Origin: a virus | UHGV virus genome: UHGV-0093507 | DNA length: 24,963 nt | Strand: one strand, 5' to 3' | Shown: piece after piece, positions 1-24,963 of the stretch | Position numbering within the stretch: the first letter of the stretch is position 1 | Layout of the letters: every line of letters begins with the position of its first letter | Notes under the pieces: model-generated | The model's database searches: none | The model's input: only the letters and a program-made list of their open reading frames with translations | Told to the model about the DNA's origin: nothing | Made by a program: the position numbers and the translations under genes

Positions 1-1705
1 TGATGCCTTTCGCTGTCAATGAAGCTGTTGGCACACCAGTGATCTGATTCCAGGGATGTATATGATTGGATGGTGCCTTTCCGGCTGCTAGATCGTATGC
101 AGCTTTAACCGCTTTCGGTGTAGCGGCCAGCACTTCAGACGTGCTGTTAGTGGCACTACTGAGCTGAGTGATGCCTTTCGCTGTCAATGAAGCTGTTGGC
201 ACACCAGTGATCTGATTCCAGGGGTGTGTATGACTGGATGGTGCCTTTCCGGCTGCTAGATCGTATGCAGCTTTAACCGCTTTTGGAGTTGCAGCTAATG
301 TTTCAGAAGTGCTGTTGATGGCACTACTAAGTTGTACAATGCCGCTCTGAGTGAGGCTGGCTGCTGGTACGTCGGTAATCTGGCTCCAAGGGTGGTTATG
401 GCTGGCGTTGGCACACTCTGCAAAGCGAGCACTTAACCAGGAACTCAACCAACCGTCTCCCCACTGACTGCCATACACATCACCACCGGTGCTATAACGT
501 GCATCCCCTATCAGAAGCTCTTTTAATGAGGTAATACTTCTTTCCGTGAAAAGGAACACACGCTGGCCGTTGGCGAACACGGACAATACGCCGTCTCCTT
601 CCTGTTTAATTCCGGTATCGTGATCGCCCAGCGTCAGAGAGTTCCCCCCCAGTCTGTTGTTGGTATTGATGCCGAATGCAGAGGTCTGCGGCAGATTAAG
701 TTTACCTGTCATGGTGTCGCCATCTTTGGCAACTTTTTCTCCAATCAGGCGAGTCACTGTCGCGGAAAAGTTCGGATCATTACCAAGCGCGGCGGCCAGT
801 TCGTTCAGAGTGTTAAGTGCATCAGGTGACGAATCTACAAGTGCGGCAATCGCGGCCATAACGAAAGCCGTGCTTGCGATCTGGGTACTATTAGTCCCCT
901 GTGCCGCCGTTGGTGTTGTTGGCGTTCCGGTCAGTGCCGGGCTGTTTAATGGTGCTTTCTTGTTCGTTTCATCCATTACCGCCTTAACAGCTTTTGGTGT
1001 CGCTGCCAGTGTTTCAGACGTGCTGTTCGTGGCGCTACTGAGCTGAACAATCCCTTTTTGTGTAGTGGTGGCGTTCTGGGCGGTATATTTCTCGTTAGCC
1101 AGGTCATATGCAGCCTTAACCGCTTTCGGTGTTGCGGCCAGTGTTTCTGATTCACTGTTAATTGCACTGCTTAACTGAGTAAAACCTTTTACGGTCAGCG
1201 AGGCGTCCGGGTGACGTCGTGACTGTTCGTGCTCTGAGATTTTATCATCCACATATTTGCGGGTTGCCAGAACCACAGACGGGTCGATTTTCAGCGTGAT
1301 GGCTTCGGTGTTCGTGACAACCAGAATCATGCGGATAGTCTGGGTGCGTCCACTGCCTTCCTGCAACTGCGGTTTGTACGTTTCCGGGCAGTTTGCCACT
1401 GCAATAAGTACGCCTTCATCATCATAAAGACCAATCTCACGGATCCAGAATCCTCCCTCGTTTTCAGGGATGATTTGTTCCGCAATAATCTGGCTCTGAT
1501 TGTTAGGGTCAACACTCAGAAGATTCAGCGGTGCAATGCGTTTCTGGTTAATCAGTTTTGTTTGTGCAGGGTCTGGTGTTGGTAACACACCATTTGCATC
1601 ACCAACGGCCATTTGCGTCAGATTCAGCTTACTGCCGAGCATCGTCGCGTTAGCCAGTCGTGCCGCGCCCTGATTAGTCAGAATGGCGTAGTATTTCACT
1701 GTCAT
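1..1705 (-). CDS. H: Tail fibre protein (P2 gpH-like), N-terminal ~568 aa; the C-terminal receptor-binding end runs off the window start.
   Basis: ATG at 1705..1703 overlaps the gpI stop (ATGA). Hand translation gives N-terminus MTVKYYAILTNQGAARLANATMLGSKLN and, near position 1, ...HPWNQITGVPTASLTAKGI, typical fibre repeat motifs. The frame stays open to position 1 (no in-frame ORF end listed in the track). Confidence 0.8.
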   Translation of the reverse strand, partial: MTVKYYAILTNQGAARLANATMLGSKLNLTQMAVGDANGVLPTPDPAQTKLINQKRIAPLNLLSVDPNNQSQIIAEQIIPENEGGFWIREIGLYDDEGVLIAVANCPETYKPQLQEGSGRTQTIRMILVVTNTEAITLKIDPSVVLATRKYVDDKISEHEQSRRHPDASLTVKGFTQLSSAINSESETLAATPKAVKAAYDLANEKYTAQNATTTQKGIVQLSSATNSTSETLAATPKAVKAVMDETNKKAPLNSPALTGTPTTPTAAQGTNSTQIASTAFVMAAIAALVDSSPDALNTLNELAAALGNDPNFSATVTRLIGEKVAKDGDTMTGKLNLPQTSAFGINTNNRLGGNSLTLGDHDTGIKQEGDGVLSVFANGQRVFLFTERSITSLKELLIGDARYSTGGDVYGSQWGDGWLSSWLSARFAECANASHNHPWSQITDVPAASLTQSGIVQLSSAINSTSETLAATPKAVKAAYDLAAGKAPSSHTHPWNQITGVPTASLTAKGITQLSSATNSTSEVLAATPKAVKAAYDLAAGKAPSNHIHPWNQITGVPTASLTAKGI

Positions 1706-2310
1706 GCGTTTACTCTCAGATTATCAATTAAATGAATGGCCGGGGCAGGGAAATAATCCCCTTCGACAATAATGGACTCCGGGGTGTAGGGATAAACCGT
1801 CAGGGCATCGCCGTGATAGCATCCCGTACCAACGAAAATCTTTCCGTTCACACTCAGGCTGATCGCCAGCCCCGTCAGATGGCGACTTACTGGTTTTGCA
1901 TCCGCAATAAGGCGCTCAAGTTCCTGATACATTTCATCGGTGATGCCCTGATCAAGTACTCCGACAACAATGCGAAATGTTCCTGGCTCCTCGTTGAGTT
2001 GCCACCACTCCTTTACTTCAATCAGGTAGCCGAGAGGCTCCACGGCTCTTCGCAGTGCGCTGATGGTCCCTTTGTGTCGGTGTATCAGCCATGCATCACG
2101 AATCACCTGTCGCTTTGTCTCTTCCGGCCAGTTGCGATCCCAGCGGTCAACGGAAAACGCCCAGGCGAGATAAGGCAGCAGATGCACCGGGCAGGTGTCC
2201 GGCGACCACAGCGTGTTGAGGTCTACCGGAATGTCTGTAATGCGTGTTCCGACGGCTTCGGCACAACGCATGAAATTGCTGGCTGATGGTGGTAACAGTG
2301 AATTACTCAT
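1702..2310 (-). CDS. I: Baseplate assembly protein (P2 gpI-like)
   Basis: 213-aa track ORF; likely start is the ATG at 2310, 2 nt after the gpJ stop (2303-2305). Position between J and H matches P2 synteny. Confidence 0.75.
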   Translation of the reverse strand: MSNSLLPPSASNFMRCAEAVGTRITDIPVDLNTLWSPDTCPVHLLPYLAWAFSVDRWDRNWPEETKRQVIRDAWLIHRHKGTISALRRAVEPLGYLIEVKEWWQLNEEPGTFRIVVGVLDQGITDEMYQELERLIADAKPVSRHLTGLAISLSVNGKIFVGTGCYHGDALTVYPYTPESIIVEGDYFPAPAIHLIDNLRVNA

Positions 2311-3199
2311 TGCGCCCACCTTCGCTGATGGTGAATGACTCACAGCGCGCTGCCTGTATGTCGCTGATGGCCATATTCTGTGTGGGTTCGATTATCTCCA
2401 CGCGTTGCACACCGTGCACATGCAGTGCGGCAGCAATGGCGGACAACGCCACGTCCTGACCGATAAGCCCCTGTTCAGCCAGCCACTTCCTGAATGACGA
2501 TTCTGCCGCGGCCAGAATAGGTTCGGATTCCGGGCCGGGGTAAAAGTACAGCTTTGCATTCAGCCGCCATGTCACGATTCTGGCGCTCTGTACGGTCAGG
2601 CGGTCGGCCACCGGGCGGGTATCCTCTGCATTCAGAACAGCGCGAACGGTATTAAGCAACGCCTCCGTTGCTGTGCCGTCGCCCTCAGTGGACAGGATGG
2701 AAACCGTCACACAGGCCGGAGACGGGCTGATGGCCCGCGCATCACGCACCAGACCGCTGGCGCTGCGTGCAAAATACTCGTATGCACCTGACGGGCCAGC
2801 AACACTCAGGCCGTCGTACGCCCGCTGCGCCCGCAGTCTCAGCGAGGTGTCGCTCTCCATCACCGCGTCGGTGGTATCCGTTGCCGGAGTGATAACCAGG
2901 CGCTTTGTGTTCATATTGCCCGCGAGGTTGTCCAGGTTTGTCCCTGAGCCGTGGCTTAACATGCAGGCGCGTGCGCCCTCGTTAACCCGCTGGCGTAACA
3001 GCATTTCACGAAACGACATGGTTTGAGCGATAACGTTCAGGGGTTCCGATTCCAGCTCCAGCGCGGCGGAGACGGCTTCACGCTGTTCGGCAGGATAGGA
3101 CGCAATCATCATGGCCTTTGTGTCAGCCAGAATTGCCTCAAAATCAGGCTCCGCGATGATGGCGGGTTCCGGTAACTGGGAAAGGTCAACAGCAGGCAT
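2303..3199 (-). CDS. J: Baseplate protein (P2 gpJ-like)
   Basis: 298-aa ORF, size and position as P2 J (between W and I). Confidence 0.8.
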   Translation of the reverse strand: MPAVDLSQLPEPAIIAEPDFEAILADTKAMMIASYPAEQREAVSAALELESEPLNVIAQTMSFREMLLRQRVNEGARACMLSHGSGTNLDNLAGNMNTKRLVITPATDTTDAVMESDTSLRLRAQRAYDGLSVAGPSGAYEYFARSASGLVRDARAISPSPACVTVSILSTEGDGTATEALLNTVRAVLNAEDTRPVADRLTVQSARIVTWRLNAKLYFYPGPESEPILAAAESSFRKWLAEQGLIGQDVALSAIAAALHVHGVQRVEIIEPTQNMAISDIQAARCESFTISEGGRNE

Positions 3200-3202
3200 G
3201 AT

Positions 3203-3553
3203 TTACTCTCTCAGCGTGATGGTTAATTCAACATTCTGCATGGTCTGCATGACAGTGCCCGACAGCGTCACCCCTGCGCGGCCTCCCGCTTTCCAGACAA
3301 CGTCGATGGCATCCAGGGCAATGCGGGGTTCCCATCGTGTCAGCGCAATCACGGCAGCACTCATGCATTGCAGACGCGTGGTGTTATTCATGGGTTCGTC
3401 AATCAAATCAGGCACAAGGCTGCCATATTCCCGTCGCATAACCCGGCTTGCCAGCGGGGTGATCAGGATGTCCCTGACTGACTGTTTCAGGTGCTCCATA
3501 TCGTTCAGGTTTCCCGTCCCGTCCGGGTTCATTCCTGTGTAGCGGGTTGTCAC
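3203..3553 (-). CDS. W: Baseplate wedge protein (P2 gpW / GPW-gp25 family)
   Basis: 116-aa ORF; start overlaps the gpV stop by 4 nt; size and position match P2 W. Confidence 0.8.
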   Translation of the reverse strand: MTTRYTGMNPDGTGNLNDMEHLKQSVRDILITPLASRVMRREYGSLVPDLIDEPMNNTTRLQCMSAAVIALTRWEPRIALDAIDVVWKAGGRAGVTLSGTVMQTMQNVELTITLRE

Positions 3554-4131
3554 TGCGGGCCTCCTGTCGAATCGCTGCCACCTTTAACGCCACCGTGTTT
3601 ATGCGTATGCACTGTGATGCCGTTTGAGGTGAAGTCGCCGCCGCTGTGCGTGATATTGCCGCTCATCTTTCCCCCTTTTGTGACGTCAATCTCGGCTGTT
3701 TTCAGAAGGTTTGTGCATTCCACGACGGGCGTATCCAGTTTCACGCTGACGGATGCCTGCAAAGTGGCCGTTTTCATGCCGCTGGCACTCAGTGCGCCTG
3801 CGTCCGCGTCGTAGCGGAACACCGCGCCATCCGGCGCGCTGACCACGATTTCTTTCAGGCTTTTGCCGGGTGCCGGATTGGCATCACTCCACAGGCTGCC
3901 AATTATCATGGCGGTTTCCGGGTTGCCGCCAATGCAGGCAATTACCACCTGTTCGCCGGGTGATGGCGGCAGCCACACATTGAAGGCTCCCGCGCGCGTG
4001 GTGTTCCAGCGCAACCAGCCTGTTTCCAGTTCGCCGCTGCGAACGCGCACGCACCAGGACTTCTCATCAACTTCAGAGATAATCCCGGTGCGGATGATGT
4101 TGCTCAGCAGTCGCATGAGTTCTGCGCTCAC
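3550..4131 (-). CDS. V: Baseplate spike/assembly protein (P2 gpV-like)
   Basis: 193-aa ORF with Gly-rich C-terminus (…HTHKHGGVKGGSDSTGGPQ); overlaps the gpS stop by 4 nt; synteny. Confidence 0.8.
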   Translation of the reverse strand: MSAELMRLLSNIIRTGIISEVDEKSWCVRVRSGELETGWLRWNTTRAGAFNVWLPPSPGEQVVIACIGGNPETAMIIGSLWSDANPAPGKSLKEIVVSAPDGAVFRYDADAGALSASGMKTATLQASVSVKLDTPVVECTNLLKTAEIDVTKGGKMSGNITHSGGDFTSNGITVHTHKHGGVKGGSDSTGGPQ

Positions 4132-4772
4132 CGTACAGCCTCCGCAATCCGGCCCAGCACCGTGTTATAAATCAGGCGTTCATCTGCCTGGCTGATACCC
4201 AGCAGCTCACGTACCGGGTAATCGGTGAAAATGCCCGGCGCAACCTGATCGCGCTCACCGAACTGATGAACGCGTGCAATACGTGCAGCCACGCCGCTGT
4301 AACCCACCGTCACACCGGAAGCATCTGCACGGGCTTTCAGGTAGCGGGCGGTGCGCAGTTTTACGAACATGGGGACGCGCTTTGTGCTGTCCTGGTTGAT
4401 GCGCCGGGTGCGTATTTCCAGAAAACGGTCGATGTCATCCCGGTAAAACGTGCGGATATTGTTTTTATCCTCATCCCACCCGGTAATGGTTCGCCCGTAT
4501 TTCCCCGTGTCGTGATGCCAGTTTTTCAGCGTGCGTGCTTCGTTATTCCAGATAAAGCGAATGCGCTCCTGTATCCGGGTTACGCGGCGTCTGCGTGGTG
4601 TCCATGCGGTCCCGTCCGGCGCTTTCTGTGACCGGATACGTGCCTGCTGGGCGCGACGTAAATCGTGTGCCAGCTTTCTGGCGATGTTATTGATGGCCTG
4701 CTGATTCAGGCTGTCGCGGATAGCCTCAAAGGTTTCATCCACGCGGGTGAATGCCTTATCCATCGCTTTCAC
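4128..4772 (-). CDS. S: Tail completion / virion morphogenesis protein (P2 gpS-like)
   Basis: 214-aa ORF directly downstream of R. Start may be an internal Met (4763), since the ORF overlaps the R 3' end. Confidence 0.7.
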   Translation of the reverse strand: MKAMDKAFTRVDETFEAIRDSLNQQAINNIARKLAHDLRRAQQARIRSQKAPDGTAWTPRRRRVTRIQERIRFIWNNEARTLKNWHHDTGKYGRTITGWDEDKNNIRTFYRDDIDRFLEIRTRRINQDSTKRVPMFVKLRTARYLKARADASGVTVGYSGVAARIARVHQFGERDQVAPGIFTDYPVRELLGISQADERLIYNTVLGRIAEAVR

Positions 4773-5223
4773 CCCACGTCACATCCTGGAATATATGCGA
4801 CCAGTCGCCTTCGGAAGATGGCAGACGGGGTTTTGGCTCCGGCAGGTGCTCTGCCTGCGGTGTCCCCTGACTGCTGCGCGTGATGCGAACGCGTTCCCGC
4901 AGGGGGAGCGTAAACAGGAGATCGGCGCTGTCATCGTCATTGATAACGACGGAGAATTTGATGTCCTGATTACGCTCCGGATTGAGCAACAACTGCGGCT
5001 GATTTTCGGATAACCACGCCAGCAGCGGCAGCGTGAGGTCGTCCAGTTCCCCGGCGTAATCCATGACAAACATCACCATCTGATAGCGGTAAACAAACGA
5101 GGGCGTTTCTCCGGTCGTTTCAATGTTGCCGCTCTCCACGAAAATGGTGAATTTTTCCGGGTTGGCCTGACACCATCGGCATGAACGGGTCATGGCTTCA
5201 CGCAGGGAATCAGTTTTCAGCAT
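4756..5223 (-). CDS. R: Tail completion protein (P2 gpR-like)
   Basis: 155-aa ORF, size and position as P2 R, immediately after the lysis cassette. Confidence 0.75.
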   Translation of the reverse strand: MLKTDSLREAMTRSCRWCQANPEKFTIFVESGNIETTGETPSFVYRYQMVMFVMDYAGELDDLTLPLLAWLSENQPQLLLNPERNQDIKFSVVINDDDSADLLFTLPLRERVRITRSSQGTPQAEHLPEPKPRLPSSEGDWSHIFQDVTWGESDG

Positions 5224-5500
5224 GGTTGTTGTCCTCGTTGTTCAGTCGTTGCAGCCTGCGCTGTTCCAGTAATTCAATGGCCCGTTTATCAGCGTTACAG
5301 GTTTCCAGTGCATCCAGAAGGCGGTCGCCCCATATACCGAGATTTCCCCATGTGGGAGTGTCAGGGAAGGGGGGAGGCGTTACCGGTATGGTCAGCGTCT
5401 GCGGTATAAGCCGGACTGACGGCGCTGGCCGTGGCGCGTTCTGCGTGCCTGCGCAACCTGTCAGTAAAACGAGCATCAGGCAAAGCGTGGGCGCATTCAT
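5210..5500 (-). CDS. o-spanin (Rz1/LysC-like outer-membrane lipoprotein), nested out of frame in the 3' part of the i-spanin gene
   Basis: ATG at 5500 gives MNAPTLCLMLVLLTGCAG…: signal peptide plus lipobox (LTGC) followed by a Pro-rich segment. Embedded in the i-spanin reading frame, as is typical of Rz/Rz1 pairs. Confidence 0.7.
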   Translation of the reverse strand: MNAPTLCLMLVLLTGCAGTQNAPRPAPSVRLIPQTLTIPVTPPPFPDTPTWGNLGIWGDRLLDALETCNADKRAIELLEQRRLQRLNNEDNNHAEN

Positions 5501-5768
5501 CTTTTGCAATATCGTTGCGTAGCTGTTCACGTCTGGCTTCTCCGTCCTGATTGCGTTGCTGATTTTCCACGCGGAGTTGCGCCAGCACCTGCTGCATATC
5601 CTGTACCCCGGCGCTGATGATATTCAGGGTGTCGGCGGTACTTTTCAGGGTGCTGGCCTGCGCTTCGTTTCTGGCGTTCTCCCGGCCCAGCGACCACGAC
5701 AGACGCATGGATGTTCCCCATCCGGCAATCAGAAGGAAAGCGACGCCAAGCGTGGGCCAGAGCTTCAT
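5361..5768 (-). CDS. i-spanin (Rz/LysB-like inner-membrane spanin)
   Basis: ATG at 5768 overlaps the endolysin stop (ATGA). N-terminal TM segment (MKLWPTLGVAFLLIAGWG) followed by a charged coiled-coil-like region. Confidence 0.7.
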   Translation of the reverse strand: MKLWPTLGVAFLLIAGWGTSMRLSWSLGRENARNEAQASTLKSTADTLNIISAGVQDMQQVLAQLRVENQQRNQDGEARREQLRNDIAKDECAHALPDARFTDRLRRHAERATASAVSPAYTADADHTGNASPLP

Positions 5769-6157
5769 GCCGGATAGGCTCCGTGTGGTAACTGAAAATG
5801 CGGTCCGTCTTTCAGGGTCTTCCAGTCGCCGCCCCATTCCACCGGAATATTCAGTTCCCGGCTGGCCTGTCTGAATGCTGCTGCGATTTTTTCGTACAGC
5901 GGCCATTCCCATGACACCTGGCTGCCGACATAAGCCACAACATCCACGGCATGCCCCGTAAGGTGGCGGCTGTTCATGGTCTGGCTCTTACCCGTGGCCA
6001 CCAGTTGCTTCTGGCGGTAACGGCTGCGCAACCCTTCGGTGATACCAAAATCCACTTCCGAGATTTCCAGTGCCCGTCGGGTCACTTTCACCAGATCAGG
6101 ATTTACGCCCTGCAAATTCTTTTCGCTCCGGCTGCTGAATTTAAATGTGTTGCTCAT
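5765..6157 (-). CDS. Endolysin, LAS/peptidase M15-type metallopeptidase (L-Ala-D-Glu endopeptidase-like), not a P2 K-type lysozyme
   Basis: 130-aa ORF with SRHLTGHAVDV metal-binding motif typical of M15 peptidases; sits between holin and spanins. Confidence 0.75.
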   Translation of the reverse strand: MSNTFKFSSRSEKNLQGVNPDLVKVTRRALEISEVDFGITEGLRSRYRQKQLVATGKSQTMNSRHLTGHAVDVVAYVGSQVSWEWPLYEKIAAAFRQASRELNIPVEWGGDWKTLKDGPHFQLPHGAYPA

Positions 6158-6477
6158 TCGTCCTTCTCCTTCACCCTGCGATTAAAGGCCGCAATAACCT
6201 TGTCGCGTGCTTTCTCTGCACCCATAAAACCGATTGATGCGCCGATAAACGTCACGGCATCTTCAGGAAACCCGAAGAAGCGCAACGACCCGGCCACGGC
6301 CATGGCAAGAACGCCGCACGCCAGCGATCCTGTTACGGTCTGAACCAGTGTTCGTCCGTCATAAAGACTCATCAGCGCGGAAATGCTGACTGCCGCGCCT
6401 ACTGCATACACCGTTGGCAGGTGGTCAAAGAGCCACGCAATAACCTGCTCTGTGATCCCTGTTTGAATGGTGCTCAC
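6154..6477 (-). CDS. Putative holin
   Basis: Putative GTG start at 6477, 3 nt after the gpX stop. About 107 aa, hydrophobic stretches (AVGAAVSISALM, GSLACGVLAMAVAGSL) and a charged C-terminus (RRVKEKDE). Lies directly upstream of the endolysin with 4-nt overlap. The start codon is uncertain. Confidence 0.55.
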   Translation of the reverse strand: MSTIQTGITEQVIAWLFDHLPTVYAVGAAVSISALMSLYDGRTLVQTVTGSLACGVLAMAVAGSLRFFGFPEDAVTFIGASIGFMGAEKARDKVIAAFNRRVKEKDE

Positions 6478-6479
6478 TG

Positions 6480-6686
6480 CTACTCCCCCCACAACTGAAT
6501 CATTTCTCGTTTCTTCTTCTCCGGCTCCGGCATCTCCACTTCCTGCCCGGCGTCCAGAAATACTTGCTGACAGAGTCCGGGGTTGGCATCCAGCACCTTT
6601 TCGGTGACGCCCTGCGTCGTGCCGTAGTACCGGAAACAGAGCGAATCCACGGTGTCGCCTTCCAGTGCCTTCACTTTCATCAGCAC
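6480..6686 (-). CDS. X: Tail protein X (P2 gpX-like)
   Basis: 68-aa ORF, size and position as P2 X between L and the lysis genes. Confidence 0.7.
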   Translation of the reverse strand: MLMKVKALEGDTVDSLCFRYYGTTQGVTEKVLDANPGLCQQVFLDAGQEVEMPEPEKKKREMIQLWGE

Positions 6687-7183
6687 AACTCCGCAAAAAT
6701 TCGCGGGCGGCGCAGAATGTCAGAGATGGCCCAGCTCACATCACGCCACAAATCCGATGTCTGTATATCCAGAGCGTCCGCCCGGCGGTCGCCCTTGTCC
6801 GTTGTGTCTGCATCACGATAACGCTCCAGAATCAGGGCGCGTGTGGCGGTATAAACAGCATTGCGCCAGTGCCAGAGATTGACGCTTTCTCCGTTAATTA
6901 CGGGTGCCGGAACATCGGCCAGCGTCTGATGGCCAGCCGCCTGCTGTTCCTGCTGCCATGCTTCCAGCTCGCGGGTAACGTGTGCCACAGCTCCGGTGGC
7001 GGTATGCAGCAGGCGGGAGGTGGTCACGCGCCCCGGCAGTCGTACCGCCAGACGCAGCTCGCGCAACACAATATCCGGCCAGAATGCACCCGCTGAAATG
7101 CGGGTATCGCCATCATCGGTATCGGTGATGTCGTCCTCTGCGGGTCTGGGTTCAGTTCTGGCAACCATACTCATGGGGTTCAC
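6680..7183 (-). CDS. L: Head completion/stabilisation protein (P2 gpL-like)
   Basis: 167-aa ORF downstream of M; synteny. Confidence 0.8.
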   Translation of the reverse strand: MNPMSMVARTEPRPAEDDITDTDDGDTRISAGAFWPDIVLRELRLAVRLPGRVTTSRLLHTATGAVAHVTRELEAWQQEQQAAGHQTLADVPAPVINGESVNLWHWRNAVYTATRALILERYRDADTTDKGDRRADALDIQTSDLWRDVSWAISDILRRPRIFAELC

Positions 7184-7276
7184 TCCTGAAAAAAATCGGG
7201 CGGTGGGTGCGCGGTGTAAGCGGTCACGGAGTCAAACCGGAACACCGCGCACGCCGCCCGCTGACGGGGTCAGTCG

Positions 7277-8077
7277 TTAACCGCGCTTCGCCTTCTGCGT
7301 CGCGGTGGTTTTTCGTGTTGTAGGCTTCCGCGTTGTCTTTTTACTTTTGCTGCTTTCGTCCTGCGCCTGCTGTGCGCTGGCGTCTTCTGGTTCGGCTGCG
7401 GAATCGGCTTTTTTCAGGGCGCGGGAAAGGGTTGCAATCTCGCGTTTCACACCTGCGTTCGGGTTCAGGTGCATCGCTTCGCGCAGCAGCTTCAGTGATA
7501 AGGCCATGTTGTCTGCATCGGTCAGACCACGACGAGCAAAGGCGCACGCCTTGCATAATTTGGCGCGCACTTCGTCCGGCATGTCCTGGTCGGTGACAAT
7601 CTCCCGGAGGGTATCCAGTGGTTCGATAAAGGCGGACAAATCCGCGTCGGCATCCGTCCCGGCCTGCGTCAGTACCGGGTTGCAGATTTCTTCGGTCAGC
7701 ACTGTGGCAGCCGTACGGCCAAAGTTATCCGGCATAATGAGGTTATGACGGACCACATACGCACCAATACGCAACGCCAGCGGAAGATCGCCGCAATCAA
7801 TCGCCCACACCATCAGCGTGGCAATCACTTCGTCCTGCTGCCCGCCGTCAGCCTCCAGCGTTCCCTCAATCCAGCCGGAAAAGTCCGGCAACAACTCTTT
7901 TTTGATGGCGGCTTTCGCGCTTCTGGCCTGTACGCCCTTAAGACGGGCCTGTGCCAGACGCAGACGATACAGCACCTCTTCATGCGCGGTACGCGCGGCA
8001 TGGTCCACGCCTTCATTCGCCCGGCCTGCGCGCTGTGCCATCACGTTCTGCCAGTGTTGCTGTGCAGGAGTAATCAT
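7277..8077 (-). CDS. M: Terminase small (endonuclease) subunit (P2 gpM-like)
   Basis: 266-aa ORF with a highly basic, low-complexity C-terminal tail (KKTTRKPTTRKTTATQKAKRG); position between N and L. Confidence 0.8.
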   Translation of the reverse strand: MITPAQQHWQNVMAQRAGRANEGVDHAARTAHEEVLYRLRLAQARLKGVQARSAKAAIKKELLPDFSGWIEGTLEADGGQQDEVIATLMVWAIDCGDLPLALRIGAYVVRHNLIMPDNFGRTAATVLTEEICNPVLTQAGTDADADLSAFIEPLDTLREIVTDQDMPDEVRAKLCKACAFARRGLTDADNMALSLKLLREAMHLNPNAGVKREIATLSRALKKADSAAEPEDASAQQAQDESSKSKKTTRKPTTRKTTATQKAKRG

Positions 8078-8122
8078 TTTTTCTCTCCGTTACAGGCGGG
8101 CATGATGCCCGCCGTGAGTTGA

Positions 8123-9175
8123 TTAGCTGTCGGCGAACTTCAGGCCAGTGACCATCGCGCACTTGCCATAGTCTTCAACGACATAAGCGTCATTGATGGA
8201 CTGGTAGGTGGCGATGCGGTTGTATTCCGGTTCGTCTTTCATCAGACGACGCATTGAACCTTTCTGCCAGTAAATCGACAGGTTGTTGAATGAGGTGATC
8301 AGCATCGTTGCATCCGGGAAGAACGGCGCAAGGAACACGCCCAGCCCGCCAATGGTGCGCGATGACAGGATGAGCTGCCCGGCAAGTAATTCCGCATTGG
8401 GATTCTGGCCGCTGATGCTGTTCAGCACGGGCAGACGCAGCGAGTTAAACAGGTTGCGCCCCATAATCACCACGAGGTCGTCAGCTTCCTTGTGCCATTC
8501 ATCCAGCAGGGATGAGCGCGCGTCCTGTACCAGTGCATCAGGGTTCGCATACTTACCCGCGTGCGCCACGGTGTTGTCCATGTTGCGGGAGGTCAGCGTC
8601 ACGTCATTCATTACGCGCTCGCTGGCGTCGGCTCTGATGTGCTCCAGCCATCCCACGTTAACGTCCTGAAGCAGTTTGTTAGTGCTGAAGTTGGACTCAT
8701 CTGCGTGAGACGTGCCGTTGAAACCGATCATGATGCGGTCAAGCGCCACCTGCCGGGCAATCTGTGCGCTGATGCGGGACTGAAAATCGCTGTGTGCCGA
8801 CCAGGCATCAAGCTGTGGATACGAAATAAACGTGTCGTAGTTCACCTGTTCGCACTGGTATTTGCGGTTTTTCAGATCAACCACGTTATTCGGGTTACGG
8901 CGTTTTGTGCCGTCATAACTGGTATTCGTGCGCGCAATCGGTCCTGTGGTATCCAGGAGGATTTTTTCGCCTTTCTGGTCGGTCACGCCGATCACGTTAA
9001 TTCTTTTCGTTAGTTCTGTGCTGTCCTTTGAGGCGTTTTCAAAACGCTGCTGCACCGCGGGTTCCACGGTAAATCGCGATACCAGTGCAGATACCGGGAT
9101 ATTGTTAAGCGACGCCTGCTGCGCCATATAGCAACCCAGCTTGTTGCGGGTAATATCTGACATCACCAGATTCAT
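8123..9175 (-). CDS. N: Major capsid protein (P2 gpN-like)
   Basis: 350-aa ORF, size and position as P2 N, directly downstream of scaffold O. Confidence 0.85.
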   Translation of the reverse strand: MNLVMSDITRNKLGCYMAQQASLNNIPVSALVSRFTVEPAVQQRFENASKDSTELTKRINVIGVTDQKGEKILLDTTGPIARTNTSYDGTKRRNPNNVVDLKNRKYQCEQVNYDTFISYPQLDAWSAHSDFQSRISAQIARQVALDRIMIGFNGTSHADESNFSTNKLLQDVNVGWLEHIRADASERVMNDVTLTSRNMDNTVAHAGKYANPDALVQDARSSLLDEWHKEADDLVVIMGRNLFNSLRLPVLNSISGQNPNAELLAGQLILSSRTIGGLGVFLAPFFPDATMLITSFNNLSIYWQKGSMRRLMKDEPEYNRIATYQSINDAYVVEDYGKCAMVTGLKFADS

Positions 9176-9197
9176 AAAAATTTGCTCCTTTGTCTTA

Positions 9198-10067
9198 TCA
9201 GAAGTCAGCCAGCTGGTCGGAGGCTGCGCCTGTTGCGGTGAACCGGTTCTGCGGATCGCCGTCCTGCGTGCGCAGTTTTTCCTTCAGTGCTGTCAGCTCT
9301 GTGGTCAGTGACGTAATTTTCTGGCGGTCCTGCTGATGGCGGGTTTCCAGCACATTAAAACGGTCGATAATGTCGGCCTGTGACGTTGCGACGCCTTCCA
9401 CCGCTTCCTGAATACGGGAAAAACTGGCGTCATCCGCTTTGCGGCCACGGCCAATAATCCCCATTACGCGGTTAAACCACTGGGTGCCTTCTTCCTGGCG
9501 TTGTTCTGCCATTTCGATGATTTCAGACTCGATGGCTTCGGAGATAAGCGGCGCTTCACCCTGGACACTGTTGAACGTCATTACCGCCTGACGTTGCTGT
9601 GCCGTGAATTTCAGGCGCTCAGTGCCCAGGCTTGCCGGGGTGTCGGTCATCGCCAGCCCGACCAGATAGGCGCGCCCGTTAACGGAGAACTGCGGGTGCA
9701 GTTCGATACTGGAATAGATTTTCTTGCCGTCCGCGACAAGCTGCTTCATGCGCTCGGTCGGTTCGATTTCTGCATACAGCGCAGTACGTCCGGCCAGCGG
9801 ACCTTCCGTAATGTCTTCCGTACTCAGTGCGGTGACATCGCCCATTGCGGAAAATTCGCTTGACGGGCATGGCGAGAGATAGTGCTCAACGTTCACGCGG
9901 GCAGCGTAAACATCCGGGTTGAAGTTCTCGGCGGCTTCACGCAGATGCACCGGACTGATTTCACGGCCATCAACAGTTGATCCGGAGACAGCCACGCGAA
10001 ACTTTTTGCGGGATGTCTTTTTTTCATTAGCCATAGTTTTTGCCCCTCTGACTGGTTCTTCAGTCAT
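9198..10067 (-). CDS. O: Capsid scaffolding protein (P2 gpO-like)
   Basis: 289-aa ORF, first gene of the leftward late operon, divergent from P; acidic/coiled-coil character. Confidence 0.85.
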   Translation of the reverse strand: MTEEPVRGAKTMANEKKTSRKKFRVAVSGSTVDGREISPVHLREAAENFNPDVYAARVNVEHYLSPCPSSEFSAMGDVTALSTEDITEGPLAGRTALYAEIEPTERMKQLVADGKKIYSSIELHPQFSVNGRAYLVGLAMTDTPASLGTERLKFTAQQRQAVMTFNSVQGEAPLISEAIESEIIEMAEQRQEEGTQWFNRVMGIIGRGRKADDASFSRIQEAVEGVATSQADIIDRFNVLETRHQQDRQKITSLTTELTALKEKLRTQDGDPQNRFTATGAASDQLADF

Positions 10068-10188
10068 GATGGCAAAGCGTAACAGGCTGATACAAAGGGC
10101 TTTTGTTGTAAGAAAACGGCCAGAACAGGGGGTTAAGGAGAACGGTTTCGCGCGCGGGTAATCTTCCTGTAATTACTCAGGGGGAGCA
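10068..10188. promoter_or_regulatory. Divergent late-promoter region between O (leftward) and P (rightward)
   Basis: 121-bp intergenic spacer between divergently transcribed late operons. Contains a dyad acaaagggcttttgt reminiscent of the partial-dyad activator sites of P2-type late promoters. Promoter elements were not mapped precisely. Confidence 0.45.
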
Positions 10189-11940
10189 ATGATTCAGGAC
10201 GCTTTTGTGCGCCAGCGTGCGCGGCAACTTTACTGGCAGGGTTATCCGCCCGCAGAAATATCACGTCTGATGGGAATAAACCCGAACACGATTTATGCGT
10301 GGAAAAAACGCGACCAGTGGGATGAAACGCCCCCCGTGCAGCGTGTCACGCAGTCCATCGATGCGCGCCTCATCCAGCTTACTGAAAAACAGAATAAAAC
10401 AGGCGGTGACTTTAAGGAAATAGACCTGCTGACCCGGCAGCTTAAAAAGCTGCATGATGGCCAGCCGGATGTGATGGCCGCAGGAAAGAAAGGCCGGGCG
10501 AAAAAACTTAAAAATCATTTCACGCCGGAACAGATTGCCGCACTGCGGGAAAAAATCATCAGCAGGCTGGAGTGGCATCAGCGGGGCTGGTTTGACTCCC
10601 TGACACTTTGCAGGGAAGCCGGGATACGTAACAGGATGATCCTGAAATCCCGACAGATTGGGGCGACCTGGTATTTTGCACAGGAAGCTCTGCTGATGGC
10701 GCTGCGTGACGATGTGGCGCAACCTTACCAGCGTAACCAGATTTTTTTGTCTGCGTCGCGTCGTCAGGCGTTCCAGTTTAAAAGCATTATTCAGAAGGCC
10801 GCGGCTGAAGTTGATGTGGAGCTGAAAGGGGGCGATAAAATCATCCTCTCCAACGGCGCAGAGCTGCATTTTCTCGGCACTTCTGCTGCGTCGGCACAGT
10901 CCTATACGGGCAATTTTTATTTTGATGAATTTTTCTGGGTCAGTCGCTTTGCTGAACTGCGCAAGGTGGCTGGCGCTATGGCAACCCTCAGCGGACTGCG
11001 GCGCACCTACTTCTCCACACCATCCACCGAAACGCACGAGGCGTACGCCTACTGGAACGGCGACCGCTGGAACGAGAAAAAGGCCTCGCATAAACGCCAG
11101 AGTTTTTCTGTGGACTGGAAAACGCTGCATAACGGGCTTATCTGCCCTGACCGGACTTGGCGGCAAATTGTCACGCTGGAAGATGTGGTTAATCACGGCT
11201 GGAAACACACCGATATCGACGAAATTCGTGATGAAAACACCGAAGACGAGTTCCTCAATCTCTATATGTGTGAGTTTGTCCGCGAAGGGGAATCGGCATT
11301 TAACCTGAATATCCTGATTGGCTGCGGTGTTGACGGATACGACGACTGGAAAGACTGGAAACCTTTTGCTCCCCGCCCGATGGGGAATCGTCCGGTATGG
11401 ATTGGGTATGACGCAAACGGCAGCAGTGGCAACGGCGACAGCGGTGCTGTGTCCGTGGTGGTTCCTCCGGCTGTTCCTGGTGGCCGTTTTCGAACGGTGG
11501 AGACGCGACGCGTTCAGGGGCTGGAGTTTGAAGAACAGGCCAGAGTCATTGAAGAGTTCACGTGTCGCTATAACGTGGAACACATCGGCATTGATGTGAC
11601 GGGCGGGAACGGGGAGGCTGTTTATCAGATAGTGAAACGGTTTTTCCCTGCTGCTATTCCGTACACCTTCACGCTGTCATCAAAACGGTCGCTGGTACTG
11701 AAAATGCTGCAAATAATGCGTGCCGGGCGGTGGGAATACGATCGCGCCGAACGCGAGCTGGTCGCGGCCTTTAACGCCGTGCGTAAGGTGAAAACACCGG
11801 GCGGCTTTATCACTTACGAAACGGACCGCGCGAGGGGGATCAGCCACGGCGACCTTGCGTGGGCAACCATGCTTGCTGTCATTAACGAACCGATTGGCGG
11901 CGAAGGAGAAAACGAGCGTTTCACGGTTATGGAGTTCTGA
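10189..11940 (+). CDS. P: Terminase large (ATPase) subunit (P2 gpP-like)
   Basis: 583-aa ORF; N-terminus MIQDAFVRQRARQLYWQGYPPAEISRLMGINPNTIYAWKKRDQWDE is characteristic of P2 gpP; RBS gggggag upstream; stop overlaps the Q start (TGATG). Confidence 0.9.
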   Translation: MIQDAFVRQRARQLYWQGYPPAEISRLMGINPNTIYAWKKRDQWDETPPVQRVTQSIDARLIQLTEKQNKTGGDFKEIDLLTRQLKKLHDGQPDVMAAGKKGRAKKLKNHFTPEQIAALREKIISRLEWHQRGWFDSLTLCREAGIRNRMILKSRQIGATWYFAQEALLMALRDDVAQPYQRNQIFLSASRRQAFQFKSIIQKAAAEVDVELKGGDKIILSNGAELHFLGTSAASAQSYTGNFYFDEFFWVSRFAELRKVAGAMATLSGLRRTYFSTPSTETHEAYAYWNGDRWNEKKASHKRQSFSVDWKTLHNGLICPDRTWRQIVTLEDVVNHGWKHTDIDEIRDENTEDEFLNLYMCEFVREGESAFNLNILIGCGVDGYDDWKDWKPFAPRPMGNRPVWIGYDANGSSGNGDSGAVSVVVPPAVPGGRFRTVETRRVQGLEFEEQARVIEEFTCRYNVEHIGIDVTGGNGEAVYQIVKRFFPAAIPYTFTLSSKRSLVLKMLQIMRAGRWEYDRAERELVAAFNAVRKVKTPGGFITYETDRARGISHGDLAWATMLAVINEPIGGEGENERFTVMEF

Positions 11941-12986
11941 TGAGCAGAAAAAATAAAAAAGTGCGCATGAGTTCACGCATTGATCTCGCTGATGCGCTCA
12001 GGAAAGAATCATCGCTCAGTGCATTCACATTTGATGGTCCTTATCGCCTGACCGGGCATGACCTGCTGGATAATATGTACTGTGCTGATAACGGGCGGTG
12101 GTATGAAACCCCGGTGGACTGGTACGGTCTGGCAAGAGCTGCCCGGCAAACGTCCTGGCATCAGTCTGCGCTTTACTTTAAGCGCAATGTATTACTCGGT
12201 TGCTACATCCCGCACCCGCTGCTTTCCCGGCAGGATTTCTCGGCGCTGGCGCTGGACTGGTTTGTGTTCGGTAACGCATTCCTTGAGCTTCGTAGCAATA
12301 TGCTCGGCGAACCGCTTAAATTACGGCACGCCCTGGCGAAATACATGCGACGCGGAAGCGATCTTGAATCATGGTGGTATGTGCAGGATGGCAAGGACGC
12401 GTTCCAGTTTCGTCCTGGCAAAGTGTGCCACCTGATGAATCCGGATATTAACCAGGAAATCTACGGCATGCCGGAATATCTTGGCGCATTACTCTCGGCC
12501 AGCCTTTCTCATTCGGCGGACATGTTCAGAAAACTGTACTACGACAACGGATCCCACGCCGGGTGCATCATCTACATCGGTGCAGCGCAGGTAAACCGCG
12601 AAAGCATGGACTCCCTGAAAGAAACGTTACAAGGTGCGCGTGGTGGTGGTGCGTTTAAAAACGTGCTCATCCACGCGCCCAACGGGGGCAAAGAGGGGGT
12701 GCAAATTTTGCCGTTCCAGCAGATCACCGCAAAGGATGAGTTCATGAATGTTAAGGCGGCATCCCGTGATGATGTGCTGGCTGCGCACCGCGTTCCGCCG
12801 CAACTGATGGGGGCAATGCCGGGCGAAAAAAGTGCGTTTGGTGATGTGGAGAAGGCCGCGCGGGTTTATGCAATTAACGAGCTGATGCCCGTTATGGAGG
12901 CCATGAAGCACATCAATGACTGGCTTGGCGAAGAGGTGATCCGTTTTAATTCTTATGCTCTTCTTGATGAAAAAACAGCCCCGTGA
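11940..12986 (+). CDS. Q: Portal vertex protein (P2 gpQ-like)
   Basis: 348-aa ORF, size and position as P2 Q; translationally coupled to P. Confidence 0.9.
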   Translation: MSRKNKKVRMSSRIDLADALRKESSLSAFTFDGPYRLTGHDLLDNMYCADNGRWYETPVDWYGLARAARQTSWHQSALYFKRNVLLGCYIPHPLLSRQDFSALALDWFVFGNAFLELRSNMLGEPLKLRHALAKYMRRGSDLESWWYVQDGKDAFQFRPGKVCHLMNPDINQEIYGMPEYLGALLSASLSHSADMFRKLYYDNGSHAGCIIYIGAAQVNRESMDSLKETLQGARGGGAFKNVLIHAPNGGKEGVQILPFQQITAKDEFMNVKAASRDDVLAAHRVPPQLMGAMPGEKSAFGDVEKAARVYAINELMPVMEAMKHINDWLGEEVIRFNSYALLDEKTAP

Positions 12987-13002
12987 TGGGGCTGTCCTTT
13001 TT
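12975..13002. terminator. Bidirectional rho-independent terminator between convergent Q and the 174-aa cargo gene
   Basis: Hairpin acagcccc-gtgat-ggggctgt (12975-12995) followed by a T-run on the plus strand and flanked by an A-run (T-run on the minus strand). The Q stop codon lies in the loop. Confidence 0.65.
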
Positions 13003-13525
13003 ACCAGAGTTGAACCATTTTCTGGGTGCCGTCAGGCTTGAGATTATCAATTTCAGAGAGAACGTAATATTGAATGGCTTCACAAACGGTGGTGTATGGT
13101 GACTTACCTTCTTTAAGTGGCACGATATTATTATTAACGCGAACCTGTATTTCATCGTTATACATTGCGATCGAAAGAGGAGTATGCACGAAGGCGACTT
13201 CGCCAGGTGTGTCGTCAACCACTGTCTCAATGCTGAAAATCAGTTTTCGCTCATCATTGCCGCCCCTTGCTTTGGGGGTGGCGGCAGGAATCTGAGATAA
13301 AGGCATTCTACGAAACCCTTCAGTTGTTTCCAGTCCGCATGAAACGTAATGCTGGCGATTACCGTCGCTATCCGTCCATGTCTGTGATGGCAGCTCCAGA
13401 GAGATTTCATAAGCATCAACAATTCCCTGGGCAATGCGTACAAGTGGGGTCAGGTCTTCATTGCGGCGAAAACTCTCCTTTACCTGATCTCGTTTTTCTC
13501 GTAACTGCTTGTAATTAATGACCAT
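13001..13525 (-). CDS. Hypothetical cargo protein, 174 aa, no family recognised
   Basis: ATG at 13525 is preceded by GGAGG at a 7-nt spacing, giving MVINYKQLREKRDQ…; the track ORF extends 13 codons further upstream. Visibly AT-richer than the phage backbone; convergent with Q. Confidence 0.5.
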   Translation of the reverse strand: MVINYKQLREKRDQVKESFRRNEDLTPLVRIAQGIVDAYEISLELPSQTWTDSDGNRQHYVSCGLETTEGFRRMPLSQIPAATPKARGGNDERKLIFSIETVVDDTPGEVAFVHTPLSIAMYNDEIQVRVNNNIVPLKEGKSPYTTVCEAIQYYVLSEIDNLKPDGTQKMVQLW

Positions 13526-14136
13526 AAAACAGCCTCCATTGATTTCTTTGCTCGTATTTTGCACTTATGAAGTGTGGTCGGCAAGGTGCCGCATCACTGA
13601 CGCGCTTCGCTTGTCTGCTGCTTCGCCGGGGCATAAAAAATTTATGCCCCGACTCTCCAGCTCCTGTATCAATCAGATAATTTCACGACGTCTTCCGACT
13701 TATCGCTATCATCGACGGCCAGACTCTTACACAATCCCGCCGCGCTGACTGCATGTTCTCGCCGCCTCAGTGCGATTTTGACGGCCTTACCTTTCACCCC
13801 ATCAAATCAGAACACCTTACGTCTTTTTCACGCTCAGCGTGAGCGATACAGCCATTCTGTTGTGTCGCTGCGACATCGTTCATGGAATGCTATTTACCCC
13901 CTGAAACGCGGGCTGTTCCCCCGTCACCTGCGCGCAGAAAAAACGCGTTTTTTTGTGCACGCACGGATCCTTGGCGGATCCAGCCGCCACGCGGGCCGGA
14001 AGGGCAAAAAGTCGTTCAAAAAAATTGTGCAAATTTGTGCACAATCTTGCATTAAAATCAACGTTCAGTGGATGTATTTAAGCGAAAAAAAGATCTTTGT
14101 ATAATTTCGTTCGGTTACGTTGGTGAGAGGTTCTGA

Positions 14137-14538
14137 GTGAAAGACATCACATATTGGAATGATAAAATTCAGAAACAAATTGATAGTTATCCTGAAGCTG
14201 TTCGAGAAAGGATAAATTTTGAGCTTGTTGCACTGCAGAGCGATTGTCCTCATTCTTTCGACAGTTTCGATTTTCCAGTGGATGGTGATGATGCCTTGGG
14301 GGTTCCACCTGCTCAAAAAAAATCAATGCGGGAAACGATTGGTCGCTACGCAATGCAATTAACCATCAAGAGTAGTGATTCTTATCGTATGATTTACGTT
14401 GCGAAATTTGCGGAGTCTGTTTACATACTTCATACATTTAAGAAAAAGACAAATGGTGTGTCAAAAAAAGAATATGAGACAGCTGCCGCAAGATACAAAC
14501 AATTAGTGGAGTATCGTCGTAAAAATGGCTTAAGATAG
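14137..14538 (+). CDS. Gp49-like / HigB-like RelE-superfamily toxin candidate
   Basis: GTG start with RBS gagagg upstream. C-terminal motif YRMIYVAKFAESVYILHTFKKKT…KKEYETAAARYKQL matches the Gp49-like (DUF891) pattern. A TATAAT hexamer at 14100-14105 and a ttgtgcaaatttgtgcaca repeat lie upstream. Confidence 0.6.
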   Translation: MKDITYWNDKIQKQIDSYPEAVRERINFELVALQSDCPHSFDSFDFPVDGDDALGVPPAQKKSMRETIGRYAMQLTIKSSDSYRMIYVAKFAESVYILHTFKKKTNGVSKKEYETAAARYKQLVEYRRKNGLR

Positions 14539-14608
14539 CTTGCAGGTATCTCAAATCTGATATAACATAATCAATGTCAGCAACATCGCTGATTAAGGCT
14601 GGAGAGTT

Positions 14609-14926
14609 ATGGAATTCGTCGTAGTCAAAAACCCTTATGCGTCATCAAGTAGCTCTGTAAATGAAGCTAGTGATAAACACATCCGGGCCCAATTAATGGT
14701 TATTATCCGAAAAATGATTCAGGAGCGCGGTCTTACCCAGCGAGAAGCTGCTGAATTGCTGGAAACAACCCAACCAAGAGTAAGCGAAATCATTAATGGT
14801 AAGTTAGATAATCATACCATTGATCGACTGTTTATCATGCTAAACATCCTGGGGTGGGATTTTAAGTTTGGGTATTCCGGTGGGGTTGTTACTGCGACGG
14901 CAGAACATTCCTGTCAGGTTGCATAA
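14609..14926 (+). CDS. XRE-family helix-turn-helix protein, HigA-like antitoxin/regulator candidate
   Basis: 105-aa ORF with HTH signature ERGLTQREAAELLETTQPRVSEIINGK; immediately downstream of the Gp49-like gene (toxin-first HigBA-type arrangement). Confidence 0.65.
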   Translation: MEFVVVKNPYASSSSSVNEASDKHIRAQLMVIIRKMIQERGLTQREAAELLETTQPRVSEIINGKLDNHTIDRLFIMLNILGWDFKFGYSGGVVTATAEHSCQVA

Positions 14927-14932
14927 ATATTA

Positions 14933-14966
14933 AGCCCCTGACGGGGCCAACCGTCAGGGGCTTTTC
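14933..14966 (+). terminator. Rho-independent terminator after the HTH gene
   Basis: Perfect 12-bp stem agcccctgacgg / ccgtcaggggct with 6-nt loop, followed by TTTT, 7 nt after the stop codon. Confidence 0.7.
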
Positions 14967-15091
14967 AACACAAAGAAATGATAGTCTGAGAAATATCATC
15001 ACCTTGATGTTTTGCATGTACAACTGTGATTCTAGTCAATCCAGGCAGATAATCAAGGTAAAAATCATTCTCAGTAAGGAGGTGATTATGG

Positions 15092-15241
15092 ATGGCTTTG
15101 AAATCAATTGTAAAAAAACCGGCTCCGAAAGGATTTCGTTGGCAGTTTTGCCGATACCGTAAGGTTCGTGGTGATTCTGGTCGAAAGCTGGATGCTCATG
15201 AGTATGGCTGGAAAGCTTGGGCGTTTCTAGTGCGAAGCTGA
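15092..15241 (+). CDS. Small basic, Trp-rich ORF (49 aa), absent from the ORF track, function unknown
   Basis: Strong RBS aaggagg (15077-15083) with 8-nt spacing to ATG 15092. Hand translation gives MALKSIVKKPAPKGFRWQFCRYRKVRGDSGRKLDAHEYGWKAWAFLVRS; a terminator hairpin follows directly. Confidence 0.35.
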   Translation: MALKSIVKKPAPKGFRWQFCRYRKVRGDSGRKLDAHEYGWKAWAFLVRS

Positions 15242-15256
15242 TATTTGATATTTAAA

Positions 15257-15281
15257 AGCATGGCGAAAGCCATGCTTTTTG
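15257..15281. terminator. Rho-independent terminator between the convergent small ORF and parR, possibly bidirectional
   Basis: Stem aagcatggc / gccatgctt with GAAA loop, followed by TTTTT on the plus strand. Confidence 0.65.
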
Positions 15282-15284
15282 TGA

Positions 15285-15599
15285 TCATTCAGGAAAAAAT
15301 TCCTGAATATTCTTTTTTATTTGACTTATATTCTGATTTTTGCAACCAACAGGCTCGCTGTTATGCCAGCCCCATATGTGATTGTTGGCAGGCATATTTT
15401 CCCCCTCTGACCATTCAGCCAGCCAGTAAGCAAAGGCAGGATCGTTTTTAATGAGTGCCAGTCCAGCCAGAAATGCCGCGCGTTGCGCGCGGCTGCGTTC
15501 GGAGGCTGGCAGGCTGTCGAGATAATTACACGCTTCCCGTTCACTCTTGACTGCAGCTGGCTTCAGATAGAAACTTATCCGTCTGGTTGGTGTCGTCAT
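15285..15599 (-). CDS. parR: ParR-like partition adaptor (type II, actin-type partition system)
   Basis: ATG at 15599 with AAGGAG RBS overlapping the parM stop. 104 aa; the N-terminal segment RISFYLKPAAVKSEREACNYLDSLPASERSRAQRAAFLAGLAL resembles plasmid R1 ParR as recalled from memory. The track ORF is longer (149 aa, alternative upstream start). Confidence 0.6.
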   Translation of the reverse strand: MTTPTRRISFYLKPAAVKSEREACNYLDSLPASERSRAQRAAFLAGLALIKNDPAFAYWLAEWSEGENMPANNHIWGWHNSEPVGCKNQNISQIKKNIQEFFPE

Positions 15600-15603
15600 T
15601 GGT

Positions 15604-16563
15604 TTACTCCTTGTCCATTGCGTACAGCCCATTAACCAGAGCAAACTGTGGCACCCCGTCCGCGATGAAAGTCGCATTAACTCCGCAGGCTTCGCGGATA
15701 GCGGGTGCCACAATCTCCGCCCCTCCACCGACAACCATCACCCGCCCGTAACCCGAAAAACCCGCCAGCGCGCGGCTCACGCGTTGTTTCAGTGTTTCTT
15801 CCTTTTCACGAATAACCGCCATCAGGCTGTTGTAATGCGCGTCATTGTGGATGTGCTGGCGCAGCCAGGCTTCATCATGGCGATGTTCGATAATGGTATT
15901 GGCGATGTGGTGACTGGTACGCATACCGTTAGTGGCCATCACCGACAGTACGGCATCGGCCATCAGGGAAACGCCTACGTGTGGATCGCAAAACACCTGG
16001 CTGATACCTGCCAGTTGTCCCTGAACCTTTGCCACATCCAGCGTGGTTCCGCCTAAATCCACAATCAGCAGGGATTCAAACGGACTCATGTCAGCCAGTG
16101 CTTTAAAGCCAGCCGGAATGGATTCAGGCATAACCCGCACGTTACGGATAGTGAATGCCTCACCGTTCTGGTACTCCACCGGGCGCATAACGTTTGCTTT
16201 TTTGCGGTTGATGTTGGCCATGTCCGGCTGTGCGTTTGTGTCGAAATATTCGCTCAGTGGCAGGGTGACAACCACATCCACTTCCTGTGGTGTGATGCCT
16301 GATTTGACCAGCGCGTGATGAATGGCAATGACATTCACATCGCTGTACTGGTATTGCGTGTCGGTCGTCTGGACAAAGCGATCACTGACCGGATCAAAAC
16401 CATAGCGCACGCCATCAAGCATGTAGTTCGCGGGCTGCGTGCCACCGAACGGCGCAGACCATTCCGACTTGAAGCTGTTCGGGCTGATGGCGTTGCGGCG
16501 TTCGCCGTTCTCAGTCCATGCCAGCTTGATGTTGGTGGAGCCGTCATCGATACAAATTTTCAT
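15604..16563 (-). CDS. parM: ParM/StbA-like actin-like segregation ATPase
   Basis: 319-aa ORF; N-terminal phosphate-1 motif MKICIDDGSTNIKLAW plus later motifs (PESIPAG, IVDLGGTTLDV, VMVVGGGAE) resemble R1 ParM as recalled from memory; RBS aagga upstream. Confidence 0.8.
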   Translation of the reverse strand: MKICIDDGSTNIKLAWTENGERRNAISPNSFKSEWSAPFGGTQPANYMLDGVRYGFDPVSDRFVQTTDTQYQYSDVNVIAIHHALVKSGITPQEVDVVVTLPLSEYFDTNAQPDMANINRKKANVMRPVEYQNGEAFTIRNVRVMPESIPAGFKALADMSPFESLLIVDLGGTTLDVAKVQGQLAGISQVFCDPHVGVSLMADAVLSVMATNGMRTSHHIANTIIEHRHDEAWLRQHIHNDAHYNSLMAVIREKEETLKQRVSRALAGFSGYGRVMVVGGGAEIVAPAIREACGVNATFIADGVPQFALVNGLYAMDKE

Positions 16564-16597
16564 GTCGCTTTTCCTTATGTTGATTAATTAATCGTTT

Positions 16598-16712
16598 GCG
16601 GGATTCTGAAATCCCGTTTTTGCCTGTTTTATGCGCGCTTCATATATCGCGGCGCGTTTTTTGCTCATTTACGGGATTTGTGAATCCCGTTTCTGTCTGT
16701 TTTTTGTTTCCA
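16598..16712. repeat. Two ~42-bp direct repeats, each holding a 16-bp near-palindrome (gggattctgaaatccc / gggatttgtgaatccc) and a T-rich tail; copy 2 lies inside the 3' end of gene A
   Basis: Copy 1 16598-16640 (tgcgggattctgaaatcccgtttttgcctgtttt), copy 2 16670-16712 (tacgggatttgtgaatcccgtttctgtctgtttt). They sit immediately upstream of parM on its coding strand. Confidence 0.55.
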
Positions 16713-19507
16713 CTGGTCAGGCCACCCCGCAGCAGGTCTGCTTTGCGGCGGGCGCGTTCAGTAGTTTCACTGATTCTCTGTGCGTGCTCTGCGTCGCGGA
16801 TGGCGCGCAGCATGTCAGAAAGCACGGTAACGGGTGTTTTCATGGTGTTCTGGTCCTGCTGAAGTGTGGATGCCAGGCGTGCGGCGGCTTCGGGGTCTGA
16901 TGCCCCCAGCTGTTCCAGATAGCTGGCGACCGGGTTATGGCGGATCTCCGTACTGCTTACGCCGTGGTTACGGCTCAGGCGCTGCCAGAGCTGCGTGATC
17001 CGGCTGTCCGGTCGGGTATCCGGTTTGCGTACAATTTCAAATCCCTGCGGTGCAATGATGCTGCCGTCAACGTACAGACTGCCGCCCCGTAACAGGTGCT
17101 GCATCTGCTGTTCACCGATATGCAGGCCGAGAGATTCAGCAGACTCCCGCCATTCTTTAGCGAGTAATTCGTGGTTATCAGGCAAAGGCCGCTGCTGTTT
17201 GCGGCTCTGTGTCCAGCTCTGCATTTCATCACTGCTGTTTTTTGCCTGTTTGTCACGCAGCGAACGCATCAGCGCCCGGCGTTCGTGCCGTTTCAGTGAG
17301 CGCATCCATTCGTTCACTTCAACGCCGTCAGGGAGCTGCGGCCACGGTGCTGGCCGTTCTTCCGGCTGTTCTGTCCCGTTGTTGTCCGTTTCCTGTACAC
17401 GGGGACAGTTATTGCCACGAGTCCAAGGGGCGGCAGGGCCGCCCTGAAGGTCAAAACCATTTTCGCGGGCGCTGTCTTCCACTTCCGGTTTACGTCTTAC
17501 CAGCTTCCAGTTATCCGGATGCGTGCACACGCGGGAGGATTCCCCGATGAGTGGTGACCAGATCCCGTAAATCTGTACACTCTGTTCGCCGTAATCGTTC
17601 AGCTCATCTGCGAGGTCGTAGGCGGTGCGAATCAGGTAGTCCTTGCGCGGAACAAGTACGCCGCCCTGTTTCTCAATGTAGGTGGCAAAACACCCTGCAT
17701 CAGCGGCAGCGAGTACCGCATCCATTGCGTCATCCTTCAGCCGTTGCGGACCTTCCGGGTTGCGTGCCATCTGGCTGGCAAGGCGGCGCAGTTCACGCCA
17801 CACCTGACGGGAGGGGATGCCAAAGAACTGGAACTGGCGGACCCGGTGAAGGCGCGCCCAGCCGATGGCGCGTTCCACGCTCTCGGCCATTGATTTTCCG
17901 GTTTCGTGGTCAACGCGTGGCTTGCCCGTTTTCGGGTCGATGCCATCCACGGCGCGGCTGTCCAGGTTCTTTCCGATGTAGGTGGCGATGTAGCTGGTTG
18001 GCGTGCCTTTTGAGCCGTCTACGTACTCCGCCTTAAAACGCGGAGTTATGTCATCGCCCAGCTCGTGGCGGTCTTCCTGAATGGCAATATCGCAGACGTG
18101 GGACACGATGGTTTCAATCTCGTCCGGATGTGCAAAGACCATCATATGCCAGTGCACAGTGCCGTCATGGTGAGGCTCCACCGTGCGGATGCCATACCAG
18201 CGCAGACCGTCGCGGTTCAGTTTTTTGCGGACCGCCGCAAAAAACGTGTTAACCAGGTAATCGCTGGAGTCGCGCATGGTGGCCCCGTTCCATTTGGGGT
18301 TCGGATGACCGTTCTCTGTTGTGGCGTGGTATTTTGACGGGCAGGTGACAGTCAGAAACACCGCTCTGTCGCCACGGGCTTCGGCCAGAAGTTCCAGTCC
18401 CTTCATGGTGGCCATCATTTCTGCCTTACGGTGAACCGGGTTACTTACTCCCGCGTAATACACCGTCTCGAGATCAATCGTGAACCCGTCTTCATTTTCC
18501 AGCATGAAACTTTTCAGGAAATCGCGTGTTTTCTCGCGCTGTGCGCGAAACTCGCTTAACGCGTCCTGGCTCAGATAGGGTGATGTTTTTCTGGAAACCA
18601 GACAGGCGGCGCGGAGTTGTTCTTCTCTCCACTCGCAACGTAACAGCCACAGTTTGCGTTTCCACCATTCCGCACAGGTCAGGCGAAGGATTGTGCCCGG
18701 CAGCAGCTCCGTGTCCGGTTCGTTCCTCCGGTCTTTATCTGTTGTCAGTGCGTCATAATGTGGAGGCATGGCGTGCAGGTGTAACGCCATGCGGGCCAGC
18801 ATCTGATACGCCTTCAGCGTTACATCCATGGTCAGTTCGCCATCAGTCGCGCCAAAGCCATCGCAGAGTTTTTCGAAGGTGCTGCTGAACATCGCCGCCG
18901 TCATGGTGGCCAGCGTCTGTATCTGGTGTTTGTTGAGCTGCGGCAGGTAAAGCAAATCGTCCAGGCGTTCGCGTCCGGCAAGGGAGCGATAACCCGGTGT
19001 CAGCCAGCGGCTGTCGGTGCGGTCCAGACGTTCGAATATTTTGCGCAGGGTTCCGCGTGTATAGCGTTCCGCCTGCCAGCTCTTTTTGCCTTTCTGACGA
19101 TCGGCTTCCTGCTTCTTGCGCAGGAAAGAGAGGTGGCGGCTCAGAGGTTCTCGCAGATAAACGGGAAGCGCCTTCAGTGTGGCAAAGGCACGGGCTACCG
19201 GGTCTTGTTCTGTTGCCCGGCGCTTACTGATGATGCTCTGTGCCAGCTTTTCACGCTGTCCGGCTTCCTCAAGGGATGCCATGAGTTTTTTACCCATGGC
19301 GGATTGTGCGAAAAAGGCTTCTTCCTTCGCTTCCTGTTCTTCCTGTGCCCTTTTGTCCGCCTCAAGGTAGTAACGGATGGCGCGTTGCAGGTCGGTTTCA
19401 GTTTCCTGCCTGCGCTCCGTAAATCTGGCCGGATCAATAGCTGGTCGTGGTTCATTCCAGCTCCATGCAAACTCACTCATGGCTGGTATCCCGTCACGCG
19501 CTGCCAC
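16640..19507 (-). CDS. A: Replication initiation endonuclease (P2 gpA-like rolling-circle initiator)
   Basis: 955-aa ORF with HUH-type motif (…DGTVHWHMMVFAHPDE…); last large gene of the early operon. Confidence 0.8.
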   Translation of the reverse strand: MAARDGIPAMSEFAWSWNEPRPAIDPARFTERRQETETDLQRAIRYYLEADKRAQEEQEAKEEAFFAQSAMGKKLMASLEEAGQREKLAQSIISKRRATEQDPVARAFATLKALPVYLREPLSRHLSFLRKKQEADRQKGKKSWQAERYTRGTLRKIFERLDRTDSRWLTPGYRSLAGRERLDDLLYLPQLNKHQIQTLATMTAAMFSSTFEKLCDGFGATDGELTMDVTLKAYQMLARMALHLHAMPPHYDALTTDKDRRNEPDTELLPGTILRLTCAEWWKRKLWLLRCEWREEQLRAACLVSRKTSPYLSQDALSEFRAQREKTRDFLKSFMLENEDGFTIDLETVYYAGVSNPVHRKAEMMATMKGLELLAEARGDRAVFLTVTCPSKYHATTENGHPNPKWNGATMRDSSDYLVNTFFAAVRKKLNRDGLRWYGIRTVEPHHDGTVHWHMMVFAHPDEIETIVSHVCDIAIQEDRHELGDDITPRFKAEYVDGSKGTPTSYIATYIGKNLDSRAVDGIDPKTGKPRVDHETGKSMAESVERAIGWARLHRVRQFQFFGIPSRQVWRELRRLASQMARNPEGPQRLKDDAMDAVLAAADAGCFATYIEKQGGVLVPRKDYLIRTAYDLADELNDYGEQSVQIYGIWSPLIGESSRVCTHPDNWKLVRRKPEVEDSARENGFDLQGGPAAPWTRGNNCPRVQETDNNGTEQPEERPAPWPQLPDGVEVNEWMRSLKRHERRALMRSLRDKQAKNSSDEMQSWTQSRKQQRPLPDNHELLAKEWRESAESLGLHIGEQQMQHLLRGGSLYVDGSIIAPQGFEIVRKPDTRPDSRITQLWQRLSRNHGVSSTEIRHNPVASYLEQLGASDPEAAARLASTLQQDQNTMKTPVTVLSDMLRAIRDAEHAQRISETTERARRKADLLRGGLTSGNKKQTETGFTNPVNEQKTRRDI

Positions 19508-19866
19508 TCCTGCGAGAAGAGGGCAGAAAGGCGGTTAAATTCAGCGGTGTATTCACTCAGCGAGGCACACCCGCCAGCAGTGCGATGCGCCAGCATTGCC
19601 GCAAATACGGAGGCCGGGGAGTCGTAATACGCCAGCAGTGATTCTCCGTGTGGTGTCAGGTAGTGCAACGCCAGCCCGTGTGGTGTGAAGTCCACGCGGT
19701 AGCAGTCGTCTACTGTGAAATAAAGGGTGTCTGCATTCTCCGGTTTTGTGGTGCGTGCTCTGTTGTCACGACCACGGATGTAGAGAGCAAATAATCCCTG
19801 AAGAACGGGAGCCAGACGGGTGTCCTGTGTGCGCACCCATCTTGTGAAGTCATGAGCGTCAATCAT
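19477..19866 (-). CDS. Hypothetical early protein immediately upstream of A
   Basis: 129-aa ORF whose 3' end overlaps the A start by about 30 nt; no family recognised. Confidence 0.5.
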   Translation of the reverse strand: MIDAHDFTRWVRTQDTRLAPVLQGLFALYIRGRDNRARTTKPENADTLYFTVDDCYRVDFTPHGLALHYLTPHGESLLAYYDSPASVFAAMLAHRTAGGCASLSEYTAEFNRLSALFSQEWQRVTGYQP

Positions 19867-19938
19867 GCTGCAATTCTCTTTACTACAGATGTGCGAAGGC
19901 CTCCCGCCGCAAGGTGCAGGAAAGGCCCGGAACAGGAA

Positions 19939-20169
19939 TTAATGGAGTTTGTTTTGCTGCTGGAAGAGTTGTTGCAGCTCGCGCAGATCATCCGCCAGAT
20001 AGCTGAAAACAGAGGCGGAATAGATGTTCGATAGCGCGTGGCTGCGCTCATGCAGCATATTGATGTGCATGATTTGCGCGACGCGTGATGCGCGGAAAAG
20101 TCTACGGTTGATTTCAGTCTGGATGTGACGACGCGCAGCGTATGCGCGCTGTTGTTTGCGGTTTGCCAT
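19939..20169 (-). CDS. Hypothetical small basic early protein
   Basis: 76-aa ORF in the early operon orientation; no family recognised. Confidence 0.4.
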   Translation of the reverse strand: MANRKQQRAYAARRHIQTEINRRLFRASRVAQIMHINMLHERSHALSNIYSASVFSYLADDLRELQQLFQQQNKLH

Positions 20170-20491
20170 GGTGTGGCCTCTTTGCTCGGTGATAGAAATA
20201 GCTCACCATCCAGAGTTGAGAATCTCGGGGTGGCGAGACGTACAGGGTTCTCAACACCGGAGAGCAAAGAATCCGGCCCGACCGAAGTCGGCCCCGTACG
20301 CCCCGCCATAATTCTGACGCGAAAAAGACGTGGCAATACAGTACGCACAAAAAAACCGCTGGCGCGGTTATGCGCTTTGCTCTGTATCGGGTTGAGAATC
20401 CCGGCACCCGTTTTATGAGGTGCAGCGGAAATGTAACCTGACCGATTGCGGCATGGCAAGCGGTTTTTTTGTGTGTGCATGTTCTGGTTTC

Positions 20492-20791
20492 TTACTGGTT
20501 CAGAAAAAAATCAAAAACGTTATCGATGCGTTGCAGCAGCTCTTGCTGCATTGCTTCCGGCGTTTCCGGTTCGCCAGGTGCTCCCAGCGTTGCGCAGAAA
20601 TCAGCGATTTCATGATGGAGCGTCAGGCGAATGGCAGGAGCCGTGGTTTTGGCGTGCTCCAGCTGATCCAGCAGTGCCAGCACAGCAGACGGCGAGAGCA
20701 TTGCGCGAAATGCCAGTAATTTTTGAGGAGTTGCCATTCGTTGCAGGGCAAATGCCAGTTCGCGTAGCTTCTGGTGGTTGATGGTGCTCAT
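20492..20791 (-). CDS. Hypothetical early protein
   Basis: 99-aa ORF; start overlaps the upstream gene stop by 4 nt (translational coupling). Confidence 0.45.
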   Translation of the reverse strand: MSTINHQKLRELAFALQRMATPQKLLAFRAMLSPSAVLALLDQLEHAKTTAPAIRLTLHHEIADFCATLGAPGEPETPEAMQQELLQRIDNVFDFFLNQ

Positions 20792-21054
20792 GTTCTGGCT
20801 TCCTTCAGTAGCTGGTTAAACATGTGAGTAAGTGGATTGCTACACCCGAACGGCATCGGGTTTACGTGGTAAGAAGCCTGGCCTCCAGTTTTGCGAGCGC
20901 GACCACCTGTGCTGCGGTTTGTTCTGATGACTAAGCCGCTGCGCCAAAGTCGGCGTAACTCAGCATTAATAGCTGTGGTTGGGGTGTTCAGTGCTGCGGC
21001 GATTTCTCCGCCGCTACAACCCGGATGTGTAGTGATGTAGTCCAGAATGGTCAT
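20788..21054 (-). CDS. Hypothetical early protein, possible winged-helix DNA-binding fold
   Basis: 88-aa ORF; segment GGEIAAALNTPTTAINAELRRLWRSGLV looks like a winged-helix recognition region; coupled to the neighbouring genes by 4-nt overlaps. Confidence 0.4.
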   Translation of the reverse strand: MTILDYITTHPGCSGGEIAAALNTPTTAINAELRRLWRSGLVIRTNRSTGGRARKTGGQASYHVNPMPFGCSNPLTHMFNQLLKEART

Positions 21055-21254
21055 TTACGTGGCTCCTGTACCTGTCGGATAAGATTCACCCGCGCCACGT
21101 TGGTGGCGCAGAAGTAAGTGCCGTCAGTGAGGTAGATGTGGTGTGCATCCTTTTCCGAACGATGTTTGTCGATAGTGGTAATCAGGCGTTCGTCGACCTC
21201 GTATTCGCGCCCTCTGGAGGTAAAGCGAACGACGGGAAAATGCTTAATTGCCAT
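21051..21254 (-). CDS. Hypothetical small early protein
   Basis: 67-aa ORF in operon orientation with 4-nt overlap to the downstream gene. Confidence 0.4.
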   Translation of the reverse strand: MAIKHFPVVRFTSRGREYEVDERLITTIDKHRSEKDAHHIYLTDGTYFCATNVARVNLIRQVQEPRK

Positions 21255-21277
21255 TGCGCCCCCTTTGTCCAGTAACC

Positions 21278-21694
21278 CTATGCGTTAAATACGGCACGTT
21301 GCGCGTCATCAATGAATACAGCTTGAGATCGTTCTATCAGGCGGAGATTTGTCAGAAGCTCTGACTCTTTTGTGTGGTAAGGCGTTATCAGGTATTTGCC
21401 GTGCAGTTCGGCAATAATGGTGTATTGCGTCATTATTGCCGAACCAAGAATGTAAATGCGGCGTCCAATGCTGGACGGATTCATGGCTGCAACTGTTGAC
21501 TGTGTTTTAAGAGTGTCGATTTCTTTGCCCTGTTCCTCAATAATTTTGGCTGCGTCAGCGGTGATTTTTGCAATGGTCAGTGCGTGAAGTGCTGCCATAT
21601 GTTGGCTACGCTTCACGGCATCTTTAGCCATTTCATCTTCCGCTTCTGATATTTTTTTTAATGTGTCGATAATGCCTTCTTCTTTTGCGTTCAT
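21278..21694 (-). CDS. Hypothetical protein in an AT-rich block of the early region
   Basis: 138-aa ORF with a Lys/Glu-rich, coiled-coil-like N-terminal half; visibly lower GC than flanking phage genes. Confidence 0.45.
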   Translation of the reverse strand: MNAKEEGIIDTLKKISEAEDEMAKDAVKRSQHMAALHALTIAKITADAAKIIEEQGKEIDTLKTQSTVAAMNPSSIGRRIYILGSAIMTQYTIIAELHGKYLITPYHTKESELLTNLRLIERSQAVFIDDAQRAVFNA

Positions 21695-21793
21695 TTTATA
21701 TCTCCGTTATTTACGTGTGCGAATACCTCCGTTAATACGGATGGTTTTCACGTTTTCTTATTTAATTTGATGTTTTATTTGTATCGTTATTCA

Positions 21794-21898
21794 TCAGAGA
21801 AAAACGCTCGATCGTTTCACTGAATTAATAATTCGCATAATCCCAATGGCGCAGACCACCGAAATAATCAGAATAAGCCATGAAATAAATATACTCAT
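21794..21898 (-). CDS. Small hydrophobic membrane peptide (34 aa), absent from the ORF track
   Basis: ATG at 21898 overlaps the stop of the upstream 81-aa gene (ATGA). Hand translation gives MSIFISWLILIISVVCAIGIMRIINSVKRSSVFL, a single predicted TM helix with a basic C-terminus. Confidence 0.3.
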   Translation of the reverse strand: MSIFISWLILIISVVCAIGIMRIINSVKRSSVFL

Positions 21899-22140
21899 GC
21901 GATATTTCCCAGCTTATACGGTTCAATATGTTCCCCGCATTCTGCGGCACAGATCAGCTCGGAAAGTTCGTTAAGTGCATCCAGATCATCAGCGTAAAAA
22001 GCCACGTCATACAGACTTCGGATTGCTCTGGTCAATGAGTCACGGGCCGCACGTTCAGCATGAGTGCCTGATGCACTTAAGCGAAAATAAAAACGCTCAA
22101 GTGCTTTGTTAATGAGAGTTTTATATTCTTTGCCCATCAC
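21895..22140 (-). CDS. Hypothetical early protein
   Basis: 81-aa ORF in operon orientation; no family recognised. Confidence 0.4.
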   Translation of the reverse strand: MMGKEYKTLINKALERFYFRLSASGTHAERAARDSLTRAIRSLYDVAFYADDLDALNELSELICAAECGEHIEPYKLGNIA

Positions 22141-22148
22141 AACGCCCT

Positions 22149-22436
22149 TTAATCTGCTTTCTGTATTTCAGCTTCTGAATCCATACAAATAATTTCGATA
22201 TAGGGTTCATCGCCATTAACCTGGCGTGCCTTTTCAGCTTCGCTAATGATTTCTCGTACGGTCTGGTACGGAAGTTCCACAAGCAGTCGCGTGCCGTTCA
22301 GATAAACGTAAGTGGCTTCGTCGGCTCCGTTTTTACCCGCCGGAGTCACTCCGTCAATAGCGGATGCACGTAATAACAGTTCACCGCGAAAATCAATAAA
22401 ACGGATAAATACACCTTGTGCATGGTCTTTGGTCAT
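22149..22436 (-). CDS. Hypothetical early protein (about 95 aa from the internal ATG)
   Basis: Track ORF 22149-22550 overlaps the upstream gene. The ATG at 22436 lies just after that gene's stop (22447-22449) and has an AGGTG-like RBS. Confidence 0.4.
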   Translation of the reverse strand: MTKDHAQGVFIRFIDFRGELLLRASAIDGVTPAGKNGADEATYVYLNGTRLLVELPYQTVREIISEAEKARQVNGDEPYIEIICMDSEAEIQKAD

Positions 22437-22446
22437 AAAGCACCTG

Positions 22447-22785
22447 TTATAAATCAGCCTGTTTAATAAAACTTTGCCCGCGAAGCAGACGATCAACCGT
22501 GCGAAGTGCTTCGTATAATGTGAAATCCTGCCCGAACTGATTGTCGCCACAGCTCAATGCAAAAATGCGGTTTCCGGTAAACGGATTGCGTGGGCATTTG
22601 TGGATCACGATTCCAGCTTTCTCAATCAGCCAGGCGTGCTCGCCGATTTGTTTTACTGGGTAGCCATCCGGCGTTGCGTGTGTATCACTCAGGCTGTAGC
22701 GGATGTTGCTGCGTGATGCACTGGTAGTGAAACGGTTAGCGTGGCGTTCTGTTCCGGTACGAAAATTACGGCGTTGCTTCAGCAT
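22447..22785 (-). CDS. Hypothetical early protein
   Basis: 112-aa ORF, second gene of the leftward early operon. Confidence 0.4.
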   Translation of the reverse strand: MLKQRRNFRTGTERHANRFTTSASRSNIRYSLSDTHATPDGYPVKQIGEHAWLIEKAGIVIHKCPRNPFTGNRIFALSCGDNQFGQDFTLYEALRTVDRLLRGQSFIKQADL

Positions 22786-22799
22786 AAAATGACACCTCG

Positions 22800-23078
22800 T
22801 TATTTTGTCATCTGCACGTATTTTTCTGCGCTCCTGATTGTTTTCAGGAAAAGAGCGAAGAGATTTACTGTGCGTCTTGAGTTCTTTTCATCCTGGTTGA
22901 TGGGAATTGAACCTCTGTCAGCCTGTCTTTTCACTGTGTTAACAGCTTGGTTGGTACGCTTTGCGTAATCTTTCAGGCTTTCTTCAAGTACTGGTAACCC
23001 ATGCTCATCGCGGTAGGGATAGAACGCTGCTAAACGCTCAAAGTCTGCCTGTTCGTGTGTGTTCAGGACTTTTGCCAT
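22800..23078 (-). CDS. Cox-like / excisionase-type small DNA-binding regulator, first gene of the early operon, divergent from repressor C
   Basis: 92-aa ORF positioned exactly as P2 cox relative to C and the operators; possible HTH around AKRTNQAVNTVKRQADRGSIP. The assignment is positional, not from sequence identity. Confidence 0.45.
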   Translation of the reverse strand: MAKVLNTHEQADFERLAAFYPYRDEHGLPVLEESLKDYAKRTNQAVNTVKRQADRGSIPINQDEKNSRRTVNLFALFLKTIRSAEKYVQMTK

Positions 23079-23117
23079 GTGTGATAACCTGCGCTATCTG
23101 TGGTTGTTTGTGACTTG

Positions 23118-23170
23118 GTGTACTTATAAGTACACCTTGTGCGCAAGCTTAGTGTACTTATAGGAACACT
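23118..23170. promoter_or_regulatory. Immunity-switch operator region: an 18-bp perfect palindrome and a related imperfect second site between cox-like and C
   Basis: gtgtacttataagtacac (23118-23135, perfect palindrome) and agtgtacttataggaacact (23151-23170); the shared 11-mer gtgtacttata recurs 34 bp apart. TATAAG-like hexamers are embedded in both orientations. Confidence 0.6.
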
Positions 23171-23174
23171 GTCA

Positions 23175-23483
23175 ATGCTTATCGGTGAAAAAATTAGAGT
23201 GATTCGTGAATCAGAGGATTTAACGCGCGAAGAATTTTGCGGCCTGATTGATGTGCCTATCGGCACTTTGCGTCGTTATGAAACGGGGAGGATTGAAAAC
23301 ATAGGTGGCGAAGTGCTTATCAAGATTGTTAATCACCCTCGCTTTTTTAAGTACATGAATTGGCTTATGACGGGAAAAACAAATGAGGCTGCTGGGCAGA
23401 TCAGTCCGTCTCTCTCCCCTGATGGGCCAAAAAGCACATCGCCTTCTCAAAAACCCCGCAAGACTGGCACACAGCCCGGCTAA
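23175..23483 (+). CDS. C: Immunity repressor (P2 C-like)
   Basis: ATG at 23175 directly after the second operator. HTH segment (…REEFCGLIDVPIGTLRRYETG…) and C-terminal HPRFFKYMNWLMTGKTNEAAGQISPSL resemble P2 C as recalled from memory; the track ORF starts 12 codons further upstream. Confidence 0.7.
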   Translation: MLIGEKIRVIRESEDLTREEFCGLIDVPIGTLRRYETGRIENIGGEVLIKIVNHPRFFKYMNWLMTGKTNEAAGQISPSLSPDGPKSTSPSQKPRKTGTQPG

Positions 23484-23532
23484 TCATGGAGCGCTGGGGG
23501 CATGGTGGTCTTGTAACGCTGGGGTTTCACGA

Positions 23533-24507
23533 ATGAGCATAAAATCAATTCCGGGAGGGTATCTTCTTGACATGCGCCCGGAGGGGCGTAAAGGCAAACG
23601 CATTCGTAAAAAATTTAAAACGAAATCGGATGCAGTTTTATATGAGCGGTGGGTGCTGGCGCAACAGCATAACAATGAGTGGAAAGGAAACTCCATTGAT
23701 CGCCGTCCGCTGTCAGTGCTTATTGACTTGTGGTGGAAATACCACGGCCAGCTAATGAAGTCAGGGCATAACACGCGCCTTAAATTGCTGCGCTTGAGTG
23801 AGGCAATGGATGACCCGTGCGTGCATAAACTTAATACAACGATGCTCACCGAGCTACGTGTGTCCAGGATAGAGCAGGGGATACAGCCCAGCACCATAAA
23901 TCGAGAGATTGGGGCGTTAAGCGCGATGTTTACCGCACTCATCTCATCCGGCCATTTTCTTAACGATAACCCCGTTCAAGGCCTTAAAGGAATGAAGGTT
24001 AACGAGCGCGAAATGGGATATCTGAGTAAGTCTGAATGTGTTCAGTTGCTGGATGCACTGGCTGAAAATCCCGATGAACGGCTGGCTGTCGAAATCCTTC
24101 TGTCGACCGGGGCGCGATGGGGCGAGGTAGCGGCACTGGAGCAGCGCCGTGTTCTTCATTGTCGAATCACTTTTTCAAAAACGAAGAACAGCAAAAACCG
24201 TACCGTTCCTATTTCTGAAAGCCTGTTTGAAAAGATCAAAAAACGGGGCGGGAAACTGGTGTTTCCGACGCTGGATTATCCATTGGTTCGCGATGTCATC
24301 AAAACGGTCGCACCTGATGTTCCTGATGGCCAGGCTGTTCATGCGCTGCGCCACACCTTCGCCAGTCATTTCATGATGAACGGCGGCAATATTCTGACGC
24401 TCCAGAAAATTCTGGGGCACGCAAAGATTCAGACAACGATGATTTATGCCCATCTTGCGCCGGATTACTTGCAGGATGCGGTGAGATTTAATCCTATTGC
24501 TGGGTAA
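23533..24507 (+). CDS. int: Tyrosine integrase (P2 Int-like site-specific recombinase)
   Basis: ATG at 23533 gives MSIKSIPGGYLLDMRPEGRKGKRIRKKFKTKSDA…; C-terminal catalytic signature …HALRHTFASHFMMNGG…LGHAKIQTTMIYAHL (R-H-R-Y family); downstream of C as in P2. Confidence 0.9.
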   Translation: MSIKSIPGGYLLDMRPEGRKGKRIRKKFKTKSDAVLYERWVLAQQHNNEWKGNSIDRRPLSVLIDLWWKYHGQLMKSGHNTRLKLLRLSEAMDDPCVHKLNTTMLTELRVSRIEQGIQPSTINREIGALSAMFTALISSGHFLNDNPVQGLKGMKVNEREMGYLSKSECVQLLDALAENPDERLAVEILLSTGARWGEVAALEQRRVLHCRITFSKTKNSKNRTVPISESLFEKIKKRGGKLVFPTLDYPLVRDVIKTVAPDVPDGQAVHALRHTFASHFMMNGGNILTLQKILGHAKIQTTMIYAHLAPDYLQDAVRFNPIAG

Positions 24508-24517
24508 GGAGGATGTT

Positions 24518-24913
24518 GTGGAAAAAACAGTTAATAGCGATTTGCATTTAGGTCAGTACTGGAGAATAGACATTGTCTGCGATCCAGAACTTCGAGATGA
24601 GGTTGAGCAATATTTTTCTCGACACGATGTTGGTTTTAGCAAAATTGAAGTTTTTTCCGTCGAAAATCCATATAAACTTGCTCTGTTCTTTGATTTCGCG
24701 AAGAAGGGTGTGGAGGTTGCAAAAGCCATTATGGGACTCTTAGACCGAAATGATATTGAAATAACGATGTATCGTGCTACGGACAGTAGCCCGCAGTCTG
24801 TAAAAAGCATCAAATTGCGTAAGTCTGAAGACGTAGAGAAATGTAAAGATTTGCTTAGTACGTGTGTCGCAATTGGCGTTCAACGAAATAAGGAAAAAGA
24901 GGGGAGCGAATGA
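24518..24913 (+). CDS. Hypothetical AT-rich protein immediately downstream of int
   Basis: RBS aaggagg (24506-24512) inside the int 3' end with a GTG at 24518. About 131 aa, Lys/Glu-rich, no family recognised; lower GC than int. Confidence 0.4.
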   Translation: MEKTVNSDLHLGQYWRIDIVCDPELRDEVEQYFSRHDVGFSKIEVFSVENPYKLALFFDFAKKGVEVAKAIMGLLDRNDIEITMYRATDSSPQSVKSIKLRKSEDVEKCKDLLSTCVAIGVQRNKEKEGSE

Positions 24914-24963
24914 TCCACAAAGTGACCACATCCCTGTTATTTGTTGTGGTTGGCTGTGTTTTT
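24910..24963 (+). CDS. 5' fragment of a gene encoding a signal-peptide or lipoprotein-like N-terminus (runs off the window)
   Basis: ATG at 24910 overlaps the previous stop (ATGA); translation gives MIHKVTTSLLFVVVGCV…, hydrophobic with a Cys. Confidence 0.3.
   Translation, partial: MIHKVTTSLLFVVVGCVF

Follow-up and report, generated by a model that had tools for sequence, protein, structure and literature searches.

Conserved backbone and probably exchangeable cargo in the cos-proximal accessory region of a P88-type prophage

Introduction

Is everything between the portal gene Q and the replication gene A of a P2-like prophage cargo, or does part of it belong to the phage itself? Rousset et al. 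(2022) described this gpA-gpQ region as a hotspot, with a partition system present there in about one quarter of the P2-like phages, and both the hotspot and its partition genes are already known from that study (PMC9122126). Here the region is analyzed in UHGV virus genome UHGV-0093507, a stretch of 24,963 nucleotides referred to as the window. The original prediction, made from the letters of the window, placed a mosaic of cargo at this site. The location was right, as this is the cos-proximal gpQ-gpA region that holds old and tin in P2 and is a documented hotspot.

Layout of the interval

The window represents a P2-like prophage of P88 type (Xuanwuvirus). It has an integrase and is chromosomally integrated, its closest phages are P88-type, and across complete E. 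coli genomes 1735 of the 1737 places are on chromosomes. The interval is bounded exactly by the stop codon of Q (12986) and that of A (16640), the latter gene being 31% identical to P2 A. As predicted, the genes are in mixed orientation, with ORF174, parR and parM on the minus strand and the toxin, antitoxin and ORF49 genes on the plus strand, and transcription units are separated by strong hairpins at 12970-13000, 13627-13651, 14932-14963 and 15254-15279. Nine terminator-like structures were observed compared with 4.6 ± 2.4 in shuffled sequences. The absence of tin and old was borne out by tblastn, which found no homologues of P2 Old, Tin or Orf91; in lacking old and tin the interval differs from the hotspot of Rousset et al.

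Table 1. Features of the interval and its flanks
Feature	Coordinates	Strand	Remarks
Portal gene Q	11940-12986	+	Left conserved flank; Pfam Phage_portal
Variable slot 1	12962-13588		GC 0.456; in some P88-like prophages
Bidirectional hairpin terminator	12970-13000		Between Q (+) and ORF174 (-)
ORF174, accessory protein, 174 aa	13001-13525	-	phrog_5091 at 1.9e-65
Conserved non-coding block, 475 bp, probable cos	13589-14063		Core 13907-14041
Variable slot 2	14064-15403		GC 0.401; toxin, antitoxin, ORF49, 3' third of parR
Inferred sigma-70 promoter	14077-14105	+	-35 TTTAAG, 17-nt spacer, -10 TATAAT
Toxin, 133 aa, Gp49/DUF891 (RelE/ParE superfamily, HigB-like)	14137-14538	+	PF05973, 50 bits (cut-off 23.9)
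Antitoxin, 105 aa, HTH_37 (HigA-like)	14609-14926	+	PF13744, 67.7 bits
Hairpin, 13-bp stem	14932-14963		Terminates toxin-antitoxin operon
ORF49, small basic protein, 49 aa	15092-15241	+	phrog_33859 at 4.8e-24
Bidirectional hairpin terminator	15254-15279		Common to ORF49 (+) and parR (-)
parR/stbB, centromere-binding adaptor, 104 aa	15285-15599	-	Pfam Plasmid_stab_B, 89.8 bits
parM, actin-like segregation ATPase, R1 type, 319 aa	15604-16563	-	Pfam StbA_N and ParM C-terminal domain
Candidate parC/operator	16592-16706		Two 42-nt repeat copies, 73 bp apart
Replication gene A, rolling-circle initiator	16640-19507	-	Right conserved flank; Pfam Phage_GPA 2.2e-129

Comparison with relatives divides the interval into a backbone and two short variable slots. 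Alignment to P2-like phages defined the conserved flanks and the variable cargo, and it placed conserved sequence inside the interval as well. The breakpoints of both slots were mapped by blastn against seven relatives. Slot 1 is absent from P88, Chuche, Shae_phiSM, P88_4B11 and 500465-2, and the final 25 nt of Q diverge between relatives with and without it, with breakpoints at 12961 (local blastn). The edges of slot 2 lie at 14052-14063 on the left and at 15404-15410, within parR, on the right; by allele comparison, the 3' third of parR (15285-15403) falls in the exchangeable segment. The two slots vary independently across relatives and make up about 2 kb of the 3.65 kb interval.

GC content drops exactly at the two slots. 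None of 397 windows of 1340 bp outside 12962-15403 reaches the low GC of slot 2. The predicted GC depression from 13000 to 15300 was found in 12962-13588 (0.456) and 14064-15403 (0.401), but it is not continuous: GC is 0.52 in the block between the slots. In parR/parM it is 0.546, which resembles the backbone.

It is likely that the interval is the known cos-proximal accessory region, composed of a fixed backbone (cos block and ParMR) and two cargo slots swapped by recombination. The first layer, fixed in the lineage, would be the cos block together with the R1-type ParMR operon directly downstream of A. The second would be two independent insertion slots flanking cos, with cargo swapping via recombination in the conserved flanks. 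Like the hotspot of Rousset et al., the interval lies between Q and A beside cos, varies in content among related prophages, and holds the StbA and Plasmid_stab_B pair found in about one quarter of their loci (PMC9122126). It differs in resolving into two slots around cos plus a fixed parMR, whereas in that study the whole stretch from Q to A was treated as a single pool (PMC9122126).

The conserved block between the slots

The non-coding block at 13589-14063 probably holds cos, a placement based on a single linear database record, P88_4B11, whose termini map to 14006/14007. The block is 92-94% identical in all relatives, including one of another genus, and a P2-like phage that is further removed retains the core at 81%. 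It contains the hairpin at 13627-13651 and ends in three TTGTGCA-type repeats with 10-bp spacing (14025, 14035 and 14045; boundary alignment). The P2 cos sequence has no similarity to the block.

Slot 1 cargo

The slot 1 allele found here is present in 397 of 5426 complete E. coli genomes, on chromosomes only. ORF174 starts with the ATG at 13525, which is preceded 7 nt upstream by a GGAGG ribosome-binding site. The mechanical ORF is longer (187 aa, reaching a GTG at 13564), and MVINY is the N-terminus of every ORF174 homologue. ORF174 had no match in Pfam, NCBIfam or PADLOC and no fold match. Its relatives occupy accessory positions in other temperate phages. In this reading, the cargo of slot 1 belongs to an accessory gene family of phages whose alleles have diverged. 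The examined part of the Rousset et al. locus table includes the ORF174 family protein WP_001407222; the Gp49/HTH_37 arrangement of slot 2 was not found in that part (PMC9122126).

Slot 2 cargo

Slot 2 is where the true cargo sits, and it corresponds to old/tin in P2. Across a spread sample of relatives it contains DUF4760, XF1762, ClpX zinc-finger, Ead/Ea22, DUF3800, Doc/Phd or no annotated gene, and gene content differs between near-identical prophages. The cassette found here occurs in 2 of 5426 complete E. coli genomes and is 99.8-99.9% identical across backbones that are only 83-98% identical. By these sequence comparisons it is rare and recently exchanged.

The cassette appears to form an independent operon that has a promoter and a terminator of its own, and a separate 49-aa gene follows it. 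The inferred promoter was read from the sequence and scores under the threshold of the promoter scan. Its spacer contains the palindrome AAAGATCTTT, and its -10 region is the left end of the segment shared with an Enterobacter cassette. Gp49/HTH_37 is a recognized type II toxin-antitoxin type in which the toxin gene comes first (PMC7157771). The toxin, whose identical protein in RefSeq is named RelE/ParE toxin, bears a short acidic insert and has homologues in just 22 clusters. The antitoxin matches PDB 2a6c (E 2.8e-11) and always accompanies the toxin, even in Enterobacter lambdoid prophages, an unrelated phage context. The pair shares with Tn3-family Gp49/HTH_37 pairs the two Pfam families, the toxin-first order and the character of a mobile passenger module (PMC7157771). 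It differs in forming a small subfamily with the acidic toxin insert, in being carried by temperate phages, P2-like and lambdoid, and in that the toxin is without a solved close homologue; the best match of the subfamily profile is a weak one to S. pneumoniae HigB 6af3 (E 0.04).

ORF49 has a strong ribosome-binding site, AAGGAGGTG, 6 nt upstream and is annotated as a gene in most assemblies of relatives. In a lambdoid phage, a 75%-identical homologue adjoins the integrase. The toxin-antitoxin cassettes of Enterobacter lack ORF49.

Possible roles of the cargo

The HigB-like Gp49 toxin would most likely be a ribosome-dependent mRNA endonuclease with the HigA-like HTH protein as its antitoxin. 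The most likely role of such a pair is growth arrest once the antitoxin supply fails, which would penalize prophage loss or abort infection by another phage.

We regard it as a tentative possibility that the slot 2 cargo, and perhaps ORF174, serves in anti-phage defense by abortive infection, like other cargo of the hotspot. An incoming phage that stops host transcription or degrades the antitoxin would free the toxin to halt translation. Position favors such a role, the site being a validated P2 defense hotspot (PMC9122126). Further points in favor are the rarity, low GC and recent exchange of the cargo, and relatives of all three cargo genes sit in accessory positions of other temperate phages. 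PADLOC, run on the interval, reported no known defense system, so that the support for a defense role of the cargo is positional. The antitoxin weakly matches the candidate PDC-M64C (5.4e-05), but neither the toxin nor ORF174 matches any curated defense model. Counting further against defense, we know of no experiment on this toxin subfamily. Moreover, genes with other functions also occur in the hotspot (Rousset et al., PMC9122126).

It is rather unlikely that the toxin-antitoxin pair is instead an addiction module that penalizes loss of the prophage or of the excised circle and complements parMR. The model is ICE R391, in which conserved srpMRC and variable hipAB stabilize the excised form that replicates by rolling circle, both lowering loss (Carraro et al. 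2015, PMC4489591). In other relatives this place is occupied by Doc/Phd, HicAB or YafO, which is consistent with addiction. However, the gain may be slight given how seldom an integrated prophage is lost, and in most relatives the slot is free of toxin-antitoxin pairs.

The parMR operon

Judged by its alignment, ParM is a true R1-type ParM: it matches R1 ParM 1mwk with an E of 3.8e-92, and the nucleotide-binding motifs align. ParR matches PDB 2jd3 StbB (E 0.0035). The likeness to R1 ParMRC extends to the full length of ParM, a StbB-family ParR encoded immediately downstream, and repeats flanking the promoter upstream of parM. Unlike R1 ParMRC, the operon is on an integrating phage rather than a plasmid.

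Comparative evidence indicates that parMR is a fixed, old component of the phage lineage and not cargo. It is present in about one quarter of complete E. coli genomes, with A always adjacent, and in about 90% of 1440 matching records (spread sample). The median dN/dS of parM is 0.06 (55 pairs), indicating strong purifying selection. The order A-parM-parR-cargo-portal is shared with P2-like prophages of Plesiomonas, Hafnia, Serratia and Enterobacter, whose ParM homologues are 54-63% identical. In PLSDB, plasmid ParMs are at most 53% identical (about 52%), with no intermediates; the exceptions are six records with at least 98% ParM identity, and the one inspected is a complete P88-like phage genome.

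The candidate centromere

Each 42-nt repeat upstream of parM carries an 18-bp palindrome, CGGGATT-N4-AATCCCG (16599-16616 and 16672-16689), with no others in the window. The presumed promoter of parM is located between the repeats, the distal of which falls within the final codons of A. Analogous paired symmetric repeats are found upstream of parM in the four other genera. By analogy with R1, the palindrome pair is probably the centromere/operator of ParMR, and ParR would bind both sites. The R1 centromere consists of two sets of direct iterons, whereas the candidate here is two 18-bp palindromes. No covariation was observed between the palindromes and two ParR alleles of close relatives. None is expected since both alleles share an identical ParR N-terminal strand.

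We think it rather unlikely that the palindromes are instead terminators, part of the replication origin or the operator of another regulator, with parC elsewhere or absent. Both are scored as plus-strand intrinsic terminators, but no plus-strand gene terminates there. In P2 the replication origin sits inside gene A, but about 430 nt separate the nick site from the end of that gene, which places it away from the final codons. There are just two sites, and R1 parC has many iterons. Against this, paired symmetric repeats recur directly upstream of parM in the four distant relatives, with a sequence that differs between two ParR N-terminal types. Upstream of srpM, the R391 centromere srpC is likewise built from four short repeats, direct and inverted (PMC4489591).

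Origin of the interval

Was the whole interval acquired laterally as a plasmid-type stability island, with partition and toxin-antitoxin systems arriving together? ParM and ParR are members of partition families known from plasmids, stabilizing plasmids is a classic role of toxin-antitoxin pairs, and both systems lie between Q and A, but joint arrival is highly improbable and largely refuted because the two parts differ in distribution (about one quarter of complete E. coli genomes vs 2/5426), composition (backbone-like GC vs 0.40) and age, with plasmid ParMs so divergent and A linked to parMR in four other genera. A plasmid origin of the cassette was also rejected, since it has no DNA match among plasmids and its nearest relatives are in lambdoid prophages.

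The predicted resemblance to a plasmid stability region holds for protein families (R1-type ParM, Plasmid_stab_B ParR and a type II pair) but fails for the cassette, which matches no plasmid. Of the five unrelated modules once proposed, content does vary, but parMR and 13589-14063 are conserved in the whole phage lineage. The claim that the entire interval is cargo does not survive the backbone GC of parMR, its purifying selection and its same place in four other genera.

Discussion

Nearly all copies of the prophage are integrated, making the need for a partition system hard to account for. Two integrating elements offer parallels. R391 also combines a rolling-circle initiator with a conserved actin-type partition operon, a centromere (candidate only in the prophage) that precedes the ATPase gene and comprises a few repeats, direct and inverted, and a non-conserved toxin-antitoxin pair, which adds stability in R391 (PMC4489591). 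Unlike the prophage, which is known from sequence, R391 is a conjugative element of demonstrated function (PMC4489591), and its SrpM/SrpR are distant from R1 ParMR, to which the prophage ParMR is closely related. Efficient replication of prophage CGP3 depends on the actin-like AlpC and the adaptor AlpA (Donovan et al. 2015, PMC4446434). CGP3 too is an integrated prophage encoding an actin-like protein and a DNA-binding adaptor, which binds upstream of the alpAC operon, and the pair acts on excised circular phage DNA (PMC4446434). It differs in that AlpC is a distant actin-like protein, the host is Gram-positive and the adaptor gene precedes the ATPase gene.

If the system works as R1 ParMRC does, ParM filaments powered by ATP would drive apart or position phage genomes that are present as free circles. 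Their action could follow infection or excision, or accompany replication.

Two variable slots in a conserved backbone

The stretch between portal gene Q and replication gene A, bounded by the stop codons of Q (12986) and A (16640), was originally predicted to be one mosaic cargo island with the look of a plasmid stability region. ORF calls and family matches agree with the gene content that was described. The setting is P2-like, as P2-type capsid, terminase and tail genes are annotated in a relative; between the A protein and P2 A the identity is 31%. The location was also correctly recognized as a known accessory hotspot, since it lies between Q and A of a P2-like prophage and its content varies among close relatives. 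No tin or old homologue was found, as predicted; tblastn with P2 Old, Tin and Orf91 against 12900-19600 gave nothing better than E 5.5. Rfam revealed no RNA gene over 12900-16900, the only hit being a sub-threshold His_leader (E 0.086).

The single island did not survive comparison with other phages. Local blastn against seven relatives gave sharp breakpoints that divide the interval into conserved and variable layers. Two segments, slot 1 and slot 2, are variable, and the steps in GC coincide exactly with the breakpoints. None of the 397 windows of 1340 bp outside the slots is as low in GC as slot 2.

Coordinates, families, conservation and GC of features in and around the Q-A interval
Feature	Coordinates	Strand	Family or remark	Conservation	GC
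Portal gene Q	11940-12986		Phage_portal
Q layer	up to 12961			conserved	0.531
Slot 1	12962-13588			variable	0.456
Hairpin terminator	12970-13000
ORF174	13001-13525	-	174 aa; mechanical ORF to 13564
Putative cos block	13589-14063			conserved	0.52
Slot 2	about 14064-15403			variable	0.401
Toxin	14137-14538	+	Gp49
Antitoxin	14609-14926	+	HTH_37
Hairpin terminator	14932-14963
ORF49	15092-15241	+	49 aa; strong ribosome-binding site
Hairpin terminator	15254-15279
parR/StbB	15285-15599	-	Plasmid_stab_B
parR 5' part and parM	15404-16563			conserved	0.546
parM	15604-16563	-	StbA_N, ParM C-terminal domain
42-nt repeats	16592-16633, 16665-16706		candidate centromere
Replication gene A	16640-19507		Phage_GPA	conserved	0.572
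Segment in early region	21266-21713		448 bp
138-aa ORF	21278-21694	-	no Pfam match
Integrase	23383-24507

The slots vary independently of each other. Of the eight loci listed for an identical slot-2 toxin, seven are without a slot-1 gene and one carries another gene there. Slot 2 takes at least seven forms across a spread sample of E. coli genomes, namely DUF4760, XF1762, ClpX zinc-finger, Ead/Ea22, DUF3800, Doc/Phd, or nothing annotated. The slot-2 cassette is 99.8–99.9% identical across loci and its flanks are 94–98% identical; in one cassette-bearing locus the terminase and portal are only 83% identical. A near-identical cassette in diverged backbones shows that it was exchanged recently by recombination. 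The right breakpoint of slot 2 falls within parR, whose 3' third occupies 15285-15410, and the C-terminal third of ParR is therefore swapped along with the cargo. Despite this swapping, ParR keeps its terminal motif I..NI..(L/F)FPE. Two N-terminal ParR alleles are in circulation among close relatives.

Toxin-antitoxin and defence-like genes recur in the equivalent slot across genera. It holds HicA/HicB in a Serratia phage (locus record L034, 5450-6084), a YafO-family toxin in another P2-like phage (L023, 3095-3475) and a KAP NTPase in an Enterobacter phage (L035, 5411-6757).

The partition operon belongs to the phage backbone

ParM is an actin-like ATPase, with matches to StbA_N (1.7e-82) and the ParM C-terminal domain (2.9e-68). 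It aligns over its full length with ParM of plasmid R1 (1mwk; E 3.8e-92, residues 2-316), and the nucleotide-binding motifs are conserved. The parR gene lies directly downstream, its start codon 4 nt past the parM stop, and encodes a Plasmid_stab_B protein (89.8 bits) with a weak match to pB171 StbB (2jd3).

The GC content of parMR is like that of the backbone. Of a spread sample drawn from the 1440 matching E. coli records, about 90% carry the operon, always adjoining A, which corresponds to roughly a quarter of complete E. coli genomes. The median pairwise dN/dS of parM is 0.06 (55 pairs). Six ParM matches in PLSDB are 98–99% identical and all others are ≤53% identical; the one of these six records that was inspected holds an entire P88-like genome, entered as a circular plasmid of 34,461 bp. 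Along with the low dN/dS, this record lends indirect support to a possible role of parMR in active segregation of a replicon. A scan of genome contigs with ParM recovered three near-identical loci only, and the wider diversity comes from a protein search together with the contigs. Homologues with 54–63% identity occur in Plesiomonas, Hafnia, Serratia and Enterobacter, all in P2-like prophages, and the order A, parM, parR, cargo, portal is found in all four genera. This common order indicates that the linkage of parMR to A is old and inherited with the phage. Thus parMR is phage backbone, linked to A across at least five genera.

A 226-kb contig labelled Vagococcus sp. (L029, NZ_JBQPOM010000071.1) encodes a ParM with 97% identity to that of the window. 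The contig probably comes from a contaminated assembly, as enterobacterial P2-like phages would hardly be expected in Vagococcus.

A candidate centromere upstream of parM

Upstream of parM a 42-nt repeat occurs twice, with 73 bp between the positions of the copies. Each copy contains an 18-bp palindrome, CGGGATT-N4-AATCCCG, which occurs just twice in the window and is conserved in all close relatives. Plesiomonas and Hafnia phages have a ParR N-terminal strand of the window type and two similar GGGA...CCC sites 72–75 bp apart. Serratia and Enterobacter phages have a different ParR N-terminus together with a single large inverted repeat of another sequence. Comparison of ParR alleles with palindromes among the close relatives was uninformative, the N-terminal strand being common to both alleles and the palindromes conserved. 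Both palindrome hairpins also score as plus-strand terminators. Judged from sequence, the paired palindromes fit a candidate centromere or operator bound by ParR. They resemble srpC of ICE R391, which has four short direct and inverted repeats.

The conserved middle block is a putative cos site

The block between the slots is non-coding and 92–94% identical in all relatives, one of them from another genus. Both termini of the linear P88_4B11 record join at window position 14006|14007, within this block. A more distant P2-like phage shares a 135-bp core (13907-14041) at 81% identity, and there too the core separates the cargo from the portal-side gene. A search for the P2 cos sequence allowing up to 3 mismatches gave no match, and the P2 cos junction gave no significant blastn alignment. 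Published end mapping was not found, and the P88 paper does not mention cos. The position of the record ends and the conservation suggest that 13589-14063 is a putative cos.

The last conserved bases before slot 2 are three TTGTGCA-type repeats with an exact 10-bp spacing (14025-14051), and the relatives diverge directly past them. The repeats may form an array beside the putative cos to which terminase or another protein binds. The third repeat is degenerate in the window and intact in relatives.

Cargo of slot 1

ORF174, the slot-1 protein, has no match in Pfam, NCBIfam or PADLOC. A Pfam search with ORF174 and 50 relatives found nothing, and its profile gave only noise against the PDB. The predicted model (pLDDT 77) combines a pair of long helices at the N-terminus with an antiparallel sheet and a C-terminal helix, and a structural neighbour search with it returned nothing convincing. 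The family comprises 18 close clusters and 77 remote representatives. A 60%-identical relative is tail-to-tail with the portal gene of another P2-like phage, and remote relatives occur in the baseplate module of a myovirus and, in lambdoid prophages, near lysis genes. One relative has a different gene in slot 1 that is distantly homologous to ORF174 (E 9e-10), so when filled the slot holds divergent alleles of a single family. The window's allele is present in 397 of 5426 complete E. coli genomes. With divergent alleles beside the portal and no known fold, the family might, on a more speculative reading, represent a new exclusion or counter-defence factor.

Cargo of slot 2

[quoted passage not shown] The antitoxin is an HTH_37 protein (PF13744; 67.7 bits against a cut-off of 27). 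The toxin gene comes first, the two genes are on one strand with a 70-bp gap, and a single hairpin terminator follows the pair. This agrees with the toxin-first order described for Gp49/HTH_37 (HigBA-like) pairs (PMC7157771). With 22 clusters, the toxin subfamily is small. Its members have an acidic, D/E-rich insert that varies in length and separates the N-terminal helices from the beta sheet (columns about 50-85 of the subfamily alignment, toxin residues about 45-60); the insert is shortest in the window copy. The toxin sequence matched nothing in the PDB, and the subfamily profile gave a marginal match to pneumococcal HigB (6af3). A palindrome in the window promoter, AAAGATCTTT, was considered as a conserved antitoxin operator and rejected because it is not kept in the Enterobacter cassette.

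Slot-2 DNA is rare, with copies in 2 of 5426 complete E. coli genomes. Wherever a draft assembly has the identical toxin, it is found in slot 2. A pair with 76% identity in protein and 71% in nucleotides is also present in Enterobacter lambdoid prophages, flanked by genes for replication and late regulation; the two genes are thus inherited as a unit. A plasmid origin of the slot-2 cargo was rejected, since no match to its DNA was found in plasmids and its relatives are in lambdoid prophages.

ORF49 is a separate unit, absent from the Enterobacter toxin-antitoxin copies. A homologue with 75% identity adjoins the integrase of another lambdoid phage. An RNA fold in the ORF49 leader (14965-15100) was not significant (z = -1.45).

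Phage type and genomic setting

The nearest phage records are P88-type Peduoviridae (Xuanwuvirus), including P88, Shae_phiSM and P88_4B11. The nearest genome match is an integrated prophage adjoining yecA in an E. coli chromosome, with 98.7% identity across the whole interval. The window encodes an integrase, and 1735 of 1737 matching places in complete E. coli genomes are chromosomal.

The window is colinear with its closest relative at 97% from 1245 to 19159. The immunity/integrase end (22750-24963) and the tail-fibre end (1-1244) are unrelated to it in DNA. The integrase differs from that of this relative, so the attachment site is probably different too. The 448-bp segment in the early region is missing in the two closest relatives and carries a 138-aa ORF. 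The lowest-GC 1340-bp window outside the variable slots (0.437) starts at 21151 and spans this segment, which looks like another small insertion slot.

Discussion

The hotspot, the partition genes and this type of toxin-antitoxin pair are already described, and the locus belongs to the published hotspot. Rousset et al. 2022 (PMC9122126) reported that about a quarter of P2-like phages have a putative partition system at the gpA-gpQ locus, which might permit maintenance as plasmids; their locus table includes StbA and Plasmid_stab_B arrangements. The original prediction therefore holds in part, both as an observation and in its interpretation. The plasmid-like look is real, but its source is mainly a fixed phage gene pair, parMR, already noted in the literature. 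Nor was a known defence system detected in the interval: PADLOC-DB 2.0 gave no system-level match, only marginal single-domain matches to NsnC (0.0026) and PDC-M64C (5.4e-05).

We propose that ParR would bind the paired palindromes and that ParM filaments would then move or separate free circular phage genomes. Such circles are expected once a phage has infected or a prophage has excised, and while A drives rolling-circle replication. Precedents in other integrating elements support this mechanism, namely the srpMRC partition operon of ICE R391, which is accompanied by a variable hipAB pair (PMC4489591), and AlpAC of prophage CGP3 (PMC4446434). The toxin is probably a translation-dependent mRNA endonuclease restrained by its antitoxin. 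Once freed, the toxin would either penalize loss of the prophage or stop a competing infection abortively.

A further reading, which we consider rather unlikely, is that P88-type phages are facultative episomes. A, ParMR and the palindromes would keep and segregate the non-integrated genome like a low-copy plasmid, and the variable toxin-antitoxin cargo would be a second stabilizer, as in ICE R391. If so, a lineage of prophages carried by roughly one in four E. coli genomes would be an unrecognized class of phage-plasmid hybrid.

What is added here is the anatomy of the locus. Cargo enters at two separate slots flanking the putative packaging site, and the partition operon is old backbone. Because the operon is fixed and the slots are two, surveys that count all Q-A content as cargo overcount systems. 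The rare toxin-antitoxin cassette, ORF174 and ORF49 are candidates for the phage-exclusion assays that already exist for this hotspot. Why an integrating lineage retains a plasmid-type segregation machine under strong selection is now testable through the candidate centromere.

Follow-up and report, generated by a model that had tools for sequence, protein, structure and literature searches.

A putative moron-type cassette carrying a single gene of phrog_5091 at the portal-cos junction of P88-like prophages

Two groups of described systems come closest to the small gene considered here. The first are the classical phage morons, of which lambda bor and lom and HK97 gp15 are examples; Juhala and colleagues are said to have treated such genes in 2000. 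The second are the tin and old genes of phage P2. In the P2 annotation, the old-tin segment begins beside cosR and reads toward gene A; the gap between cosL and Q on the other side holds a terminator only. In Rousset et al. (2022), the P2 defence hotspot is drawn as the whole interval between gpQ and gpA, and its commonest ‘system’ is a plasmid-partition pair of ParM/StbB type, with 4592 occurrences.

The window, by which we mean the whole stretch of 24,963 nt from virus genome UHGV-0093507 that was analysed, is a P88-type prophage (Xuanwuvirus) within the P2 family. The genes for terminase P (10189-11940) and portal Q (11940-12986) lie on the plus strand; converging with Q, on the minus strand, is a 174-aa open reading frame (ORF174; 13001-13525, ATG at 13525-13523, TAA at 13003-13001), the two stop codons being separated by 14 nt. 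Next come cos-proximal backbone sequence kept in all P88-like phages (13592-14063), a RelE/ParE-type toxin of 133 aa with an HTH antitoxin of 105 aa (14137-14926, plus strand), a ParM/StbA and StbB plasmid-partition pair (15285-16563, minus strand), the replication endonuclease gpA (16640-19507, minus strand) and the integrase (23383-24507). The HTH antitoxin has a weak PADLOC match to the candidate system PDC-M64C (E = 5e-5).

Alignment with P88, P88_4B11 and PhiR44_2 delimits an insert of 623 bp relative to P88 (12969-13591). Homology with P88 and P88_4B11 breaks after the Q codons for ...LLD (window 12968) and restarts at 13592, outside the cassette; between these points lie a five-codon Q tail with its stop codon, a terminator, ORF174, its ribosome-binding site and 66 bp of upstream sequence. 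The 3' end of Q (12969-12986, plus strand) is replaced, so that the portal ends in ...LLDEKTAP* in the window and in ...LLDTQPTS* in P88. The insert has 46% GC, against 53-54% in its flanks, and a GC3 of 44%, against 60% in Q and P. It is present in PhiR44_2, 705R2 and 569R5, and absent from P88, P88_4B11, 520873, 500465-2, Chuche and 503458; in seven cassette-less phages the cos-proximal sequence (query positions 64-538) directly adjoins the portal gene. Phages with and without the gene are otherwise about 92% identical. On the side of the portal, the insert rewrites the last five residues (...DEKTAP vs ...DTQPTS), and carriers and non-carriers differ systematically in their C-termini.

The same polymorphism is seen at larger scale. 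This backbone is present in 1146 complete E. coli genomes; the junction is filled in 397 of them (counted by a cassette probe) and empty in 712 (counted by a short P88 junction probe), and about a third of P88-like prophages maintain the insert. These counts describe a nearly two-state polymorphism: the Q-cos junction is a near-binary indel, unlike a many-cargo hotspot. The preliminary description of this locus had raised the question of variation between near-identical prophages, and there the answer is plain. A 60%-identical copy of Salmonella type (L004) occupies the same Q-convergent site in a P2-like phage, with a different bidirectional terminator. The cassette is a long resident of the Q-cos junction and is under selection.

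How does this compare with tin and old? Like them, ORF174 is non-essential cargo that a P2-family phage carries close to cos and that some related phages have and others lack; its product, like Tin, is small, soluble and without recognisable domains. The geometry differs, however. With respect to cos, ORF174 is on the other side and points the other way, in the cosL-Q gap that is normally empty; and its site has one cargo, whereas the gpA-gpQ interval has hundreds of arrangements. The tin/old position in which the gene had been placed at first is taken, in slot and orientation, by the RelE/HTH pair at 14137-14926, which starts beside cos and reads toward gpA. Nor does ORF174, at 174 aa, have the ABC ATPase and TOPRIM domains of OLD. 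The gene had also been called a hotspot occupant next to cos. It is indeed inside the gpQ-gpA interval, but on the Q side of cos and outside the many-cargo slot; and ‘next to cos’ holds approximately, at the distance given below. In Table S5A of Rousset et al. (2022), the ORF174 protein (WP_001407222) is entered as ‘hypothetical’.

The position of cos is itself presumed. The linear record of the P88-type phage P88_4B11 terminates at window position 14006, about 480 bp upstream of the ORF174 ATG, and from that record we presume a cos end at about 14006; a search for the P2 cos 19-mer, with up to 3 mismatches allowed, gave no match. Conservation with other P88-like prophages stops at about 14064, and the variable region proper begins there, on the far side of cos. 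The backbone between the insert and that point has features of its own. A perfect 10+3+10 palindrome, GGGGCATAAAAAATTTATGCCCC (13628-13650), folds at -24 kcal/mol with a T-run on neither strand; it is invariant across the aligned P88-like phages and is the first hairpin past the Q stop in the cassette-less P88. It is a possible native terminator for Q, or else an element used in packaging. Two dyads of the form TGT-N12-ACA, the pattern of Ogr/Delta activator sites, lie at 13858-13875 and 14026-14043, either side of the presumed cos end, the second (TGTGCAAATTTGTGCACA) within a longer repeat of a TGTGCA motif. The whole window has 4 such dyads where 6.3 are expected, which is not above chance, and none is suitably placed as an ORF174 promoter.

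ORF174 has several marks of a moron: presence or absence among close relatives, deviant GC, its own terminator and perhaps a promoter, and a place between conserved late-region genes. A difference lies in the product, since most characterised morons encode membrane or surface proteins whereas that of ORF174 is predicted to be cytosolic. From type II toxin-antitoxin systems the cassette differs in having one gene, not two adjacent co-transcribed small genes. The alignments and composition mark ORF174 as the single cargo of what would be an autonomous, horizontally acquired cassette of moron type, set into the last codons of the portal gene.

That ORF174 is a real gene under purifying selection is clear on several grounds. 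Its dN/dS is 0.08-0.14 against E. coli alleles (dS up to 0.24), and 0.18 between two distant family homologues; in a search of 5426 complete E. coli genomes, all 397 copies were full length and chromosomal. A Shine-Dalgarno GGAGG, read from the sequence, lies 7 nt upstream of the ATG (13533-13537, minus strand). The reading frame and this signal are thus as first described. The product has a calculated mass of 19.8 kDa and a pI of 5.1; neither a signal peptide nor a transmembrane segment was found in it, the highest Kyte-Doolittle mean over 19 residues being 0.99. It should be a mildly acidic, cytosolic protein of about 20 kDa.

The terminator is shared with Q. It spans 12970-13003 and is read on both strands, with a stem-loop at 12975-12995, an A-run at 12970-12975 and a T-run at 12998-13002; the TGA of Q (12984-12986) sits in the loop. 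The hairpin folds at -17.3 kcal/mol on the plus strand and -19.9 on the minus strand (z of -5.0 and -6.3), and none of 200 shuffles folded equally well; a terminator scan detected it on the plus strand and a purpose-made scanner on the minus strand. The folding energies on both strands bear out the proposal that the terminator common to Q and ORF174 is bidirectional. Alignment to P88-type phages shows that this hairpin arrived with the insert.

Control at the other end of the gene is less clear. The cassette in the window has no co-oriented gene upstream of ORF174, and the early operon is separated from it by cos and by the opposing toxin-antitoxin pair; some local promoter is therefore needed. 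A candidate, weak sigma-70 promoter lies at 13556-13584 on the minus strand: TTGCCG (13584-13579), a 17-nt spacer and CAAAAT (13561-13556), with 8 of 12 matches and a score below the promoter-scan threshold. The same geometry, TTGnnn-17-CAAAAT, is found in the 60%-identical Salmonella-type cassette. A ‘-10 box’ that seemed to recur throughout the family, about 31 nt ahead of the ATG, was set aside: in the alignment it coincides with the start codon (TAxxATG) from which distant members translate a conserved N-terminal extension of 12 codons, with a Shine-Dalgarno sequence of their own. In the window, CAAAAT (13561-13556) may then descend from an earlier, upstream start codon; the conserved hexamer being open to this reading, we rate the promoter as unproven. 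A homologous in-frame extension, of 13 codons, is open here as well (13526-13564, minus strand; GTG at 13564, giving a 187-aa ORF), with no Shine-Dalgarno sequence, and it is closed by stop codons in L004 and in L012, another P2-like prophage. It is probably not used in the window. Distant members of the family (L020, L022, L025, L026, L028, L036, L038 and others) have two in-frame starts 12 codons apart, the upstream one 36 nt before the conserved ATG; each has an SD-like sequence (AGGTGG...ATG, then GGAGAA...ATG), and two isoforms could result.

ORF174 belongs to phrog_5091, a family of unknown function that has neither a Pfam entry nor a solved structure. It matches the profile in PHROGs v4 with E = 1.4e-65 (221 bits), residues 1-168 covering positions 1-164 of 164, and all 63 aligned relatives match it also. 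Its close homologues, at 60-98% identity, come from E. coli, E. albertii, Yersinia enterocolitica and Salmonella, and each is named ‘hypothetical protein’; an exhaustive profile search over 1.84 billion representatives gave 77 hits, most of 155-175 aa and 22-36% identity. Length and motifs are kept across these 77 cluster representatives, down to 22% identity. Where hosts are named they belong to the Enterobacterales, with Providencia, Xenorhabdus and Klebsiella among them. Conserved positions are Y39, S42, L43, L45, W50, G55, Y60, V61, F97 and T101; a TVVDD-P-GG hairpin (with its DD pair) and a VC..IK helix are fairly conserved besides. The near-invariant residues are for the most part hydrophobic or aromatic, with S42, G55 and T101 as the polar exceptions; the conserved positions as a whole include no obvious catalytic set.

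The absence of a recognisable motif, as first reported, stands: Pfam, NCBIfam and PADLOC-DB v2 returned no match to ORF174, and phrog_5091 is the only family that it joins. The sole Pfam match at E <= 10, to Complex1_LYR, was judged spurious. Among the 63 relatives there was no Pfam or NCBIfam match, and PADLOC gave one marginal match (1/63, E = 0.009). Searches of the PDB by single sequence and by profile returned designed helical repeats and marginal matches only, which we treat as compositional. Homology to a virion, replication, lysis or packaging family, which would have counted against the preliminary reading, was not found. In the papers found, phrog_5091, WP_001407222 and A0A0C5EXS4 are not mentioned.

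Structure prediction adds a general resemblance. Two AlphaFold models (pLDDT 73 and 79) show two helices, an antiparallel sheet and a C-terminal helix. The matches in structure searches were capping protein (6.1-6.7), CFAP97D1 (6.3-6.5), Med17 (6.0-6.3), P1 DarA (5.5-6.0) and T3SS chaperones (about 5), at just 4-11% sequence identity; a BFVD search gave no match. The alpha+beta likeness extends to FP-domain and capping-protein-like docking modules (PI31 4ouh, Fbxo7 4l9c, CapZ 4akr). On these scores the predicted fold would resemble only a generic alpha+beta docking module. DarA (9vz0_I), an anti-restriction protein internal to the P1 head, differs in being a processed head protein of 639 aa, where ORF174 has 174 aa. 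As homologues, P1 DarA (hhalign probability 0.3%), P1 LydB and P1 Hdf (<1% each) and P2 Tin (0.4%) were all rejected.

The relatives are informative in their surroundings. Family members are single genes, and no partner gene is conserved across contexts. In P2-like phages they lie at the Q-cos junction, 94 nt after gpA, or 12 nt after ogr; in lambdoid prophages they separate the lysis cassette from the terminase genes or immediately precede the holin gene; some members follow spanin or another lysis gene at 23-70 nt; in prophages with an E217-like tail module they occupy the gap between tail chaperone and tape measure (L020) or that between spike and sheath initiator (L024). Another has further cargo for neighbours, namely PixA and an Ant-like gene. 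Of the phages other than this one, at least half have a co-oriented lytic-cycle gene 11-100 nt ahead of the family member, so that lytic co-transcription is plausible in those phages. Of 23 non-redundant family genes, 19 have a hairpin with a T-run within 110 nt of the 3' end; of 255 control ORFs, taken from the rest of the same loci, 47 (18%) do (Fisher p = 6e-10). By this frequency the family gene is characteristically the last in its transcription unit, with its own terminator. Every context with recognisable phage genes resembles a prophage or temperate phage. Three diverse family queries against 50,697 phage records found four P2-like temperate phages only, and no member in any virulent phage among them.

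Some of these loci have further cargo. Neighbouring toxin-antitoxin pairs (RelE/HTH, YafO, HicAB, Phd/Fic) are separate units that vary between loci. Orthologous hicAB pairs (62-66% aa identity) lie directly downstream of the phrog_5091 gene in two P2-like prophages (L012, 6738-7369; L017, 6725-7359), with repeated operator-like TGACTTCAT motifs upstream; family gene and hicAB together follow gpA in one and ogr in the other. HicAB was considered as a partner and rejected: it is found at only two loci, as separate units, and is absent from the remaining loci. On soil or metagenome contigs (L014-L016), a 174-aa member at 6001-6525 stands alone, flanked by a choline-sulfatase/OpuAC operon and by a gene for an epimerase; phage genes are lacking for 6 kb around. 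This copy may be domesticated, or else a remnant.

One way to understand ORF174 begins with the protein itself. It has no database family match that would suggest an enzyme; its conserved residues are mostly hydrophobic or aromatic, its pI is 5.1, and it has no membrane or signal segment. From these features we infer a non-enzymatic binding protein. Such a protein would bind another protein stoichiometrically, through a predicted fold of a kind used elsewhere for dimerisation and docking. It would be made from the prophage, to the benefit of the lysogen, and a competing phage would be blocked; that is, the logic would be that of P2 Tin, a small soluble protein that poisons part of the incoming phage, gp32 in the case of T-even phages. 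The protein of ORF174 is unrelated to Tin. A distribution confined to temperate phages, a base composition like that of cargo, the stand-alone unit in the window and the company of toxin-antitoxin and other cargo genes favour a role of this sort, and benefit to the lysogen, for example by exclusion of competing phages, is the reading to which we tentatively lean.

Several points count against this reading. The candidate promoter is weak (8/12), falls below the scan threshold and has a -10 hexamer that may be a start-codon fossil; and the position of family genes behind lytic-cycle genes elsewhere suggests lytic rather than lysogenic expression. No known defence model was matched by PADLOC. Most single-gene defence proteins are larger and have an effector domain, which counts against exclusion as well. 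In the portions of the sources consulted, WP_001407222 is not among the DefensePredictor supplementary data, and in the supplements of Rousset et al. (2022) ORF174 was not found among the listed systems beyond its entry in Table S5A, a comparison of its N-terminal string with the summary table included. A defence or exclusion role had been proposed at the outset from position, with tin and old as models. What survives of that argument is that ORF174 is optional accessory cargo; similarity to Tin or to a PADLOC model does not accompany it. Moreover, the Q-cos junction being a near-binary indel, the defence base rate of the many-cargo slot is not directly transferable to it, and the positions of relatives at the 3' ends of lytic operons mean that a lytic-cycle role fits equally well. 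A defence role for ORF174 is possible.

A second perspective turns the benefit around. The protein could be made in lytic growth, as a counter-defence or host-takeover inhibitor that neutralises a host immune protein or other host factor, and the phage would gain. Family members are typically the last genes of lytic units (after ogr, gpA or lysis genes, or at the spike/sheath initiator), and a small, soluble, acidic-leaning, single-domain protein without catalytic motifs has the typical anti-defence profile. The locus in the window accommodates this less well: ORF174 is convergent with the late operon and cut off from the early operon by cos and the opposing toxin-antitoxin pair, and so cannot ride on a lytic transcript. 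Nor does an aca-like regulator adjoin it, and hhalign probabilities against DarA, Hdf and LydB are all below 1%. Anti-defence genes are usually common in virulent phages; yet the three queries found no virulent phage among the 50,697 records. We think this reading unlikely, if still worth serious attention, and slightly favour prophage-encoded exclusion above it.

A third supposes lysogenic conversion unrelated to phages, with altered host physiology, stress tolerance or virulence as the outcome. The moron architecture suits it, as does the frequent adjacency to toxin-antitoxin modules; and the gene is common in E. coli pathotypes, carriers including STEC O145 and O111, O55:H7, ST131 and ETEC. 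That spread probably mirrors the prevalence of P2-like prophages, however, and the protein has no signal peptide, membrane anchor or similarity to an effector or regulator, which leaves conversion of this kind quite improbable.

Alternatively, ORF174 might be an accessory to morphogenesis or lysis: a dispensable chaperone-like or virion-internal protein that helps particles to assemble or to deliver their DNA, or improves the timing of lysis. In almost every phage context the family gene has head, packaging, lysis or tail genes for neighbours; the predicted fold resembles T3SS-chaperone and docking modules and a segment of DarA; and in distant members a second in-frame start is present, both starts having SD-like sequences. 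Such an arrangement is known from holin/antiholin pairs. Against this, position relative to structural genes varies within one phage type (tail chaperone in L020, spike in L024), the gene is missing from 712 closely related E. coli prophages, the terminator of its own and low GC are the marks of cargo, no membrane segment is present, and one relative lies at a non-phage chromosomal site. Such a role is distinctly improbable. That ORF174 is a functionless passenger or a mis-called ORF, as a gene never named and with a weak promoter might be, is very improbable indeed: the selection data (dN/dS of 0.08-0.18, 397 of 397 E. coli copies full length), the strong ribosome-binding site and the length and motifs kept in 77 representatives largely refute it.

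It is possible, though doubtful, that phrog_5091 as a whole is a hitherto unrecognised single-protein phage-conflict family with its own fold, serving either exclusion or counter-defence, and carried as a self-terminated one-gene cassette that hops between operon ends of unrelated temperate phages of Enterobacterales (P2-like, lambdoid and E217-like). If exclusion or counter-defence is the true role, a small single-protein system without recognisable domains would join the P2-family repertoire. P88, which is without the gene, and PhiR44_2, which has it, form a natural isogenic pair.

ORF174 is variable accessory cargo of its phages and, by its sequence features, probably an unstudied moron within a PHROG of unknown function. 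It occurs in about 7% of the complete E. coli genomes, with ST131 and several STEC lineages among the carriers. Two different things make up the gpQ-gpA interval: toward gene A, beyond cos, a slot with many kinds of cargo, and between cos and Q a separate near-binary indel. A survey in which the two are pooled would assign ORF174 to neighbouring systems.

Follow-up and report, generated by a model that had tools for sequence, protein, structure and literature searches.

A predicted Gp49/HigB-type toxin-antitoxin pair carried as rare cargo near the DNA-packaging site of a P2-like Escherichia coli prophage

The window, the whole 24,963-nucleotide stretch of virus genome UHGV-0093507 that was analyzed, is of the P88/P2-like prophage type and contains a low-GC cassette (∼14064 to 15404; unstranded) with two consecutive genes followed by a small-ORF unit. 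The two genes are a genuine yet mostly ordinary toxin-antitoxin (TA) pair from a known family, the Gp49/HigB type, and travel as rare cargo in a P2-like E. coli prophage, beside its DNA-packaging site. On the gene map, the cassette falls within a variable segment of P2-like prophages that has gpQ (portal) and cos on one side and gpA (replication) on the other, and a ParMR module adjoins the pair. This cos-proximal gpQ-gpA interval is a described hotspot of P2-like phages, known for defense cargo such as old, tin, retrons, and PD systems (Rousset 2022, PMC9122126; Vassallo 2022, PMC9519451), and about a quarter of P2-like phages carry a ParMR module (Rousset 2022, PMC9122126); a hotspot context had been claimed in the sequence-only reading, and this is the hotspot concerned. 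Homology to prophages without the pair stops on the left at 14042 to 14063 and restarts on the right at ∼15404, with the C-terminal coding part of ParR (15285 to 15404) lying inside the divergent stretch, and the GC content is 37 to 43% in the cassette versus 52 to 58% in the backbone. The full cassette is present in 2 of 5,426 complete E. coli genomes; it has no DNA-level match in plasmids, and a protein-level search of GenBank phages returns no close relative. The cos end is placed at ∼14006 from the ends of the P88_4B11 record, the 186-type cos sequence has no match in the window with up to three mismatches allowed, and Rfam gives nothing at or near gathering score between 13500 and 15700.

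The first gene (14137 to 14538, plus strand) has a GTG start preceded by a Shine-Dalgarno-like GGTGAGAGG (14122 to 14130) and codes for a 133-aa Gp49-family (HigB2/Tad-like) protein with a RelE fold, the toxin candidate; the second (14609 to 14926, plus strand) codes for the antitoxin candidate, a 105-aa HTH_37/XRE protein of the HigA type. PGAP annotates the same two coding sequences in two complete E. coli genomes, and RefSeq names them 'RelE/ParE family toxin' and 'HTH domain protein.' An HMM comparison with Pfam Gp49, which had been proposed as a check, gives a match to the toxin (PF05973, E=3.2e-13, 50 bits against a cutoff of 23.9) that covers only residues 58 to 121; phrog_2523 also matches (E=8.6e-14), hhalign aligns residues 12 to 122 with Mycobacterium tuberculosis HigB1 at a probability of 89.5%, and NCBIfam gives no toxin match. 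The structural model is a RelE fold, closest to the Gp49-type HigB1 of M. tuberculosis, HigB of Streptococcus pneumoniae, and HigB2 of Vibrio cholerae, and has the antiparallel sheet, N-terminal helices, and long C-terminal helix that place it in the RelE/BECR fold and are typical of Gp49-like toxins. Among 19 toxin homologues, 48 to 80% identical to the window protein, 35 columns are invariant, and strong purifying selection extends over the whole protein, including the basic residues K62, K78, R84, K90, and K102 to K104. Profile, fold, and synteny all agree with the earlier proposal of a Gp49/HigB-like toxin gene preceding an XRE-HTH partner, and both open reading frames are present as described, toxin first.

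The middle of the toxin had been singled out as non-canonical, and this segment is real. It is a subfamily-specific insert, CPHSFDSFDFPVDGDDALGVPP, at about residues 37 to 58 (14245 to 14310, plus strand), defined by aligning subfamily members and canonical Gp49 proteins, the latter having nothing at this position; the Pfam match starts where it ends, at residue 58. In the 19 subfamily members the insert consists of a conserved CPHSFDxFDF motif followed by a D/E-rich acidic loop of varying length. The segment is unaligned in hhalign, and the model has a pLDDT below 50 at residues 46 to 51. It lies just ahead of K62, whose counterpart in HigB1 is the mRNA-contacting K58, and the acidic loop adjoins a segment predicted to contact rRNA and mRNA.

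Divergence extends to the putative active site, as was compared for the catalytic and mRNA-binding set of HigB1 (K58, E66, R68, N73, R77, F93, K95, Q98, and K99). The mapping uses a HigB1 sequence that was checked only against the residue numbers in PMC9098466. K62, R84, K90, F101, K103, and K121 of the toxin are kept and correspond to HigB1 K58, R77, R82, F93, K95, and K113, respectively, and four pocket positions are replaced throughout the subfamily: E66 by Q74, R68 by T76, Q98 by N106 (E in relatives), and K99 by G107. Outside the pocket, the variable S80 is the counterpart of N73, and E125 that of R117. The guess that this is a divergent variant holds, on the strength of both the acidic insert and the substitutions at four of the nine proposed catalytic-pocket positions. 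The HigB1 mutants R68A and K99A lose toxicity, and M. tuberculosis HigB2 and HigB3, which lack several of these residues, are non-toxic; active sites of the RelE superfamily also vary between members, for example, RelE-like in VcHigB2 versus PvHigB. With four of nine proposed pocket positions changed in the subfamily, toxicity is likely but not assured, and the subfamily-invariant K78, K102, and K104 might compensate for the changed residues.

The antitoxin matches Pfam HTH_37 (PF13744, E=7.7e-19) and is organized as a conserved N-terminal segment (MEFVVVKNPYASSS), a long helix, the HTH domain, and a C-terminal beta-hairpin, after which it ends in a short tail with a nearly invariant C-terminal Ala. 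Residues 1 to 16 have no secondary structure and a lower pLDDT, yet are strongly conserved (F3, K7, N8, P9, Y10, S12, and S13). Size and layout, with an unstructured conserved N terminus followed by the HTH domain, are like those of VcHigA2.

The promoter-like region that the sequence-only reading assigned to the pair stands in part. The putative -10 element of a toxin-gene promoter, TGTATAAT (14098 to 14105, plus strand, with TATAAT at 14100 to 14105), is present, and at a comparable distance before the toxin start, homologous cassettes have a -10-like TGTATAAT, TGTATGAT, or TGTATACT; the -35 is weak, and a consensus promoter scan makes no call at the TATAAT because of it. The TTGTGCA repeats (14025 to 14044), taken earlier as part of this region, do not belong to the pair. 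They lie in phage backbone common to >1,100 E. coli prophages without the pair, and the linear genome of P88_4B11, whose cargo differs, ends on the right in the same repeats; they are a conserved cos flank, and a role as the promoter or operator of the pair is ruled out.

The spacer between the two genes contains a putative internal antitoxin promoter (TTGCAG, 17 nt, TAACAT; 14540 to 14568, plus strand), which, like the upstream one, is weak against the consensus. Within it lies an 18-bp imperfect palindrome, TATCTCAAATCTGATATA (14547 to 14564), which is new here, having gone unnoticed in the earlier reading, and is likely the antitoxin operator, a function that we infer. It is unique in the window, where 0.02 matches are expected by chance, and at 12 of 13 loci each module has a single copy, invariably in the spacer between toxin and antitoxin; it is perfect in Photorhabdus, and a related form is present in an Alteromonadaceae MAG. 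Upstream of the toxin there is no second copy with up to four substitutions, nor is there one elsewhere in the window, and with no palindrome at the upstream promoter, the toxin promoter shows no sign of classical autoregulation. The position of the palindrome within a promoter-like element between the genes suggests a separate, autoregulated expression of the predicted antitoxin. A small hairpin with a putative role at most (TCAGC-AACATC-GCTGA; 14577 to 14592, plus strand) lies directly 5' of the antitoxin Shine-Dalgarno (14597 to 14606), and homologous loci have a hairpin of other sequence at the equivalent place before the antitoxin.

The pair recurs in P2-like, lambdoid, plasmid, and chromosomal-island contexts, including a Rep3/ParA plasmid. 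The toxin comes first in every homologous locus examined, and order and spacing (60 to 190 nt) are kept in >10 different genomic contexts, far more than chance would produce. At least five distinct contexts, from E. coli, Serratia, Pantoea, and two metagenome contigs, have the small-ORF unit downstream of the pair, and the pair occurs without it in Enterobacter lambdoid prophages, in Photorhabdus, and on the Rep3 plasmid.

The pair and the small-ORF unit meet at a hairpin (14932 to 14963; unstranded) with a 13-bp stem that shows covariation, a conserved loop GGCGCCAACC, and short T runs on both strands. This structure had been read as the terminator of the pair, and the hairpin itself is real. 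However, it is conserved, including its loop GGCGCCAACC, with the downstream gene for a 49-aa protein even after unrelated upstream genes, such as those for XRE and M78-peptidase pairs; since it tracks the 49-aa gene, it is not simply the pair's own terminator. Its membership in a co-traveling 49-aa gene unit with a covarying pseudoknotted leader is new here.

The leader (14978 to 15086, plus strand; from RNAalifold and pair counts) contains helix 1 (14978 to 14983 with 14994 to 14999), helix 3 (15000 to 15008 with 15052 to 15059), and a pseudoknot in which the loop of helix 1 (14986 to 14991) pairs with 15069 to 15074, just before the small-ORF Shine-Dalgarno AAGGAGGTGAT (15076 to 15086). Among seven sequences, 91% of cells are paired and 13 pairs have compensatory changes, values reached in none of 500 shuffles by RNAalifold and pair counts; among 20 sequences, helix 1 is 92% paired with six of its seven pairs covarying, and helix 2 is 86% paired with five of seven covarying. 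Rfam has no family matching the leader. The gene itself (15092 to 15241, plus strand, with its own terminator at 15254 to 15279) codes for a 49-aa basic protein of phrog_33859 (E=4.8e-24) without a PADLOC or Pfam match, and is 77 to 86% identical across loci with synonymous third-position changes. In 56 IMG/VR loci it follows a Gp49/HTH_37 pair in three and XRE and/or M78-peptidase pair genes in 52 (both genes in 49, the peptidase alone in two, and XRE alone in one); the XRE plus M78-peptidase pair matches CapH and CapP models. A covarying pseudoknot leader before a 49-aa phage protein, usually after CapH/CapP-like regulators, is a side observation of the analysis. Two further candidates in this region were rejected: an antisense RNA to the leader in the manner of type I TA systems, which lacks support since its minus-strand promoter (TTTACA-18-CATAAT) is found only in the window and one homologous locus (L031) and is absent from five others, and an alternative 24-aa frame at 15088, the length of which is not conserved.

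The analysis shows directly the family and fold of the pair, its gene order, its conservation and that of the palindrome, and its status as hotspot cargo, and the pair is probably a type II TA module of the Gp49 (HigB2/Tad-like) plus HTH_37 (HigA2/Ata-like) class, mobile cargo of a P2-like prophage, with its mechanism drawn from homology. The toxicity, RNase activity, neutralization, operator binding, and phenotype considered here are predictions of that homology. By this scheme, the 133-aa RelE-fold protein would enter the ribosomal A site and cleave translating mRNA, leading to growth arrest, and the 105-aa partner would neutralize it via the conserved N-terminal segment and, as an HTH dimer, bind the palindrome. 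The TATAAT promoter at 14100 would drive the toxin gene, and both genes by read-through; as the palindrome overlaps the promoter-like element between the genes, the antitoxin could be made independently of the toxin and could repress itself. If antitoxin supply fails, whether because the element is lost or because an infecting phage shuts off host transcription, free toxin would halt the cell, and the benefit to the prophage may be addiction (stabilization), abortive infection, or both.

Both phage-defense and addiction or stabilization roles are plausible for the predicted pair. The latter is as consistent with the data as defense: ParMR adjoins the pair here, elsewhere a Rep3/ParA plasmid carries a homologous pair, and N15 gp49 belongs to a stabilizing TA module. 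The gp49 protein of the plasmid-prophage N15 is the namesake of the Gp49 family, and its stabilizing module is described by Dziewit 2007, as cited in PMC5906591. E. coli HigBAC is described as defending against lambda.

A rival reading is a degenerate, TA-derived pair, with a Gp49-like protein lacking RNase activity, as in M. tuberculosis HigB2 and HigB3, and the two genes acting only as a transcription-regulator pair or persisting as a harmless selfish remnant. The subfamily-wide T76 and G107 at positions essential for HigB1 toxicity, together with Q74 for E66, the GTG start of the toxin in E. coli, and the placement of the acidic insert at the predicted ribosome-binding face, all fit such decay, but the strong purifying selection over the toxin, basic residues included, does not, and the known variability of RelE superfamily active sites (VcHigB2 versus PvHigB) weakens the argument from the pocket. 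The strictly conserved N-terminal segment of the antitoxin is as expected for neutralizing something, and both genes stay together in every context; we consider degeneracy unlikely. That the two frames arose by chance or were mis-annotated within a non-coding spacer of the hotspot has a negligible probability: in its favor are only the cassette's low GC content and the fact that it is rare in E. coli, and it is refuted by significant Pfam matches, confident fold models, and conserved homologues with synteny over several genera.

The pair and the small ORF could also form a single three-part unit resembling PD-lambda-2. In such a unit, the small basic protein, together with its pseudoknotted leader, would serve as an effector or sensor-adaptor, and its expression would hinge on the upstream XRE-type regulator. 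PD-lambda-2 provides a precedent, and the recurrence of the small-ORF unit downstream of the pair, as well as its position after XRE/M78-peptidase pair genes in 52 of 56 viral contigs, is in keeping with the idea. It is nonetheless quite improbable, with the pair lacking the small ORF in Enterobacter, Photorhabdus, and Rep3 plasmid contexts, a hairpin separating the units, a leader and terminator dedicated to the small ORF, and a small protein that no PADLOC or Pfam model recognizes; the linkage could be mere physical proximity (∼165 nt). A more elaborate proposal, and a distinctly unlikely one, is that the HigBA-like pair replaced a CapH/CapP-like (XRE plus M78 peptidase) pair before a widespread prophage 49-aa gene, whose previously undescribed pseudoknotted leader would gate its translation; the 49-aa protein would then be the real effector, in defense or superinfection exclusion, and the atypical Gp49-like protein a sensor or regulator instead of a classical toxin.

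If the type II TA module is toxic and neutralized as predicted, the cargo of the P2-like cos hotspot is extended by a further HigBA-type module, and a TA pair beside a ParMR partition system would be a natural test of prophage maintenance or abortive infection. The acidic loop and replaced catalytic residues could reveal the active-site variation that the RelE fold tolerates. The 49-aa gene with the pseudoknot leader may be a more useful lead than the pair, and may be an uncharacterized output gene of a DNA-damage-responsive CapH/CapP-like switch.

Compared with Gp49-family (PF05973) HigB toxins and their XRE antitoxins, including M. tuberculosis HigB1/HigBA-TAC, S. pneumoniae HigBA, Acinetobacter baumannii HigBA, and Tad-Ata/N15 gp49, the toxin here has a 20- to 40-residue acidic-loop insert between helix 2 and the first core strand, and Q, T, N/E, and G at HigB1 E66, R68, Q98, and K99. 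In clustering at 50%, only ∼8 clusters match the toxin profile full length among 1,649 matches. The locus is not a TAC: it lacks a SecB-like chaperone gene, its third gene coding for the 49-aa basic protein without a Pfam match, and its antitoxin ends without a ChAD-type extension. Similarity to V. cholerae HigBA2 (VcHigB2/VcHigA2) is too low for phmmer; the HTH domain here resembles HTH_37, 2o38 and 2a6c being closest, and carries an additional C-terminal beta-hairpin, and the candidate operator is between the genes, not upstream of the operon.

PD-lambda-2 consists of a HigB-like protein, an Xre-peptidase fusion, and a third gene needed for defense, with the Xre-peptidase as the toxic part (Vassallo 2022, PMC9519451). 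The locus is alike in having a HigB-like first gene, an Xre-HTH second gene, and a small third gene, in its prophage or mobile-element origin, and in TA-like behavior, here as predicted from sequence, but its HTH protein has no peptidase domain and none of the three proteins matches the PD-lambda-2 model in PADLOC. PADLOC-DB 2.0 gives no convincing defense model for any component, the weak matches being NsnC alone for the toxin (E=0.0026, over the C terminus) and the candidate model PDC-M64C (E=5.4e-5) plus generic HTH models for the HTH protein. The pair is absent from the hotspot systems described or tested by Rousset 2022 and Vassallo 2022, the Rousset supplementary tables have no entry for its proteins or for Gp49, RelE, or HigB, and it has no known defense phenotype and no PADLOC model match. 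In other respects it resembles that cargo, occupying the same locus, flanked by the portal gene with cos and, at the other end, by the replication endonuclease, in a short, low-GC, rare, and swappable cassette that shares its hotspot with a ParMR module.

A P2-like prophage of E. coli (P88/Xuanwuvirus-type) makes up the window, reversed relative to the P2 map, with capsid and terminase genes on both sides of 10 kb, a terminase large subunit gene (10189-11940), a portal gene (11940-12986), minus-strand genes for ParR/StbB (15285-15599), ParM (15604-16563), and a GPA-type replication endonuclease (16640-19507), and an integrase gene near the right end. This gene map therefore places the toxin candidate (14137-14538) and the antitoxin candidate (14609-14926) in the cos-proximal gpQ-gpA region, a hotspot for variable and often defensive cargo (Rousset 2022, PMC9122126; Vassallo 2022, PMC9519451). 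A plasmid partition system occupies this hotspot in about one-quarter of P2-like phages (Rousset 2022, PMC9122126); here, a ParM/StbA and ParR/StbB plasmid-partition pair (15285-16563, minus strand) within the integrated prophage directly adjoins the toxin-antitoxin (TA) cassette, with only 76 nt between parM and the gpA-like gene; no parC centromere was located here. In parR, the final 40 codons (15285-15404) differ from their counterparts in other prophages. Between the portal gene and cos is a minus-strand gene (13001-13564) for a hypothetical protein of 187 aa (phrog_5091, E=1.9e-65, function unknown); only a subset of related prophages have it, so variability extends to this side of cos as well.

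The cassette is marked by a GC content of 37 to 43% across 14000-15350, versus 52 to 58% in the backbone, and the match to >1,100 E. coli prophages of the same type ends at 14042-14063 and restarts at ∼15404 inside parR. The whole cassette is present in only 2 of 5,426 complete E. coli genomes and is absent from the GenBank phages and PLSDB plasmids searched. The TTGTGCA repeats (14025-14044), which the sequence-only reading had placed in the pair's own promoter-like region, sit instead in the conserved phage backbone. The ends of the linear P88_4B11 genome record map to 14006 and 14007, and its right end carries three TTGTGCA repeats with 11-bp spacing despite different cargo; the most fitting reading is that the repeats belong to the cos flank. 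In the window, two good copies and a degenerate third with this spacing lie directly right of the inferred cos cut (∼14006), within 14007-14063, and such repeats are retained in P2-like prophages irrespective of cargo. They may form an array bound by terminase or a host factor.

Both ORFs are present as first described, and PGAP calls them identically in two complete genomes, naming the toxin candidate (WP_000652085.1) a "type II toxin-antitoxin system RelE/ParE family toxin" and the 105-residue antitoxin candidate (WP_000397568.1) a "helix-turn-helix domain-containing protein." HMM comparison bears out the proposed assignments, with the toxin candidate matching Pfam Gp49 (PF05973, E=3.2e-13, 50 bits versus a cutoff of 23.9) only at residues 58 to 121, and its partner matching Pfam HTH_37 (E=7.7e-19). 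The Gp49/HTH_37 (HigBA-like) family call is right and is already in public annotation, and the pair adds a new and as yet uncharacterised member to this class, with some variant features, namely, an acidic insert, altered active-site positions, and a putative operator within the spacer.

A word-indexed search found only 22 toxin relatives (Enterobacter, Salmonella, Photorhabdus, and metagenomes), and an exhaustive profile search gave 1,649 Gp49-family hits, with a full-length match in only ∼8 clusters at 50% identity. In the subfamily alignment, the N-terminal part and the CPHSFDxFDF motif after it are conserved; next comes a D/E-rich loop whose length varies greatly, with the shortest form in E. 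coli, and then the canonical core. The earlier remark that the middle of the toxin is noncanonical is correct, because canonical Gp49 proteins have nothing where the subfamily has this loop. The AF2 model of the toxin (pLDDT 80.8, below 50 only at residues 46 to 51) predicts a RelE-type sheet and a long C-terminal helix. Residues 1 to 16 of the antitoxin (MEFVVVKNPYASSS) lack structure in the model despite their high conservation, and are followed by a long helix (17 to 40), the HTH domain, a beta-hairpin (83 to 100), and a nearly invariant C-terminal Ala. Contigs of antitoxin homologues are equal in size to those of toxin homologues. Past a low-confidence tail, the antitoxin family almost always ends in Ala-Ala or Val-Ala (14924-14926; homologue alignment), which, speculatively, could be a protease-recognition tag giving a labile antitoxin.

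The DNA of the 70-nt toxin-antitoxin spacer is itself conserved between genera and contains an 18-bp imperfect palindrome, TATCTCAAATCTGATATA (14547-14564), that the sequence-only reading had missed. It is unique within the window (chance expectation, 0.02 matches), has perfect symmetry in Photorhabdus (TATATCAAATTTGATATA), and occurs in 12 of 13 loci, once per module and always in this spacer; at none of the 13 was it found upstream of the toxin. In a promoter-like element (TTGCAG, 17 nt, TAACAT), the palindrome occupies the spacer; other loci have TTGCAA, TTGCAT, or TTGACA in place of TTGCAG. We infer from these motifs that the antitoxin gene may have its own autoregulated promoter which, if true, would be one means by which a module with the toxin gene first keeps its antitoxin in excess. 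Just 5′ of the antitoxin Shine-Dalgarno site is a small hairpin (14577-14592), whose counterparts in other loci differ in sequence. As for the proposed toxin promoter, the TATAAT at 14100-14105 is real, and homologous cassettes of other genera have a comparable −10 (TGTATAAT, TGTATGAT, or TGTATACT) at a similar distance 5′ of the toxin start, but the −35 is poor and a consensus scan calls no promoter. Likewise, the hairpin at 14932-14963, once taken as the terminator of the pair, does exist but is kept with the downstream small gene, and its stem and loop (GGCGCCAACC) stay with that gene even after unrelated upstream genes.

This small gene and its leader, although a side finding, provide the most original material. 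The gene (15092-15241) is a 49-aa basic ORF (phrog_33859, E=4.8e-24; no Pfam or PADLOC match) downstream of the hairpin, with a strong Shine-Dalgarno site, its own terminator (15254-15279), and, within the unit at 14932-15279, a flanking hairpin at either end. At least five contexts have it downstream of the pair, and there it is 77 to 86% identical versus 61 to 68% for the toxin, with largely synonymous third-position changes; the pair is also found without it. Its upstream neighbour is a Gp49/HTH_37 pair in 3 of 56 IMG/VR contigs, plus this window, and in 52 of the 56 it follows XRE and M78-peptidase genes (both in 49, the peptidase alone in 2, and XRE alone in 1), which as a pair match the PADLOC capH and capP models (E ∼1e-10). 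The leader (14978-15086) is predicted to fold into a hairpin (14978-14983/14994-14999), a pseudoknot in which the hairpin loop (14986-14991) pairs with bases just 5′ of the Shine-Dalgarno site (15069-15074), and a further long-range helix. The covariation signal is strong: across seven sequences, 91% of cells are paired and 13 pairs have compensatory changes, values reached in 0 of 500 shuffles; with 20 sequences, the hairpin helix is 92% paired (6 of 7 pairs covarying) and the pseudoknot helix 86% (5 of 7), with slid controls far below. The leader matches no Rfam family, and the lack of conservation of the minus-strand promoter leaves an antisense-RNA (type I TA) reading without support.

The pair is probably a functional type II TA system with ribosome-dependent mRNase activity. 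Its active site was compared by hhalign of the toxin family alignment with a sequence of HigB1, the Gp49-type toxin of Mycobacterium tuberculosis, the numbering of which fits all 12 of the residues named in PMC9098466. The alignment (probability 89.5%) gave a residue map in which K58, R77, R82, F93, K95, and K113 of this HigB1 sequence are kept as K62, R84, K90, F101, K103, and K121, and in which E66, R68, Q98, K99, and R117 are replaced subfamily-wide (Q74, T76, N106, G107, and E125 in the window, with E at the Q98 position in relatives); N73 aligns with a variable S80. R68A and K99A abolish HigB1 toxicity, and the M. tuberculosis proteins HigB2 and HigB3, in which several such residues are missing, are nontoxic (PMC9098466); activity of the subfamily is therefore not to be assumed. 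That the pair is a nontoxic derivative, as replacement of both R68 and K99 could indicate, is nonetheless unlikely, as the subfamily has 35 invariant columns and keeps invariant basic residues of its own, K78 (two positions past T76 on the same strand), K102, and K104. We regard as still more doubtful a three-part system of the pair plus the small gene, for which PD-lambda-2, with its HigB-like protein, its Xre-peptidase, and a third gene that is required, offers a precedent in concept; the PADLOC models of PD-lambda-2, however, match none of the three proteins here.

For the TA reading, the genomic contexts fit both an addiction and a defence role. The pair is in the P2-like cos hotspot next to ParMR in all eight E. 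coli places shown (representing 25 contigs read), between cos and the portal gene in another P2-like phage, between replication genes and the nin/Q region in Enterobacter lambdoid prophages, at a prophage end beside int in Serratia, in Pantoea prophage regions (one adjoining an AbiTii gene), adjoining an Eco57I-like gene in Photorhabdus, and, as a homologous pair, on an apparent small Rep3/ParA plasmid. Metagenome contigs L029 and L030 (7.2 to 7.4 kb), which look like a small plasmid of Rep3 type, carry a homologous Gp49/HTH_37 pair beside a ParA gene; at 190 nt its spacer is unusually long, and the palindrome is not recognisable there. PADLOC gave no convincing hit for the pair. Among known systems, the antitoxin candidate shares the layout of VcHigA2, in which the neutralising segment precedes the HTH domain. 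Both roles have published precedents in this family: the homologues from SXT and from plasmid-prophage N15 are described as stabilising, going by the title of Dziewit 2007 (in PMC5906591), and E. coli HigBAC is reported to abort lambda infection.

Follow-up and report, generated by a model that had tools for sequence, protein, structure and literature searches.

The DNA analysed here (the window, 24,963 nt in full) carries on its + strand an open reading frame for a 49-aa protein, located in the variable cargo that a P2-like prophage carries between its portal and replication genes. E. coli strain IGC_RcoliRes_1.1 (NZ_CP054662) is one lysogen of this prophage. Immediately upstream on the same strand, a gene for a Gp49/RelE-family toxin (14137-14538; Pfam Gp49, 3e-13) is followed by one for an HTH_37 antitoxin-like protein (14609-14926; Pfam HTH_37, 8e-19), a HigBA-type arrangement to which the small gene adds a third member, while parR and parM lie downstream and convergent. 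An earlier note on this DNA had placed the frame convergent to parR, between a toxin-antitoxin-like pair and a partition module, and the Pfam and PGAP assignments of the neighbours agree with that placement. The features of the locus are:

14137-14926, + strand: two-gene module of a Gp49/RelE-family (HigB-like) toxin and an HTH_37 (HigA-like) protein, from Pfam matches and PGAP names
14932-14963, both strands: hairpin 1, a 13-bp G+C-rich stem with the loop GGCCAA, terminator-like in a scan of the - strand
14930-15022, - strand: predicted cis-antisense sRNA of about 90 nt, from a conserved promoter, fold and terminator hairpin
14978-14999, + strand: leader hairpin P1, stem ATGATA / TATCAT and loop GUCUGAGAAA, from covariation
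15001-15059, + strand: leader helix P2, ACCUUGAU (15001-15008) with AUCAAGGU (15052-15059), from covariation and the minimum-free-energy fold
15024-15044, + strand: hairpin P3, enclosed by P2, from covariation and the minimum-free-energy fold
15029-15056, - strand: predicted sigma-70 promoter, -35 TTGATT (15056-15051), 16-nt spacer, -10 TAGAAT (15034-15029), 9 of 12 positions matching
15064-15074, + strand: switch tract, from RNAalifold, an alignment-free duplex test and the pairing probability of the Shine-Dalgarno (SD) sequence
15075-15083, + strand: SD sequence TAAGGAGGT, a perfect 9-nt match, from the sequence and its conservation in the family
15088-15090, + strand: out-of-frame ATG with optimal SD spacing, opening a 24-codon alternative frame; possible decoy start
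15092-15241, + strand: gene for a 49-aa basic protein of the PHROG 33859 family, from conservation, the family match and an AlphaFold model
15254-15280, both strands: bidirectional intrinsic terminator common to the small gene (+) and parR (-), from the fold and a shuffle z-score

The product of the small gene, translated from the ATG at 15092, is MALKSIVKKPAPKGFRWQFCRYRKVRGDSGRKLDAHEYGWKAWAFLVRS. PGAP leaves the frame unannotated in an E. coli chromosome that is 99.1% identical, and the description in the earlier note of an unannotated, basic 49-aa frame with three Trp, one Cys and a textbook ribosome binding site proved accurate, with 7 K, 6 R, 3 W, 1 C, a pI of 10.8 and the SD sequence listed above. 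The motif AAGGAGGT occurs only once in the whole window, separated from the ATG by 8-9 nt, and it or a close variant is kept across the family. In addition to being very basic, the protein is rich in aromatic residues, with a GRAVY of -0.69 and a peak 15-residue hydropathy of 0.16, and in the hydropathy scan it fails to show hydrophobic membrane-targeting character, as does the family (median peak 0.18; pI range 9.0-10.8). AlphaFold models it with a pLDDT of 85 as a small beta-sheet fold; no solved structure in the PDB matched this model, so the biochemical activity of the protein remains a guess. Of 84 loci, 45 have an out-of-frame ATG 2-8 nt ahead of the true start, among them nearly all that bear the leader described below, and the peptides that it opens show no conservation across the loci compared; the one in the window (15088-15090), which the earlier note had overlooked, has better SD spacing than the true start and is possibly a decoy.

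Across 86 homologous loci the frame is intact in 85, with 1-6 stops in the other frames, and pN was below pS in all 66 pairs compared (mean pN 0.23; mean pS 0.77, at which synonymous sites are saturated). Invariant residues persist across phyla, and on this comparative evidence the frame at 15092-15241 is a genuine protein-coding gene, well beyond a chance reading frame. Searching 1.8 billion proteins returned 65 cluster representatives with E<1e-3, and relatives are encoded in 111 species genomes and 103 viral contigs; they occur in many Proteobacteria and a few further phyla, on chromosomes and plasmids as well as in prophages. The protein matches PHROG 33859 (E 4.8e-24, 85 bits; residues 1-49 align with positions 1-55 of the 57 in the profile), the sole family match, with none from Pfam, NCBIfam or PADLOC. 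As PHROG 33859 is a family without an assigned function, membership gives the protein a name and no functional explanation. Megablast against PLSDB plasmids gave no match to the locus, and relatives surfaced in translated searches only; for the collection of loci the narrower of two family alignments was used, the broad one being too diverse. A 630-aa match from the exhaustive protein search (P0037) was discarded as a low-complexity repeat protein, and a possible likeness to ribosomal protein L34 was rejected, as the spacing disagrees and no HMM supports it.

The earlier note had also missed that the gene belongs to a large family and is typically the third gene of HTH-containing modules. An upstream partner on the same strand is present at about 75 of 80 viral loci and at 45 + 13 + 4 genome loci, and the upstream genes encode an XRE HTH protein and an ImmA/IrrE (M78) peptidase at 45 of the 84 genome loci and at 52-54 of the 80 viral ones. 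This pair is absent from the window, which has Gp49 and HTH_37 instead, and the HTH protein of the window has no relation to the XRE protein found at canonical loci, which makes a common specific protein partner unlikely. The trio of toxin, HTH and small gene also occurs in Serratia and Pantoea prophages and at 3 of 80 viral loci. Other settings include small ColE1-type plasmids, where the small gene lies in an operon divergent from HTH-ImmA, Mu-like phages, where it lies between mor and the endolysin gene without either module, and one temperate phage, where it lies within the immunity operon. Judged by gene order, the small gene is the last gene of an HTH-containing small module.

Coding gene and non-coding RNA had been set against each other as alternatives in the earlier note; the frame is indeed a conserved coding gene, and the exclusivity falls away, since conserved RNA elements are present too. 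Upstream of the frame (region 14930-15091) lies a conserved leader of about 115 nt with three covarying helices. Paired cells make up 84% of the seed alignment, compared with 38-53% when partners are slid, compensatory changes occur in 20 of 28 pairs, and none of 500 shuffles matched the observed score. Similarly, in 26 leader sequences 86.6% of cells are paired and 20 of 20 pairs covary; P1 taken separately has 7 of 7 covarying pairs and 96.7% of cells paired. The covariance model, which leaves out the pseudoknot described below, scores the window leader at 100.5 bits (E 9e-24), and its matches are confined to the + strand directly 5' of the frame. G.U wobbles in the leader stems pair on the + strand only, by which we ruled out that the hairpins belong to an RNA of the - strand alone. 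The leader is present at 26 of the 84 genome or plasmid loci and 44 of the 80 viral ones, and wherever the Gp49 context occurs; by the covariance model about half of the family loci are without it, which means that antisense gating does not extend to the whole family. Rfam holds no family for the leader (at E<=1 or the gathering score) nor for the predicted antisense RNA, and homology of the leader to RyfA was not found there; homology to TimP gave no match in Pfam or NCBIfam. PtaRNA1/XCV2162, from a plasmid-borne type I system of Xanthomonas, gave no Rfam match in the window and 18 loci, including the Xanthomonas locus L030.

The P1 loop takes part in a further pairing, which bears on the SD sequence. 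UUCUCAG (15068-15074), just 5' of the SD, pairs with CUGAGAA (14986-14992), an SD mimic in the P1 loop, to give a predicted pseudoknot, while the overlapping AUCAUUCUC (15064-15072) is able to pair instead with the SD region GGAGGUGAU (15078-15086); because both pairings use one tract, they are mutually exclusive. RNAalifold found the loop-tract pairing unprompted, with compensatory changes, such as Serratia CTGGGA/TCCCAG in place of CTGAGAA/TTCTCAG in the window. An alignment-free duplex test gave p<=0.05 for 24 of the 26 leaders, among them 12 of the 14 that played no part in model building, with a mean duplex energy of -11.4 kcal/mol against -4.7 kcal/mol for shuffled loops. Comparative analysis thus shows that the P1 loop pairs, as a pseudoknot, with the pyrimidine tract just 5' of the SD. 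The SD is paired with a mean probability of 0.71, compared with 0.54 for shuffled controls, and 23 of 77 loci rank within the top 5%. The anti-SD:SD duplex of the window itself is moderate (-6.3 kcal/mol), and its probability of 0.65 is alone not significant against shuffles. A simple SD-sequestering hairpin of the form CTCC...GGAG, considered as a candidate, is real with moderate support, the P1 loop being the stronger partner of the tract. The ribosome binding site thus appears to be under structural control, through the leader helices, the pseudoknot and the anti-SD tract.

On the opposite strand, the sequence carries the signals of a putative antisense sRNA gene overlapping the mRNA of the small gene. 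Its transcript is predicted to start about 7 nt past the -10 TAGAAT and to end at hairpin 1, and would include the complement of the P2 5' arm and of P1, being fully complementary to the P1 hairpin; it folds into a stem-loop and terminator with a dG of -39.4 (z -6.0). A - strand TAnnnT is present 23-35 nt from P1 in 24 of 26 leaders, and TTGnnn lies 16-18 nt upstream of TAnnnT in at least 19 of the 26 as scored, or about 22 with alternative hexamers at two loci (L010 and L012). The spacing of -35 and -10 is held while their sequences drift, and 12 of the 26 leaders have an extended -10 TG. Another - strand candidate within the frame, TTTACA-18-CATAAT (15114-15085), was rejected as the antisense promoter, its -35 lying in variable N-terminal codons and being unconserved. 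A search of the + strand from hairpin 1 to P1, and upstream of the toxin gene, gave no convincing promoter.

Structures resembling terminators bound the cassette on both sides. Hairpin 1 lies directly 3' of the HTH gene stop (14926), at the 5' boundary, and is homologous to hairpins in the same place at other loci, with a T run that in most loci is longer on the - than on the + strand; it is predicted to terminate the antisense RNA and, weakly, transcripts of the + strand. At the other end, the stem AAAAGCATGGC (15254-15264), loop GAAA and GCCATGCTTTT (15269-15279), then T and GTG, has a dG of -23 kcal/mol (z -4.8 against shuffles) and is 4 nt from the parR stop (15285, - strand). The intrinsic terminator that the earlier note had seen after the stop codon is therefore there, beginning 12 nt past the stop with its G+C core at 16 nt; a consensus scanner overlooked it solely because the A/T extension of the stem consumes the T run. 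Most family loci have a hairpin after the stop codon, and 49 of 82 show a hairpin and T run under strict criteria.

This anatomy resembles that of several regulated genes. In repZ (repA) of IncI-alpha/IncB plasmids, a leader hairpin loop pairs with a tract next to the ribosome binding site in a pseudoknot that activates translation, and the cis-antisense Inc RNA (RNAI) prevents this pseudoknot by binding to the loop. The product of repZ is a replication initiator, controlled by way of a translated leader peptide, whereas the gene described here encodes a 49-aa protein with no evident leader-peptide coupling, although an out-of-frame ATG is conserved. Toxin translation in timPR depends on a pseudoknot in the leader, which the antisense RNA TimR disrupts (PMC11228461, PMC13000454). 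Similarly, the cassette in the window has a small frame behind a structured 5' UTR, an SD that could be sequestered, an upstream-hairpin pseudoknot for the putative translatable form and, as predicted from complementarity, an antisense RNA that would target the pseudoknot hairpin. The two have no sequence or Rfam relationship, however; TimP is a small inner-membrane toxin whereas this protein is basic and soluble, TimR is divergently encoded with partial overlap whereas the predicted sRNA is fully cis-antisense to the leader, and the gene here is distal in its operon, with no visible promoter of its own.

The systems tisB/istR-1, dinQ/agrB and symE/symR set a stress-induced toxin mRNA against a constitutive antisense RNA, and in tisB/istR-1 and its SOS-linked kin the antisense RNA targets the 5' UTR far from the start codon and leader structure or a pseudoknot governs ribosome access (PMC7708055, PMC5066626). 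The mRNAs of this group differ in needing nucleolytic processing and a standby site, with no sign of processing here, and their proteins have no homology to this one (no Pfam or NCBIfam match). With regard to gene neighbourhood, about two thirds of loci resemble CapH/CapP, ImmR/ImmA and DdrO/IrrE in having an XRE HTH protein and an M78 peptidase upstream, and the best PADLOC matches of this pair are capH (1.7e-13) and capP (1.3e-16). On the small ColE1-type plasmids the pair is divergent from the small-gene operon, a CapH/CapP layout, whereas at canonical loci the small gene lies downstream on the same strand; the window differs from all three systems in lacking the peptidase, with a Gp49/RelE toxin and an unrelated HTH_37 protein in its place. 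Pairs of COG2856 and Xre proteins were predicted by Makarova et al. (2009, PMC2701414) to belong to systems of three components, the third being either an additional toxin or of unknown nature.

Our main reading, to which we assign a probability of roughly 55%, is that the cassette at about 14930-15282 is a type I toxin-antitoxin-like locus, in which an antisense-gated leader controls a soluble, very basic, beta-rich effector of 49 residues. In the ON state the pseudoknot would occupy the anti-SD tract and leave the SD free; in the OFF state the antisense RNA of about 90 nt would pair with P1 and P2 and block the pseudoknot, so that the tract would close the SD. Given the lack of a convincing + strand promoter between hairpin 1 and P1, the mRNA is probably read-through from the upstream HTH-autoregulated operon, which would be the HigB-like/HTH operon in the window and XRE-ImmA/IrrE in most relatives. 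The protein might then be made only under strong operon derepression, with mRNA exceeding antisense RNA, and the better-spaced out-of-frame ATG may damp initiation further. In the most speculative step, the protein would be a growth-inhibiting effector that acts on nucleic acid or another polyanionic target, rather than on the membrane. Support for a toxin comes from the type I-like regulatory anatomy, which combines a pseudoknotted leader, an anti-SD tract, a predicted antisense RNA, a possible decoy start and flanking terminators; at 49 codons the gene also falls within the usual size of type I toxin genes (under 60 codons). Several observations count against a toxin. Most type I toxins are membrane peptides whose genes typically have their own promoter, whereas this protein is not hydrophobic and no promoter of its own was found for its mRNA, although SymE and RalR illustrate that type I toxins need not be membrane peptides. 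Moreover, hairpin 1 may halt most read-through, the anti-SD:SD pairing in the window is only moderate, and the family loci that have no leader show other arrangements. Homology to known toxins was found neither in Pfam, NCBIfam and PADLOC nor in the structure search. The earlier note had offered a small regulator, a toxin or an anti-defence peptide, and the toxin is the member of this list that gains support from the regulatory anatomy, with none of the three proven.

An unlikely but credible alternative is that the protein is no toxin but a small regulator. As a third component that binds nucleic acid, it would tune the module upstream of it, and the RNA switch would serve just to keep its dose low. 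It might bind the hairpins of its own leader (autoregulation), or act on the HTH repressor, the HigB-like toxin or the ImmA/IrrE peptidase. Its terminal position after HTH-containing two-gene modules of two unrelated kinds, its very basic and aromatic-rich composition, like that of nucleic-acid binders, and its location in the immunity operon of a temperate phage are consistent with such a role, as are the conserved loop sequences of P1 and P3, which could be protein-binding sites. The conserved P3 loop and a CAAG motif are, however, better read as the -10 and -35 of the antisense promoter, the P1 loop conservation is accounted for by the pseudoknot, a specific protein partner is unlikely to be common to loci with unrelated HTH proteins, and the gene is also found without either module. 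Quite improbable, in our assessment, is an anti-defence or anti-repressor peptide directed against a host or competitor system and expressed under stress of the element. The gene is small, is carried by phages, prophages and plasmids, lies in a cargo region in the window and often adjoins XRE-ImmA/IrrE pairs, which are controllers of mobile-element induction. Nevertheless it would be cotranscribed with operons of the lysogeny or maintenance type, not with early genes; tight repression by antisense RNA and structure would be unusual for an anti-defence gene, which needs instant action on entry; and members of the family lie on the chromosomes of many taxa where no target system is evident in the vicinity. 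The missing PADLOC match is weak evidence, as PADLOC models cover defence and not anti-defence; together with the lack of an early or leading-region context, it leaves the suggestion in the earlier note of an anti-defence peptide with nothing specific in its favour.

Two further explanations dispense with the RNA switch or with the protein. The upstream inverted repeats might be DNA operators of the HTH protein or plain terminators, and the antisense promoter a chance match, since P1 and hairpin 1 are palindromic and near HTH genes, and palindromes co-evolving with a repressor can imitate stem covariation. An operator cannot explain why the loop-tract pairing covaries across two non-palindromic segments about 80 nt apart, and the confinement of G.U wobbles to the + strand, the occurrence of one leader type after two unrelated HTH proteins and the constant -35/-10 spacing despite sequence drift also argue against this explanation, which we regard as very improbable. 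That the frame is untranslated and the RNAs alone matter has a negligible chance of being right. The frame is under the usual annotation cut-offs, has no PGAP annotation and is preceded by an out-of-frame ATG with better SD spacing, but the strong purifying selection on its amino acids with saturated synonymous sites, the residues invariant across phyla, the frame intact in all loci except one and the confidently predicted fold all point to a translated product.

Returning to the type I-like reading, we tentatively extend it, with somewhat less than even odds, to the proposal that these genes constitute a new type I-like family whose toxin is soluble, basic and of a new fold, and which is also the "missing third component" of XRE-ImmA/IrrE and HigBA-like modules. 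Loss of the HTH repressor, through proteolysis after DNA damage or phage attack or through loss of the element, would lead to a flood of leader-ORF mRNA that outnumbers the antisense RNA, so that the pseudoknot forms and a second-line effector is released. The leader and the antisense RNA would then be two new RNA families.

The family has been overlooked by annotation pipelines and lacks any assignment by Pfam, NCBIfam, Rfam or structure. Should the type I-like reading be true, type I systems would gain a class of non-membrane toxins, and the cassette would be a second, independent case of pseudoknot-dependent translation switched off by an antisense RNA. It would also provide a testable output for the common XRE-ImmA/IrrE pairs, whose targets are unknown on many mobile elements. 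Apparent two-gene toxin-antitoxin or repressor-protease modules could, in that case, conceal a third, RNA-gated gene, which would have to be taken into account in deleting or transplanting such modules and in scoring them as defence systems.

The open reading frame at 15092-15241 (+), which starts with ATG and encodes MALKSIVKKPAPKGFRWQFCRYRKVRGDSGRKLDAHEYGWKAWAFLVRS, is almost certainly a real gene. It lies among the following features:

10189-12986, terminase and portal genes
right of the terminase and portal region (- strand), parR, parM and the replication endonuclease gene
14932-14963, hairpin 1, the 5' end of the conserved architecture
14978-14999, hairpin P1
15001-15008 with 15052-15059, long-range helix P2
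15024-15044, hairpin P3, inside P2
between P2 and the pyrimidine tract, A-rich linker
15056..15029 (- strand), predicted antisense promoter TTGATT-16-TAGAAT
15064-15074, pyrimidine tract, directly before the Shine-Dalgarno sequence (SD) in leader order
15254-15280, bidirectional terminator hairpin with an 11-bp stem, GAAA loop and T run

The SD, TAAGGAGGT, spans 15075-15083 with the ATG 8-9 nt away, and AAGGAGGT is found only once across the entire window. The 49-residue product contains 7 K, 6 R, 3 W and 1 C (pI 10.8), and no hydrophobic segment was found in it. The terminator hairpin (dG -23 kcal/mol, z -4.8) lies 4 nt past the parR stop codon, and was overlooked by the pattern scanner solely because its stem runs into the T run. 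The ribosome binding site, the intrinsic terminator after the stop and the basic product with three Trp and one Cys described in the earlier note are all borne out, as are its remaining statements about the sequence.

Translated searches recovered relatives with 49-68% identity on plasmids of Acinetobacter, Klebsiella, E. coli, Legionella, and Proteus, and a database search for the small protein matched 65 clusters among 1.8 billion representatives (exhaustive HMMER search), nearly all of 42-97 residues with the domain C-terminal. Relatives are encoded by 111 species-level genomes and 103 IMG/VR viral contigs, and the reading frame is unbroken in 85 of 86 loci. A comparison of twelve orthologues of 49 codons shows saturation at synonymous sites (mean pS 0.77 vs. 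pN 0.23); pN is below pS in 66 of 66 pairs, and the remaining two frames contain 1-6 stops each. The family core motif is aPpG(F/Y)RWvFCRyRRVr-s-kvLDAh(D/E)YGy-aW-FLV, residues A35, Y38, and G39 are invariant, and AlphaFold confidently models a small beta sheet (pLDDT 85). The protein belongs to PHROG 33859; membership in any characterised family was not found.

An out-of-frame ATG (15088-15090) lies 4 nt ahead of the true start with better SD spacing and is invariant among enterobacterial leaders. Its distance to the true start is 4 nt in 17 loci and 2 nt in 12, other loci have an upstream ATG 2, 5 or 7 nt away, and the peptides that would begin there are not conserved; this ATG may serve as a decoy start or for coupling. 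Loci with a two-codon mini-ORF, ATG-TTA-TGA, whose stop overlaps the true ATG include the genome or plasmid loci L029, L052, and L066.

Upstream of the gene, the mRNA very probably folds into a conserved leader with a pseudoknot. In the window, the HTH gene and the ORF are separated by ~165 nt that can be aligned with the spacer from ImmA to the ORF in eight genera (Morganella, Pectobacterium, Citrobacter, Escherichia, Vibrio, Photobacterium, Pseudoalteromonas, and Arsenophonus), and RNAalifold, unprompted, pairs the P1 loop CUGAGAA (14986-14992) with UUCUCAG (15068-15074) of the tract in the window. In the seed alignment, the four helices and pseudoknot have 84% of cells paired, compared with 38-53% for slid partners, with compensatory changes in 20 of 28 pairs and a level of covariation reached by 0 of 500 shuffles. 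A covariance model constructed without the pseudoknot matches on the + strand only directly 5' of the ORF, in 26 of 84 genome or plasmid loci (14 outside the seed), 44 of 80 viral loci, and all loci with the Gp49 context, with a single match in the window (100.5 bits). Across the 26 leader sequences, covariation is seen in 20 of 20 modelled pairs, with 86.6% of cells paired. Tested without an alignment, the duplex of P1 loop and tract outperforms shuffled loops in 24 of the 26 leaders, including 12 of the 14 non-seed leaders (mean -11.4 vs. -4.7 kcal/mol). Serratia has CTGGGA/TCCCAG in place of CTGAGAA/TTCTCAG in the window. The structure belongs to the mRNA, since the G.U wobbles in P1 fit the + strand only. 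The tract is also complementary to the SD (mean duplex -7.5 kcal/mol), and the SD has a pairing probability of 0.71, compared with 0.54 in shuffles (23 of 77 loci within the top 5%); the two pairings of the tract are mutually exclusive. No Rfam family was found for the leader element at E<=1 in the window, nor at gathering score in the window plus 18 further loci.

Hairpin 1 has a covarying stem, but its loop retains a motif, GCGCCAAC / TTGGCGC, which is one half of the palindrome TTGGCGCCAA and which can face either way with respect to the leader, depending on the locus (the window, L007, L013, L016, L056, L075, L077, L098, and L101). This hairpin marks the 5' boundary of the transplanted cassette, and may be a terminator only or a recombination or protein-binding site as well.

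An antisense RNA is likely to be produced from the same leader. Judged from sequence, the P3 loop and the invariant CAAG of the P2 3' arm are best read on the opposite strand, where 24 of 26 leaders have TAnnnT at a distance of 23-35 nt (mode 28) from P1, with TTGnnn 16-18 nt upstream of it in about 22 and an extended -10 TG in twelve. The -10 hexamers drift (TAGAAT, TATTTT, TAATCT, TATGAT, TACAAT, and others) yet keep T1, A2, and T6, which argues for a promoter rather than an RNA loop motif; in the window, the scanner found this promoter too. From a predicted start near 15022, the transcript would cover the complement of P1 and of the 5' arm of P2 and terminate at hairpin 1, where the T run is longer on the - strand than on the + strand in most loci. 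The predicted ~90-nt RNA consists of a stem-loop plus the terminator (dG -39.4, z -6.0), and because the stem-loop shares the loop sequence of the switch tract, the two would be competitors for pairing with the P1 loop. The top promoter-like match of the region, TTTACA-18-CATAAT (10/12; 15085-15114, -), lies in the first ORF codons and would yield, leftward, a second antisense transcript over the start codon and SD; its -35 falls in variable codons and is not conserved among relatives.

To describe the genomic context of the family, neighboring ORFs were clustered across 84 loci. A ~177-aa HExxH peptidase gene lies immediately upstream on the same strand in 45 loci (median gap 142 nt), preceded in 44 by a ~121-aa XRE-type HTH gene; Pfam identifies the pair as Peptidase_M78 (IrrE-like) and HTH_3, and its top PADLOC models are capP and capH. 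A ~193-aa PHROG 2602 protein is the upstream partner in 13 loci. The viral loci divide as follows:

Upstream same-strand partners of the family gene in 80 viral loci
XRE plus ImmA: 52-54
PHROG 2602 protein: 18
Gp49 plus HTH_37: 3
No upstream partner found: 5

The window represents the rare class with a Gp49/RelE-family toxin and an HTH_37 protein, the latter unrelated to the canonical XRE protein. This arrangement is not a one-off, since the nearest homologues, those of Serratia (86% identity) and Pantoea (73%), belong to trios of the same make-up, located at the ends of unrelated prophages. In Mu-like phages the family gene lies between mor and the endolysin gene, and in one group of temperate phages it is the last gene of the immunity operon. 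Most loci have a hairpin after the stop codon, and together with the upstream HTH modules this places the family gene at the end of small mobile-element modules that contain an HTH gene. ColE1-type plasmids of 4-9 kb carry the family gene in a small operon, from which the HTH-ImmA pair is divergent. In the E. coli/Klebsiella plasmids of this type (L003, 4170-4882; L086; L087), the family member is unannotated and flanked by 60-aa and 59-aa genes, the ImmA/IrrE protein of the divergent pair has 254 aa, and the common promoter region contains tandem inverted repeats (GGTATTGCCATAGCAATAC) that look operator-like. The leader seen in the window was not found in loci partnered with PHROG 2602 (L029, L042, L047, L050-L052, L055, L058, L063-L066, and the 18 viral loci; gap ~119 nt); these have other SD-sequestering stems, e.g., CATCAATC...GAGGTTGATG, and their sequences suggest a second leader class.

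The window itself is a P2-like (P88/Xuanwuvirus-type) prophage of E. coli, and it shares DNA with P88-like phages only from ~15404 rightwards (matches begin at 15404 or later, e.g., 15455 and 15533). The toxin/HTH pair and small ORF are therefore variable-region cargo, and the C-terminal part of parR with the shared terminator belongs to the variable segment, so that the parR 3' part (15285-15404) lies outside the conserved partition module. The cassette is present in only 2 of 5,426 complete E. coli genomes; in a 99.1% identical copy, PGAP annotates the toxin, HTH protein, parR, and parM and omits the small ORF. A stretch of ~570 nt (13565-14136) separates the PHROG 5091 gene (13001-13564, -) from the toxin gene; no convincing ORF, Rfam match or consensus promoter for the toxin operon was found in it. 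The sole promoter-like site (14141-14168) is within the annotated toxin start, and the toxin ORF (133 aa) may begin further downstream, since its Gp49 domain starts at residue 58. Rfam matches above gathering score to C4 antisense RNA (20226-20313, -; 78.5 bits) and isrK (20349-20423, -; 62.8 bits) point to a P1/P7-type c4-icd-ant immunity region within this P2-like prophage; a C4 RNA is also present in L016, at 1.4 kb on the 5' side of the small gene.

The small protein is soluble and strongly basic, rich in aromatic residues and built around a small beta sheet; no structural relatives of its model were found. Since it is not a membrane peptide, it differs from the typical type I toxin; SymE and RalR show that toxins of this type can be soluble. 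Tentatively, it may be a toxin-like effector: we infer a nucleic-acid-binding (or other polyanion-binding) protein that would harm growth upon release, because repression in so many layers is typical where a product is toxic, because the family travels on plasmids and prophages, and because the gene holds the toxin position of the three-component COG2856-Xre systems with RelE or PIN toxins predicted by Makarova et al. (2009; PMC2701414). It may instead have a regulatory role, or one in anti-defence or anti-repression.

Comparison across loci establishes, at the level of sequence, the coding gene, leader helices, pseudoknot, alternative anti-SD pairing, and antisense promoter and terminator signals. 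We favor, at a probability of roughly 0.55, a combined model in which these form a toxin-like cassette gated by antisense RNA and pseudoknot. When the pseudoknot forms, the anti-SD tract would be occupied and the strong SD open; antisense RNA bound to P1 and P2 would block the pseudoknot, and the tract would close the SD. No + strand promoter was found between hairpin 1 and P1 or just upstream, and the mRNA therefore probably arises by read-through from the upstream operon. In both common contexts that operon would be autoregulated by its own HTH protein, so that the small protein would be made only once derepression lets mRNA outnumber antisense RNA, with the out-of-frame ATG perhaps serving as a decoy.

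By analogy, the proposed logic would be that of type I toxin-antitoxin systems, and the IncI-alpha/IncB repZ-Inc RNA system uses the same device, a pseudoknot blocked by antisense RNA. The closest experimentally studied case is timPR, where the toxin cannot be translated without a pseudoknot in the leader, which is disrupted when TimR binds (PMC11228461; PMC13000454). The cassette would work like a type I locus of this kind, yet it does not group with the timPR family by homology and lacks the hydrophobic toxin of the type I class. Its canonical neighbors are of the XRE/ImmA-IrrE (CapH/CapP-like) kind, whereas the window is without them, and the usual CapH/CapP-like layout, divergent from the regulated operon, occurs here only on the small plasmids. 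We class the small protein gene, with its predicted gating by antisense RNA and pseudoknot, as a hidden third member of two types of module that contain an HTH gene. The general principle of the mechanism is already known; the protein family and the two RNAs, neither of which matches an Rfam family, are undescribed and widespread, and the mechanism would extend knowledge of type I systems and give an output for XRE-ImmA/IrrE pairs.

Follow-up and report, generated by a model that had tools for sequence, protein, structure and literature searches.

The integrated prophage CGP3 of Corynebacterium glutamicum carries an actin-like system, in which the adaptor protein binds repeats located upstream of the alp operon (Donovan et al. 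2015, PMC4446434). The operon is induced early, and the excised, circularised phage depends on this system to replicate its DNA efficiently; the authors argue for a role in membrane transport, rather than in segregation (PMC4446434). In the P2-like phages, a putative partitioning system has been recorded in about a fourth of the members, and the interval between gpA and the portal gene is a P2 hotspot for anti-phage systems (Rousset et al. 2022, PMC9122126). No functional study of the ParMR cassette of the P88-like phages was found in the literature.

The window, that is, the whole 24,963-nt stretch of viral DNA analysed here, represents a P88-like phage of the P2 type (Xuanwuvirus, Peduoviridae), with collinear gpA, portal, terminase, and capsid genes, and with positions 9453-12949 and 15529-19159 being 97-98% identical to P88. 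Our main reading, to which we assign a probability of roughly 0.55, is that it contains a complete, selectively maintained ParMRC-like cassette, placed last in the early replication operon, which moves excised or infecting phage circles. The features of the locus are:

14932-14963: terminator between the plus-strand genes and the cassette
15254-15279, no strand assigned: hairpin with perfect 11-nt arms, AAAAGCATGGC-GAAA-GCCATGCTTTT, just past the parR stop
15285-15599, minus strand: parR, adaptor of 104 aa, with a ribbon-helix-helix N-terminal domain, a hypervariable linker, and a conserved C-terminal tail
15604-16563, minus strand: parM, actin-fold partition ATPase of 319 aa
16592-16633, no strand assigned: proximal 42-nt repeat, with the dyad CGGGATT-N4-AATCCCG at 16599-16616; candidate ParR site (parC/operator)
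16640-19462, minus strand: gpA, rolling-circle replication endonuclease of the HUH type, adjoining parM on its upstream side, in the same orientation
16665-16706, no strand assigned: distal 42-nt repeat, with the dyad at 16672-16689, within the last gpA codons
17397-17446, no strand assigned: stretch of ~50 nt conserved across distant P2-like phages, where it lies under features annotated as "nicking at origin of replication"

The parM product matches the Pfam families StbA_N (1.7e-82) and ParM C-terminal domain (2.9e-68), and aligns with the ParM of plasmid R1 (PDB 1mwk) over residues 2-316 (E=3.8e-92). The nucleotide-binding motifs IDDGSTNIKL, DLGGTTLD, and GGGAE are the same in the two proteins, and are thus intact, as in a ParM/StbA-family ATPase of a type II partition system. 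The adaptor of such a system, with its ribbon-helix-helix domain, is encoded directly 3' of parM: the parR product matches Plasmid_stab_B (9.5e-26), and its N-terminus (residues 6-60) matches the ParR/StbB of pB171 (2jd3, E=0.0035). The initial annotation of a parM/parR pair in the parMR order of R1 was borne out by these matches, by which the two proteins are judged to be true ParM/ParR homologues. Their translational coupling, also proposed at that time, is plausible from the tight packing of the genes, in which a gap of 4 nt separates the parM stop (TAA, 15606-15604) from the parR start (ATG, 15599-15597), and an AAGGAG is located within the 3' end of parM, before parR; the two genes do not overlap.

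Strong purifying selection acts on parM, with a dN/dS of 0.054, and a full 319-aa gene at 85 of 85 related loci. Among 49 distinct variants of ParR, residues 1-65 and the tail NI(Q/R)(A/E)(F/L)FPE are conserved (dN/dS of 0.28 in the N-terminal domain and 0.22 in the tail), and residues ~66-90 are hypervariable. The window ParR is 54% identical to that of P88, and 71% identical to a second allele class. The tail motif, N-I/A-x-x-L/F-F-P-E/D, is shared with the ParR of plasmid pETEC_35, and less exactly with the StbB of D6.

The two direct repeats are 79% identical to each other and 73 nt apart, and their perfect CGGGATT-N4-AATCCCG dyads are the only two in the whole window. The proximal dyad begins 53 nt 5' of the parM ATG. 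The placement of the repeats where parC would be expected was correct for a paired repeat 5' of parM, but the distal copy falls within the gpA ORF, at its 3' end, rather than in an intergenic gap, so that the gpA stop codon (16640-16642) separates the two. Among 58 distinct upstream sequences, the dyad arms are kept, and the loop varies. In E. coli (P88), Salmonella, Plesiomonas, and Hafnia, parM is closely preceded by a pair of YGGG-N10-CCCR sites spaced by 72-73 nt; because these loci also served to define the motif by eye, the count is post hoc. The dyads of Plesiomonas and Hafnia are reduced to 4-bp GGG/CCC arms set 10 nt apart, while their position and the 72-73 nt spacing are retained. 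Where additional ORFs part parM from gpA, in Hafnia and Enterobacter, the sites stay with parM. Lineages in which the ParR beta-strand reads NRKISFYLKP, rather than TRRISFYLKP, have another paired site, an inverted repeat of GGGAACnAnATAGAAAAAT.

The arrangement is one of two sites, and not of an iteron array, and a consensus scan recovered no recognisable promoter between the two. A-tract phasing, examined as a mark of a bent centromere, is significant near 10-10.5 bp in E. coli, Serratia, Enterobacter, and D6, and absent in Plesiomonas and Hafnia, as judged against mononucleotide shuffles only, and was given no weight. In the E. coli clade, too little variation was available to look for covariation of ParR with its sites, the ParR beta-strand being essentially invariant and the region ~96% identical throughout. 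The conservation of the dyads beside parM suggests that both would be bound by ParR.

The gpA product matches Phage_GPA (2.2e-129), and is annotated as a "replication endonuclease" in the relatives; its ORF can be extended to 19507, and the RefSeq relatives start at the equivalent of 19462. The conserved stretch at 17397-17446, some 700-800 nt away from the repeats, is probably the ori. The gene forms part of the early operon, together with cox and the downstream genes. Consensus promoter scans, which are insensitive, and a terminator scan recovered no sigma-70-like site or sense-strand terminator in the gpA-parM interval of five lineages; the promoter-scan hits in Serratia and Enterobacter overlap the parM start codon and are unusable, and E. 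coli, Plesiomonas, and Hafnia have none. The hairpin at 15254-15279, which the terminator scan did not flag because its T run is short, is probably a bidirectional terminator that closes the operon. Given the common orientation, this closing hairpin, and the lack of a recognisable promoter or terminator, parM and parR are most likely co-transcribed with gpA, at the far end of the early replication operon. A weak promoter regulated by ParR may nevertheless be present, such as the TTCAGA-N16-ATTAAT seen by eye to overlap the proximal dyad, or the cassette may be expressed in lysogens.

Fourteen phage records, that of P88 included, show the cassette after gpA, with 94-99% nucleotide identity, and parM is present in all 14 phage records with a P88-type gpA; the copies are mostly annotated as ParM or partition protein. 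It is present in 1304 of 5426 complete E. coli genomes (~24%), where it is annotated as ParM and partition protein; the cassette counts of 1278-1304 genomes compare with 1320 for the P88-type gpA. The module was initially thought to be unknown in integrative P2-like phages, a view that is contradicted by these records and by Rousset et al.; the survey of related phages and prophages recovered it routinely, under its known annotation. As a discovery, then, the cassette matters little, being already annotated in the RefSeq phages and in about 24% of the E. coli genomes, and mentioned in print with the same episome idea. What is added here is its status as part of the lineage core under purifying selection, the clustering of ParMs from P2-like prophages of other genera apart from those of plasmids, and the recurrence of the dyad pair in Plesiomonas and Hafnia.

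Relatives of the window ParM occur in P2-like prophages of Plesiomonas (63% identity), Hafnia (62%), Serratia (58%), and Enterobacter (54%), in all cases between gpA and the cargo or portal genes. These diverged copies were recovered by a protein search; a contig scan with the single protein returned only near-identical copies, in E. albertii, Salmonella, and a probably contaminated "Vagococcus" assembly. The P2-like phage ParMs form one clade of 16 among 107 ParMs, apart from those of plasmids, the nearest of which are at most 53% identical to the window ParM. Two relatives with 48-50% identity were examined, one being located in an ICE and the other in an integrated plasmid. Recent capture from a plasmid, one of the origins considered in the initial annotation, is contradicted by this pattern, in which the ParMs of other genera with 54-63% identity are again found in P2-like prophages, at the same position. 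Variable cargo begins 3' of parR, or inside its 3' half, while the cassette beside gpA is invariant. The cassette is a lineage-core trait of the P88-like and related P2-like temperate phages, and not a recent cargo.

One alternative is that the cassette lets these phages persist as stable, low-copy extrachromosomal circles, as suggested by Rousset et al. 2022 (PMC9122126). The ParMRC systems are classic stabilisers of low-copy plasmids, the P1-like phage-plasmid D6 has a StbA/StbB pair that is 48% identical to the window ParM, and one PLSDB record (NZ_CP148288.1) is a complete circular P88-like phage of 34,461 bp deposited as a plasmid. This record is, however, linearised within ~18 nt of the att break, as would be the case for an excised or graph-collapsed prophage, and its intact attP junction was recovered in 0 of 442 genomes, a test in which an att-cut circular record would look split too. 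In the complete E. coli genomes, 1442 of the 1444 places of the cassette are chromosomal, with two on plasmids, as are all 306 places with the window integrase region, which adjoin btuC. The window itself has integrase, repressor, and early genes, but no host junction, and its description as an integrated prophage is inferred from these relatives. Integrase, repressor, and cox are retained by these phages, and, from the biology of P2 and 186, replication would proceed through gpA in a repressor-controlled early operon, so that a repressed prophage would not replicate. The window ORFs examined include no plasmid Rep, gpA being the only replication gene seen, and no plasmid-like control of replication, separate from the lytic programme, was identified. 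Neither the chromosomal counts nor the attP test point to a separate replicon in the lysogens, and the carrier is an integrase-bearing P2-like prophage, rather than an autonomously replicating plasmid. Episomal persistence, which the initial annotation had also raised, finds almost nothing to sustain it here, and is considered unlikely. A comparable doubt attaches to the idea that the cassette is real, but the hairpin repeats are RNA-level elements (antisense terminators or stabilisers of the gpA-parM transcript), with the ParR site elsewhere. On the plus strand, each dyad has an 8-bp stem followed by a T run, and a terminator-like score, antisense terminator-like hairpins are found upstream of parM in Serratia too, and the folding of the repeat region is more stable than that of shuffled sequences (z = -3.5). 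The 4-bp arms of Plesiomonas and Hafnia, in contrast, are too weak for a terminator and suit a dyad protein site, the variation in the loops and conservation of the arms argue likewise, and the plus-strand genes are already separated from the cassette by the terminator at 14932-14963 and the hairpin at 15254-15279. A permissive Rfam scan of 12900-17100 returned only a sub-threshold His_leader match, on a terminator elsewhere. An RNA-level role for the repeats is improbable.

Repurposing in the lysogen would be a different matter, in which the cassette would act on entering phages or plasmids with related centromeres, by defence, exclusion, or incompatibility, or would help to segregate a region of the host chromosome. 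The position in the gpA-to-portal interval fits that of the tin/old cargo of the P2 anti-phage hotspot (PMC9122126), and a Gp49/HTH toxin-antitoxin pair adjoins the cassette. PADLOC matched neither ParM nor ParR, though, the cassette is near-universal in its gpA lineage and invariant beside gpA, unlike hotspot cargo, and all the canonical partition features are retained. The defence function entertained in the initial annotation gained no positive evidence from these results, and repurposing is very improbable. A decaying or neutral remnant of an old recombination between plasmid and phage, without any present function, is hardly credible, even if it is hard to see what such a cassette would do in an integrating phage, and no function has been demonstrated: the selection analysis of parM and the intact ORFs at all 85 loci already contradict it, and copies with 54-99% identity have been kept in at least seven genera. 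Phage genomes are also tightly packed.

In the favoured reading of phage circles moved by a partition cassette, ParR dimers would use their N-terminal ribbon-helix-helix domain to bind the two dyads that straddle the end of gpA, and the conserved C-terminal tail of ParR would capture ParM. ATP-driven ParM filaments would then push or position the DNA bearing these sites. Expression would follow infection or induction, at which stage the phage DNA is circular, extrachromosomal, and being copied by gpA, and the circles may be shared out between the two cell halves or daughters ahead of integration, or positioned for efficient replication and packaging. Long-term plasmid maintenance is a less likely role. 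A pushing spindle is suited to low-copy plasmids, and has no obvious role among the many copies in a lytic cell.

A more speculative version, which we regard as rather doubtful, is that of a virus-encoded cytoskeleton that works with the rolling-circle initiator, and not in plasmid maintenance. ParR at the end of gpA, together with the ParM filaments, would position the new circles, and might directly stimulate the HUH endonuclease gpA, just as the ParM/ParR of R1 stimulates the HUH relaxase TraI (PMC4949242). In that case, an inducible actin-like apparatus would be present in a quarter of E. coli strains, where it would enhance phage replication or deliver genomes to both daughters ahead of integration. 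The question raised is why a plasmid-type actin spindle has been kept under strong purifying selection in an integrating, rolling-circle P2-like lineage of several enterobacterial genera. The phage-specific ParM clade, the dyad pair 72-73 bp apart, and the probable co-transcription provide experimental handles in P88, which is easily induced.

Among the known systems, the nearest are the P88-like phages themselves, P88 (NC_026014), Citrobacter phiSM, 503458, 520873, P884B11, and vB_EcoM-569R5, in which a ParM of 95-99% identity occupies the same position behind gpA, both dyads recur, and the annotations read "plasmid segregation protein ParM" and "partition protein". They differ in the 3' half of parR (the linker region), the downstream cargo, and the immunity and integrase modules. 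The parMRC (StbA/StbB) of R1/NR1 and the par2 of pB171 share the parM-parR order and the repeats upstream of parM, although R1/NR1 is a low-copy plasmid replicon and the carrier here is an integrating phage. The R1 centromere reportedly consists of ten 11-bp iterons. In R1, the iterons flank the promoter, whereas the cassette described here has two 18-bp dyads 73 bp apart, the distal one in the gpA coding sequence. The E. coli phage ParRs, with 103-104 aa, also lack a segment of ~12 residues that follows the DNA-binding domain in the plasmid ParRs.

The phage-plasmid systems, P1 ParAB, N15 SopAB, D6 StbAB, and the TubZR of C. botulinum c-st, are similar in being a phage-encoded motor with a centromere-binding protein, but true phage-plasmid prophages are extrachromosomal and need partition for their inheritance, whereas the P88-like prophages bear an integrase and are found integrated. 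The best functional analogy for the P88-like cassette is the AlpC/AlpA/alpS system of CGP3, which likewise combines an actin-like ATPase and a DNA-binding adaptor in an integrated prophage, although its adaptor gene comes first, and neither its host phylum nor its phage type is related.

The cassette that follows gpA in this genome is most likely a working ParMRC system. It lies in a P2-like phage whose orientation is reversed relative to the P2 map, among the following features:

10189-11940, + strand: terminase
11940-12986, + strand: portal
13001-13564, - strand: 187-aa ORF adjoining the portal, a "hypothetical protein" conserved in 569R5 and the E. coli relative NZ_CP054662
about 13597-14063, non-coding: candidate cos packaging region, 92-93% identical among P88-like phages, with variable segments on both sides
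14137-14538, + strand: Gp49-family (RelE/HigB-like) toxin (Pfam Gp49, 3.2e-13)
14609-14926, + strand: HTH_37/XRE antitoxin, partner of the Gp49-family toxin
15285-15599, - strand: parR (ParR/StbB), 104-aa ORF (Pfam Plasmid_stab_B, 9.5e-26)
15604-16563, - strand: parM, 319-aa ORF (Pfam StbA_N, 1.7e-82; ParM C-terminal domain, 2.9e-68)
16592-16633: proximal 42-nt direct repeat, with a perfect CGGGATT-N4-AATCCCG dyad
16640-19462, stop codon at 16640-16642: gpA (Pfam Phage_GPA, 2.2e-129)
16665-16706: distal 42-nt direct repeat, with the same perfect dyad, within the last gpA codons

The assignment of the two ORFs to the ParM/ParR family in the initial annotation proved sound, and both ORFs and both repeats are present. 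In addition to the Pfam matches, the window ParM aligns end to end with the ParM of plasmid R1 (1mwk; E=3.8e-92) and has the same phosphate-binding and adenosine motifs (IDDGSTNIKL, DLGGTTLD and GGGAE), while the N-terminal ribbon-helix-helix region of ParR matches pB171 ParR (2jd3; E=0.0035). A gap of 4 nt separates the parM stop from the parR start, and an AAGGAG lies within the 3' end of parM.

Among 49 ParR variants, residues 1-65 and the tail, NI(Q/R)(A/E)(F/L)FPE, are conserved, residues ~66-90 are hypervariable, and the predicted DNA-contacting strand, TRRISFYLKP, is nearly invariant. The ParRs encoded by plasmid pETEC_35 and by phages of Plesiomonas, Hafnia, and Serratia have a closely similar tail (N-I/A-x-x-L-F-P-D/E/R/G), with a looser version, NLADSLPD, in the StbB of phage D6. 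Gayathri et al. are said to have identified the R1 ParR tail, in 2012, as the ParM-binding peptide, and the retention of the tail across phage and plasmid ParRs would be expected if it had the same role here.

A total of 86 copies were compared, drawn from 80 IMG/VR contigs, E. albertii, Salmonella, and public phages, besides the window itself. ParM could be located in 85 of these loci, and was intact, at 319 aa, in every one. The pairwise dN/dS was 0.054 for parM, 0.28 for parR codons 1-64, and 0.22 for the last 12 parR codons, and the dS of parR (0.40) was far above that of parM (0.08). Megablast homology breaks within parR at window position ~15404, ~15454 or ~15532, depending on the P88-like phage, a reflection of these allelic differences in parR and of where the variable cargo begins. 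The alleles of the 3' half of parR (15285-15532) fall into at least two classes, the linker of ~25 residues being hypervariable, and the conserved 5' part may be a recombination anchor for the exchange of downstream cargo.

The two 42-nt repeats are 79% identical and 73 nt apart, and contain the only perfect CGGGATT-N4-AATCCCG matches in the whole window. Both were described initially as lying upstream of parM, which is the case, although the distal copy is inside the gpA ORF, with the gpA stop between the repeats. In the E. coli clade, this upstream region is ~96% conserved, the dyad arms being conserved while the loops vary, and a test of covariation between ParR and the sites within this clade found too little variation. 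A degenerate dyad, YGGG-N10-CCCR, is paired directly upstream of parM, 72-73 nt apart, in the window, P88, Salmonella, Plesiomonas, and Hafnia, with only 0-2 other matches across these 11-25-kb loci, from which the motif was itself derived. The gpA stop also falls between the two sites in Plesiomonas, and in Hafnia, where an extra ORF separates gpA from parM, the sites remain with parM. Only 4-bp arms are left in these last two lineages, too weak for an RNA terminator, which fits a dyad site for a protein. In Serratia and Enterobacter, where the ParR strand is NRKISFYLKP, unlike TRRISFYLKP, the paired element is a GGGAACnAnATAGAAAAAT inverted repeat whose arms measure 14-20 nt. A change in the DNA-binding strand of ParR is thus accompanied by a change in the cis element, and this co-change supports the repeats as candidate ParR sites, acting as centromere and/or operator.

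Upstream of parM in the IncF plasmid pETEC_35 (1040-1080 of locus L088), the sequence GTTTTTGTCTGTGTTTTT resembles GTTTCTGTCTGTTTTTTG at window 16688-16712, in the flank of the distal dyad, but its orientation relative to parM is the opposite of that in the window. This likeness could be due to chance in T-rich DNA or be a remnant of a shared iteron sequence.

The distal repeat overlaps the last ~20 codons of gpA, so this stretch is under a double constraint, and 58 distinct sequences all have the same AAAAAACAGAC run immediately upstream of the dyad. At 940 aa, the gpA of the window lineage is longer than those of phages from Plesiomonas, Enterobacter, and Hafnia (785-835 aa) and of P2 (~760 aa). 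Within gpA, ~50 nt (17397-17446) are 85-92% identical to Fels-2 and to P2-like phages of Klebsiella, Yersinia, and Salmonella, in which the rest of gpA has diverged beyond the reach of megablast. Given that features annotated as "nicking at origin of replication" cover this conserved stretch, it is probably the phage origin, with the nick region ~0.7-0.8 kb from the dyad pair.

The stretch between the cox side and parR, including gpA and parM, has all its genes on the same strand. No sigma-70-like site or sense-strand terminator was found between gpA and parM in the window or in four diverged lineages, the only promoter-scan matches there overlapping the start codon, and a perfect hairpin (15254-15279) follows parR. 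The simplest reading of this arrangement is that parMR is the last part of the early replication operon, in which case its expression would follow infection or induction. It is also conceivable that a weak promoter overlaps the proximal dyad.

The toxin-antitoxin module, annotated in RefSeq as a type II pair in relatives, runs convergently to parR, with a strong hairpin (14932-14963) lying after it. As P88 and 569R5 have other genes at this position, the pair represents variable hotspot cargo. Beyond it lie parR, parM, gpA, the early genes, a divergent HTH repressor, and the integrase, which places the cassette between gpA and the cos/portal region, the stretch at 13597-14063 being probably cos. 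In P2, this interval is home to tin and old, and is a known hotspot of anti-phage cargo (PMC9122126). Pfam, NCBIfam, and PADLOC gave no match for the 13001-13564 ORF. In its immunity and integrase module (22750-24963), the window is unlike P88, NZ_CP148288, and NZ_CP054662, whereas identity to them is still 96-98% across the structural genes and the gpA-parMR region. In another relative, NZ_AP045783, the early region is interrupted by IS5.

The initial annotation knew of no such module in integrative P2-like phages, a novelty claim which is overturned by its distribution: the cassette proves to be a routine, already annotated component of P2-like phages, the very outcome that the initial annotation named as a refutation. 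Megablast recovered 14 phage records at 94-98% identity, including P88 (Xuanwuvirus, Peduoviridae), Citrobacter phiSM, 503458, 520873, P884B11, and vB_EcoM-569R5, most of them with a ParM or partition protein annotated beside the replication endonuclease. The region is present in 1304 of 5426 complete E. coli genomes (24%), annotated, among the records listed, as "plasmid segregation protein ParM", "plasmid partitioning/stability family protein", and "replication endonuclease". A P88-type gpA (coverage of at least 80%) occurs in 1320 complete E. coli genomes, and all 14 phage records with this gpA have parM; these figures indicate that the cassette is near-universal in this lineage. Rousset et al. 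remarked on a putative partitioning system in roughly a fourth of the P2-like phages, and their supplementary tables include StbA and Plasmid_stab_B loci (PMC9122126); the phiSM paper classed the gene as a "fitness" factor; a literature search found no functional study of the cassette. A ParM 97% identical to an E. coli phage copy, in a 226-kb contig of the Gram-positive "Vagococcus sp. WN89Y" (NZ_JBQPOM010000071.1), is most likely enterobacterial contamination of the assembly.

Capture from a plasmid, also suggested initially, is not borne out as a recent event. Plasmid ParMs are at most 53% identical to that of the window, and all six PLSDB records of >98% identity are prophage copies. The relatives recovered from a large protein collection, in Plesiomonas (63%), Hafnia (62%), Serratia (58%), and Enterobacter (54%), all belong to P2-like prophages, where they lie after gpA and before the cargo and portal genes; of two relatives at 48-50%, one is in an ICE and the other in an integrated plasmid. 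In a rough, midpoint-rooted neighbor-joining tree of 107 ParMs, every phage-context sequence falls in one clade of 16. This shared position and phage clade imply that the gpA-parM-parR linkage is old within the P2-like phages.

Another possibility raised initially is that the element persists as an episome. The window has no host junction, so its integration is read from relatives: 1442 of 1444 cassette places in complete E. coli genomes are chromosomal and two are on plasmids, and the integrase region is chromosomal, beside btuC, in 306 of 306 places. Another integrase type is found beside yecA/tyrP. The PLSDB record NZ_CP148288.1 (E. coli Z1323PEC0009) is a complete P88-like phage of 34,461 bp, deposited as a circular plasmid, with an integrase, cox, repressor, and Hok/Gef gene. 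Its intact attP junction was found in none of 442 matching genomes, and the 442 integrated copies show an att break no more than ~18 nt from the point where the record is linearized, the pattern expected of a prophage that is excised, replicating or graph-collapsed. The record probably represents excised prophage DNA, not a plasmid, and, together with the chromosomal places, this split junction indicates that stable plasmid carriage is at best rare.

In P2-type replication, rolling-circle synthesis initiated by gpA yields monomeric circles. In a working ParMRC, ParR would bind the dyad pair at the end of gpA, and its tail would recruit ParM, whose filaments would move the DNA of extrachromosomal phage circles for as long as the early operon is active. 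The two sites, about seven helical turns apart, are unlike the iteron array of R1. A more speculative link, by analogy, is between ParM/ParR and gpA, an HUH endonuclease like the relaxase TraI, which is stimulated by R1 ParM and ParR (PMC4949242). The nearest functional precedent for the cassette is the AlpC/AlpA/alpS system of the integrated prophage CGP3, which is induced early and is needed for the efficient replication of the excised phage DNA (PMC4446434).

Follow-up and report, generated by a model that had tools for sequence, protein, structure and literature searches.

Paired palindromic repeats at the A-parM junction of P88-like prophages belong to the parM-parR cassette and form a putative parC-like site

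What purpose is served by two near-identical palindromic repeats at the point where the replication gene of a P2-family prophage meets its cargo? The question arises from a stretch of 24,963 nt (UHGV virus genome UHGV-0093507, the whole of which is referred to here as the window), in which an earlier note had seen the 3′ end of gene A as partially duplicated, and had proposed that the copies are either a recombination scar at the boundary of a cargo hotspot or a pair of protein-binding or terminator hairpins. The window contains a P88-like (Xuanwuvirus) prophage of the P2 family, with a DNA match of 96–99% to Escherichia phage P88 and other Xuanwuvirus records, and its genes are arranged, in reverse orientation, in the order tail/head genes, terminase and portal, cargo, A, early genes and integrase. 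The non-essential hotspot of P2, which holds tin/old, is located between A and the portal gene, and the cargo of the window lies at the same position of the P2 map, between A and cos/Q. Directly downstream of A, on the same strand, are parM and then parR:

16640..19507 (maximal ORF), minus strand: gene A, P2-family replication endonuclease (Phage_GPA PF05840, E 2.2e-129)
15604..16563, minus strand: parM (StbA), actin-like segregation ATPase, 319 aa (PF06406, E 1.7e-82; PF21523, E 2.9e-68)
15285..15599, minus strand: parR (StbB), ribbon-helix-helix (RHH) adaptor, 104 aa (PF10784, E 2.2e-25)

Relatives of gene A are called at 940 aa. The cargo past parR (14137–14926, plus strand) encodes, in this order, a Gp49/HigB-like protein (PF05973) and an HTH_37 antitoxin-like protein (14609–14926), a gene pair convergent with parMR. 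A stem of 9 bp (ATTCAGGAAAAAATTCCTGAAT) with a T-run on the plus strand is located exactly at the parR stop (15287–15308), where it could plausibly serve as a terminator in both directions, for parMR and for the convergent toxin-antitoxin genes. In other family members this cargo position is taken by IS elements, hok, HicAB or a KAP NTPase. Between the variable cargo and the portal gene is a block of ~460 bp (13589–14051) which is 92–96% identical in all relatives, including a par-less prophage, and 77–80% identical in Hafnia; it overlaps a 108-aa ORF (13778–14104) for which no Pfam match was found, and may represent cos-proximal or regulatory DNA.

A repeat search of the window identified a 42-nt direct repeat at 16592–16633 and 16665–16706, with the copies 79% identical and 73 nt apart from start to start, and each copy contains the palindrome CGGGATT-N4-AATCCCG. 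Two such palindromes are present in the window versus 0.13 expected even when two mismatches are allowed, none of 100 shuffles reached two, and there is no further occurrence within the 25 kb. The repeat element is not due to chance. This confirms the paired repeats and the gggatt-N4-aatccc stems that had been described before, as well as the T-rich tails, which are on the plus strand, although the spacing of 72 implied by the positions given at that time is one base out of register. The element and the leader of parM are composed as follows:

16665..16706, minus strand: distal repeat (copy 2), with the palindrome CGGGATT-CACA-AATCCCG at 16672–16689 (repeat and palindrome searches)
16634..16664, minus strand: central spacer of 31 bp, holding the A stop and an imperfect GC-rich inverted repeat (sequence, folding)
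16592..16633, minus strand: proximal repeat (copy 1), with the palindrome CGGGATT-TCAG-AATCCCG at 16599–16616 (repeat and palindrome searches)
16582..16593, minus strand: GATTAATTAATC box (invariant columns G128–T134 of the cassette alignment)
16568..16576, minus strand: ribosome-binding region of parM, AAGGAAAAG (sequence; CATAAGGA common to plasmid R1 parM)

Since A is on the minus strand and ends with the TGA at 16642–16640, copy 2 encodes the C-terminus of the A ORF (...KKQTETGFTNPVNEQ... in the A frame) and copy 1 is located just past the A stop, which agrees with the earlier description. The spacer between them keeps its length in the distant cassettes of Plesiomonas and Hafnia (spacing 72–73), where its sequence differs. 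Its GC-rich inverted repeat was considered as a third conserved hairpin and rejected, as it differs among E. coli loci and neither the Plesiomonas nor the Hafnia-b cassette has it, and TRF detected no tandem repeat array in the element. The parM ATG follows the proximal site at a distance of 52 nt, and the distal GGG-N10-CCC is at −125. A consensus scan for σ70 promoters gave none on the minus strand of 16560–16720, and a weak TTCAGA-16-ATTAAT is readable upstream of parM; the sequence GATTAAT in the GATTAATTAATC box is invariant across the E. coli, Hafnia and Plesiomonas cassettes. Judged from the sequence, the box is a candidate −10 region of a parM promoter, and the proximal repeat is a candidate operator overlapping the weak −35-like TTCAGA. 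Given that this region has no consensus promoter, autoregulation is a conjecture, and transcription of parMR may come by read-through from A.

The distribution of the element indicates which of the adjoining modules it belongs to. It was found in 1303 of 5426 complete E. coli genomes, and the A-parM junction in essentially the same number (1299); every E. coli occurrence of the element is at this junction. The lineage has all but fixed the par cassette, which is carried at ~1456 of the ~1548 chromosomal places that match an A-parM junction query. When 2.9 M viral contigs (IMG/VR) were searched without bias for exact matches to the palindrome pair, 93 stretches were returned, 91 of which have the pair directly upstream of a parM start, almost all in the 73-bp register, and a scan of genome contigs with ParM gave three loci, which are near-identical. 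A par-less prophage of E. coli O145:H28 (L001) has an A gene that is ~92–95% identical in DNA and 91% in protein, yet its homology to the window stops at 16731 and resumes only at 14051, with other genes in place of ~16730–14052 and neither palindrome present. The same par cassette is found next to an A protein of only 31% identity (L044), where BLASTN homology begins at 16705, the first base of copy 2, and next to a different A C-terminus (L174), where it begins at 16704; in both loci the homology extends through parM into parR. In a Hafnia locus (L178) a 167-aa ORF other than A precedes parM, and both sites are still present. These patterns assign both copies to the par cassette, as its left end, and show that copy 2 is not A sequence, which overturns the proposed partial duplication of the A 3′ end. 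The repeats are inherited as a unit with parMR, independently of the flanking genes, and the last ~21 codons of A in the window (16705–16643) are par-cassette DNA.

The overlap with A is incidental. The cassette abuts A, whose frame in the lineage of the window continues across the distal arm and meets a stop in the spacer; the distal repeat, the left end of the cassette, also provides the final ~20 codons of the A ORF. In a set of 96 loci, the A frame was seen to terminate at eight different offsets from the distal palindrome (−11, +8, +17, +21, +46, +58, +97 and +98), using three reading frames; the offset of the window, +46, accounts for 79 of these. The edge of the par cassette can be placed to the base, at 16705 of the window, and the gene model is to be corrected in that the last ~20 annotated residues of the endonuclease are incidental read-through into regulatory DNA. 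The hotspot boundary suggested by the earlier note stands in one respect, since the start of copy 2 is a module boundary, but the variable cargo hotspot is located beyond parR rather than at the A boundary, as it is there that the cargo differs among members of the family. The comparison with relatives lacking the cargo, which had been put forward to separate an intrinsic phage element from an insertion scar, came out neither way: par-less relatives do not have the copies, which are therefore not an intrinsic element of A, and the element is internal to the cargo, and is therefore not a scar.

Two loci carry an exact 73-bp deletion that fuses the repeats into one palindrome and changes the C-terminus of A (L002, NZ_CM176886.2, 1690–1940; and L157); as they represent two different haplotypes, recombination between the copies does occur, but copy loss is rare (about 2/154 loci). 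A degenerate locus (L125, IMGVR_UViG_2874920711_000009) has the proximal repeat alone, joined to unrelated DNA at ...GGA|AAAAACGGGATT, with parM cut to 110 codons. An E. coli-type prophage junction with a ParM of 97% identity was also present in a 226-kb contig labelled Vagococcus sp. WN89Y (L007, NZ_JBQPOM010000071.1), which is probably a contaminating enterobacterial contig in the assembly of this Gram-positive organism.

In diverged cassettes it is the DNA of the element that is kept. A Hafnia counterpart (L016) is 68–77% identical to the window in the element and 85–90% in parM, versus 40–68% in the adjoining 3′ coding DNA of A, and maintains the exact 73-bp spacing. The motif GGG-N10-CCC is present twice, 72–73 bp apart, in the E. 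coli cassette, two Hafnia cassettes and the Plesiomonas cassette, with the proximal motif at −51 to −59 from the parM ATG in all four; the ParM proteins of Plesiomonas (L177) and Hafnia (L178) are 62–63% identical. A pair of GGG-N10-CCC motifs at such spacing was seen in ≤5 of 20000 shuffles. Together with the shifting A stops, this pattern indicates that the conserved unit is DNA and not protein. Cassettes of parM-parR between A and the portal gene were observed in P2-like prophages of several genera of Enterobacterales (L177 Plesiomonas, L178 Hafnia, L179 Serratia and L180 Enterobacter), with ParR proteins of 116–134 aa. The upstream regions of the Serratia and Enterobacter cassettes differ, and have inverted-repeat arms of 14–20 nt (GGGAAC..ATAGAAAAAT) at 26–28 bp from each other.

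We consider it probable that the two repeats and the 31-bp spacer are the cis-acting upstream region of a type II ParMRC-like cassette, i.e. a two-arm, helically phased, parC-like centromere or operator to which ParR would bind. In each repeat, GGG(A)/(A)CCC half-sites would be presented as an inverted pair with phased A-tracts ahead of them, and RHH ParR dimers, or dimers of dimers, would bind both arms, which at a distance of 73 bp, or seven helical turns, would share one face of an intrinsically curved helix. Once formed, the complex of ParR with DNA would repress the parMR promoter beside the proximal arm, and would also act as the centromere, the attachment point for ParM filaments, in a layout that parallels the two iteron arms of plasmid R1 parC. 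We infer ParR binding, the position of the promoter and centromere activity, and it speaks against this reading that an integrated prophage has no obvious need of a centromere. The element shares with parC sites its location upstream of parM-parR, an RHH ParR encoded in the same cassette, repeats in two arms and inheritance together with parMR, but it lacks tandem direct iterons of 10–11 bp.

The parC site of plasmid R1 has two sets of five 11-bp iterons, which bind ParR dimers, bend to a U shape and repress the promoter (PMC2241845), and RHH partition proteins accept both direct and inverted boxes (PMC5016525). We compared the phage element with the R1 parC sequence as taken from an IncF plasmid. 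Both R1 parC (as well as the stb region of R100/NR1) and the phage element are located directly upstream of parM-parR and have two repeat arms around a centre, and both R1 and phage sites have an A/C-rich sense strand with A-tracts phased at ~10.5 bp; the phage element, its Hafnia counterpart and R1 parC have this periodicity at equal strength (power values 7.4, 7.2 and 7.7; 29, 25 and 23 of 2000 shuffles). The RHH ParR proteins are homologous, the Shine-Dalgarno context CATAAGGA is common to the two systems, and the AA(N)CCC core of the phage sites resembles the R1 iteron AACCCA; the R1 iteron AAACCCAAAAAC is found verbatim in the distal site of the Hafnia L178 cassette. In contrast, the 2 × 5 direct iterons of R1 parC, each of 11 bp, extend over 159 bp and its promoter occupies a centre of 39 bp, whereas the phage element has two 18-bp palindromes 73 bp apart in ~115 bp and no consensus promoter in its centre. 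The recognition strands of ParR also differ (TRRISFYL in the phage versus RRTIAFKL in R1), and the phage locus, unlike that of R1, is part of an integrating prophage and overlaps the end of a replication gene. Kinship with plasmid parC at the DNA level was considered and rejected: plasmid parM homologues match only from about codon 3 onward, and pOXA-48-type, F-type and R1-type plasmids carry other repeats in their upstream regions.

Other partition systems provide looser parallels. The omega/parS (pSM19035), ParG/parH (TP228) and pSK41 ParR systems have small RHH dimers which bind short direct or inverted boxes, act cooperatively on phased sites located before the par operon and also serve as repressors (PMC5016525), but they are of type Ib (Walker ATPase) or Gram-positive type II, lack similarity to the phage sites and have many more boxes. 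The parC of pSK41 consists of tandem 20-mers, and characterised parC sites are direct-repeat arrays, whereas the phage has two palindromic sites only. In the AlpAC/alpS system of the Corynebacterium glutamicum prophage CGP3, an actin-like ParM relative, a DNA-binding adaptor and cis sites are reported to serve phage DNA transport and replication rather than plasmid inheritance (PMC5539076). Its proteins, phage family and host phylum are regarded as unrelated to those of the window, and the analogy is a functional and speculative one.

The phage ParR itself is 43.5% identical to R1 ParR over residues 1–62, which represent the DNA-binding N-terminus, and matches the ParR of pB171 (2JD3, E 0.0035). 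Its N-terminal strand TRRISFYL and C-terminal tail are conserved, with a hypervariable linker between them. Within E. coli both the recognition strand and the sites are constant, and with a strand that never varies in the TRRISFYL group there is no allelic difference with which the sites could co-vary. Between families, a strand of the type TRR[IV]SFYL is paired with the GGG-N10-CCC pair in all four cassettes, NRKISFYL (Serratia L179 and Enterobacter L180) with a long inverted repeat in place of the GGG-N10-CCC pair, and RRTIAFKL (R1) with direct 11-bp iterons; on these few independent cassettes, ParR strand and site type appear to co-vary at the family level.

Palindromes of this kind could also be bound by another factor which regulates the A/parM junction, such as Cox, C, Ogr, the HTH antitoxin of the cargo or a nucleoid protein of the host. 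Palindromes of 18 bp with arms of 7 bp are a typical target of HTH dimers, and several HTH proteins are encoded in the window, but we regard this as unlikely: the sites stay with parMR in phages that differ in A gene, immunity region and downstream cargo, the HigA-like gene is missing from most of those loci, and the restriction of the palindromes to this one location in the 25-kb window is unlike the operator of a global phage regulator. Binding of A to the sites is similarly unlikely, because they track parMR and not the A lineage. A role as P2 origin or nick site was also considered and rejected; a P2 ori sequence had no match at up to three mismatches.

A third possibility is that the repeats act as RNA or single-stranded DNA hairpins, either as a plus-strand terminator stack that shields A from antisense transcription of the cargo, or as hairpins for processing or stability of an A-parM mRNA. 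Two terminator-like hairpins with T-rich tails are indeed present on the plus strand, exactly at the repeats, the 141-nt region has folding z-scores of −4.4 and −4.5, and the hairpin loops are more variable than the arms. Against a terminator, no plus-strand ORF end or promoter-like site was found upstream of the repeats, and the minus strand, which carries A and parM, has no U-tract, the T-tails being antisense to both genes. The pairing of the stems is not retained in relatives. In a comparison of 95 distinct upstream haplotypes, anchored on the parM leader and not on the palindromes, there was no compensatory change at any base pair, and one-sided changes were common, with GGGACT in 23/95 distal sites (C.A) and AATCCT in 17/95 proximal sites (G.T); these would wobble-pair on opposite strands in the two hairpins. 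Full mismatches (A.A, and also A.C) occur as well, and one haplotype carries the same G-to-A change at the matching position of each copy. Only the GGG/CCC pair, across a gap of 10 nt, is left in the cassettes of Plesiomonas and Hafnia-b, with the rest of the stem unpaired, and covariation in the alignment of diverged cassettes was not above that of shuffles (41/500). A search of Rfam gave no match at E≤1, and a known RNA family was rejected as an explanation. This conservation pattern fits a duplex site recognised by protein, with inverted half-sites and phase-sensitive spacing, and not a folded RNA or a terminator, and we find a function as hairpins quite improbable. The alternative of protein-binding or terminator hairpins in the earlier note is best supported in its first half, as a probable site for ParR, and weak in its second, given the antisense T-tails and the loss of the stems.

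Finally, a non-functional scar, in which the 3′ end of A was partly duplicated upon cargo insertion and the copies persist by descent, would agree with the identity of the copies, the overlap of copy 2 with the A ORF and the occurrence of recombination between them, but is very improbable, as copy 2 is absent from the par-less relative of A and present beside the A protein of 31% identity, both copies lie to one side of the cargo, ahead of parM, instead of flanking an insert, the A frame ends at eight positions around conserved DNA, and the sites and their spacing are kept across genera while the flanking coding DNA diverges and copies are hardly ever lost.

A parC-like site that ParR would bind is the preferred reading. 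The element and its ParMR are present in a P2-like prophage in about a quarter of complete E. coli genomes, and our literature search found no paper describing them, and nothing relevant on ParM of P88 or Xuanwuvirus. The ParR alleles of E. coli prophages (P0001–P0090) show 49–95% identity, with nearly all change in a linker of ~30 residues (about residues 65–95), while neither the RHH N-terminus nor the C-terminal ...NI..FFPE tail varies and ParM is kept at 98–99% identity, a pattern that resembles diversifying selection or recombination restricted to the linker. A circular record of 34,461 bp filed as an E. coli plasmid (L182, NZ_CP148288.1) is a complete P88-like genome, which spans integrase to ogr joined as at attP and includes A, parM and parR, and may represent an excised or replicating phage circle or an episomal state.

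The P2-like family is normally seen as strictly integrating. A more speculative and rather doubtful extension is that ParMR and the two-arm site are a working centromere for the phage genome, which would serve to place or separate P2-like genomes after excision or during replication, or to keep an episomal carrier state stable; the hypervariable linker of ParR and the circular record are compatible with this. If true, a site located against, and partly inside, the 3′ end of the gene for the rolling-circle initiator A would couple replication to partition. The probable cis site provides a target of 115 bp for asking what part an actin segregation machine of plasmid type plays in a phage that integrates.

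Follow-up and report, generated by a model that had tools for sequence, protein, structure and literature searches.

A probable P4/P1-type antisense-RNA immunity cassette in the early operon of a P2-like prophage

The window (the whole 24,963-nt stretch of viral DNA that was analysed, genome UHGV-0093507) contains, at positions 20170-20491, what is very probably an antisense-RNA immunity cassette of the P4/P1 type, situated in the early operon of a P2-like prophage and working by the mechanism proposed below. As far as its sequence can tell, the gap belongs to a class of element already described, namely an IsrK-C4 antisense immunity cassette together with its own targets. By analogy with the related systems, it most likely represses an ε-like antirepressor gene and, via polarity, the downstream ORF129 and replication gene gpA. 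The original prediction had offered three options, namely an array of regulatory sites, a terminator or attenuator within the operon, or a small RNA; each of these was partly right, as two RNAs, an IsrK terminator and an array of targets are all present.

The gap lies within the leftward early operon of the prophage, flanked by minus-strand ORFs at 20492-20791 (99 aa) and 19939-20169 (76 aa). The window is that of a P2-like prophage (Peduoviridae; Xuanwuvirus/P88/Sakai Sp13-type), with P2-type capsid, terminase, tail and lysis genes to the left of gpA, and an HTH repressor and integrase on the right side. A P4-like satellite, by which we mean an element that has α primase, sid, psu and δ and lacks structural genes, was considered and rejected: the element carries gpA and the capsid, terminase, tail and lysis genes of a P2-like phage. 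The locus is found in 1181 of 5426 complete E. coli genomes (∼22%), and the copy in prophage Sp13 of E. coli O157 Sakai is 98% identical to that in the window. Annotation of the gap varies, being empty or an "ash family" pseudogene in PGAP and a 205-aa "antirepressor" in the Sakai record. The novelty of the cassette is low, because its Sakai Sp13 copy is already included in the C4 alignment of Weinberg 2010 (NC_002695.1/2598583-2598670; PMC2864571); a search of the literature on antisense RNA in Xuanwuvirus or P2-like phages found nothing specific.

Two RNA elements and their target sites

At gathering thresholds, Rfam gives exactly two matches in the 25-kb window, both of which are in the gap and on the minus strand (Table 1). 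The first in the direction of transcription is to the isrK family (62.8 bits against a cut-off of 50, E 1.8e-11, model positions 1-77), and the second is a full-length match to the C4 family (78.5 bits against a cut-off of 45, E 4e-14, model positions 1-87).

The IsrK element consists, in order, of two 5' hairpins, the b1 site and an intrinsic terminator (stem 20369..20356, U7 run 20355..20349; terminator scan, minus strand). The last of these is the hairpin with a U-run, at 20349-20369, that the original prediction had noticed. The minimum-free-energy fold of the element is the family structure (z -3.1), and the terminator helix is invariant among homologues. The promoter scan finds two minus-strand σ70-like sites in the gap. 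One of them, here called P_isrK, has a -35 hexamer TTGCCA (20459..20454), an 18-nt spacer and a -10 hexamer TACATT (20435..20430), and both hexamers are invariant in 56 distinct homologues. Its -10 ends 6 nt before the predicted transcription start at ∼20423, which agrees with position 1 of the isrK model. The features by which the isrK family is recognized, i.e., its own promoter, two 5' hairpins and a Rho-independent terminator, are all predicted here. The other promoter-like site (20336..20308, minus strand) is ahead of C4; its -35 differs among homologues, and we do not rely on it as a separate C4 promoter. The P1-type target RNA c4-a1b1 (RF03163) was tried for the upstream element and rejected, with 15.9 bits against a cut-off of 46.7 (phage P1 scores 51 with this model), and the cassette is therefore of the P4/IsrK subtype.

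The C4 element is closed by a 17-bp stem, which encloses a UUCG-capped hairpin (20291..20278) and a second hairpin that bears the b' loop, and its minimum-free-energy fold is also that of the family (-47.6 kcal/mol, z -4.9). The UUCG-capped hairpin is C4 stem P2, and was described correctly in the original prediction, in which ccgac-cgaa-gtcgg at 20278-20291 was seen to have a UUCG loop in its minus-strand form. By analogy with the P1 annotation, the mature C4 RNA is predicted at 20307..20229.

The c4 and a1b1 motifs and an a1b1/a2b2 model were described by Weinberg 2010 (PMC2864571). As is characteristic of the C4 family, a' and b' are complementary both to a1/b1 upstream and to a2/b2 downstream, and b2 lies over the ribosome-binding site of the first downstream gene. 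By layout, a2 is the counterpart of part of P4 seqC and of the annotated P1 a2. As the sequence itself shows, b2 overlaps the conserved Shine-Dalgarno AAAGAGG (20183..20177), which is 7 nt ahead of the ATG at 20169; in most other loci the b2 pairing extends one base further 5' (to 20188). The motifs that first drew attention to the gap, gttgagaatctcgggg at 20215-20230, gttgagaatcccgg at 20391-20404 and the inverted partner gggttctcaac at 20245-20255, are all as originally described, and the inverted partner turns out to be the a' segment of C4. The b site set, the strand logic (all elements are on the minus strand) and the overlap with the ribosome-binding site are additional to that description.

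Within the window alone, the a-type repeat exceeds chance only slightly: the sole two occurrences of GTTGAGAAT, at 20215 and 20391, compare with 0.23 expected, and two occurrences are reached in 3 of 100 shuffles. The second repeat set, CTTTGCTC/GAGCAAAG, is found at 20180-20187, 20262-20269 (minus strand) and 20375-20382, and has 5 matches in the window versus 1.13 expected, a number reached in 0 of 100 shuffles. Counts against shuffles reveal no further C4 targets above chance elsewhere in the window. The decisive evidence is comparative rather than within-window.

On P_isrK transcripts, the ε-like gene is the first that can be translated, and it is presumed to be the regulated target. Over 51 aa, its 76-aa product has 33% identity to P4 ε (E 4e-9). 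ORF129, for which similarity to P4 ORF151 was not found, and gpA follow in the operon, and we infer that the cassette regulates both through polarity.

Table 1. Features of the putative cassette and of the genes downstream. Sequences are those of the RNA.
Feature	Position	Strand	Basis or remarks
P_isrK, cassette promoter	20430..20459	minus	Promoter scan, predicted; analogous to P4 PLE
IsrK / P4 seqA-type RNA	20349..20423	minus	Rfam RF01394
a1 target, 5'-UUCUCAAC-3'	20391..20398	minus	Loop of second IsrK hairpin; complementary to a'
b1 target, 5'-AGAGCAAAG-3'	20375..20383	minus	Complementary to C4 loop b'
C4 / P4-CI-type antisense RNA	20226..20313	minus	Rfam RF01695
b' recognition loop of C4, UUCUUUGCUCU	20261..20271	minus	Hypervariable; complement of b1 and b2 throughout
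a' recognition segment of C4, GUUGAGAA	20248..20255	minus	Single-stranded junction; always complementary to a1 and a2
a2 target, UUCUCAAC	20215..20222	minus	Just 3' of C4
b2 target, GAGCAAAGAG (20187..20178)	20177..20188	minus	Overlaps Shine-Dalgarno
ε-like derepression protein gene, 76 aa	19939..20169	minus	Pfam PF25738 "Derepression", E 1.4e-7
eta-like ORF, 205 aa	19863..20480	minus	Spans IsrK, C4 and a2/b2; overlaps ε-like gene out of frame
ORF129	19477-19866	minus	Downstream, same transcription unit
Replication gene gpA	16640-19507	minus	Pfam Phage_GPA, 2e-129; overlaps ORF129

Co-variation of the antisense RNA with its targets

We compared 97 homologous loci (E. coli, Salmonella, Citrobacter phage and IMG/VR), which comprise 57 distinct gap sequences; helix counts are based on an alignment (A1) of 56 distinct sequences. 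Contig scans with the ε-like protein gave only 3 loci in genome contigs, and viral contigs were far richer. The scaffold of the cassette is nearly invariant, and variation is clustered in six short segments, namely a1, b1, b', a', a2 and b2. These fall into 6 a' types, ∼12 b' types and 20 a'/b' combinations, and in every locus both sets of targets fit that locus's own C4, so that the co-variation is three-way.

The original prediction had suggested covariation across homologues as a check, and this is what is seen: the four target helices pair in 96-100% of cells, versus 39-54% for slid controls in which the 3' partner is moved by 1-3 columns. The a1:a' and a':a2 helices (7 pairs each, of which 4 are changed on both sides) and the b1:b' helix (9 pairs, 6 changed on both sides) are paired in 100% of cells, while b':b2 (11 pairs, 5 changed on both sides) is paired in 95.8%. 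Mean duplex energies are -9.8 to -13.9 kcal/mol for segments of the same type versus -3.5 to -6.1 kcal/mol for different types. Compensatory changes also occur within C4 itself, at 3 pairs of stem P1 and 2 pairs of stem P2, with 99.9-100% of cells paired. Relative to two P4-like elements, similarity of the a sites is partial and the b sites are different.

This pattern bears on whether the repeats might instead be DNA operators, for the MarR-like winged-helix protein or the C repressor, with the gap as an operator array. A direct repeat with an inverted copy is an operator-like layout, the winged-helix gene is only ∼300 bp upstream, and the c4 promoter of P1 is overlapped by a C1 operator. However, the winged-helix protein is 97% identical between loci with wholly different a/b motifs, and is therefore excluded as the reader of the repeats. 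Furthermore, the motif copies change so as to be complementary, not identical, to the C4 copy, and the sites occupy a hairpin loop, an RNA junction and a Shine-Dalgarno, a pattern explicable only at the RNA level. We find an operator array hardly credible, and on these sequence comparisons consider the repeats to be sites at which RNAs pair with each other, and not binding sites on DNA for the adjacent winged-helix protein. The regulatory site array of the original prediction stands insofar as these are RNA target sites, and fails as regards DNA sites for the winged-helix protein.

It could also be argued that the gap is a cis-acting attenuator only, which tunes gene A and involves neither a trans-acting RNA nor a role in immunity. 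In favour of this, the intrinsic terminator is invariant, and in the predicted fold of the whole read-through RNA b'/a' pair in cis with a2/b2 and the Shine-Dalgarno, hiding the ribosome-binding site; C4 may indeed act in cis on occasion (Weinberg 2010, PMC2864571). Nevertheless, the P1, P7 and P4 homologues are trans-acting immunity factors according to the literature (including PMC2864571 and PMC4825925), and the ∼20 specificity combinations, tracked by both target sets, fit trans immunity but would be needless for a cis switch. A dedicated, conserved promoter inside the operon likewise favours independent expression in the lysogen. An attenuator alone is very unlikely, and we continue below with the antisense-RNA immunity cassette.

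An open frame across the gap

In the original prediction the gap was called apparently non-coding, and the ORFs in it were thought to look spurious. Both statements hold in the sense that selection or constraint is not seen at the protein level, but a 205-aa ORF spans the whole gap, its frame is kept open with a conserved ATG, and the frame is that of P4 eta. The ORF begins 57 nt upstream of the predicted transcription start, and upstream of P_isrK, and its stop shares an ATGA overlap with the ATG of ORF129. Of 56 distinct variants, 54 keep the frame open, and in at least 6 unrelated upstream contexts an in-frame ATG is present, at -17 or -20 relative to the conserved block. Against the reference background, ∼4 stop-creating variants are observed versus ∼10 expected, which gives modest statistical support for selection on the open frame.

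Conceivably, the gap is simply a missed gene for a 205-aa "antirepressor/Ash family" protein, with the RNA matches and repeats incidental to coding. The openness of the frame and the conserved ATG are in line with this, as are its annotation as a CDS in several records (Sakai ECs_2630 "antirepressor", PhiR44_2 and P88_4B11), PHROG matches down to 9e-16 and a weak match to the Pfam "Ash protein family" (PF10554, Phage_ASH). That match, however, scores 19.3 bits against a cut-off of 26, and the "Ash" family is itself a translation of the P4 seqA-CI RNA region; PGAP, for its part, marks the ORF ("ash family protein") as a pseudogene or omits it. The substitution pattern also argues against a protein. 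Variants in the gap are spread over the codon positions of the 205-aa frame without bias (18/18/22), and 40% are synonymous in this frame versus 27-28% in the other two. Where the ORF overlaps the ε-like gene, it is the ε frame that bears the coding signature, with a third-position bias and 53% synonymous variants versus 21% in the 205-aa frame. Finally, the variation in the gap is clustered in six short stretches whose changes match as RNA pairs. Based on the stop counts in three frames, the conservation of start and stop, and the codon-position and synonymous statistics, we rejected the reading of the frame as a conserved protein, and a missed gene is highly improbable as an account of the gap. 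A conserved protein-coding gene in homologous phages had been named in the original prediction as a finding that would speak against it; such a gene exists by annotation, but not by substitution pattern.

P4 is open in the same relative frame, as an ORF of 199/198/197 aa that begins MMM and matches Phage_ASH at 4e-23, while true P4 ε matches PF25738. What is annotated in P4 as the "cI" ORF makes up the C-terminal portion of this Phage_ASH-matching frame; in BLASTP, the 205-aa ORF and this "cI" ORF are not significantly similar. Both cassettes of a P4-like satellite keep the same relative frame open as well; P1 does not. What Pfam Phage_ASH represents seems to be the translated seqA-CI RNA region and not ε, a point that matters for pipelines in which Phage_ASH serves as an ε marker.

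From its size, we take the 197-199-aa frame of P4 to be eta, with kil nested at its end. Translation of eta on transcripts of the upstream promoter PLL reportedly renders them insensitive to immunity-dependent termination. The 205-aa frame is possibly translated as well, and it is plausible, if still tentative, that by analogy with eta it lets ribosomes on transcripts from the early promoter run through the cassette.

Relation to known systems and proposed mechanism

The closest parallels in layout are with P4, where the same two Rfam families occur in the same order directly upstream of ε (isrK 8692..8615, C4 8507..8420). In both cases the a/b target sets flank the antisense RNA and b2 is on the Shine-Dalgarno of the first gene, and the P4 synteny of promoter, seqA, CI, seqC and ε is found in the window. 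In both, a long frame opens ahead of the promoter and runs across the RNAs (in P4, the 197-199-aa Eta or Phage_ASH frame; in the window, a putative eta-like one), and the operon ends in a replication gene. They differ in that the window holds a complete P2-like phage with gpA, whereas P4 is a satellite with an α primase. In P4, kil (Icd-like) is nested in eta as the first translated gene, but there is none in the window, where the ε-like ORF itself is first under b2 and the long frame overlaps ε out of frame. The ε protein is 76 aa long in the window and 95 aa in P4, and the a' segment has the opposite polarity (GUUGAGAA versus UUCUCAC in P4).

The immI region of P1/P7 (c4, icd, ant) contains the same C4 Rfam family (68.8 bits for P1). 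Order and spacing in P1 are nearly identical to those of the window: promoters, a1, b1, c4 (77 nt), a2, b2 and the first ORF, which is icd in P1. The regulated product antagonizes the main repressor in P1/P7, and putatively in the window as well. Heteroimmunity of P1 and P7 is set by the a/b sequences, according to Citron & Schuster 1990 as cited in PMC2864571. In contrast to P1, where the upstream element is of the c4-a1b1 type, that of the window is of the isrK type and has its own terminator; the window lacks icd and ant, and P1 lacks an open frame through the cassette. Among the window ORFs there is no match to NCBIfam phage_ICD_like (a P4 ORF matches at 7.8e-21). Without an Icd/kil-like gene, the first regulated gene is therefore unlike that of both paradigms.

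A third relative is isrK-orf45 (STnc1160)-anrP of Gifsy-1, for which we draw on the literature alone. There, as in the window, IsrK has its own promoter and terminator, the latter being leaky in Gifsy-1. IsrK is a seqA homologue, and the CI-like STnc1160 is processed from the IsrK read-through transcript (Hershko-Shalev 2016, PMC4825925). Translation of the antirepressor is controlled via the leader (PMC4825925). Gifsy-1 differs in being a lambdoid prophage, in that its antirepressor AnrP is translated by coupling with orf45, and in that the published mechanism stresses IsrK as an activator in trans.

On this basis, we propose the following mechanism. The conserved promoter (∼20459..20430, minus strand) would direct a short IsrK/seqA-like RNA that carries a1 and b1 and ends at its own terminator. 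Transcripts that read through would enter the C4/CI-like RNA, which presumably is excised from the precursor, as in P1, P4 and Gifsy-1. In P1 and P4, RNase P generates the 5' end of the C4/CI RNA. The a' junction and b' loop of C4 would then base-pair, whether in cis or in trans, with the a2 and b2 sites of the adjoining downstream leader, masking at b2 the Shine-Dalgarno of the ε-like derepression (antirepressor) gene and blocking ε translation. Loss of coupling would in turn lead to Rho-dependent termination before ORF129 and replication gene A. The a1/b1 sites of IsrK may serve as decoys that titrate C4 and activate ε, as for Gifsy-1 IsrK, or alternatively as co-targets that help termination, as by P4 seqA. 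On long early transcripts, ribosomes in the 205-aa frame would traverse the cassette, and these transcripts would escape RNA immunity in the manner of P4 eta. The ε-like protein, when made, is a putative antagonist of its own phage's C repressor.

The known paradigm is unchanged by these results. What they add is the picture of co-variation, the conserved eta-like frame, the point concerning Pfam "Ash", and a satellite-type ε/RNA-immunity module in a helper-type phage. The assignment gives a settled annotation to a prophage locus that is very common in E. coli and is at present empty, a pseudogene or an "antirepressor" CDS, and indicates that an ε-type derepression module is not specific to satellites. 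The loci also constitute a clean natural experiment, with ∼20 antisense specificities in which each target site co-varies with its partner, and this could help in designing orthogonal RNA repressors and in predicting which prophages are heteroimmune.

A wider reading, which we offer as doubtful, is that in helper-type P2-like phages the P4-type RNA immunity and ε module forms a second immunity layer with modular specificity and an eta-like bypass. It extends a speculation of Barquist et al. on defence against satellites. If it is true, the a and b modules would reassort independently, in at least 20 combinations, and transcripts from the early promoter would be insensitive to immunity by virtue of the bypass, while those from the internal promoter would be silenced. 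P2-like prophages and P4-like satellites might then engage in cross-talk or warfare with each other by means of the module, and the regulatory core of the satellites and the module of their helper phages would share a common ancestry.

Variant C4 copies and tandem cassettes

A 17-nt insertion is present in the C4 antisense RNA copy of one homologue, L031 (IMGVR_UViG_2582580934_000004, nt 270-330), and because of it this C4 contains two sequences of the b' recognition segment. The hairpin loop carries the b' of the window type and the junction carries a second type; the b1 and b2 targets, which lie upstream and downstream of C4, are complementary to the second type only. Either natural recombination has given the L031 copy dual specificity, or the arrangement is an artefact of assembly.

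Two tandem cassettes occur in a P4-like satellite of E. coli EH53 (L005, NZ_CP146512.1, 2300-3060). Each consists of a leader with a1/b1 targets followed by C4, with an Icd-like ORF after it, and in each the eta-like frame (the ORF crossing the cassette) is open and continues in frame into its Icd-like ORF. The two differ in a/b specificity, and the Rfam isrK model matches the first leader only.

The RNA-overlapping frame and a promoter-like site

In phage P4, what the Pfam family PF10554 (“Phage_ASH”) recognises, at 4e-23, is the seqA-CI RNA region translated conceptually in the Eta frame; the real P4 ε is matched by PF25738 (9e-51). PF10554 therefore seems to model the RNA-overlapping frame rather than ε, the gene for which it is used as the marker in a published satellite-detection scheme (PMC8628076).

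The −10 element of a second, candidate σ70-like site overlaps the C4 5' leader. This site may not be a real promoter, since its −35 element reads TCGCCA in approximately half of the homologues.

Coordinates of the features discussed in this section
Feature	Record	Position	Strand	Remark
Phage_ASH-matching frame	L009 (phage P4)	8170-8766	minus	corresponding window region 20165-20441
Candidate σ70-like site TTGCCA-17-AATTAT	window	20308-20336	minus	just 5' of C4
ParM (actin-like plasmid segregation protein) and “plasmid partitioning/stability” gene	window	15604-16563 and ~15290-15600

Neighbouring genes and mosaicism

Conservation of the cassette starts abruptly at CACAAAAAAACCGCTTGCC (window 20474-20500; columns 1-28 of alignment A1, the 56 distinct homologous cassette sequences), and the gene directly upstream varies by locus, encoding a 99-aa Ead/Ea22-like protein, an SPFH protein or a 183-aa DNA-binding protein. 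On both grounds, the early operon appears to have a hotspot for cargo genes or recombination at this junction.

In the window’s P2-like prophage, ParM and the partitioning/stability gene lie a short way downstream of the replication gene gpA; either the two genes are cargo, or they hint that the prophage can be maintained in a plasmid-like way. A contig labelled as the Gram-positive Vagococcus sp. WN89Y (L007, NZ_JBQPOM010000071.1) contains this enterobacterial P2-like module at ~90% nucleotide identity; the probable explanation is that the assembly was contaminated or mislabelled.

One E. coli genome (L098) is 100% identical to the window across the gap, but differs from window 22800-24507 in the repressor, cox and integrase region. 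The RNA cassette thus forms a mosaic with the C/Cox immunity region, each of the two reassorting independently of the other.

Follow-up and report, generated by a model that had tools for sequence, protein, structure and literature searches.

Results

Gene content and organization of the region

The window is the whole 24,963-nt stretch of UHGV virus genome UHGV-0093507 that was analysed. Nucleotide matches and gene order show the part of it described here (Table 1) to be the early (Pe) operon of a P88-like prophage (Xuanwuvirus, Peduoviridae), lying on the minus strand. P88-like phages (P88, P88_4B11, PhiR44_2 and the Citrobacter phage Shae_phiSM) match the region at 87–95% nucleotide identity, and matching E. 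coli prophages were found in 1397 of 5426 complete genomes. The window follows the P88-like backbone gene order common to P88, P88_4B11 and the E. coli prophages: on the early-operon strand, a cox-like gene is followed by DUF4761, a 95-aa gene, DUF4754, a peptide of 34–37 aa and an optional cargo gene, and then by a 67-aa gene, a MarR-type wHTH gene, an Ead/Ea22-like gene and a gpA-type replication endonuclease. In annotated relatives, the integrase and the C-type repressor are encoded on the opposite strand to the early operon.

Table 1. Features of the early-operon region, in coordinates of the window
Feature	Position	Strand	Remarks
67-aa backbone gene (phrog_3459)	21051..21254	-	downstream border of the slot
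Single-gene insertion, 446 bp (+/- 3 nt)	21268..21713	-	one clean alignment gap in P88 and P88_4B11
138-aa orphan protein, phrog_9338	21278..21694	-	full-length HMM match, E 8.1e-81, positions 1-138 of 138
AT-rich spacer, from peptide gene to slot	21695..21793	-	GC 0.30
Conserved 5-bp hairpin in the early mRNA, UCCGU-AUUA-ACGGA	21728..21741	-	
Single-pass membrane micro-protein (predicted), 34 aa	21794..21898	-	TM residues 3-21, basic C-terminal tail
DUF4754 protein, upstream partner of the peptide	21895..22140	-	81 aa; 80 aa from ATG at 22137 (GTG at 22140)
cox-like gene, first of the early operon	22800..23078	-	phrog_575, Cox-like, 1e-7; synteny

Upstream of the cox-like gene, direct reading of the sequence reveals a perfect -35 element (TTGACA, 23174-23169) and two TATAAGTACAC direct repeats, which are consistent with a candidate P2-type Pe promoter/operator region. 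A simple promoter scan did not call Pe, and our placement of it is based on the one perfect -35 element together with synteny. In P2-type switches, the C protein represses Pe during lysogeny. Since everything downstream of Pe would be subject to this repression, the peptide and the 138-aa protein are both expected only in lytic growth.

The first-pass annotation had singled out 21280–21900 as an AT-rich stretch and had treated the whole of 21278–22140 as an insert. A trough in base composition does exist: in 300-nt windows, the GC content is 0.35–0.38 at 21500-21999, compared with 0.52–0.54 in windows starting at 20400-21000, and the genes to the left of the slot have GC contents of 0.52–0.57. 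Its minimum (0.30–0.36), however, falls at 21695-21898, on the spacer (GC 0.303) and on the peptide gene (GC 0.362), and not on the insert. As this GC-minimum sequence is conserved in P88 and P88_4B11, the trough cannot be assigned to the inserted DNA. The 138-aa gene has a GC content of 0.444, and the values for the DUF4754, 95-aa and cox-like genes are 0.455, 0.451 and 0.444, respectively. On the right-hand side the trough has no sharp boundary, and the promoter-proximal part of the operon stays at 0.43–0.51 out to approximately 23400.

A fixed, coupled pair of small genes

The 81-aa protein matches Pfam family PF15946 (DUF4754) with an E-value of 2.2e-54 and a score of 182.1 bits (cutoff 27), residues 2–81 covering all of the profile (positions 1–80 of 80); it also corresponds to phrog_2549 and is 98.8% identical to its P88 equivalent. 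It occurs in only 14 of 50,697 phage records, all of them P88-like, and a scan of one genome per species returned 2 loci only. A number of longer "DUF4754" proteins (103–128 aa) might be taken for fusions, but these arise where a frameshift lets another frame be read through, and most of them come from assemblies of low quality. PADLOC gave only a chance-level match for DUF4754 (E 0.019), and searches of Pfam, PHROGs, PADLOC and NCBIfam returned no informative homologue of DUF4754, of the peptide or of the 138-aa protein. A full-text literature search found no paper that mentions DUF4754, and the literature on Xuanwuvirus, on CP-933T and on the fil and dhr genes of phage 186 contained nothing on these genes.

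All three ORFs described by the first-pass annotation are present, and its proposal that the peptide gene is coupled to the 81-aa gene by an ATGA overlap is confirmed: the TGA stop codon of DUF4754 overlaps the ATG of the peptide (21898-21895, minus strand), with a weak GGGA/GGGGA Shine-Dalgarno-like element approximately 7 nt upstream of that ATG. In P88 (gp06, DUF4754, and gp07, "membrane protein", YP_009113050.1), P88_4B11 and the E. coli prophages, both genes recur in this order and share the 4-nt overlap. For a wider survey we retrieved, from both IMG/VR and genomes, approximately 160 loci surrounding DUF4754. All 167 loci scored encoded the peptide, each with a 4-nt overlap at the stop codon of DUF4754 (ATGA in 166 and GTGA in one). 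Neither gene is thus part of an insert as had been supposed, both being constant members of the backbone, in all 167 loci and in 14 of the 14 phage records that carry DUF4754; the insertion/deletion is limited to 21268-21713. Among the 5426 complete E. coli genomes, the peptide/DUF4754 segment has 1106 carriers, which include O157:H7 and ST131 strains.

The hydrophobic character that the first-pass annotation ascribed to the peptide was borne out. On the Kyte-Doolittle scale, its most hydrophobic 19-residue stretch (residues 3–21) averages 2.82, and among the 123 ATG-initiated ORFs of 30–60 aa in the window it is the only one to reach 2.8. The positive-inside rule predicts an N-out/C-in orientation. 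The peptide has already been annotated by PGAP and in the P88 record, as "hypothetical protein" or "membrane protein".

The canonical form of the peptide is 37 aa long (MSIFISWLVLIISVACAIGIMRIIHSVKKIERFFTGE). Relative to P88, two 1-nt deletions in the window allele replace the tail KKIERFFTGE with KRSSVFL, giving the 34-aa frameshift form. This allele is the rarer one: matches at 99% identity or better were confined to 5 of 1107 E. coli records, and an exact cluster look-up found the 34-aa sequence on 388 contigs and the canonical form on at least 1000. Its occurrence on 388 contigs nevertheless marks it as a stable lineage allele. Other length alleles have 30 or 45 residues, and diverged alleles have 41. 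A short N-terminus, a 19-residue hydrophobic helix and a basic tail recur in the 41-aa alleles and in a 47-aa version from Citrobacter, and the Citrobacter locus keeps the position of the peptide and its overlapping start even though its DUF4754 is only 43% identical. The frameshifted 34-, 30- and 45-aa alleles imply that the distal tail is not critical, and any contact with DUF4754 would therefore have to involve the TM segment or the first residues of the tail.

One reading of this tolerance is that the peptide ORF is a by-product that keeps ribosomes on the mRNA (anti-polarity or coupling) and yields no functional product; the several frameshifts accepted by the C-terminal tail fit that idea, as does the peptide's having no homologue of known function. 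The pattern of substitution, however, makes it highly improbable. Distinct single-nucleotide variants divide 27:32 (synonymous:non-synonymous) in the peptide frame and 10:49 in each of the other frames. Against the diverged alleles, pN/pS is 0.23–0.36 for the peptide and 0.17–0.21 for DUF4754, and the other frames show pN>pS. Where the TM segment varies, the replacements are conservative and hydrophobic, and the layout of TM segment plus basic tail survives in the strongly diverged Citrobacter version. By these measures the peptide is a genuine gene, under purifying selection in its own frame only, and DUF4754 and the 34–37-aa peptide are shown, at the level of sequence comparison, to be a fixed, coupled backbone pair under purifying selection.

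The peptide could be a membrane-depolarizing toxin and DUF4754 its co-translated neutralizer, acting for example in host shut-down or in lysis timing. The size, hydrophobicity and basic tail of the peptide resemble those of small membrane toxins, coupling guarantees that DUF4754 is made first and in step with it, and the pair was never split in 167 loci. Of the hallmarks of type I toxin-antitoxin systems, however, the locus has the hydrophobic membrane peptide and lacks the antitoxin RNA. We found no antisense RNA family (Rfam gave no match at 20400-23400 except isrK and C4, 1.4 kb away) and no convincing antisense promoter, the only promoter-like site on the plus strand (21646-21673) scoring at chance level and lying inside the optional insert. 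There is also no PADLOC or Pfam toxin match, and the position of the pair within a repressed lytic operon makes a role in lysogen addiction improbable. We consider this reading unlikely.

Alternatively, the peptide might act alone, as an early inhibitor of cell division or as a superinfection-exclusion factor. It is a small membrane protein of the early operon, and small early phage proteins with division or exclusion roles are well known. We found no sequence or family link to such proteins, however; exclusion by a lysogen would need expression that the position in the operon argues against, and the strict coupling to DUF4754 suggests a function involving two proteins. These points leave a stand-alone role with an outside chance. 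We favor, as set out in the Discussion, a joint function of the two proteins during lytic growth.

An exchangeable slot downstream of the pair

The insert consists of the 138-aa ORF, 19 nt upstream of it that include its own Shine-Dalgarno sequence (GGAG, 7 nt before the ATG), and approximately 10 nt downstream. Scoring the state of this slot as the distance from the peptide stop codon to the 67-aa gene in 108 distinct loci, we found it empty, with a spacer of approximately 87 nt, in 50; P88 and P88_4B11 are in this state, whereas the slot in the window is filled. In 44 loci the slot measures approximately 500–540 nt and encodes a relative of the 138-aa protein, of 136–138 or, rarely, 122 aa. 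Four loci have a slot of 352–353 nt with a different, all-helical ORF of 87/105 aa, three have slots of other lengths (107, 397 and 842 nt), and six were left unscored when the 67-aa gene was not found. The 138-aa family always occupies this same slot, even in a diverged Citrobacter prophage, and is also found there in four phage records. In this survey of presence and absence, which the first-pass annotation had proposed, the 138-aa gene is thus optional (44 of 108) and the peptide and DUF4754 are constant (167 of 167). Comparison of the 87/105-aa cargo with the hairpin module of the 138-aa family, described below, gave an hhalign probability of 8%.

A consensus scan of the minus strand at 21254-21793 found no promoter- or terminator-like sites. 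Across the region as a whole, promoter-like sites number 3, against 4.3 expected, and promoter- and terminator-like sites are no commoner than in shuffled sequences. With no such site of its own, the 138-aa gene behaves as a promoter-less cassette that is read with the early operon. The slot thus takes one ORF at a time, lacking a promoter but equipped with a Shine-Dalgarno sequence, and such ORFs are present, absent or exchanged among otherwise near-identical phages. Cargo would be swapped by homologous recombination in the conserved flanks.

These results bear on the earlier suggestion that a moron had been acquired separately. The morons of temperate phages are a concept due to Hendrix and Juhala. 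The part of the suggestion that stands is that the 138-aa gene is a separate and dispensable insertion, as seen from the gap in P88 and the 50 empty loci; like a moron, it is an extra gene between genes that are adjacent in related phages. In the classical sense, it would be an autonomous gene for lysogenic conversion or defence that benefits the host, and in addition to the presence/absence insertion between conserved genes, the GC content of the insert (0.435) is indeed below that of its left neighbor (0.52). It also falls within the range of the right-hand backbone genes (0.36–0.455). The classical definition fails on the promoter and terminator that a moron brings with it, neither of which the consensus scan, a sequence-based criterion, found in the insert; what is present is an ORF and a Shine-Dalgarno sequence on the operon strand. 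The 138-aa protein, moreover, matches no PADLOC model. An autonomous host-benefit gene is, in our judgment, decidedly unlikely, and we describe the 138-aa gene instead as an exchangeable operon cassette. Its insertion is ordinary phage mosaicism and not a new kind of system.

A conserved mRNA hairpin next to the insertion point

The spacer between the peptide gene and the slot is itself composite. Approximately 73 nt adjoining the peptide gene are conserved in every slot state, and the final 19 nt are part of the inserted DNA. The conserved portion can form a 5-bp hairpin in the early mRNA, a short way upstream of where cargo is inserted, and the 3′ arm of this hairpin runs into a GGAGG motif. 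Cargo is inserted directly after the GGAGGTATTCGCACACG motif that follows the hairpin. Pairing is conserved in 98.8% of cells, as compared with 32–60% in slid controls, and two of the pairs show compensatory changes between CG and UA. Both one-sided changes produce G-U pairs, and do so only in RNA of the sense (minus) strand. The same hairpin was scored as terminator-like on the plus strand.

The 138-aa cargo protein

The family to which the 138-aa protein belongs, phrog_9338, is annotated as "unknown function", and the protein has no match in Pfam, PADLOC or NCBIfam. Clustering at 90% identity divides the family into 87 clusters, and Escherichia and Citrobacter are its only sources. When 1.84e9 representative sequences were searched with a profile, 25 matched at E<=1e-3, all of which were members of the family or fragments of them. 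The PDB sequence profile search returned only chance matches, to designed helical proteins, and Foldseek found no match below E 1e-3 in BFVD. The search for remote homology that had been proposed for this protein thus places it in an orphan family of its own and yields no informative homologue.

AlphaFold2 predicts an antiparallel helical hairpin (residues 3–64), a low-confidence linker and a small C-terminal beta-barrel of the SH3-like type (approximately residues 79–127), with a pLDDT of 79.7 over the whole protein and 83.3 over the C-terminal domain. The barrel model is a generic one and so are its fold matches: SH3-like small beta-barrels of the chromo/Tudor/KOW kind and B. subtilis YfhH (1sf9) share only 2–18% sequence identity with it. 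The N-terminal hairpin gives non-specific helical matches only.

The family is modular, in that the hairpin is found with the barrel, with a shorter C-terminal domain (the 122-aa version has the same N-terminal module) or alone, in proteins of 75–86 aa. Residues 9–45 of the hairpin fall into roughly five deeply diverged alleles, which have been recombined with a well-conserved barrel. Omega is approximately 0.24–0.51 in those segments of the hairpin and the C-terminal domain where dS is unsaturated, which indicates that the 138-aa ORF is a real gene. We considered positive selection on the hairpin and rejected it, since pN<pS wherever it could be measured and dS is otherwise saturated; this saturation points to old mosaic alleles rather than to positive selection. 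A role like that of Gre or DksA, the RNA-polymerase secondary-channel factors, suggested itself from the combination of a hairpin with a globular domain and was likewise rejected: the tip of the hairpin (approximately residues 27–33) is the most variable part of the family and has no conserved acidic residues (KRSQH in the window; ANNHID, NAGMIG or NDGMIE in other alleles), and there is no Pfam match to Gre or DksA.

With low confidence, we infer that the 138-aa product is a dispensable protein-binding adaptor of the lytic cycle, serving in host takeover or counter-defence.

Discussion

A working model of the locus

Our preferred reading, to which we would give a probability of about one half, is that the Pe operon carries a DUF4754/peptide pair acting at the envelope in the lytic cycle, followed by a slot for an exchangeable 138-aa adaptor. 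According to this model, which is built from sequence comparison, the peptide and the 138-aa protein would be made only in lytic growth. Termination-reinitiation at the ATGA overlap would yield the peptide in a roughly fixed ratio to DUF4754, and the peptide would insert into the inner membrane with its N-terminus out and its C-terminus in. There it would anchor DUF4754 to the membrane, or serve as its partner, in an early function that is directed at the host and exerted at the envelope. Candidates for that function in the lytic cycle are division, membrane physiology and exclusion. The 138-aa protein would be a non-essential cytoplasmic adaptor whose conserved barrel binds one partner and whose diverged, mosaic hairpin provides alternative specificity, and it may serve as an accessory of host takeover or counter-defence. 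The position in the operon disfavors roles that need expression in the lysogen, such as superinfection immunity, addiction or lysogenic conversion, and lytic-only expression appears to fit a host-directed early function better than a toxin or exclusion factor expressed in the lysogen.

Like Hok, TisB and Ldr, which are type I or other small membrane toxins, the peptide falls in the range of approximately 30–50 aa and combines a single hydrophobic helix with flanks that carry charge; unlike them, it has no antisense RNA and does not stand alone, being the second cistron of a coupled pair in a lytic operon. Lambda Kil and T4 Imm are small early phage proteins that act on division or the envelope, and Imm is located in the membrane. 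The peptide resembles them in being small and (by inference from its operon) early and, in the case of Imm, in its predicted membrane location, a likeness of context only; it shows no detectable sequence or family kinship to them. Compared with morons, the 138-aa insert differs in showing no promoter- or terminator-like site of its own and in being read with the early operon, and its GC content lies within the range of the right-hand backbone genes.

Significance

The general phenomena seen here, mosaic accessory genes in the early operons of temperate phages and small membrane proteins, are familiar, and current views would be unchanged unless a function of the pair were found. What the survey does provide is a defined and testable backbone pair, in which the micro-protein is shown to be a real gene, and a set of empty, filled and alternative-cargo slots that constitute natural isogenic comparisons. 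There is a slim chance that the locus amounts to more than this, namely a previously unrecognized DUF4754/micro-protein early module that manipulates the inner membrane, with the slot as a hotspot for counter-defence or host-takeover adaptors whose hairpin sets specificity. If the module reading is true, about 20% of complete E. coli genomes would possess such a module.

Variation in the peptide and the adjoining spacer

Compared with P88, the window's gene for the single-transmembrane peptide has two 1-nt deletions that shift the reading frame of the tail, leaving a product of 34 aa that ends in KRSSVFL. Because alleles of 45 and 30 aa circulate beside this frameshift allele, the distal tail of the peptide is dispensable or variable. 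In the AT-rich spacer lies a conserved 5-bp hairpin, with compensatory changes and G-U wobbles on the sense strand; it adjoins a GGAGG motif as well as the site at which cargo is inserted. Read on the plus strand, the same hairpin is followed by a T-run and has the look of a terminator.

Features of the window, with their coordinates and strands
Feature	Coordinates	Strand	Remarks
Derepression family protein (PF25738) gene	19939-20169	-	immediately downstream of C4/isrK
C4 antisense RNA	20226-20313	-	Rfam, 78.5 bits, above gathering score
isrK	20349-20423	-	Rfam, 62.8 bits, above gathering score
Promoter-like site	20459-20430	-	ends 7 nt ahead of isrK
Spacer hairpin	21728-21741		5 bp
Peptide tail, frameshift allele	21794-21830	-	
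138-aa ORF	24497-24913	+	between integrase gene and prophage end; AT-rich (GC about 0.40)

Variants of the slot cargo

Among the related prophage loci (L-numbers, each in its own coordinates), L022, L037, L065, L066 and L077 carry as slot cargo (~2853-3206) an all-helical protein of 87/105 aa whose tail is basic. A relationship between this protein and the hairpin module of the 138-aa cargo family is possible (hhalign probability only 8%). L048 (2946-3314) encodes a 122-aa slot variant that has the same hairpin and a shorter C-terminal domain. Within the 138-aa family itself, two E. albertii members (P0072 and P0075) have a hairpin–barrel linker lengthened by tandem heptad repeats, DTGLNLS/DTRLNLP. 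The protein P0008 (163 aa, 6 contigs) is an in-frame fusion of the DUF4761 N-terminus to cargo protein residues ~20-138, which implies that a deletion in some prophages has taken out DUF4754 together with the 95-aa and peptide genes on either side of it.

A 99.7% near-identical E. coli prophage (H15, NZ_AP045783.1 2234121-2236920) has its 1.6-kb early-operon segment split by an IS5 element, and a contig labelled as the Firmicute Vagococcus sp. (L009, NZ_JBQPOM010000071.1), with a 96% identical DUF4754 and a canonical peptide, probably reflects contamination with enterobacterial DNA or an assembly filed under the wrong name.

Flanking modules

To the left of the slot, C4, isrK and the PF25738 gene together look like an RNA-controlled antirepressor module. 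L002, L005 and L008 have a gene for a regulator of ~205 aa in its place, for which a Phage_ASH (PF10554) match is recorded in L008 only. Near the prophage end, searches of Pfam and PADLOC with the product of the AT-rich ORF returned no match; in L001, btuC lies past the prophage end. Such att-proximal placement is typical for lysogen-expressed cargo.

Follow-up and report, generated by a model that had tools for sequence, protein, structure and literature searches.

A variable accessory-gene slot between int and the predicted attachment site of a P2-like prophage, probably integrated between ihfA and btuC of Escherichia coli

Classical prophage morons, or lysogenic-conversion genes, lie next to attP, the gtrABC genes of P22 and of Shigella phages being an example. 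The attP of P2 carries Int arm-type direct repeats (tgTGGaCa) on both arms, an IHF site in the P arm and Cox boxes (Nilsson et al. 2011, PMC3448106). An accessory and defence hotspot of P2-like phages was described in 2022 (PMC9122126), and the slot between int and att has already been noted as a cargo hotspot of P2-like prophages in a 2026 survey (PMC13100340). PP_SE11-4, a P2-like prophage of E. coli SE11, was located ‘between btuC and ihfA’ with a 25-nt duplication (Oshima et al. 2008, PMC2608844). That paper gives the site and the duplication length only; the arm sites, the cargo slot and the 131-codon gene described below (ORF131) are absent from it.

The window (the whole 24,963-nt stretch of the virus genome UHGV-0093507 that was analysed) resembles PP_SE11-4 in its insertion site, the length of its att duplication (25) and its P2-type gene order. 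Our reading is that the window ends inside the attR of a P2-like E. coli prophage located between ihfA and btuC, that Int arm sites lie close to its end and that ORF131 is cargo; we give this a probability of roughly 0.85. Known P2-like prophages have this insertion site, core length and attP architecture, and the layout is ordinary and has been described before. What is added here are the limits of the slot at the level of the nucleotide, the reassignment of a supposed signal-peptide gene to the P arm, and a protein family, that of ORF131, which flanks attP on either side. The slot has been little studied in P2-like phages; its two edges, the stop codon of int and the first arm repeat of Int, are defined to the nucleotide.

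The lysogenic operon begins with the gene for a C-type immunity repressor with a helix-turn-helix motif (23175–23483, plus strand). Its counterpart in NCTC9022 is a RefSeq ‘helix-turn-helix transcriptional regulator’, and the syntenic genes match HTH_3/HTH_31 of Pfam. It is followed by int (23533–24507, plus strand, stop codon TAA at 24505–24507), which encodes a P2-family tyrosine integrase of 324 residues; the Pfam domains Int_N and Phage_integrase are found on the syntenic genes. The integrase is 48% identical to the Int proteins of P2 and Wphi, and none of the deposited phages has an Int more than 60% identical to it. Both genes are on the plus strand, with int downstream of C and reading towards attP, which is the P2-type arrangement. 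NCTC9022 differs from the window by a single mismatch over positions 23377 to 24963. Upstream of 23377 (about 23000–23377), the two are unrelated, placing a mosaic joint inside the C repressor gene; the immunity region has therefore been swapped independently of int and the cargo.

ORF131 (24518–24913, plus strand) starts with GTG 11 nt after the int stop and ends with TGA at 24911–24913. The sequence-only reading had described it as an AT-rich ORF of 131 codons, and this is borne out: its GC content is 0.402 (int, 0.493; the window, 0.528), which falls into the lowest 3.7% of 396-nt windows, and the same 131-codon ORF appears in the RefSeq annotation of related genomes. The ribosome binding site had been placed inside int. 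The Shine–Dalgarno sequence AAGGAGG (24506–24512, plus strand), located 5 nt before the GTG, overlaps the int stop codon only.

The boundary of the prophage was located using closely related complete E. coli genomes, in which ihfA/btuC is the insertion site. Because the source of the window is absent from the complete genomes (the best match among those searched has 98.1% identity over 91%) and the window stops before the core, we infer the boundary from near-identical relatives, although they locate it firmly. At the right end of the NCTC9022 prophage, the order is repressor, int, the 131-aa ORF, 189 nt and then btuC-btuE-btuD-nlpC; at the other end, about 35 kb upstream, pheS-pheT-ihfA are followed by hok/gef, ogr and the tail genes. 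The unoccupied ihfA–btuC spacer of K-12 is only 100 nt long and contains neither ORF131 nor the ORF downstream of it. Comparison with this uninterrupted host locus, which the sequence-only reading had recommended, identifies the att core duplication. A 25-bp sequence, GGCCGCTCTGCGGCCTTTTTTCTTT, is identical in attL (left-end locus of NCTC9022, L002 7632–7656), attR (right-end locus, L001 13521–13545) and the empty attB of K-12, and neither flank extends the match. It corresponds to the rho-independent terminator hairpin of ihfA; there is no tRNA at the junction. In window numbering, projected from NCTC9022, the attR core would be located at about 25020–25044, its first base 57 nt after the last base of the window. 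Judging from the relatives, the sequence past the window would run ...GTGTGTCTGTAAGCCTTTGATAATTATCTAACTTATTGATTTTTGTTTGTGTTTAT, then the core GGCCGCTCTGCGGCCTTTTTTCTTT, then TCACTGTCG... and btuC. Integration would leave one copy of the core behind ihfA (attL) and the other behind the cargo (attR).

As the core lies downstream of ORF131, ORF131 is inside the prophage. The linkage to the host gene is essentially invariant: 158 complete E. coli genomes match a query from ORF131 to btuC without interruption, as compared to about 159 with ORF131. In megablast, the region 23500–24963 is present in 306 of the 5426 complete E. coli genomes, and it is chromosomal every time. Salmonella and an E. coli variant with 77% identity show the ihfA/btuC synteny as well. 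The earlier proposal that the boundary lies beyond the window, with the downstream ORFs as further cargo, holds for ORF131, with the core about 57–81 nt past the window end, but not for the supposed signal-peptide ORF, which is neither cargo nor host. The other option, that the att core overlaps these downstream sequences, is right only in that the P arm of attP begins in the window (24914–24930); the core itself is outside. An att core within 24508–24560 had been named as the finding that would make the ORFs host genes; judged from the 158 complete E. coli genomes, it is absent there. A direct repeat of 24508–24600 had been suggested as a mark of the other prophage end. Neither this segment nor 24508–24963 is repeated elsewhere in the window, and the other end lies outside it.

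Several features of the host site were also recorded. The Rfam sRNA STnc540 (RF02082) matches the unoccupied K-12 ihfA–btuC spacer (L003 3154–3312, minus strand) with 67.4 bits, as compared to a gathering threshold of 38. The central hairpin of the STnc540 model is formed by the 25-bp att core, and the prophage therefore splits this locus; the half at attR (L001 13480–13603, partly beyond the window end) scores 22.5 bits only. A promoter-like site (TTTTCA, 17 nt, TAAAAT; L001 13543–13571, beyond the window) begins within the final bases of the core and reads into btuC, and the btuC promoter is probably left intact by integration. In the Commun Biol 2026 survey (PMC13100340), ‘BtuC permease’ is entered as an auxiliary metabolic gene of P2-like viruses. 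Since prophages of this group end 58 nt upstream of the host btuC, this entry may reflect an over-called boundary instead of a phage gene. With the right end taken as settled at the ihfA terminator, two annotation errors are avoided, namely, the reading of an attP arm as a secreted-protein gene and of host btuC as a phage gene.

The outer edge of the attP P arm, which is the phage arm of attR, is predicted to be formed by two direct P2-type Int arm-binding repeats, TCCACA and ACCACA (TCCACAAAGTGACCACA, 24914–24930, plus strand). TCCACAAAGTGACCACA contains two CCACA repeats with a period of 11 bp. A second pair, TCCACGATGCGTCCACA, is located at the left end (L002 7696–7712), in the same orientation as the window pair and starting 40 nt beyond the core. 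The pattern occurs once in the 25-kb window, where 0.06 occurrences are expected, and once in the 20-kb left-end locus. Because the motif was defined after both sites had been seen, we regard this chance estimate as indicative only and the agreement with the anatomy of P2 as the stronger argument. In the P2 reference genome, TGTCCACAtagTGTCCACA starts 21 nt after the int stop, in keeping with the earlier statement that the attP of P2 lies just past the 3′ end of int, and a second pair is found on the other arm. Compared with the P2 repeat tgTGGaCa, the window copies match at 6 and 7 of 8 positions and the left-end copies at 5 and 7 of 8; TGTGG is kept in three of the four copies, and the fourth has CGTGG. 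The IHF consensus WATCAANNNNTTR is matched perfectly at two positions between the arm repeats and the core (L001 13474–13486 and 13493–13505) and once more in the P′ arm; all three are matches to the consensus only.

On each side of the core, the locus carries a pair of direct repeats that have a period of 11 bp and, with respect to int, the same orientation as in P2; in this, in its sequence matches to the IHF consensus between the arm site and the core and in an Int with 48% identity, it resembles the attP of P2. It differs in the core and host site, which is the ihfA terminator here and locI in P2, and in the distance from the int stop to the arm repeats, which is 406 nt here and 21 nt in P2. 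The longer distance arises because a gene, ORF131, is inserted exactly between int and the arm repeats. The cox-type gene of the phage is also unlike the cox of P2. From the pattern of repeats, 24914–24930 are predicted Int arm-type sites, and attP, though not its core, would begin inside the window. The order would be C repressor, int, ORF131, P arm (Int repeats, then IHF-consensus sites), core and host btuC.

The arm repeats are located in what had been taken for a signal-peptide gene. This ORF starts with an ATG at 24910 that overlaps the stop codon of ORF131 (ATGA), and the first 18 of its 21 codons lie in the window (24910–24963, plus strand). Its start is hydrophobic, as had been said, but in near-identical genomes it stops after 21 codons; the complete ORF, MIHKVTTSLLFVVVGCVFVCL, is located at L001 13411–13476 in NCTC9022. 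Its first 20 nt contain TCCACAAAGTGACCACA, and the RefSeq (PGAP) annotation of related genomes does not call it. A secreted protein was ruled out, as 21 codons are too short for a signal peptide and a mature domain and as the start codon and the C-terminal residues are not conserved among relatives. Seven prophages, of which three have ORF131-type cargo and four other cargo, were compared by alignment of the 230 nt that precede btuC. The homology common to all seven begins exactly at GATCCACA. In two cargo variants, the ATG is replaced by AAG or CAG, and the DNA downstream is conserved. Conservation in Salmonella is limited to the first 8 codons, which coincide with the arm repeats; little is kept of the last 13 residues. 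We judge the 21-codon ORF to be a by-product of GT-rich arm DNA, probably non-coding, and not a gene.

Alternatively, the ORF could be translated, in coupling with ORF131, into a small hydrophobic peptide of the membrane, such as a toxin or an exclusion factor. The ATGA overlap, the Shine–Dalgarno-like stretch GAGGGGAG located 6 nt before the ATG and the strongly hydrophobic sequence would fit such a peptide, and a frame of 21 codons is likewise open in Salmonella and the 77% variant. GAGGGGAG, however, is found with ORF131-type cargo only and also encodes the C-terminus of ORF131. The loss of the start codon in two variants with otherwise conserved downstream DNA argues against a peptide, as do the last 13 residues, which are poorly conserved from E. 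coli to Salmonella, and the coincidence of the 8 conserved codons at the start with the Int arm repeats. In our reading of the alignment, the E variant has 4 replacement and 2 silent changes, which also counts against a peptide. GT-rich DNA yields hydrophobic codons in any case, and PGAP makes no call. We therefore regard a real peptide as improbable and retain the reading of this stretch as P-arm DNA.

The segment between int and the arm repeats varies among prophages. A sensitive blastn search with 24508–24963 finds 304 genomes, of which 159 match over the full length and about 145 over the last 52–58 nt (the arm) only. Sister prophages have an int with mostly at least 95% DNA identity and the same arm, yet at least four unrelated gene sets replace ORF131. 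These encode proteins of 120 and 145 aa in VG38-53E1, a 166-aa protein and a DUF1640 coiled-coil protein in O157:H7 FRIK2069, proteins of 127 and 99 aa in ETEC4069, and a 132-aa protein and a DUF1640 protein in 2013C-3033. On the left side of the slot, the similarity among the variants is lost within the last four or five codons of int, and, relative to the last base of the int stop codon, the five cargo sets each start at a point between 14 nt upstream and 11 nt downstream. The anchors of the slot are the int stop and GATCCACA; the cargo is on the int side of the P-arm sites and the core and, hence, inside the mobile element. Since its content varies between a conserved int and a conserved arm, the int–att slot is a cargo hotspot.

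In this, the slot resembles the accessory and defence hotspot of P2-like phages (PMC9122126): it is short, has conserved anchors and holds at least five unrelated gene sets in otherwise near-identical prophages. It differs from that hotspot in that the five sets, ORF131 included, match no known defence family in PADLOC. PADLOC and Pfam scans of four alternative cargo proteins gave weak coiled-coil noise only. A role of the slot cargo in defence would be suggested by analogy only. Phage-defence screens could take in ORF131 and the four alternative gene sets as candidates at low cost.

ORF131 is a real gene. Its predicted product is a soluble, acidic 15-kDa α/β protein (pI 5.3), with a maximum 19-residue hydropathy of 0.99 and without a transmembrane segment or envelope features. 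It belongs to PHROG 14142 (‘unknown function’, E 1e-69). No match to ORF131 was found in Pfam, NCBIfam and PADLOC scans, in a tblastn search of 50,697 deposited phage records, in a scan of one genome per species or in a profile search of PDB sequences, and no paper was found on its RefSeq accession WP_000416306. AlphaFold with 43 sequences gives a compact α/β model (pLDDT 81, pTM 0.75) with the order β-α-β-β-α-β-β-α-β. Foldseek searches of PDB and BFVD with a first model (pLDDT 71) and of PDB only with this second model (pLDDT 81) gave no match at E 0.001, and the query-normalised TM-scores are 0.45 or below.

The relatives of ORF131 are confined to a narrow group of bacteria. A single-sequence search of 5.8 billion proteins gives 10 clusters, all from E. 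coli or Salmonella where a source is named. An exhaustive HMM search of 1.84 billion representatives gives 12 matches, including a 2029-aa repeat protein that we judged spurious. A broader profile search yields 68 proteins, annotated as hypothetical, and those with a named species are all from Enterobacterales. Across several genera of this order, the family is conserved over its full length from 98% down to 27% identity, with 10 invariant columns; several database entries are truncated (74–114 aa). The distant homologues (27–39% identity) come from Salmonella, Citrobacter, Yersinia enterocolitica, Klebsiella oxytoca, Pectobacterium and a metagenome contig, and sit in P2-like or HP1-like prophages, at the opposite (ogr) end. 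In the clearest loci, the order is host gene, terminator, CCAC-N7-CCAC arm repeat, hairpin, homologue and a convergent ogr. Yersinia has no more than a similar repeat, GTCCA, at its locus, and tail-fibre genes take the place of ogr in Salmonella and Citrobacter. The integration sites of these prophages differ (raiA, mlaA and yccJ). In the circular phage, the ogr end is the other flank of attP and the homologues have the orientation of int; the family is therefore an attP-flanking accessory gene of Peduoviridae.

A strong terminator-like hairpin precedes the distant homologues at the ogr end (about 4960–5000 in L014 and L021 and about 1320–1350 in L022). The gap from the hairpin to the start codon is about 15 nt in L014 and L021 and about 60 nt in L022; because the hairpin ends about 15 nt before the start codon, there is no room for a promoter in L014 and L021. 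In the prophage group of the window, the other attP-flanking slot is filled by a Hok/Gef toxin gene (L002 7918–8058 in NCTC9022, between attL and ogr and outside the window). A Hok/Gef gene also adjoins the Yersinia homologue of ORF131.

From the lysogenic operon to btuC, the plus strand has a single terminator-like site, the core hairpin at attR, which is also the first such site downstream of C, int and ORF131. A crude promoter scan found no plus-strand promoter-like site upstream of ORF131; it also missed Pc and is too crude to exclude an internal promoter. Because the cargo starts close to the int stop and no terminator is predicted before the core, ORF131 would be co-transcribed with C and int from the lysogenic promoter, the transcript ending at the att-core hairpin. 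ORF131 would therefore be expressed in the lysogen. In this respect, it resembles the morons on the attP side, as a low-GC gene added at the attachment-site end and likely to be expressed in the lysogen, and its base composition is distinct from that of its neighbours, as in the moron sense of Hendrix and colleagues. It differs from them in that no promoter of its own was found in the crude scan; it appears to ride the C–int operon and to use the att-core hairpin as a terminator. It also differs from morons of the gtrABC type in having no membrane or envelope features.

For the function of ORF131, we can offer a guess, namely, that it is a factor expressed in the lysogen and used in competition with other phages; this is possible, but we would not bet on it. 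Stated more fully, and equally tentatively, ORF131 could be the founder of an uncharacterised Enterobacterales-only family of about 130 aa without a detectable fold relative, found in both slots that flank attP and always in the direction of int, and a single-gene, lysogen-expressed anti-phage, superinfection-exclusion or anti-defence factor.

We also considered whether ORF131 serves site-specific recombination or the int operon as an accessory factor, for instance, by modulating Int or the assembly of the intasome. Such a role would agree with the position of the homologues, which lie directly inside the arm-type repeat at the end of Peduoviridae prophages, in the orientation of int across attP, and with the retention of the attP-side position although the integration sites differ. 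The sister prophages, however, carry unrelated genes beside the shared int and an identical arm, and ORF131 is therefore dispensable for this int/attP pair. Recombination of the P2 type is known to require Int, IHF and Cox only, and ORF131 has no DNA-binding domain or fold match. On this balance, a recombination factor is unlikely. Another explanation is that ORF131 is a decaying or non-functional hitch-hiker without a role; the absence of a known domain, the narrow taxonomic range and the truncated entries would be in line with this. The full-length conservation down to 27% identity with 10 invariant columns, the confident compact AlphaFold model and the near-perfect ribosome binding site speak for a functional protein, and we consider a hitch-hiker very unlikely. 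That ORF131 and the next ORF are host genes, with the att core right after int at 24508–24560, would suit the attP of P2, which follows int within about 20 nt, and the low GC content, which marks a different origin of ORF131 from that of int, but is refuted by the attB comparison and has next to no probability, as the K-12 spacer has no such genes, the only sequence common to attL, attR and attB is the 25-bp terminator downstream of ORF131, and ORF131 is found only together with this prophage (159/5426 genomes). ORF131 as prophage cargo is the reading that we keep.

Two further modules were seen elsewhere in the prophage. A Gp49-like (HigB-type) protein (14137–14538, plus strand) is followed by an HTH_37 protein (14609–14926, plus strand); the two resemble a toxin–antitoxin pair and occupy the classic hotspot of P2, which is flanked by replication gene A and portal gene Q. 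A plasmid-type partition module (15285–16563, minus strand), which consists of a ParM actin-like ATPase and a Plasmid_stab_B protein, adjoins replication gene A; partition modules in the P2 hotspot are mentioned by Rousset et al. (2022, PMC9122126).
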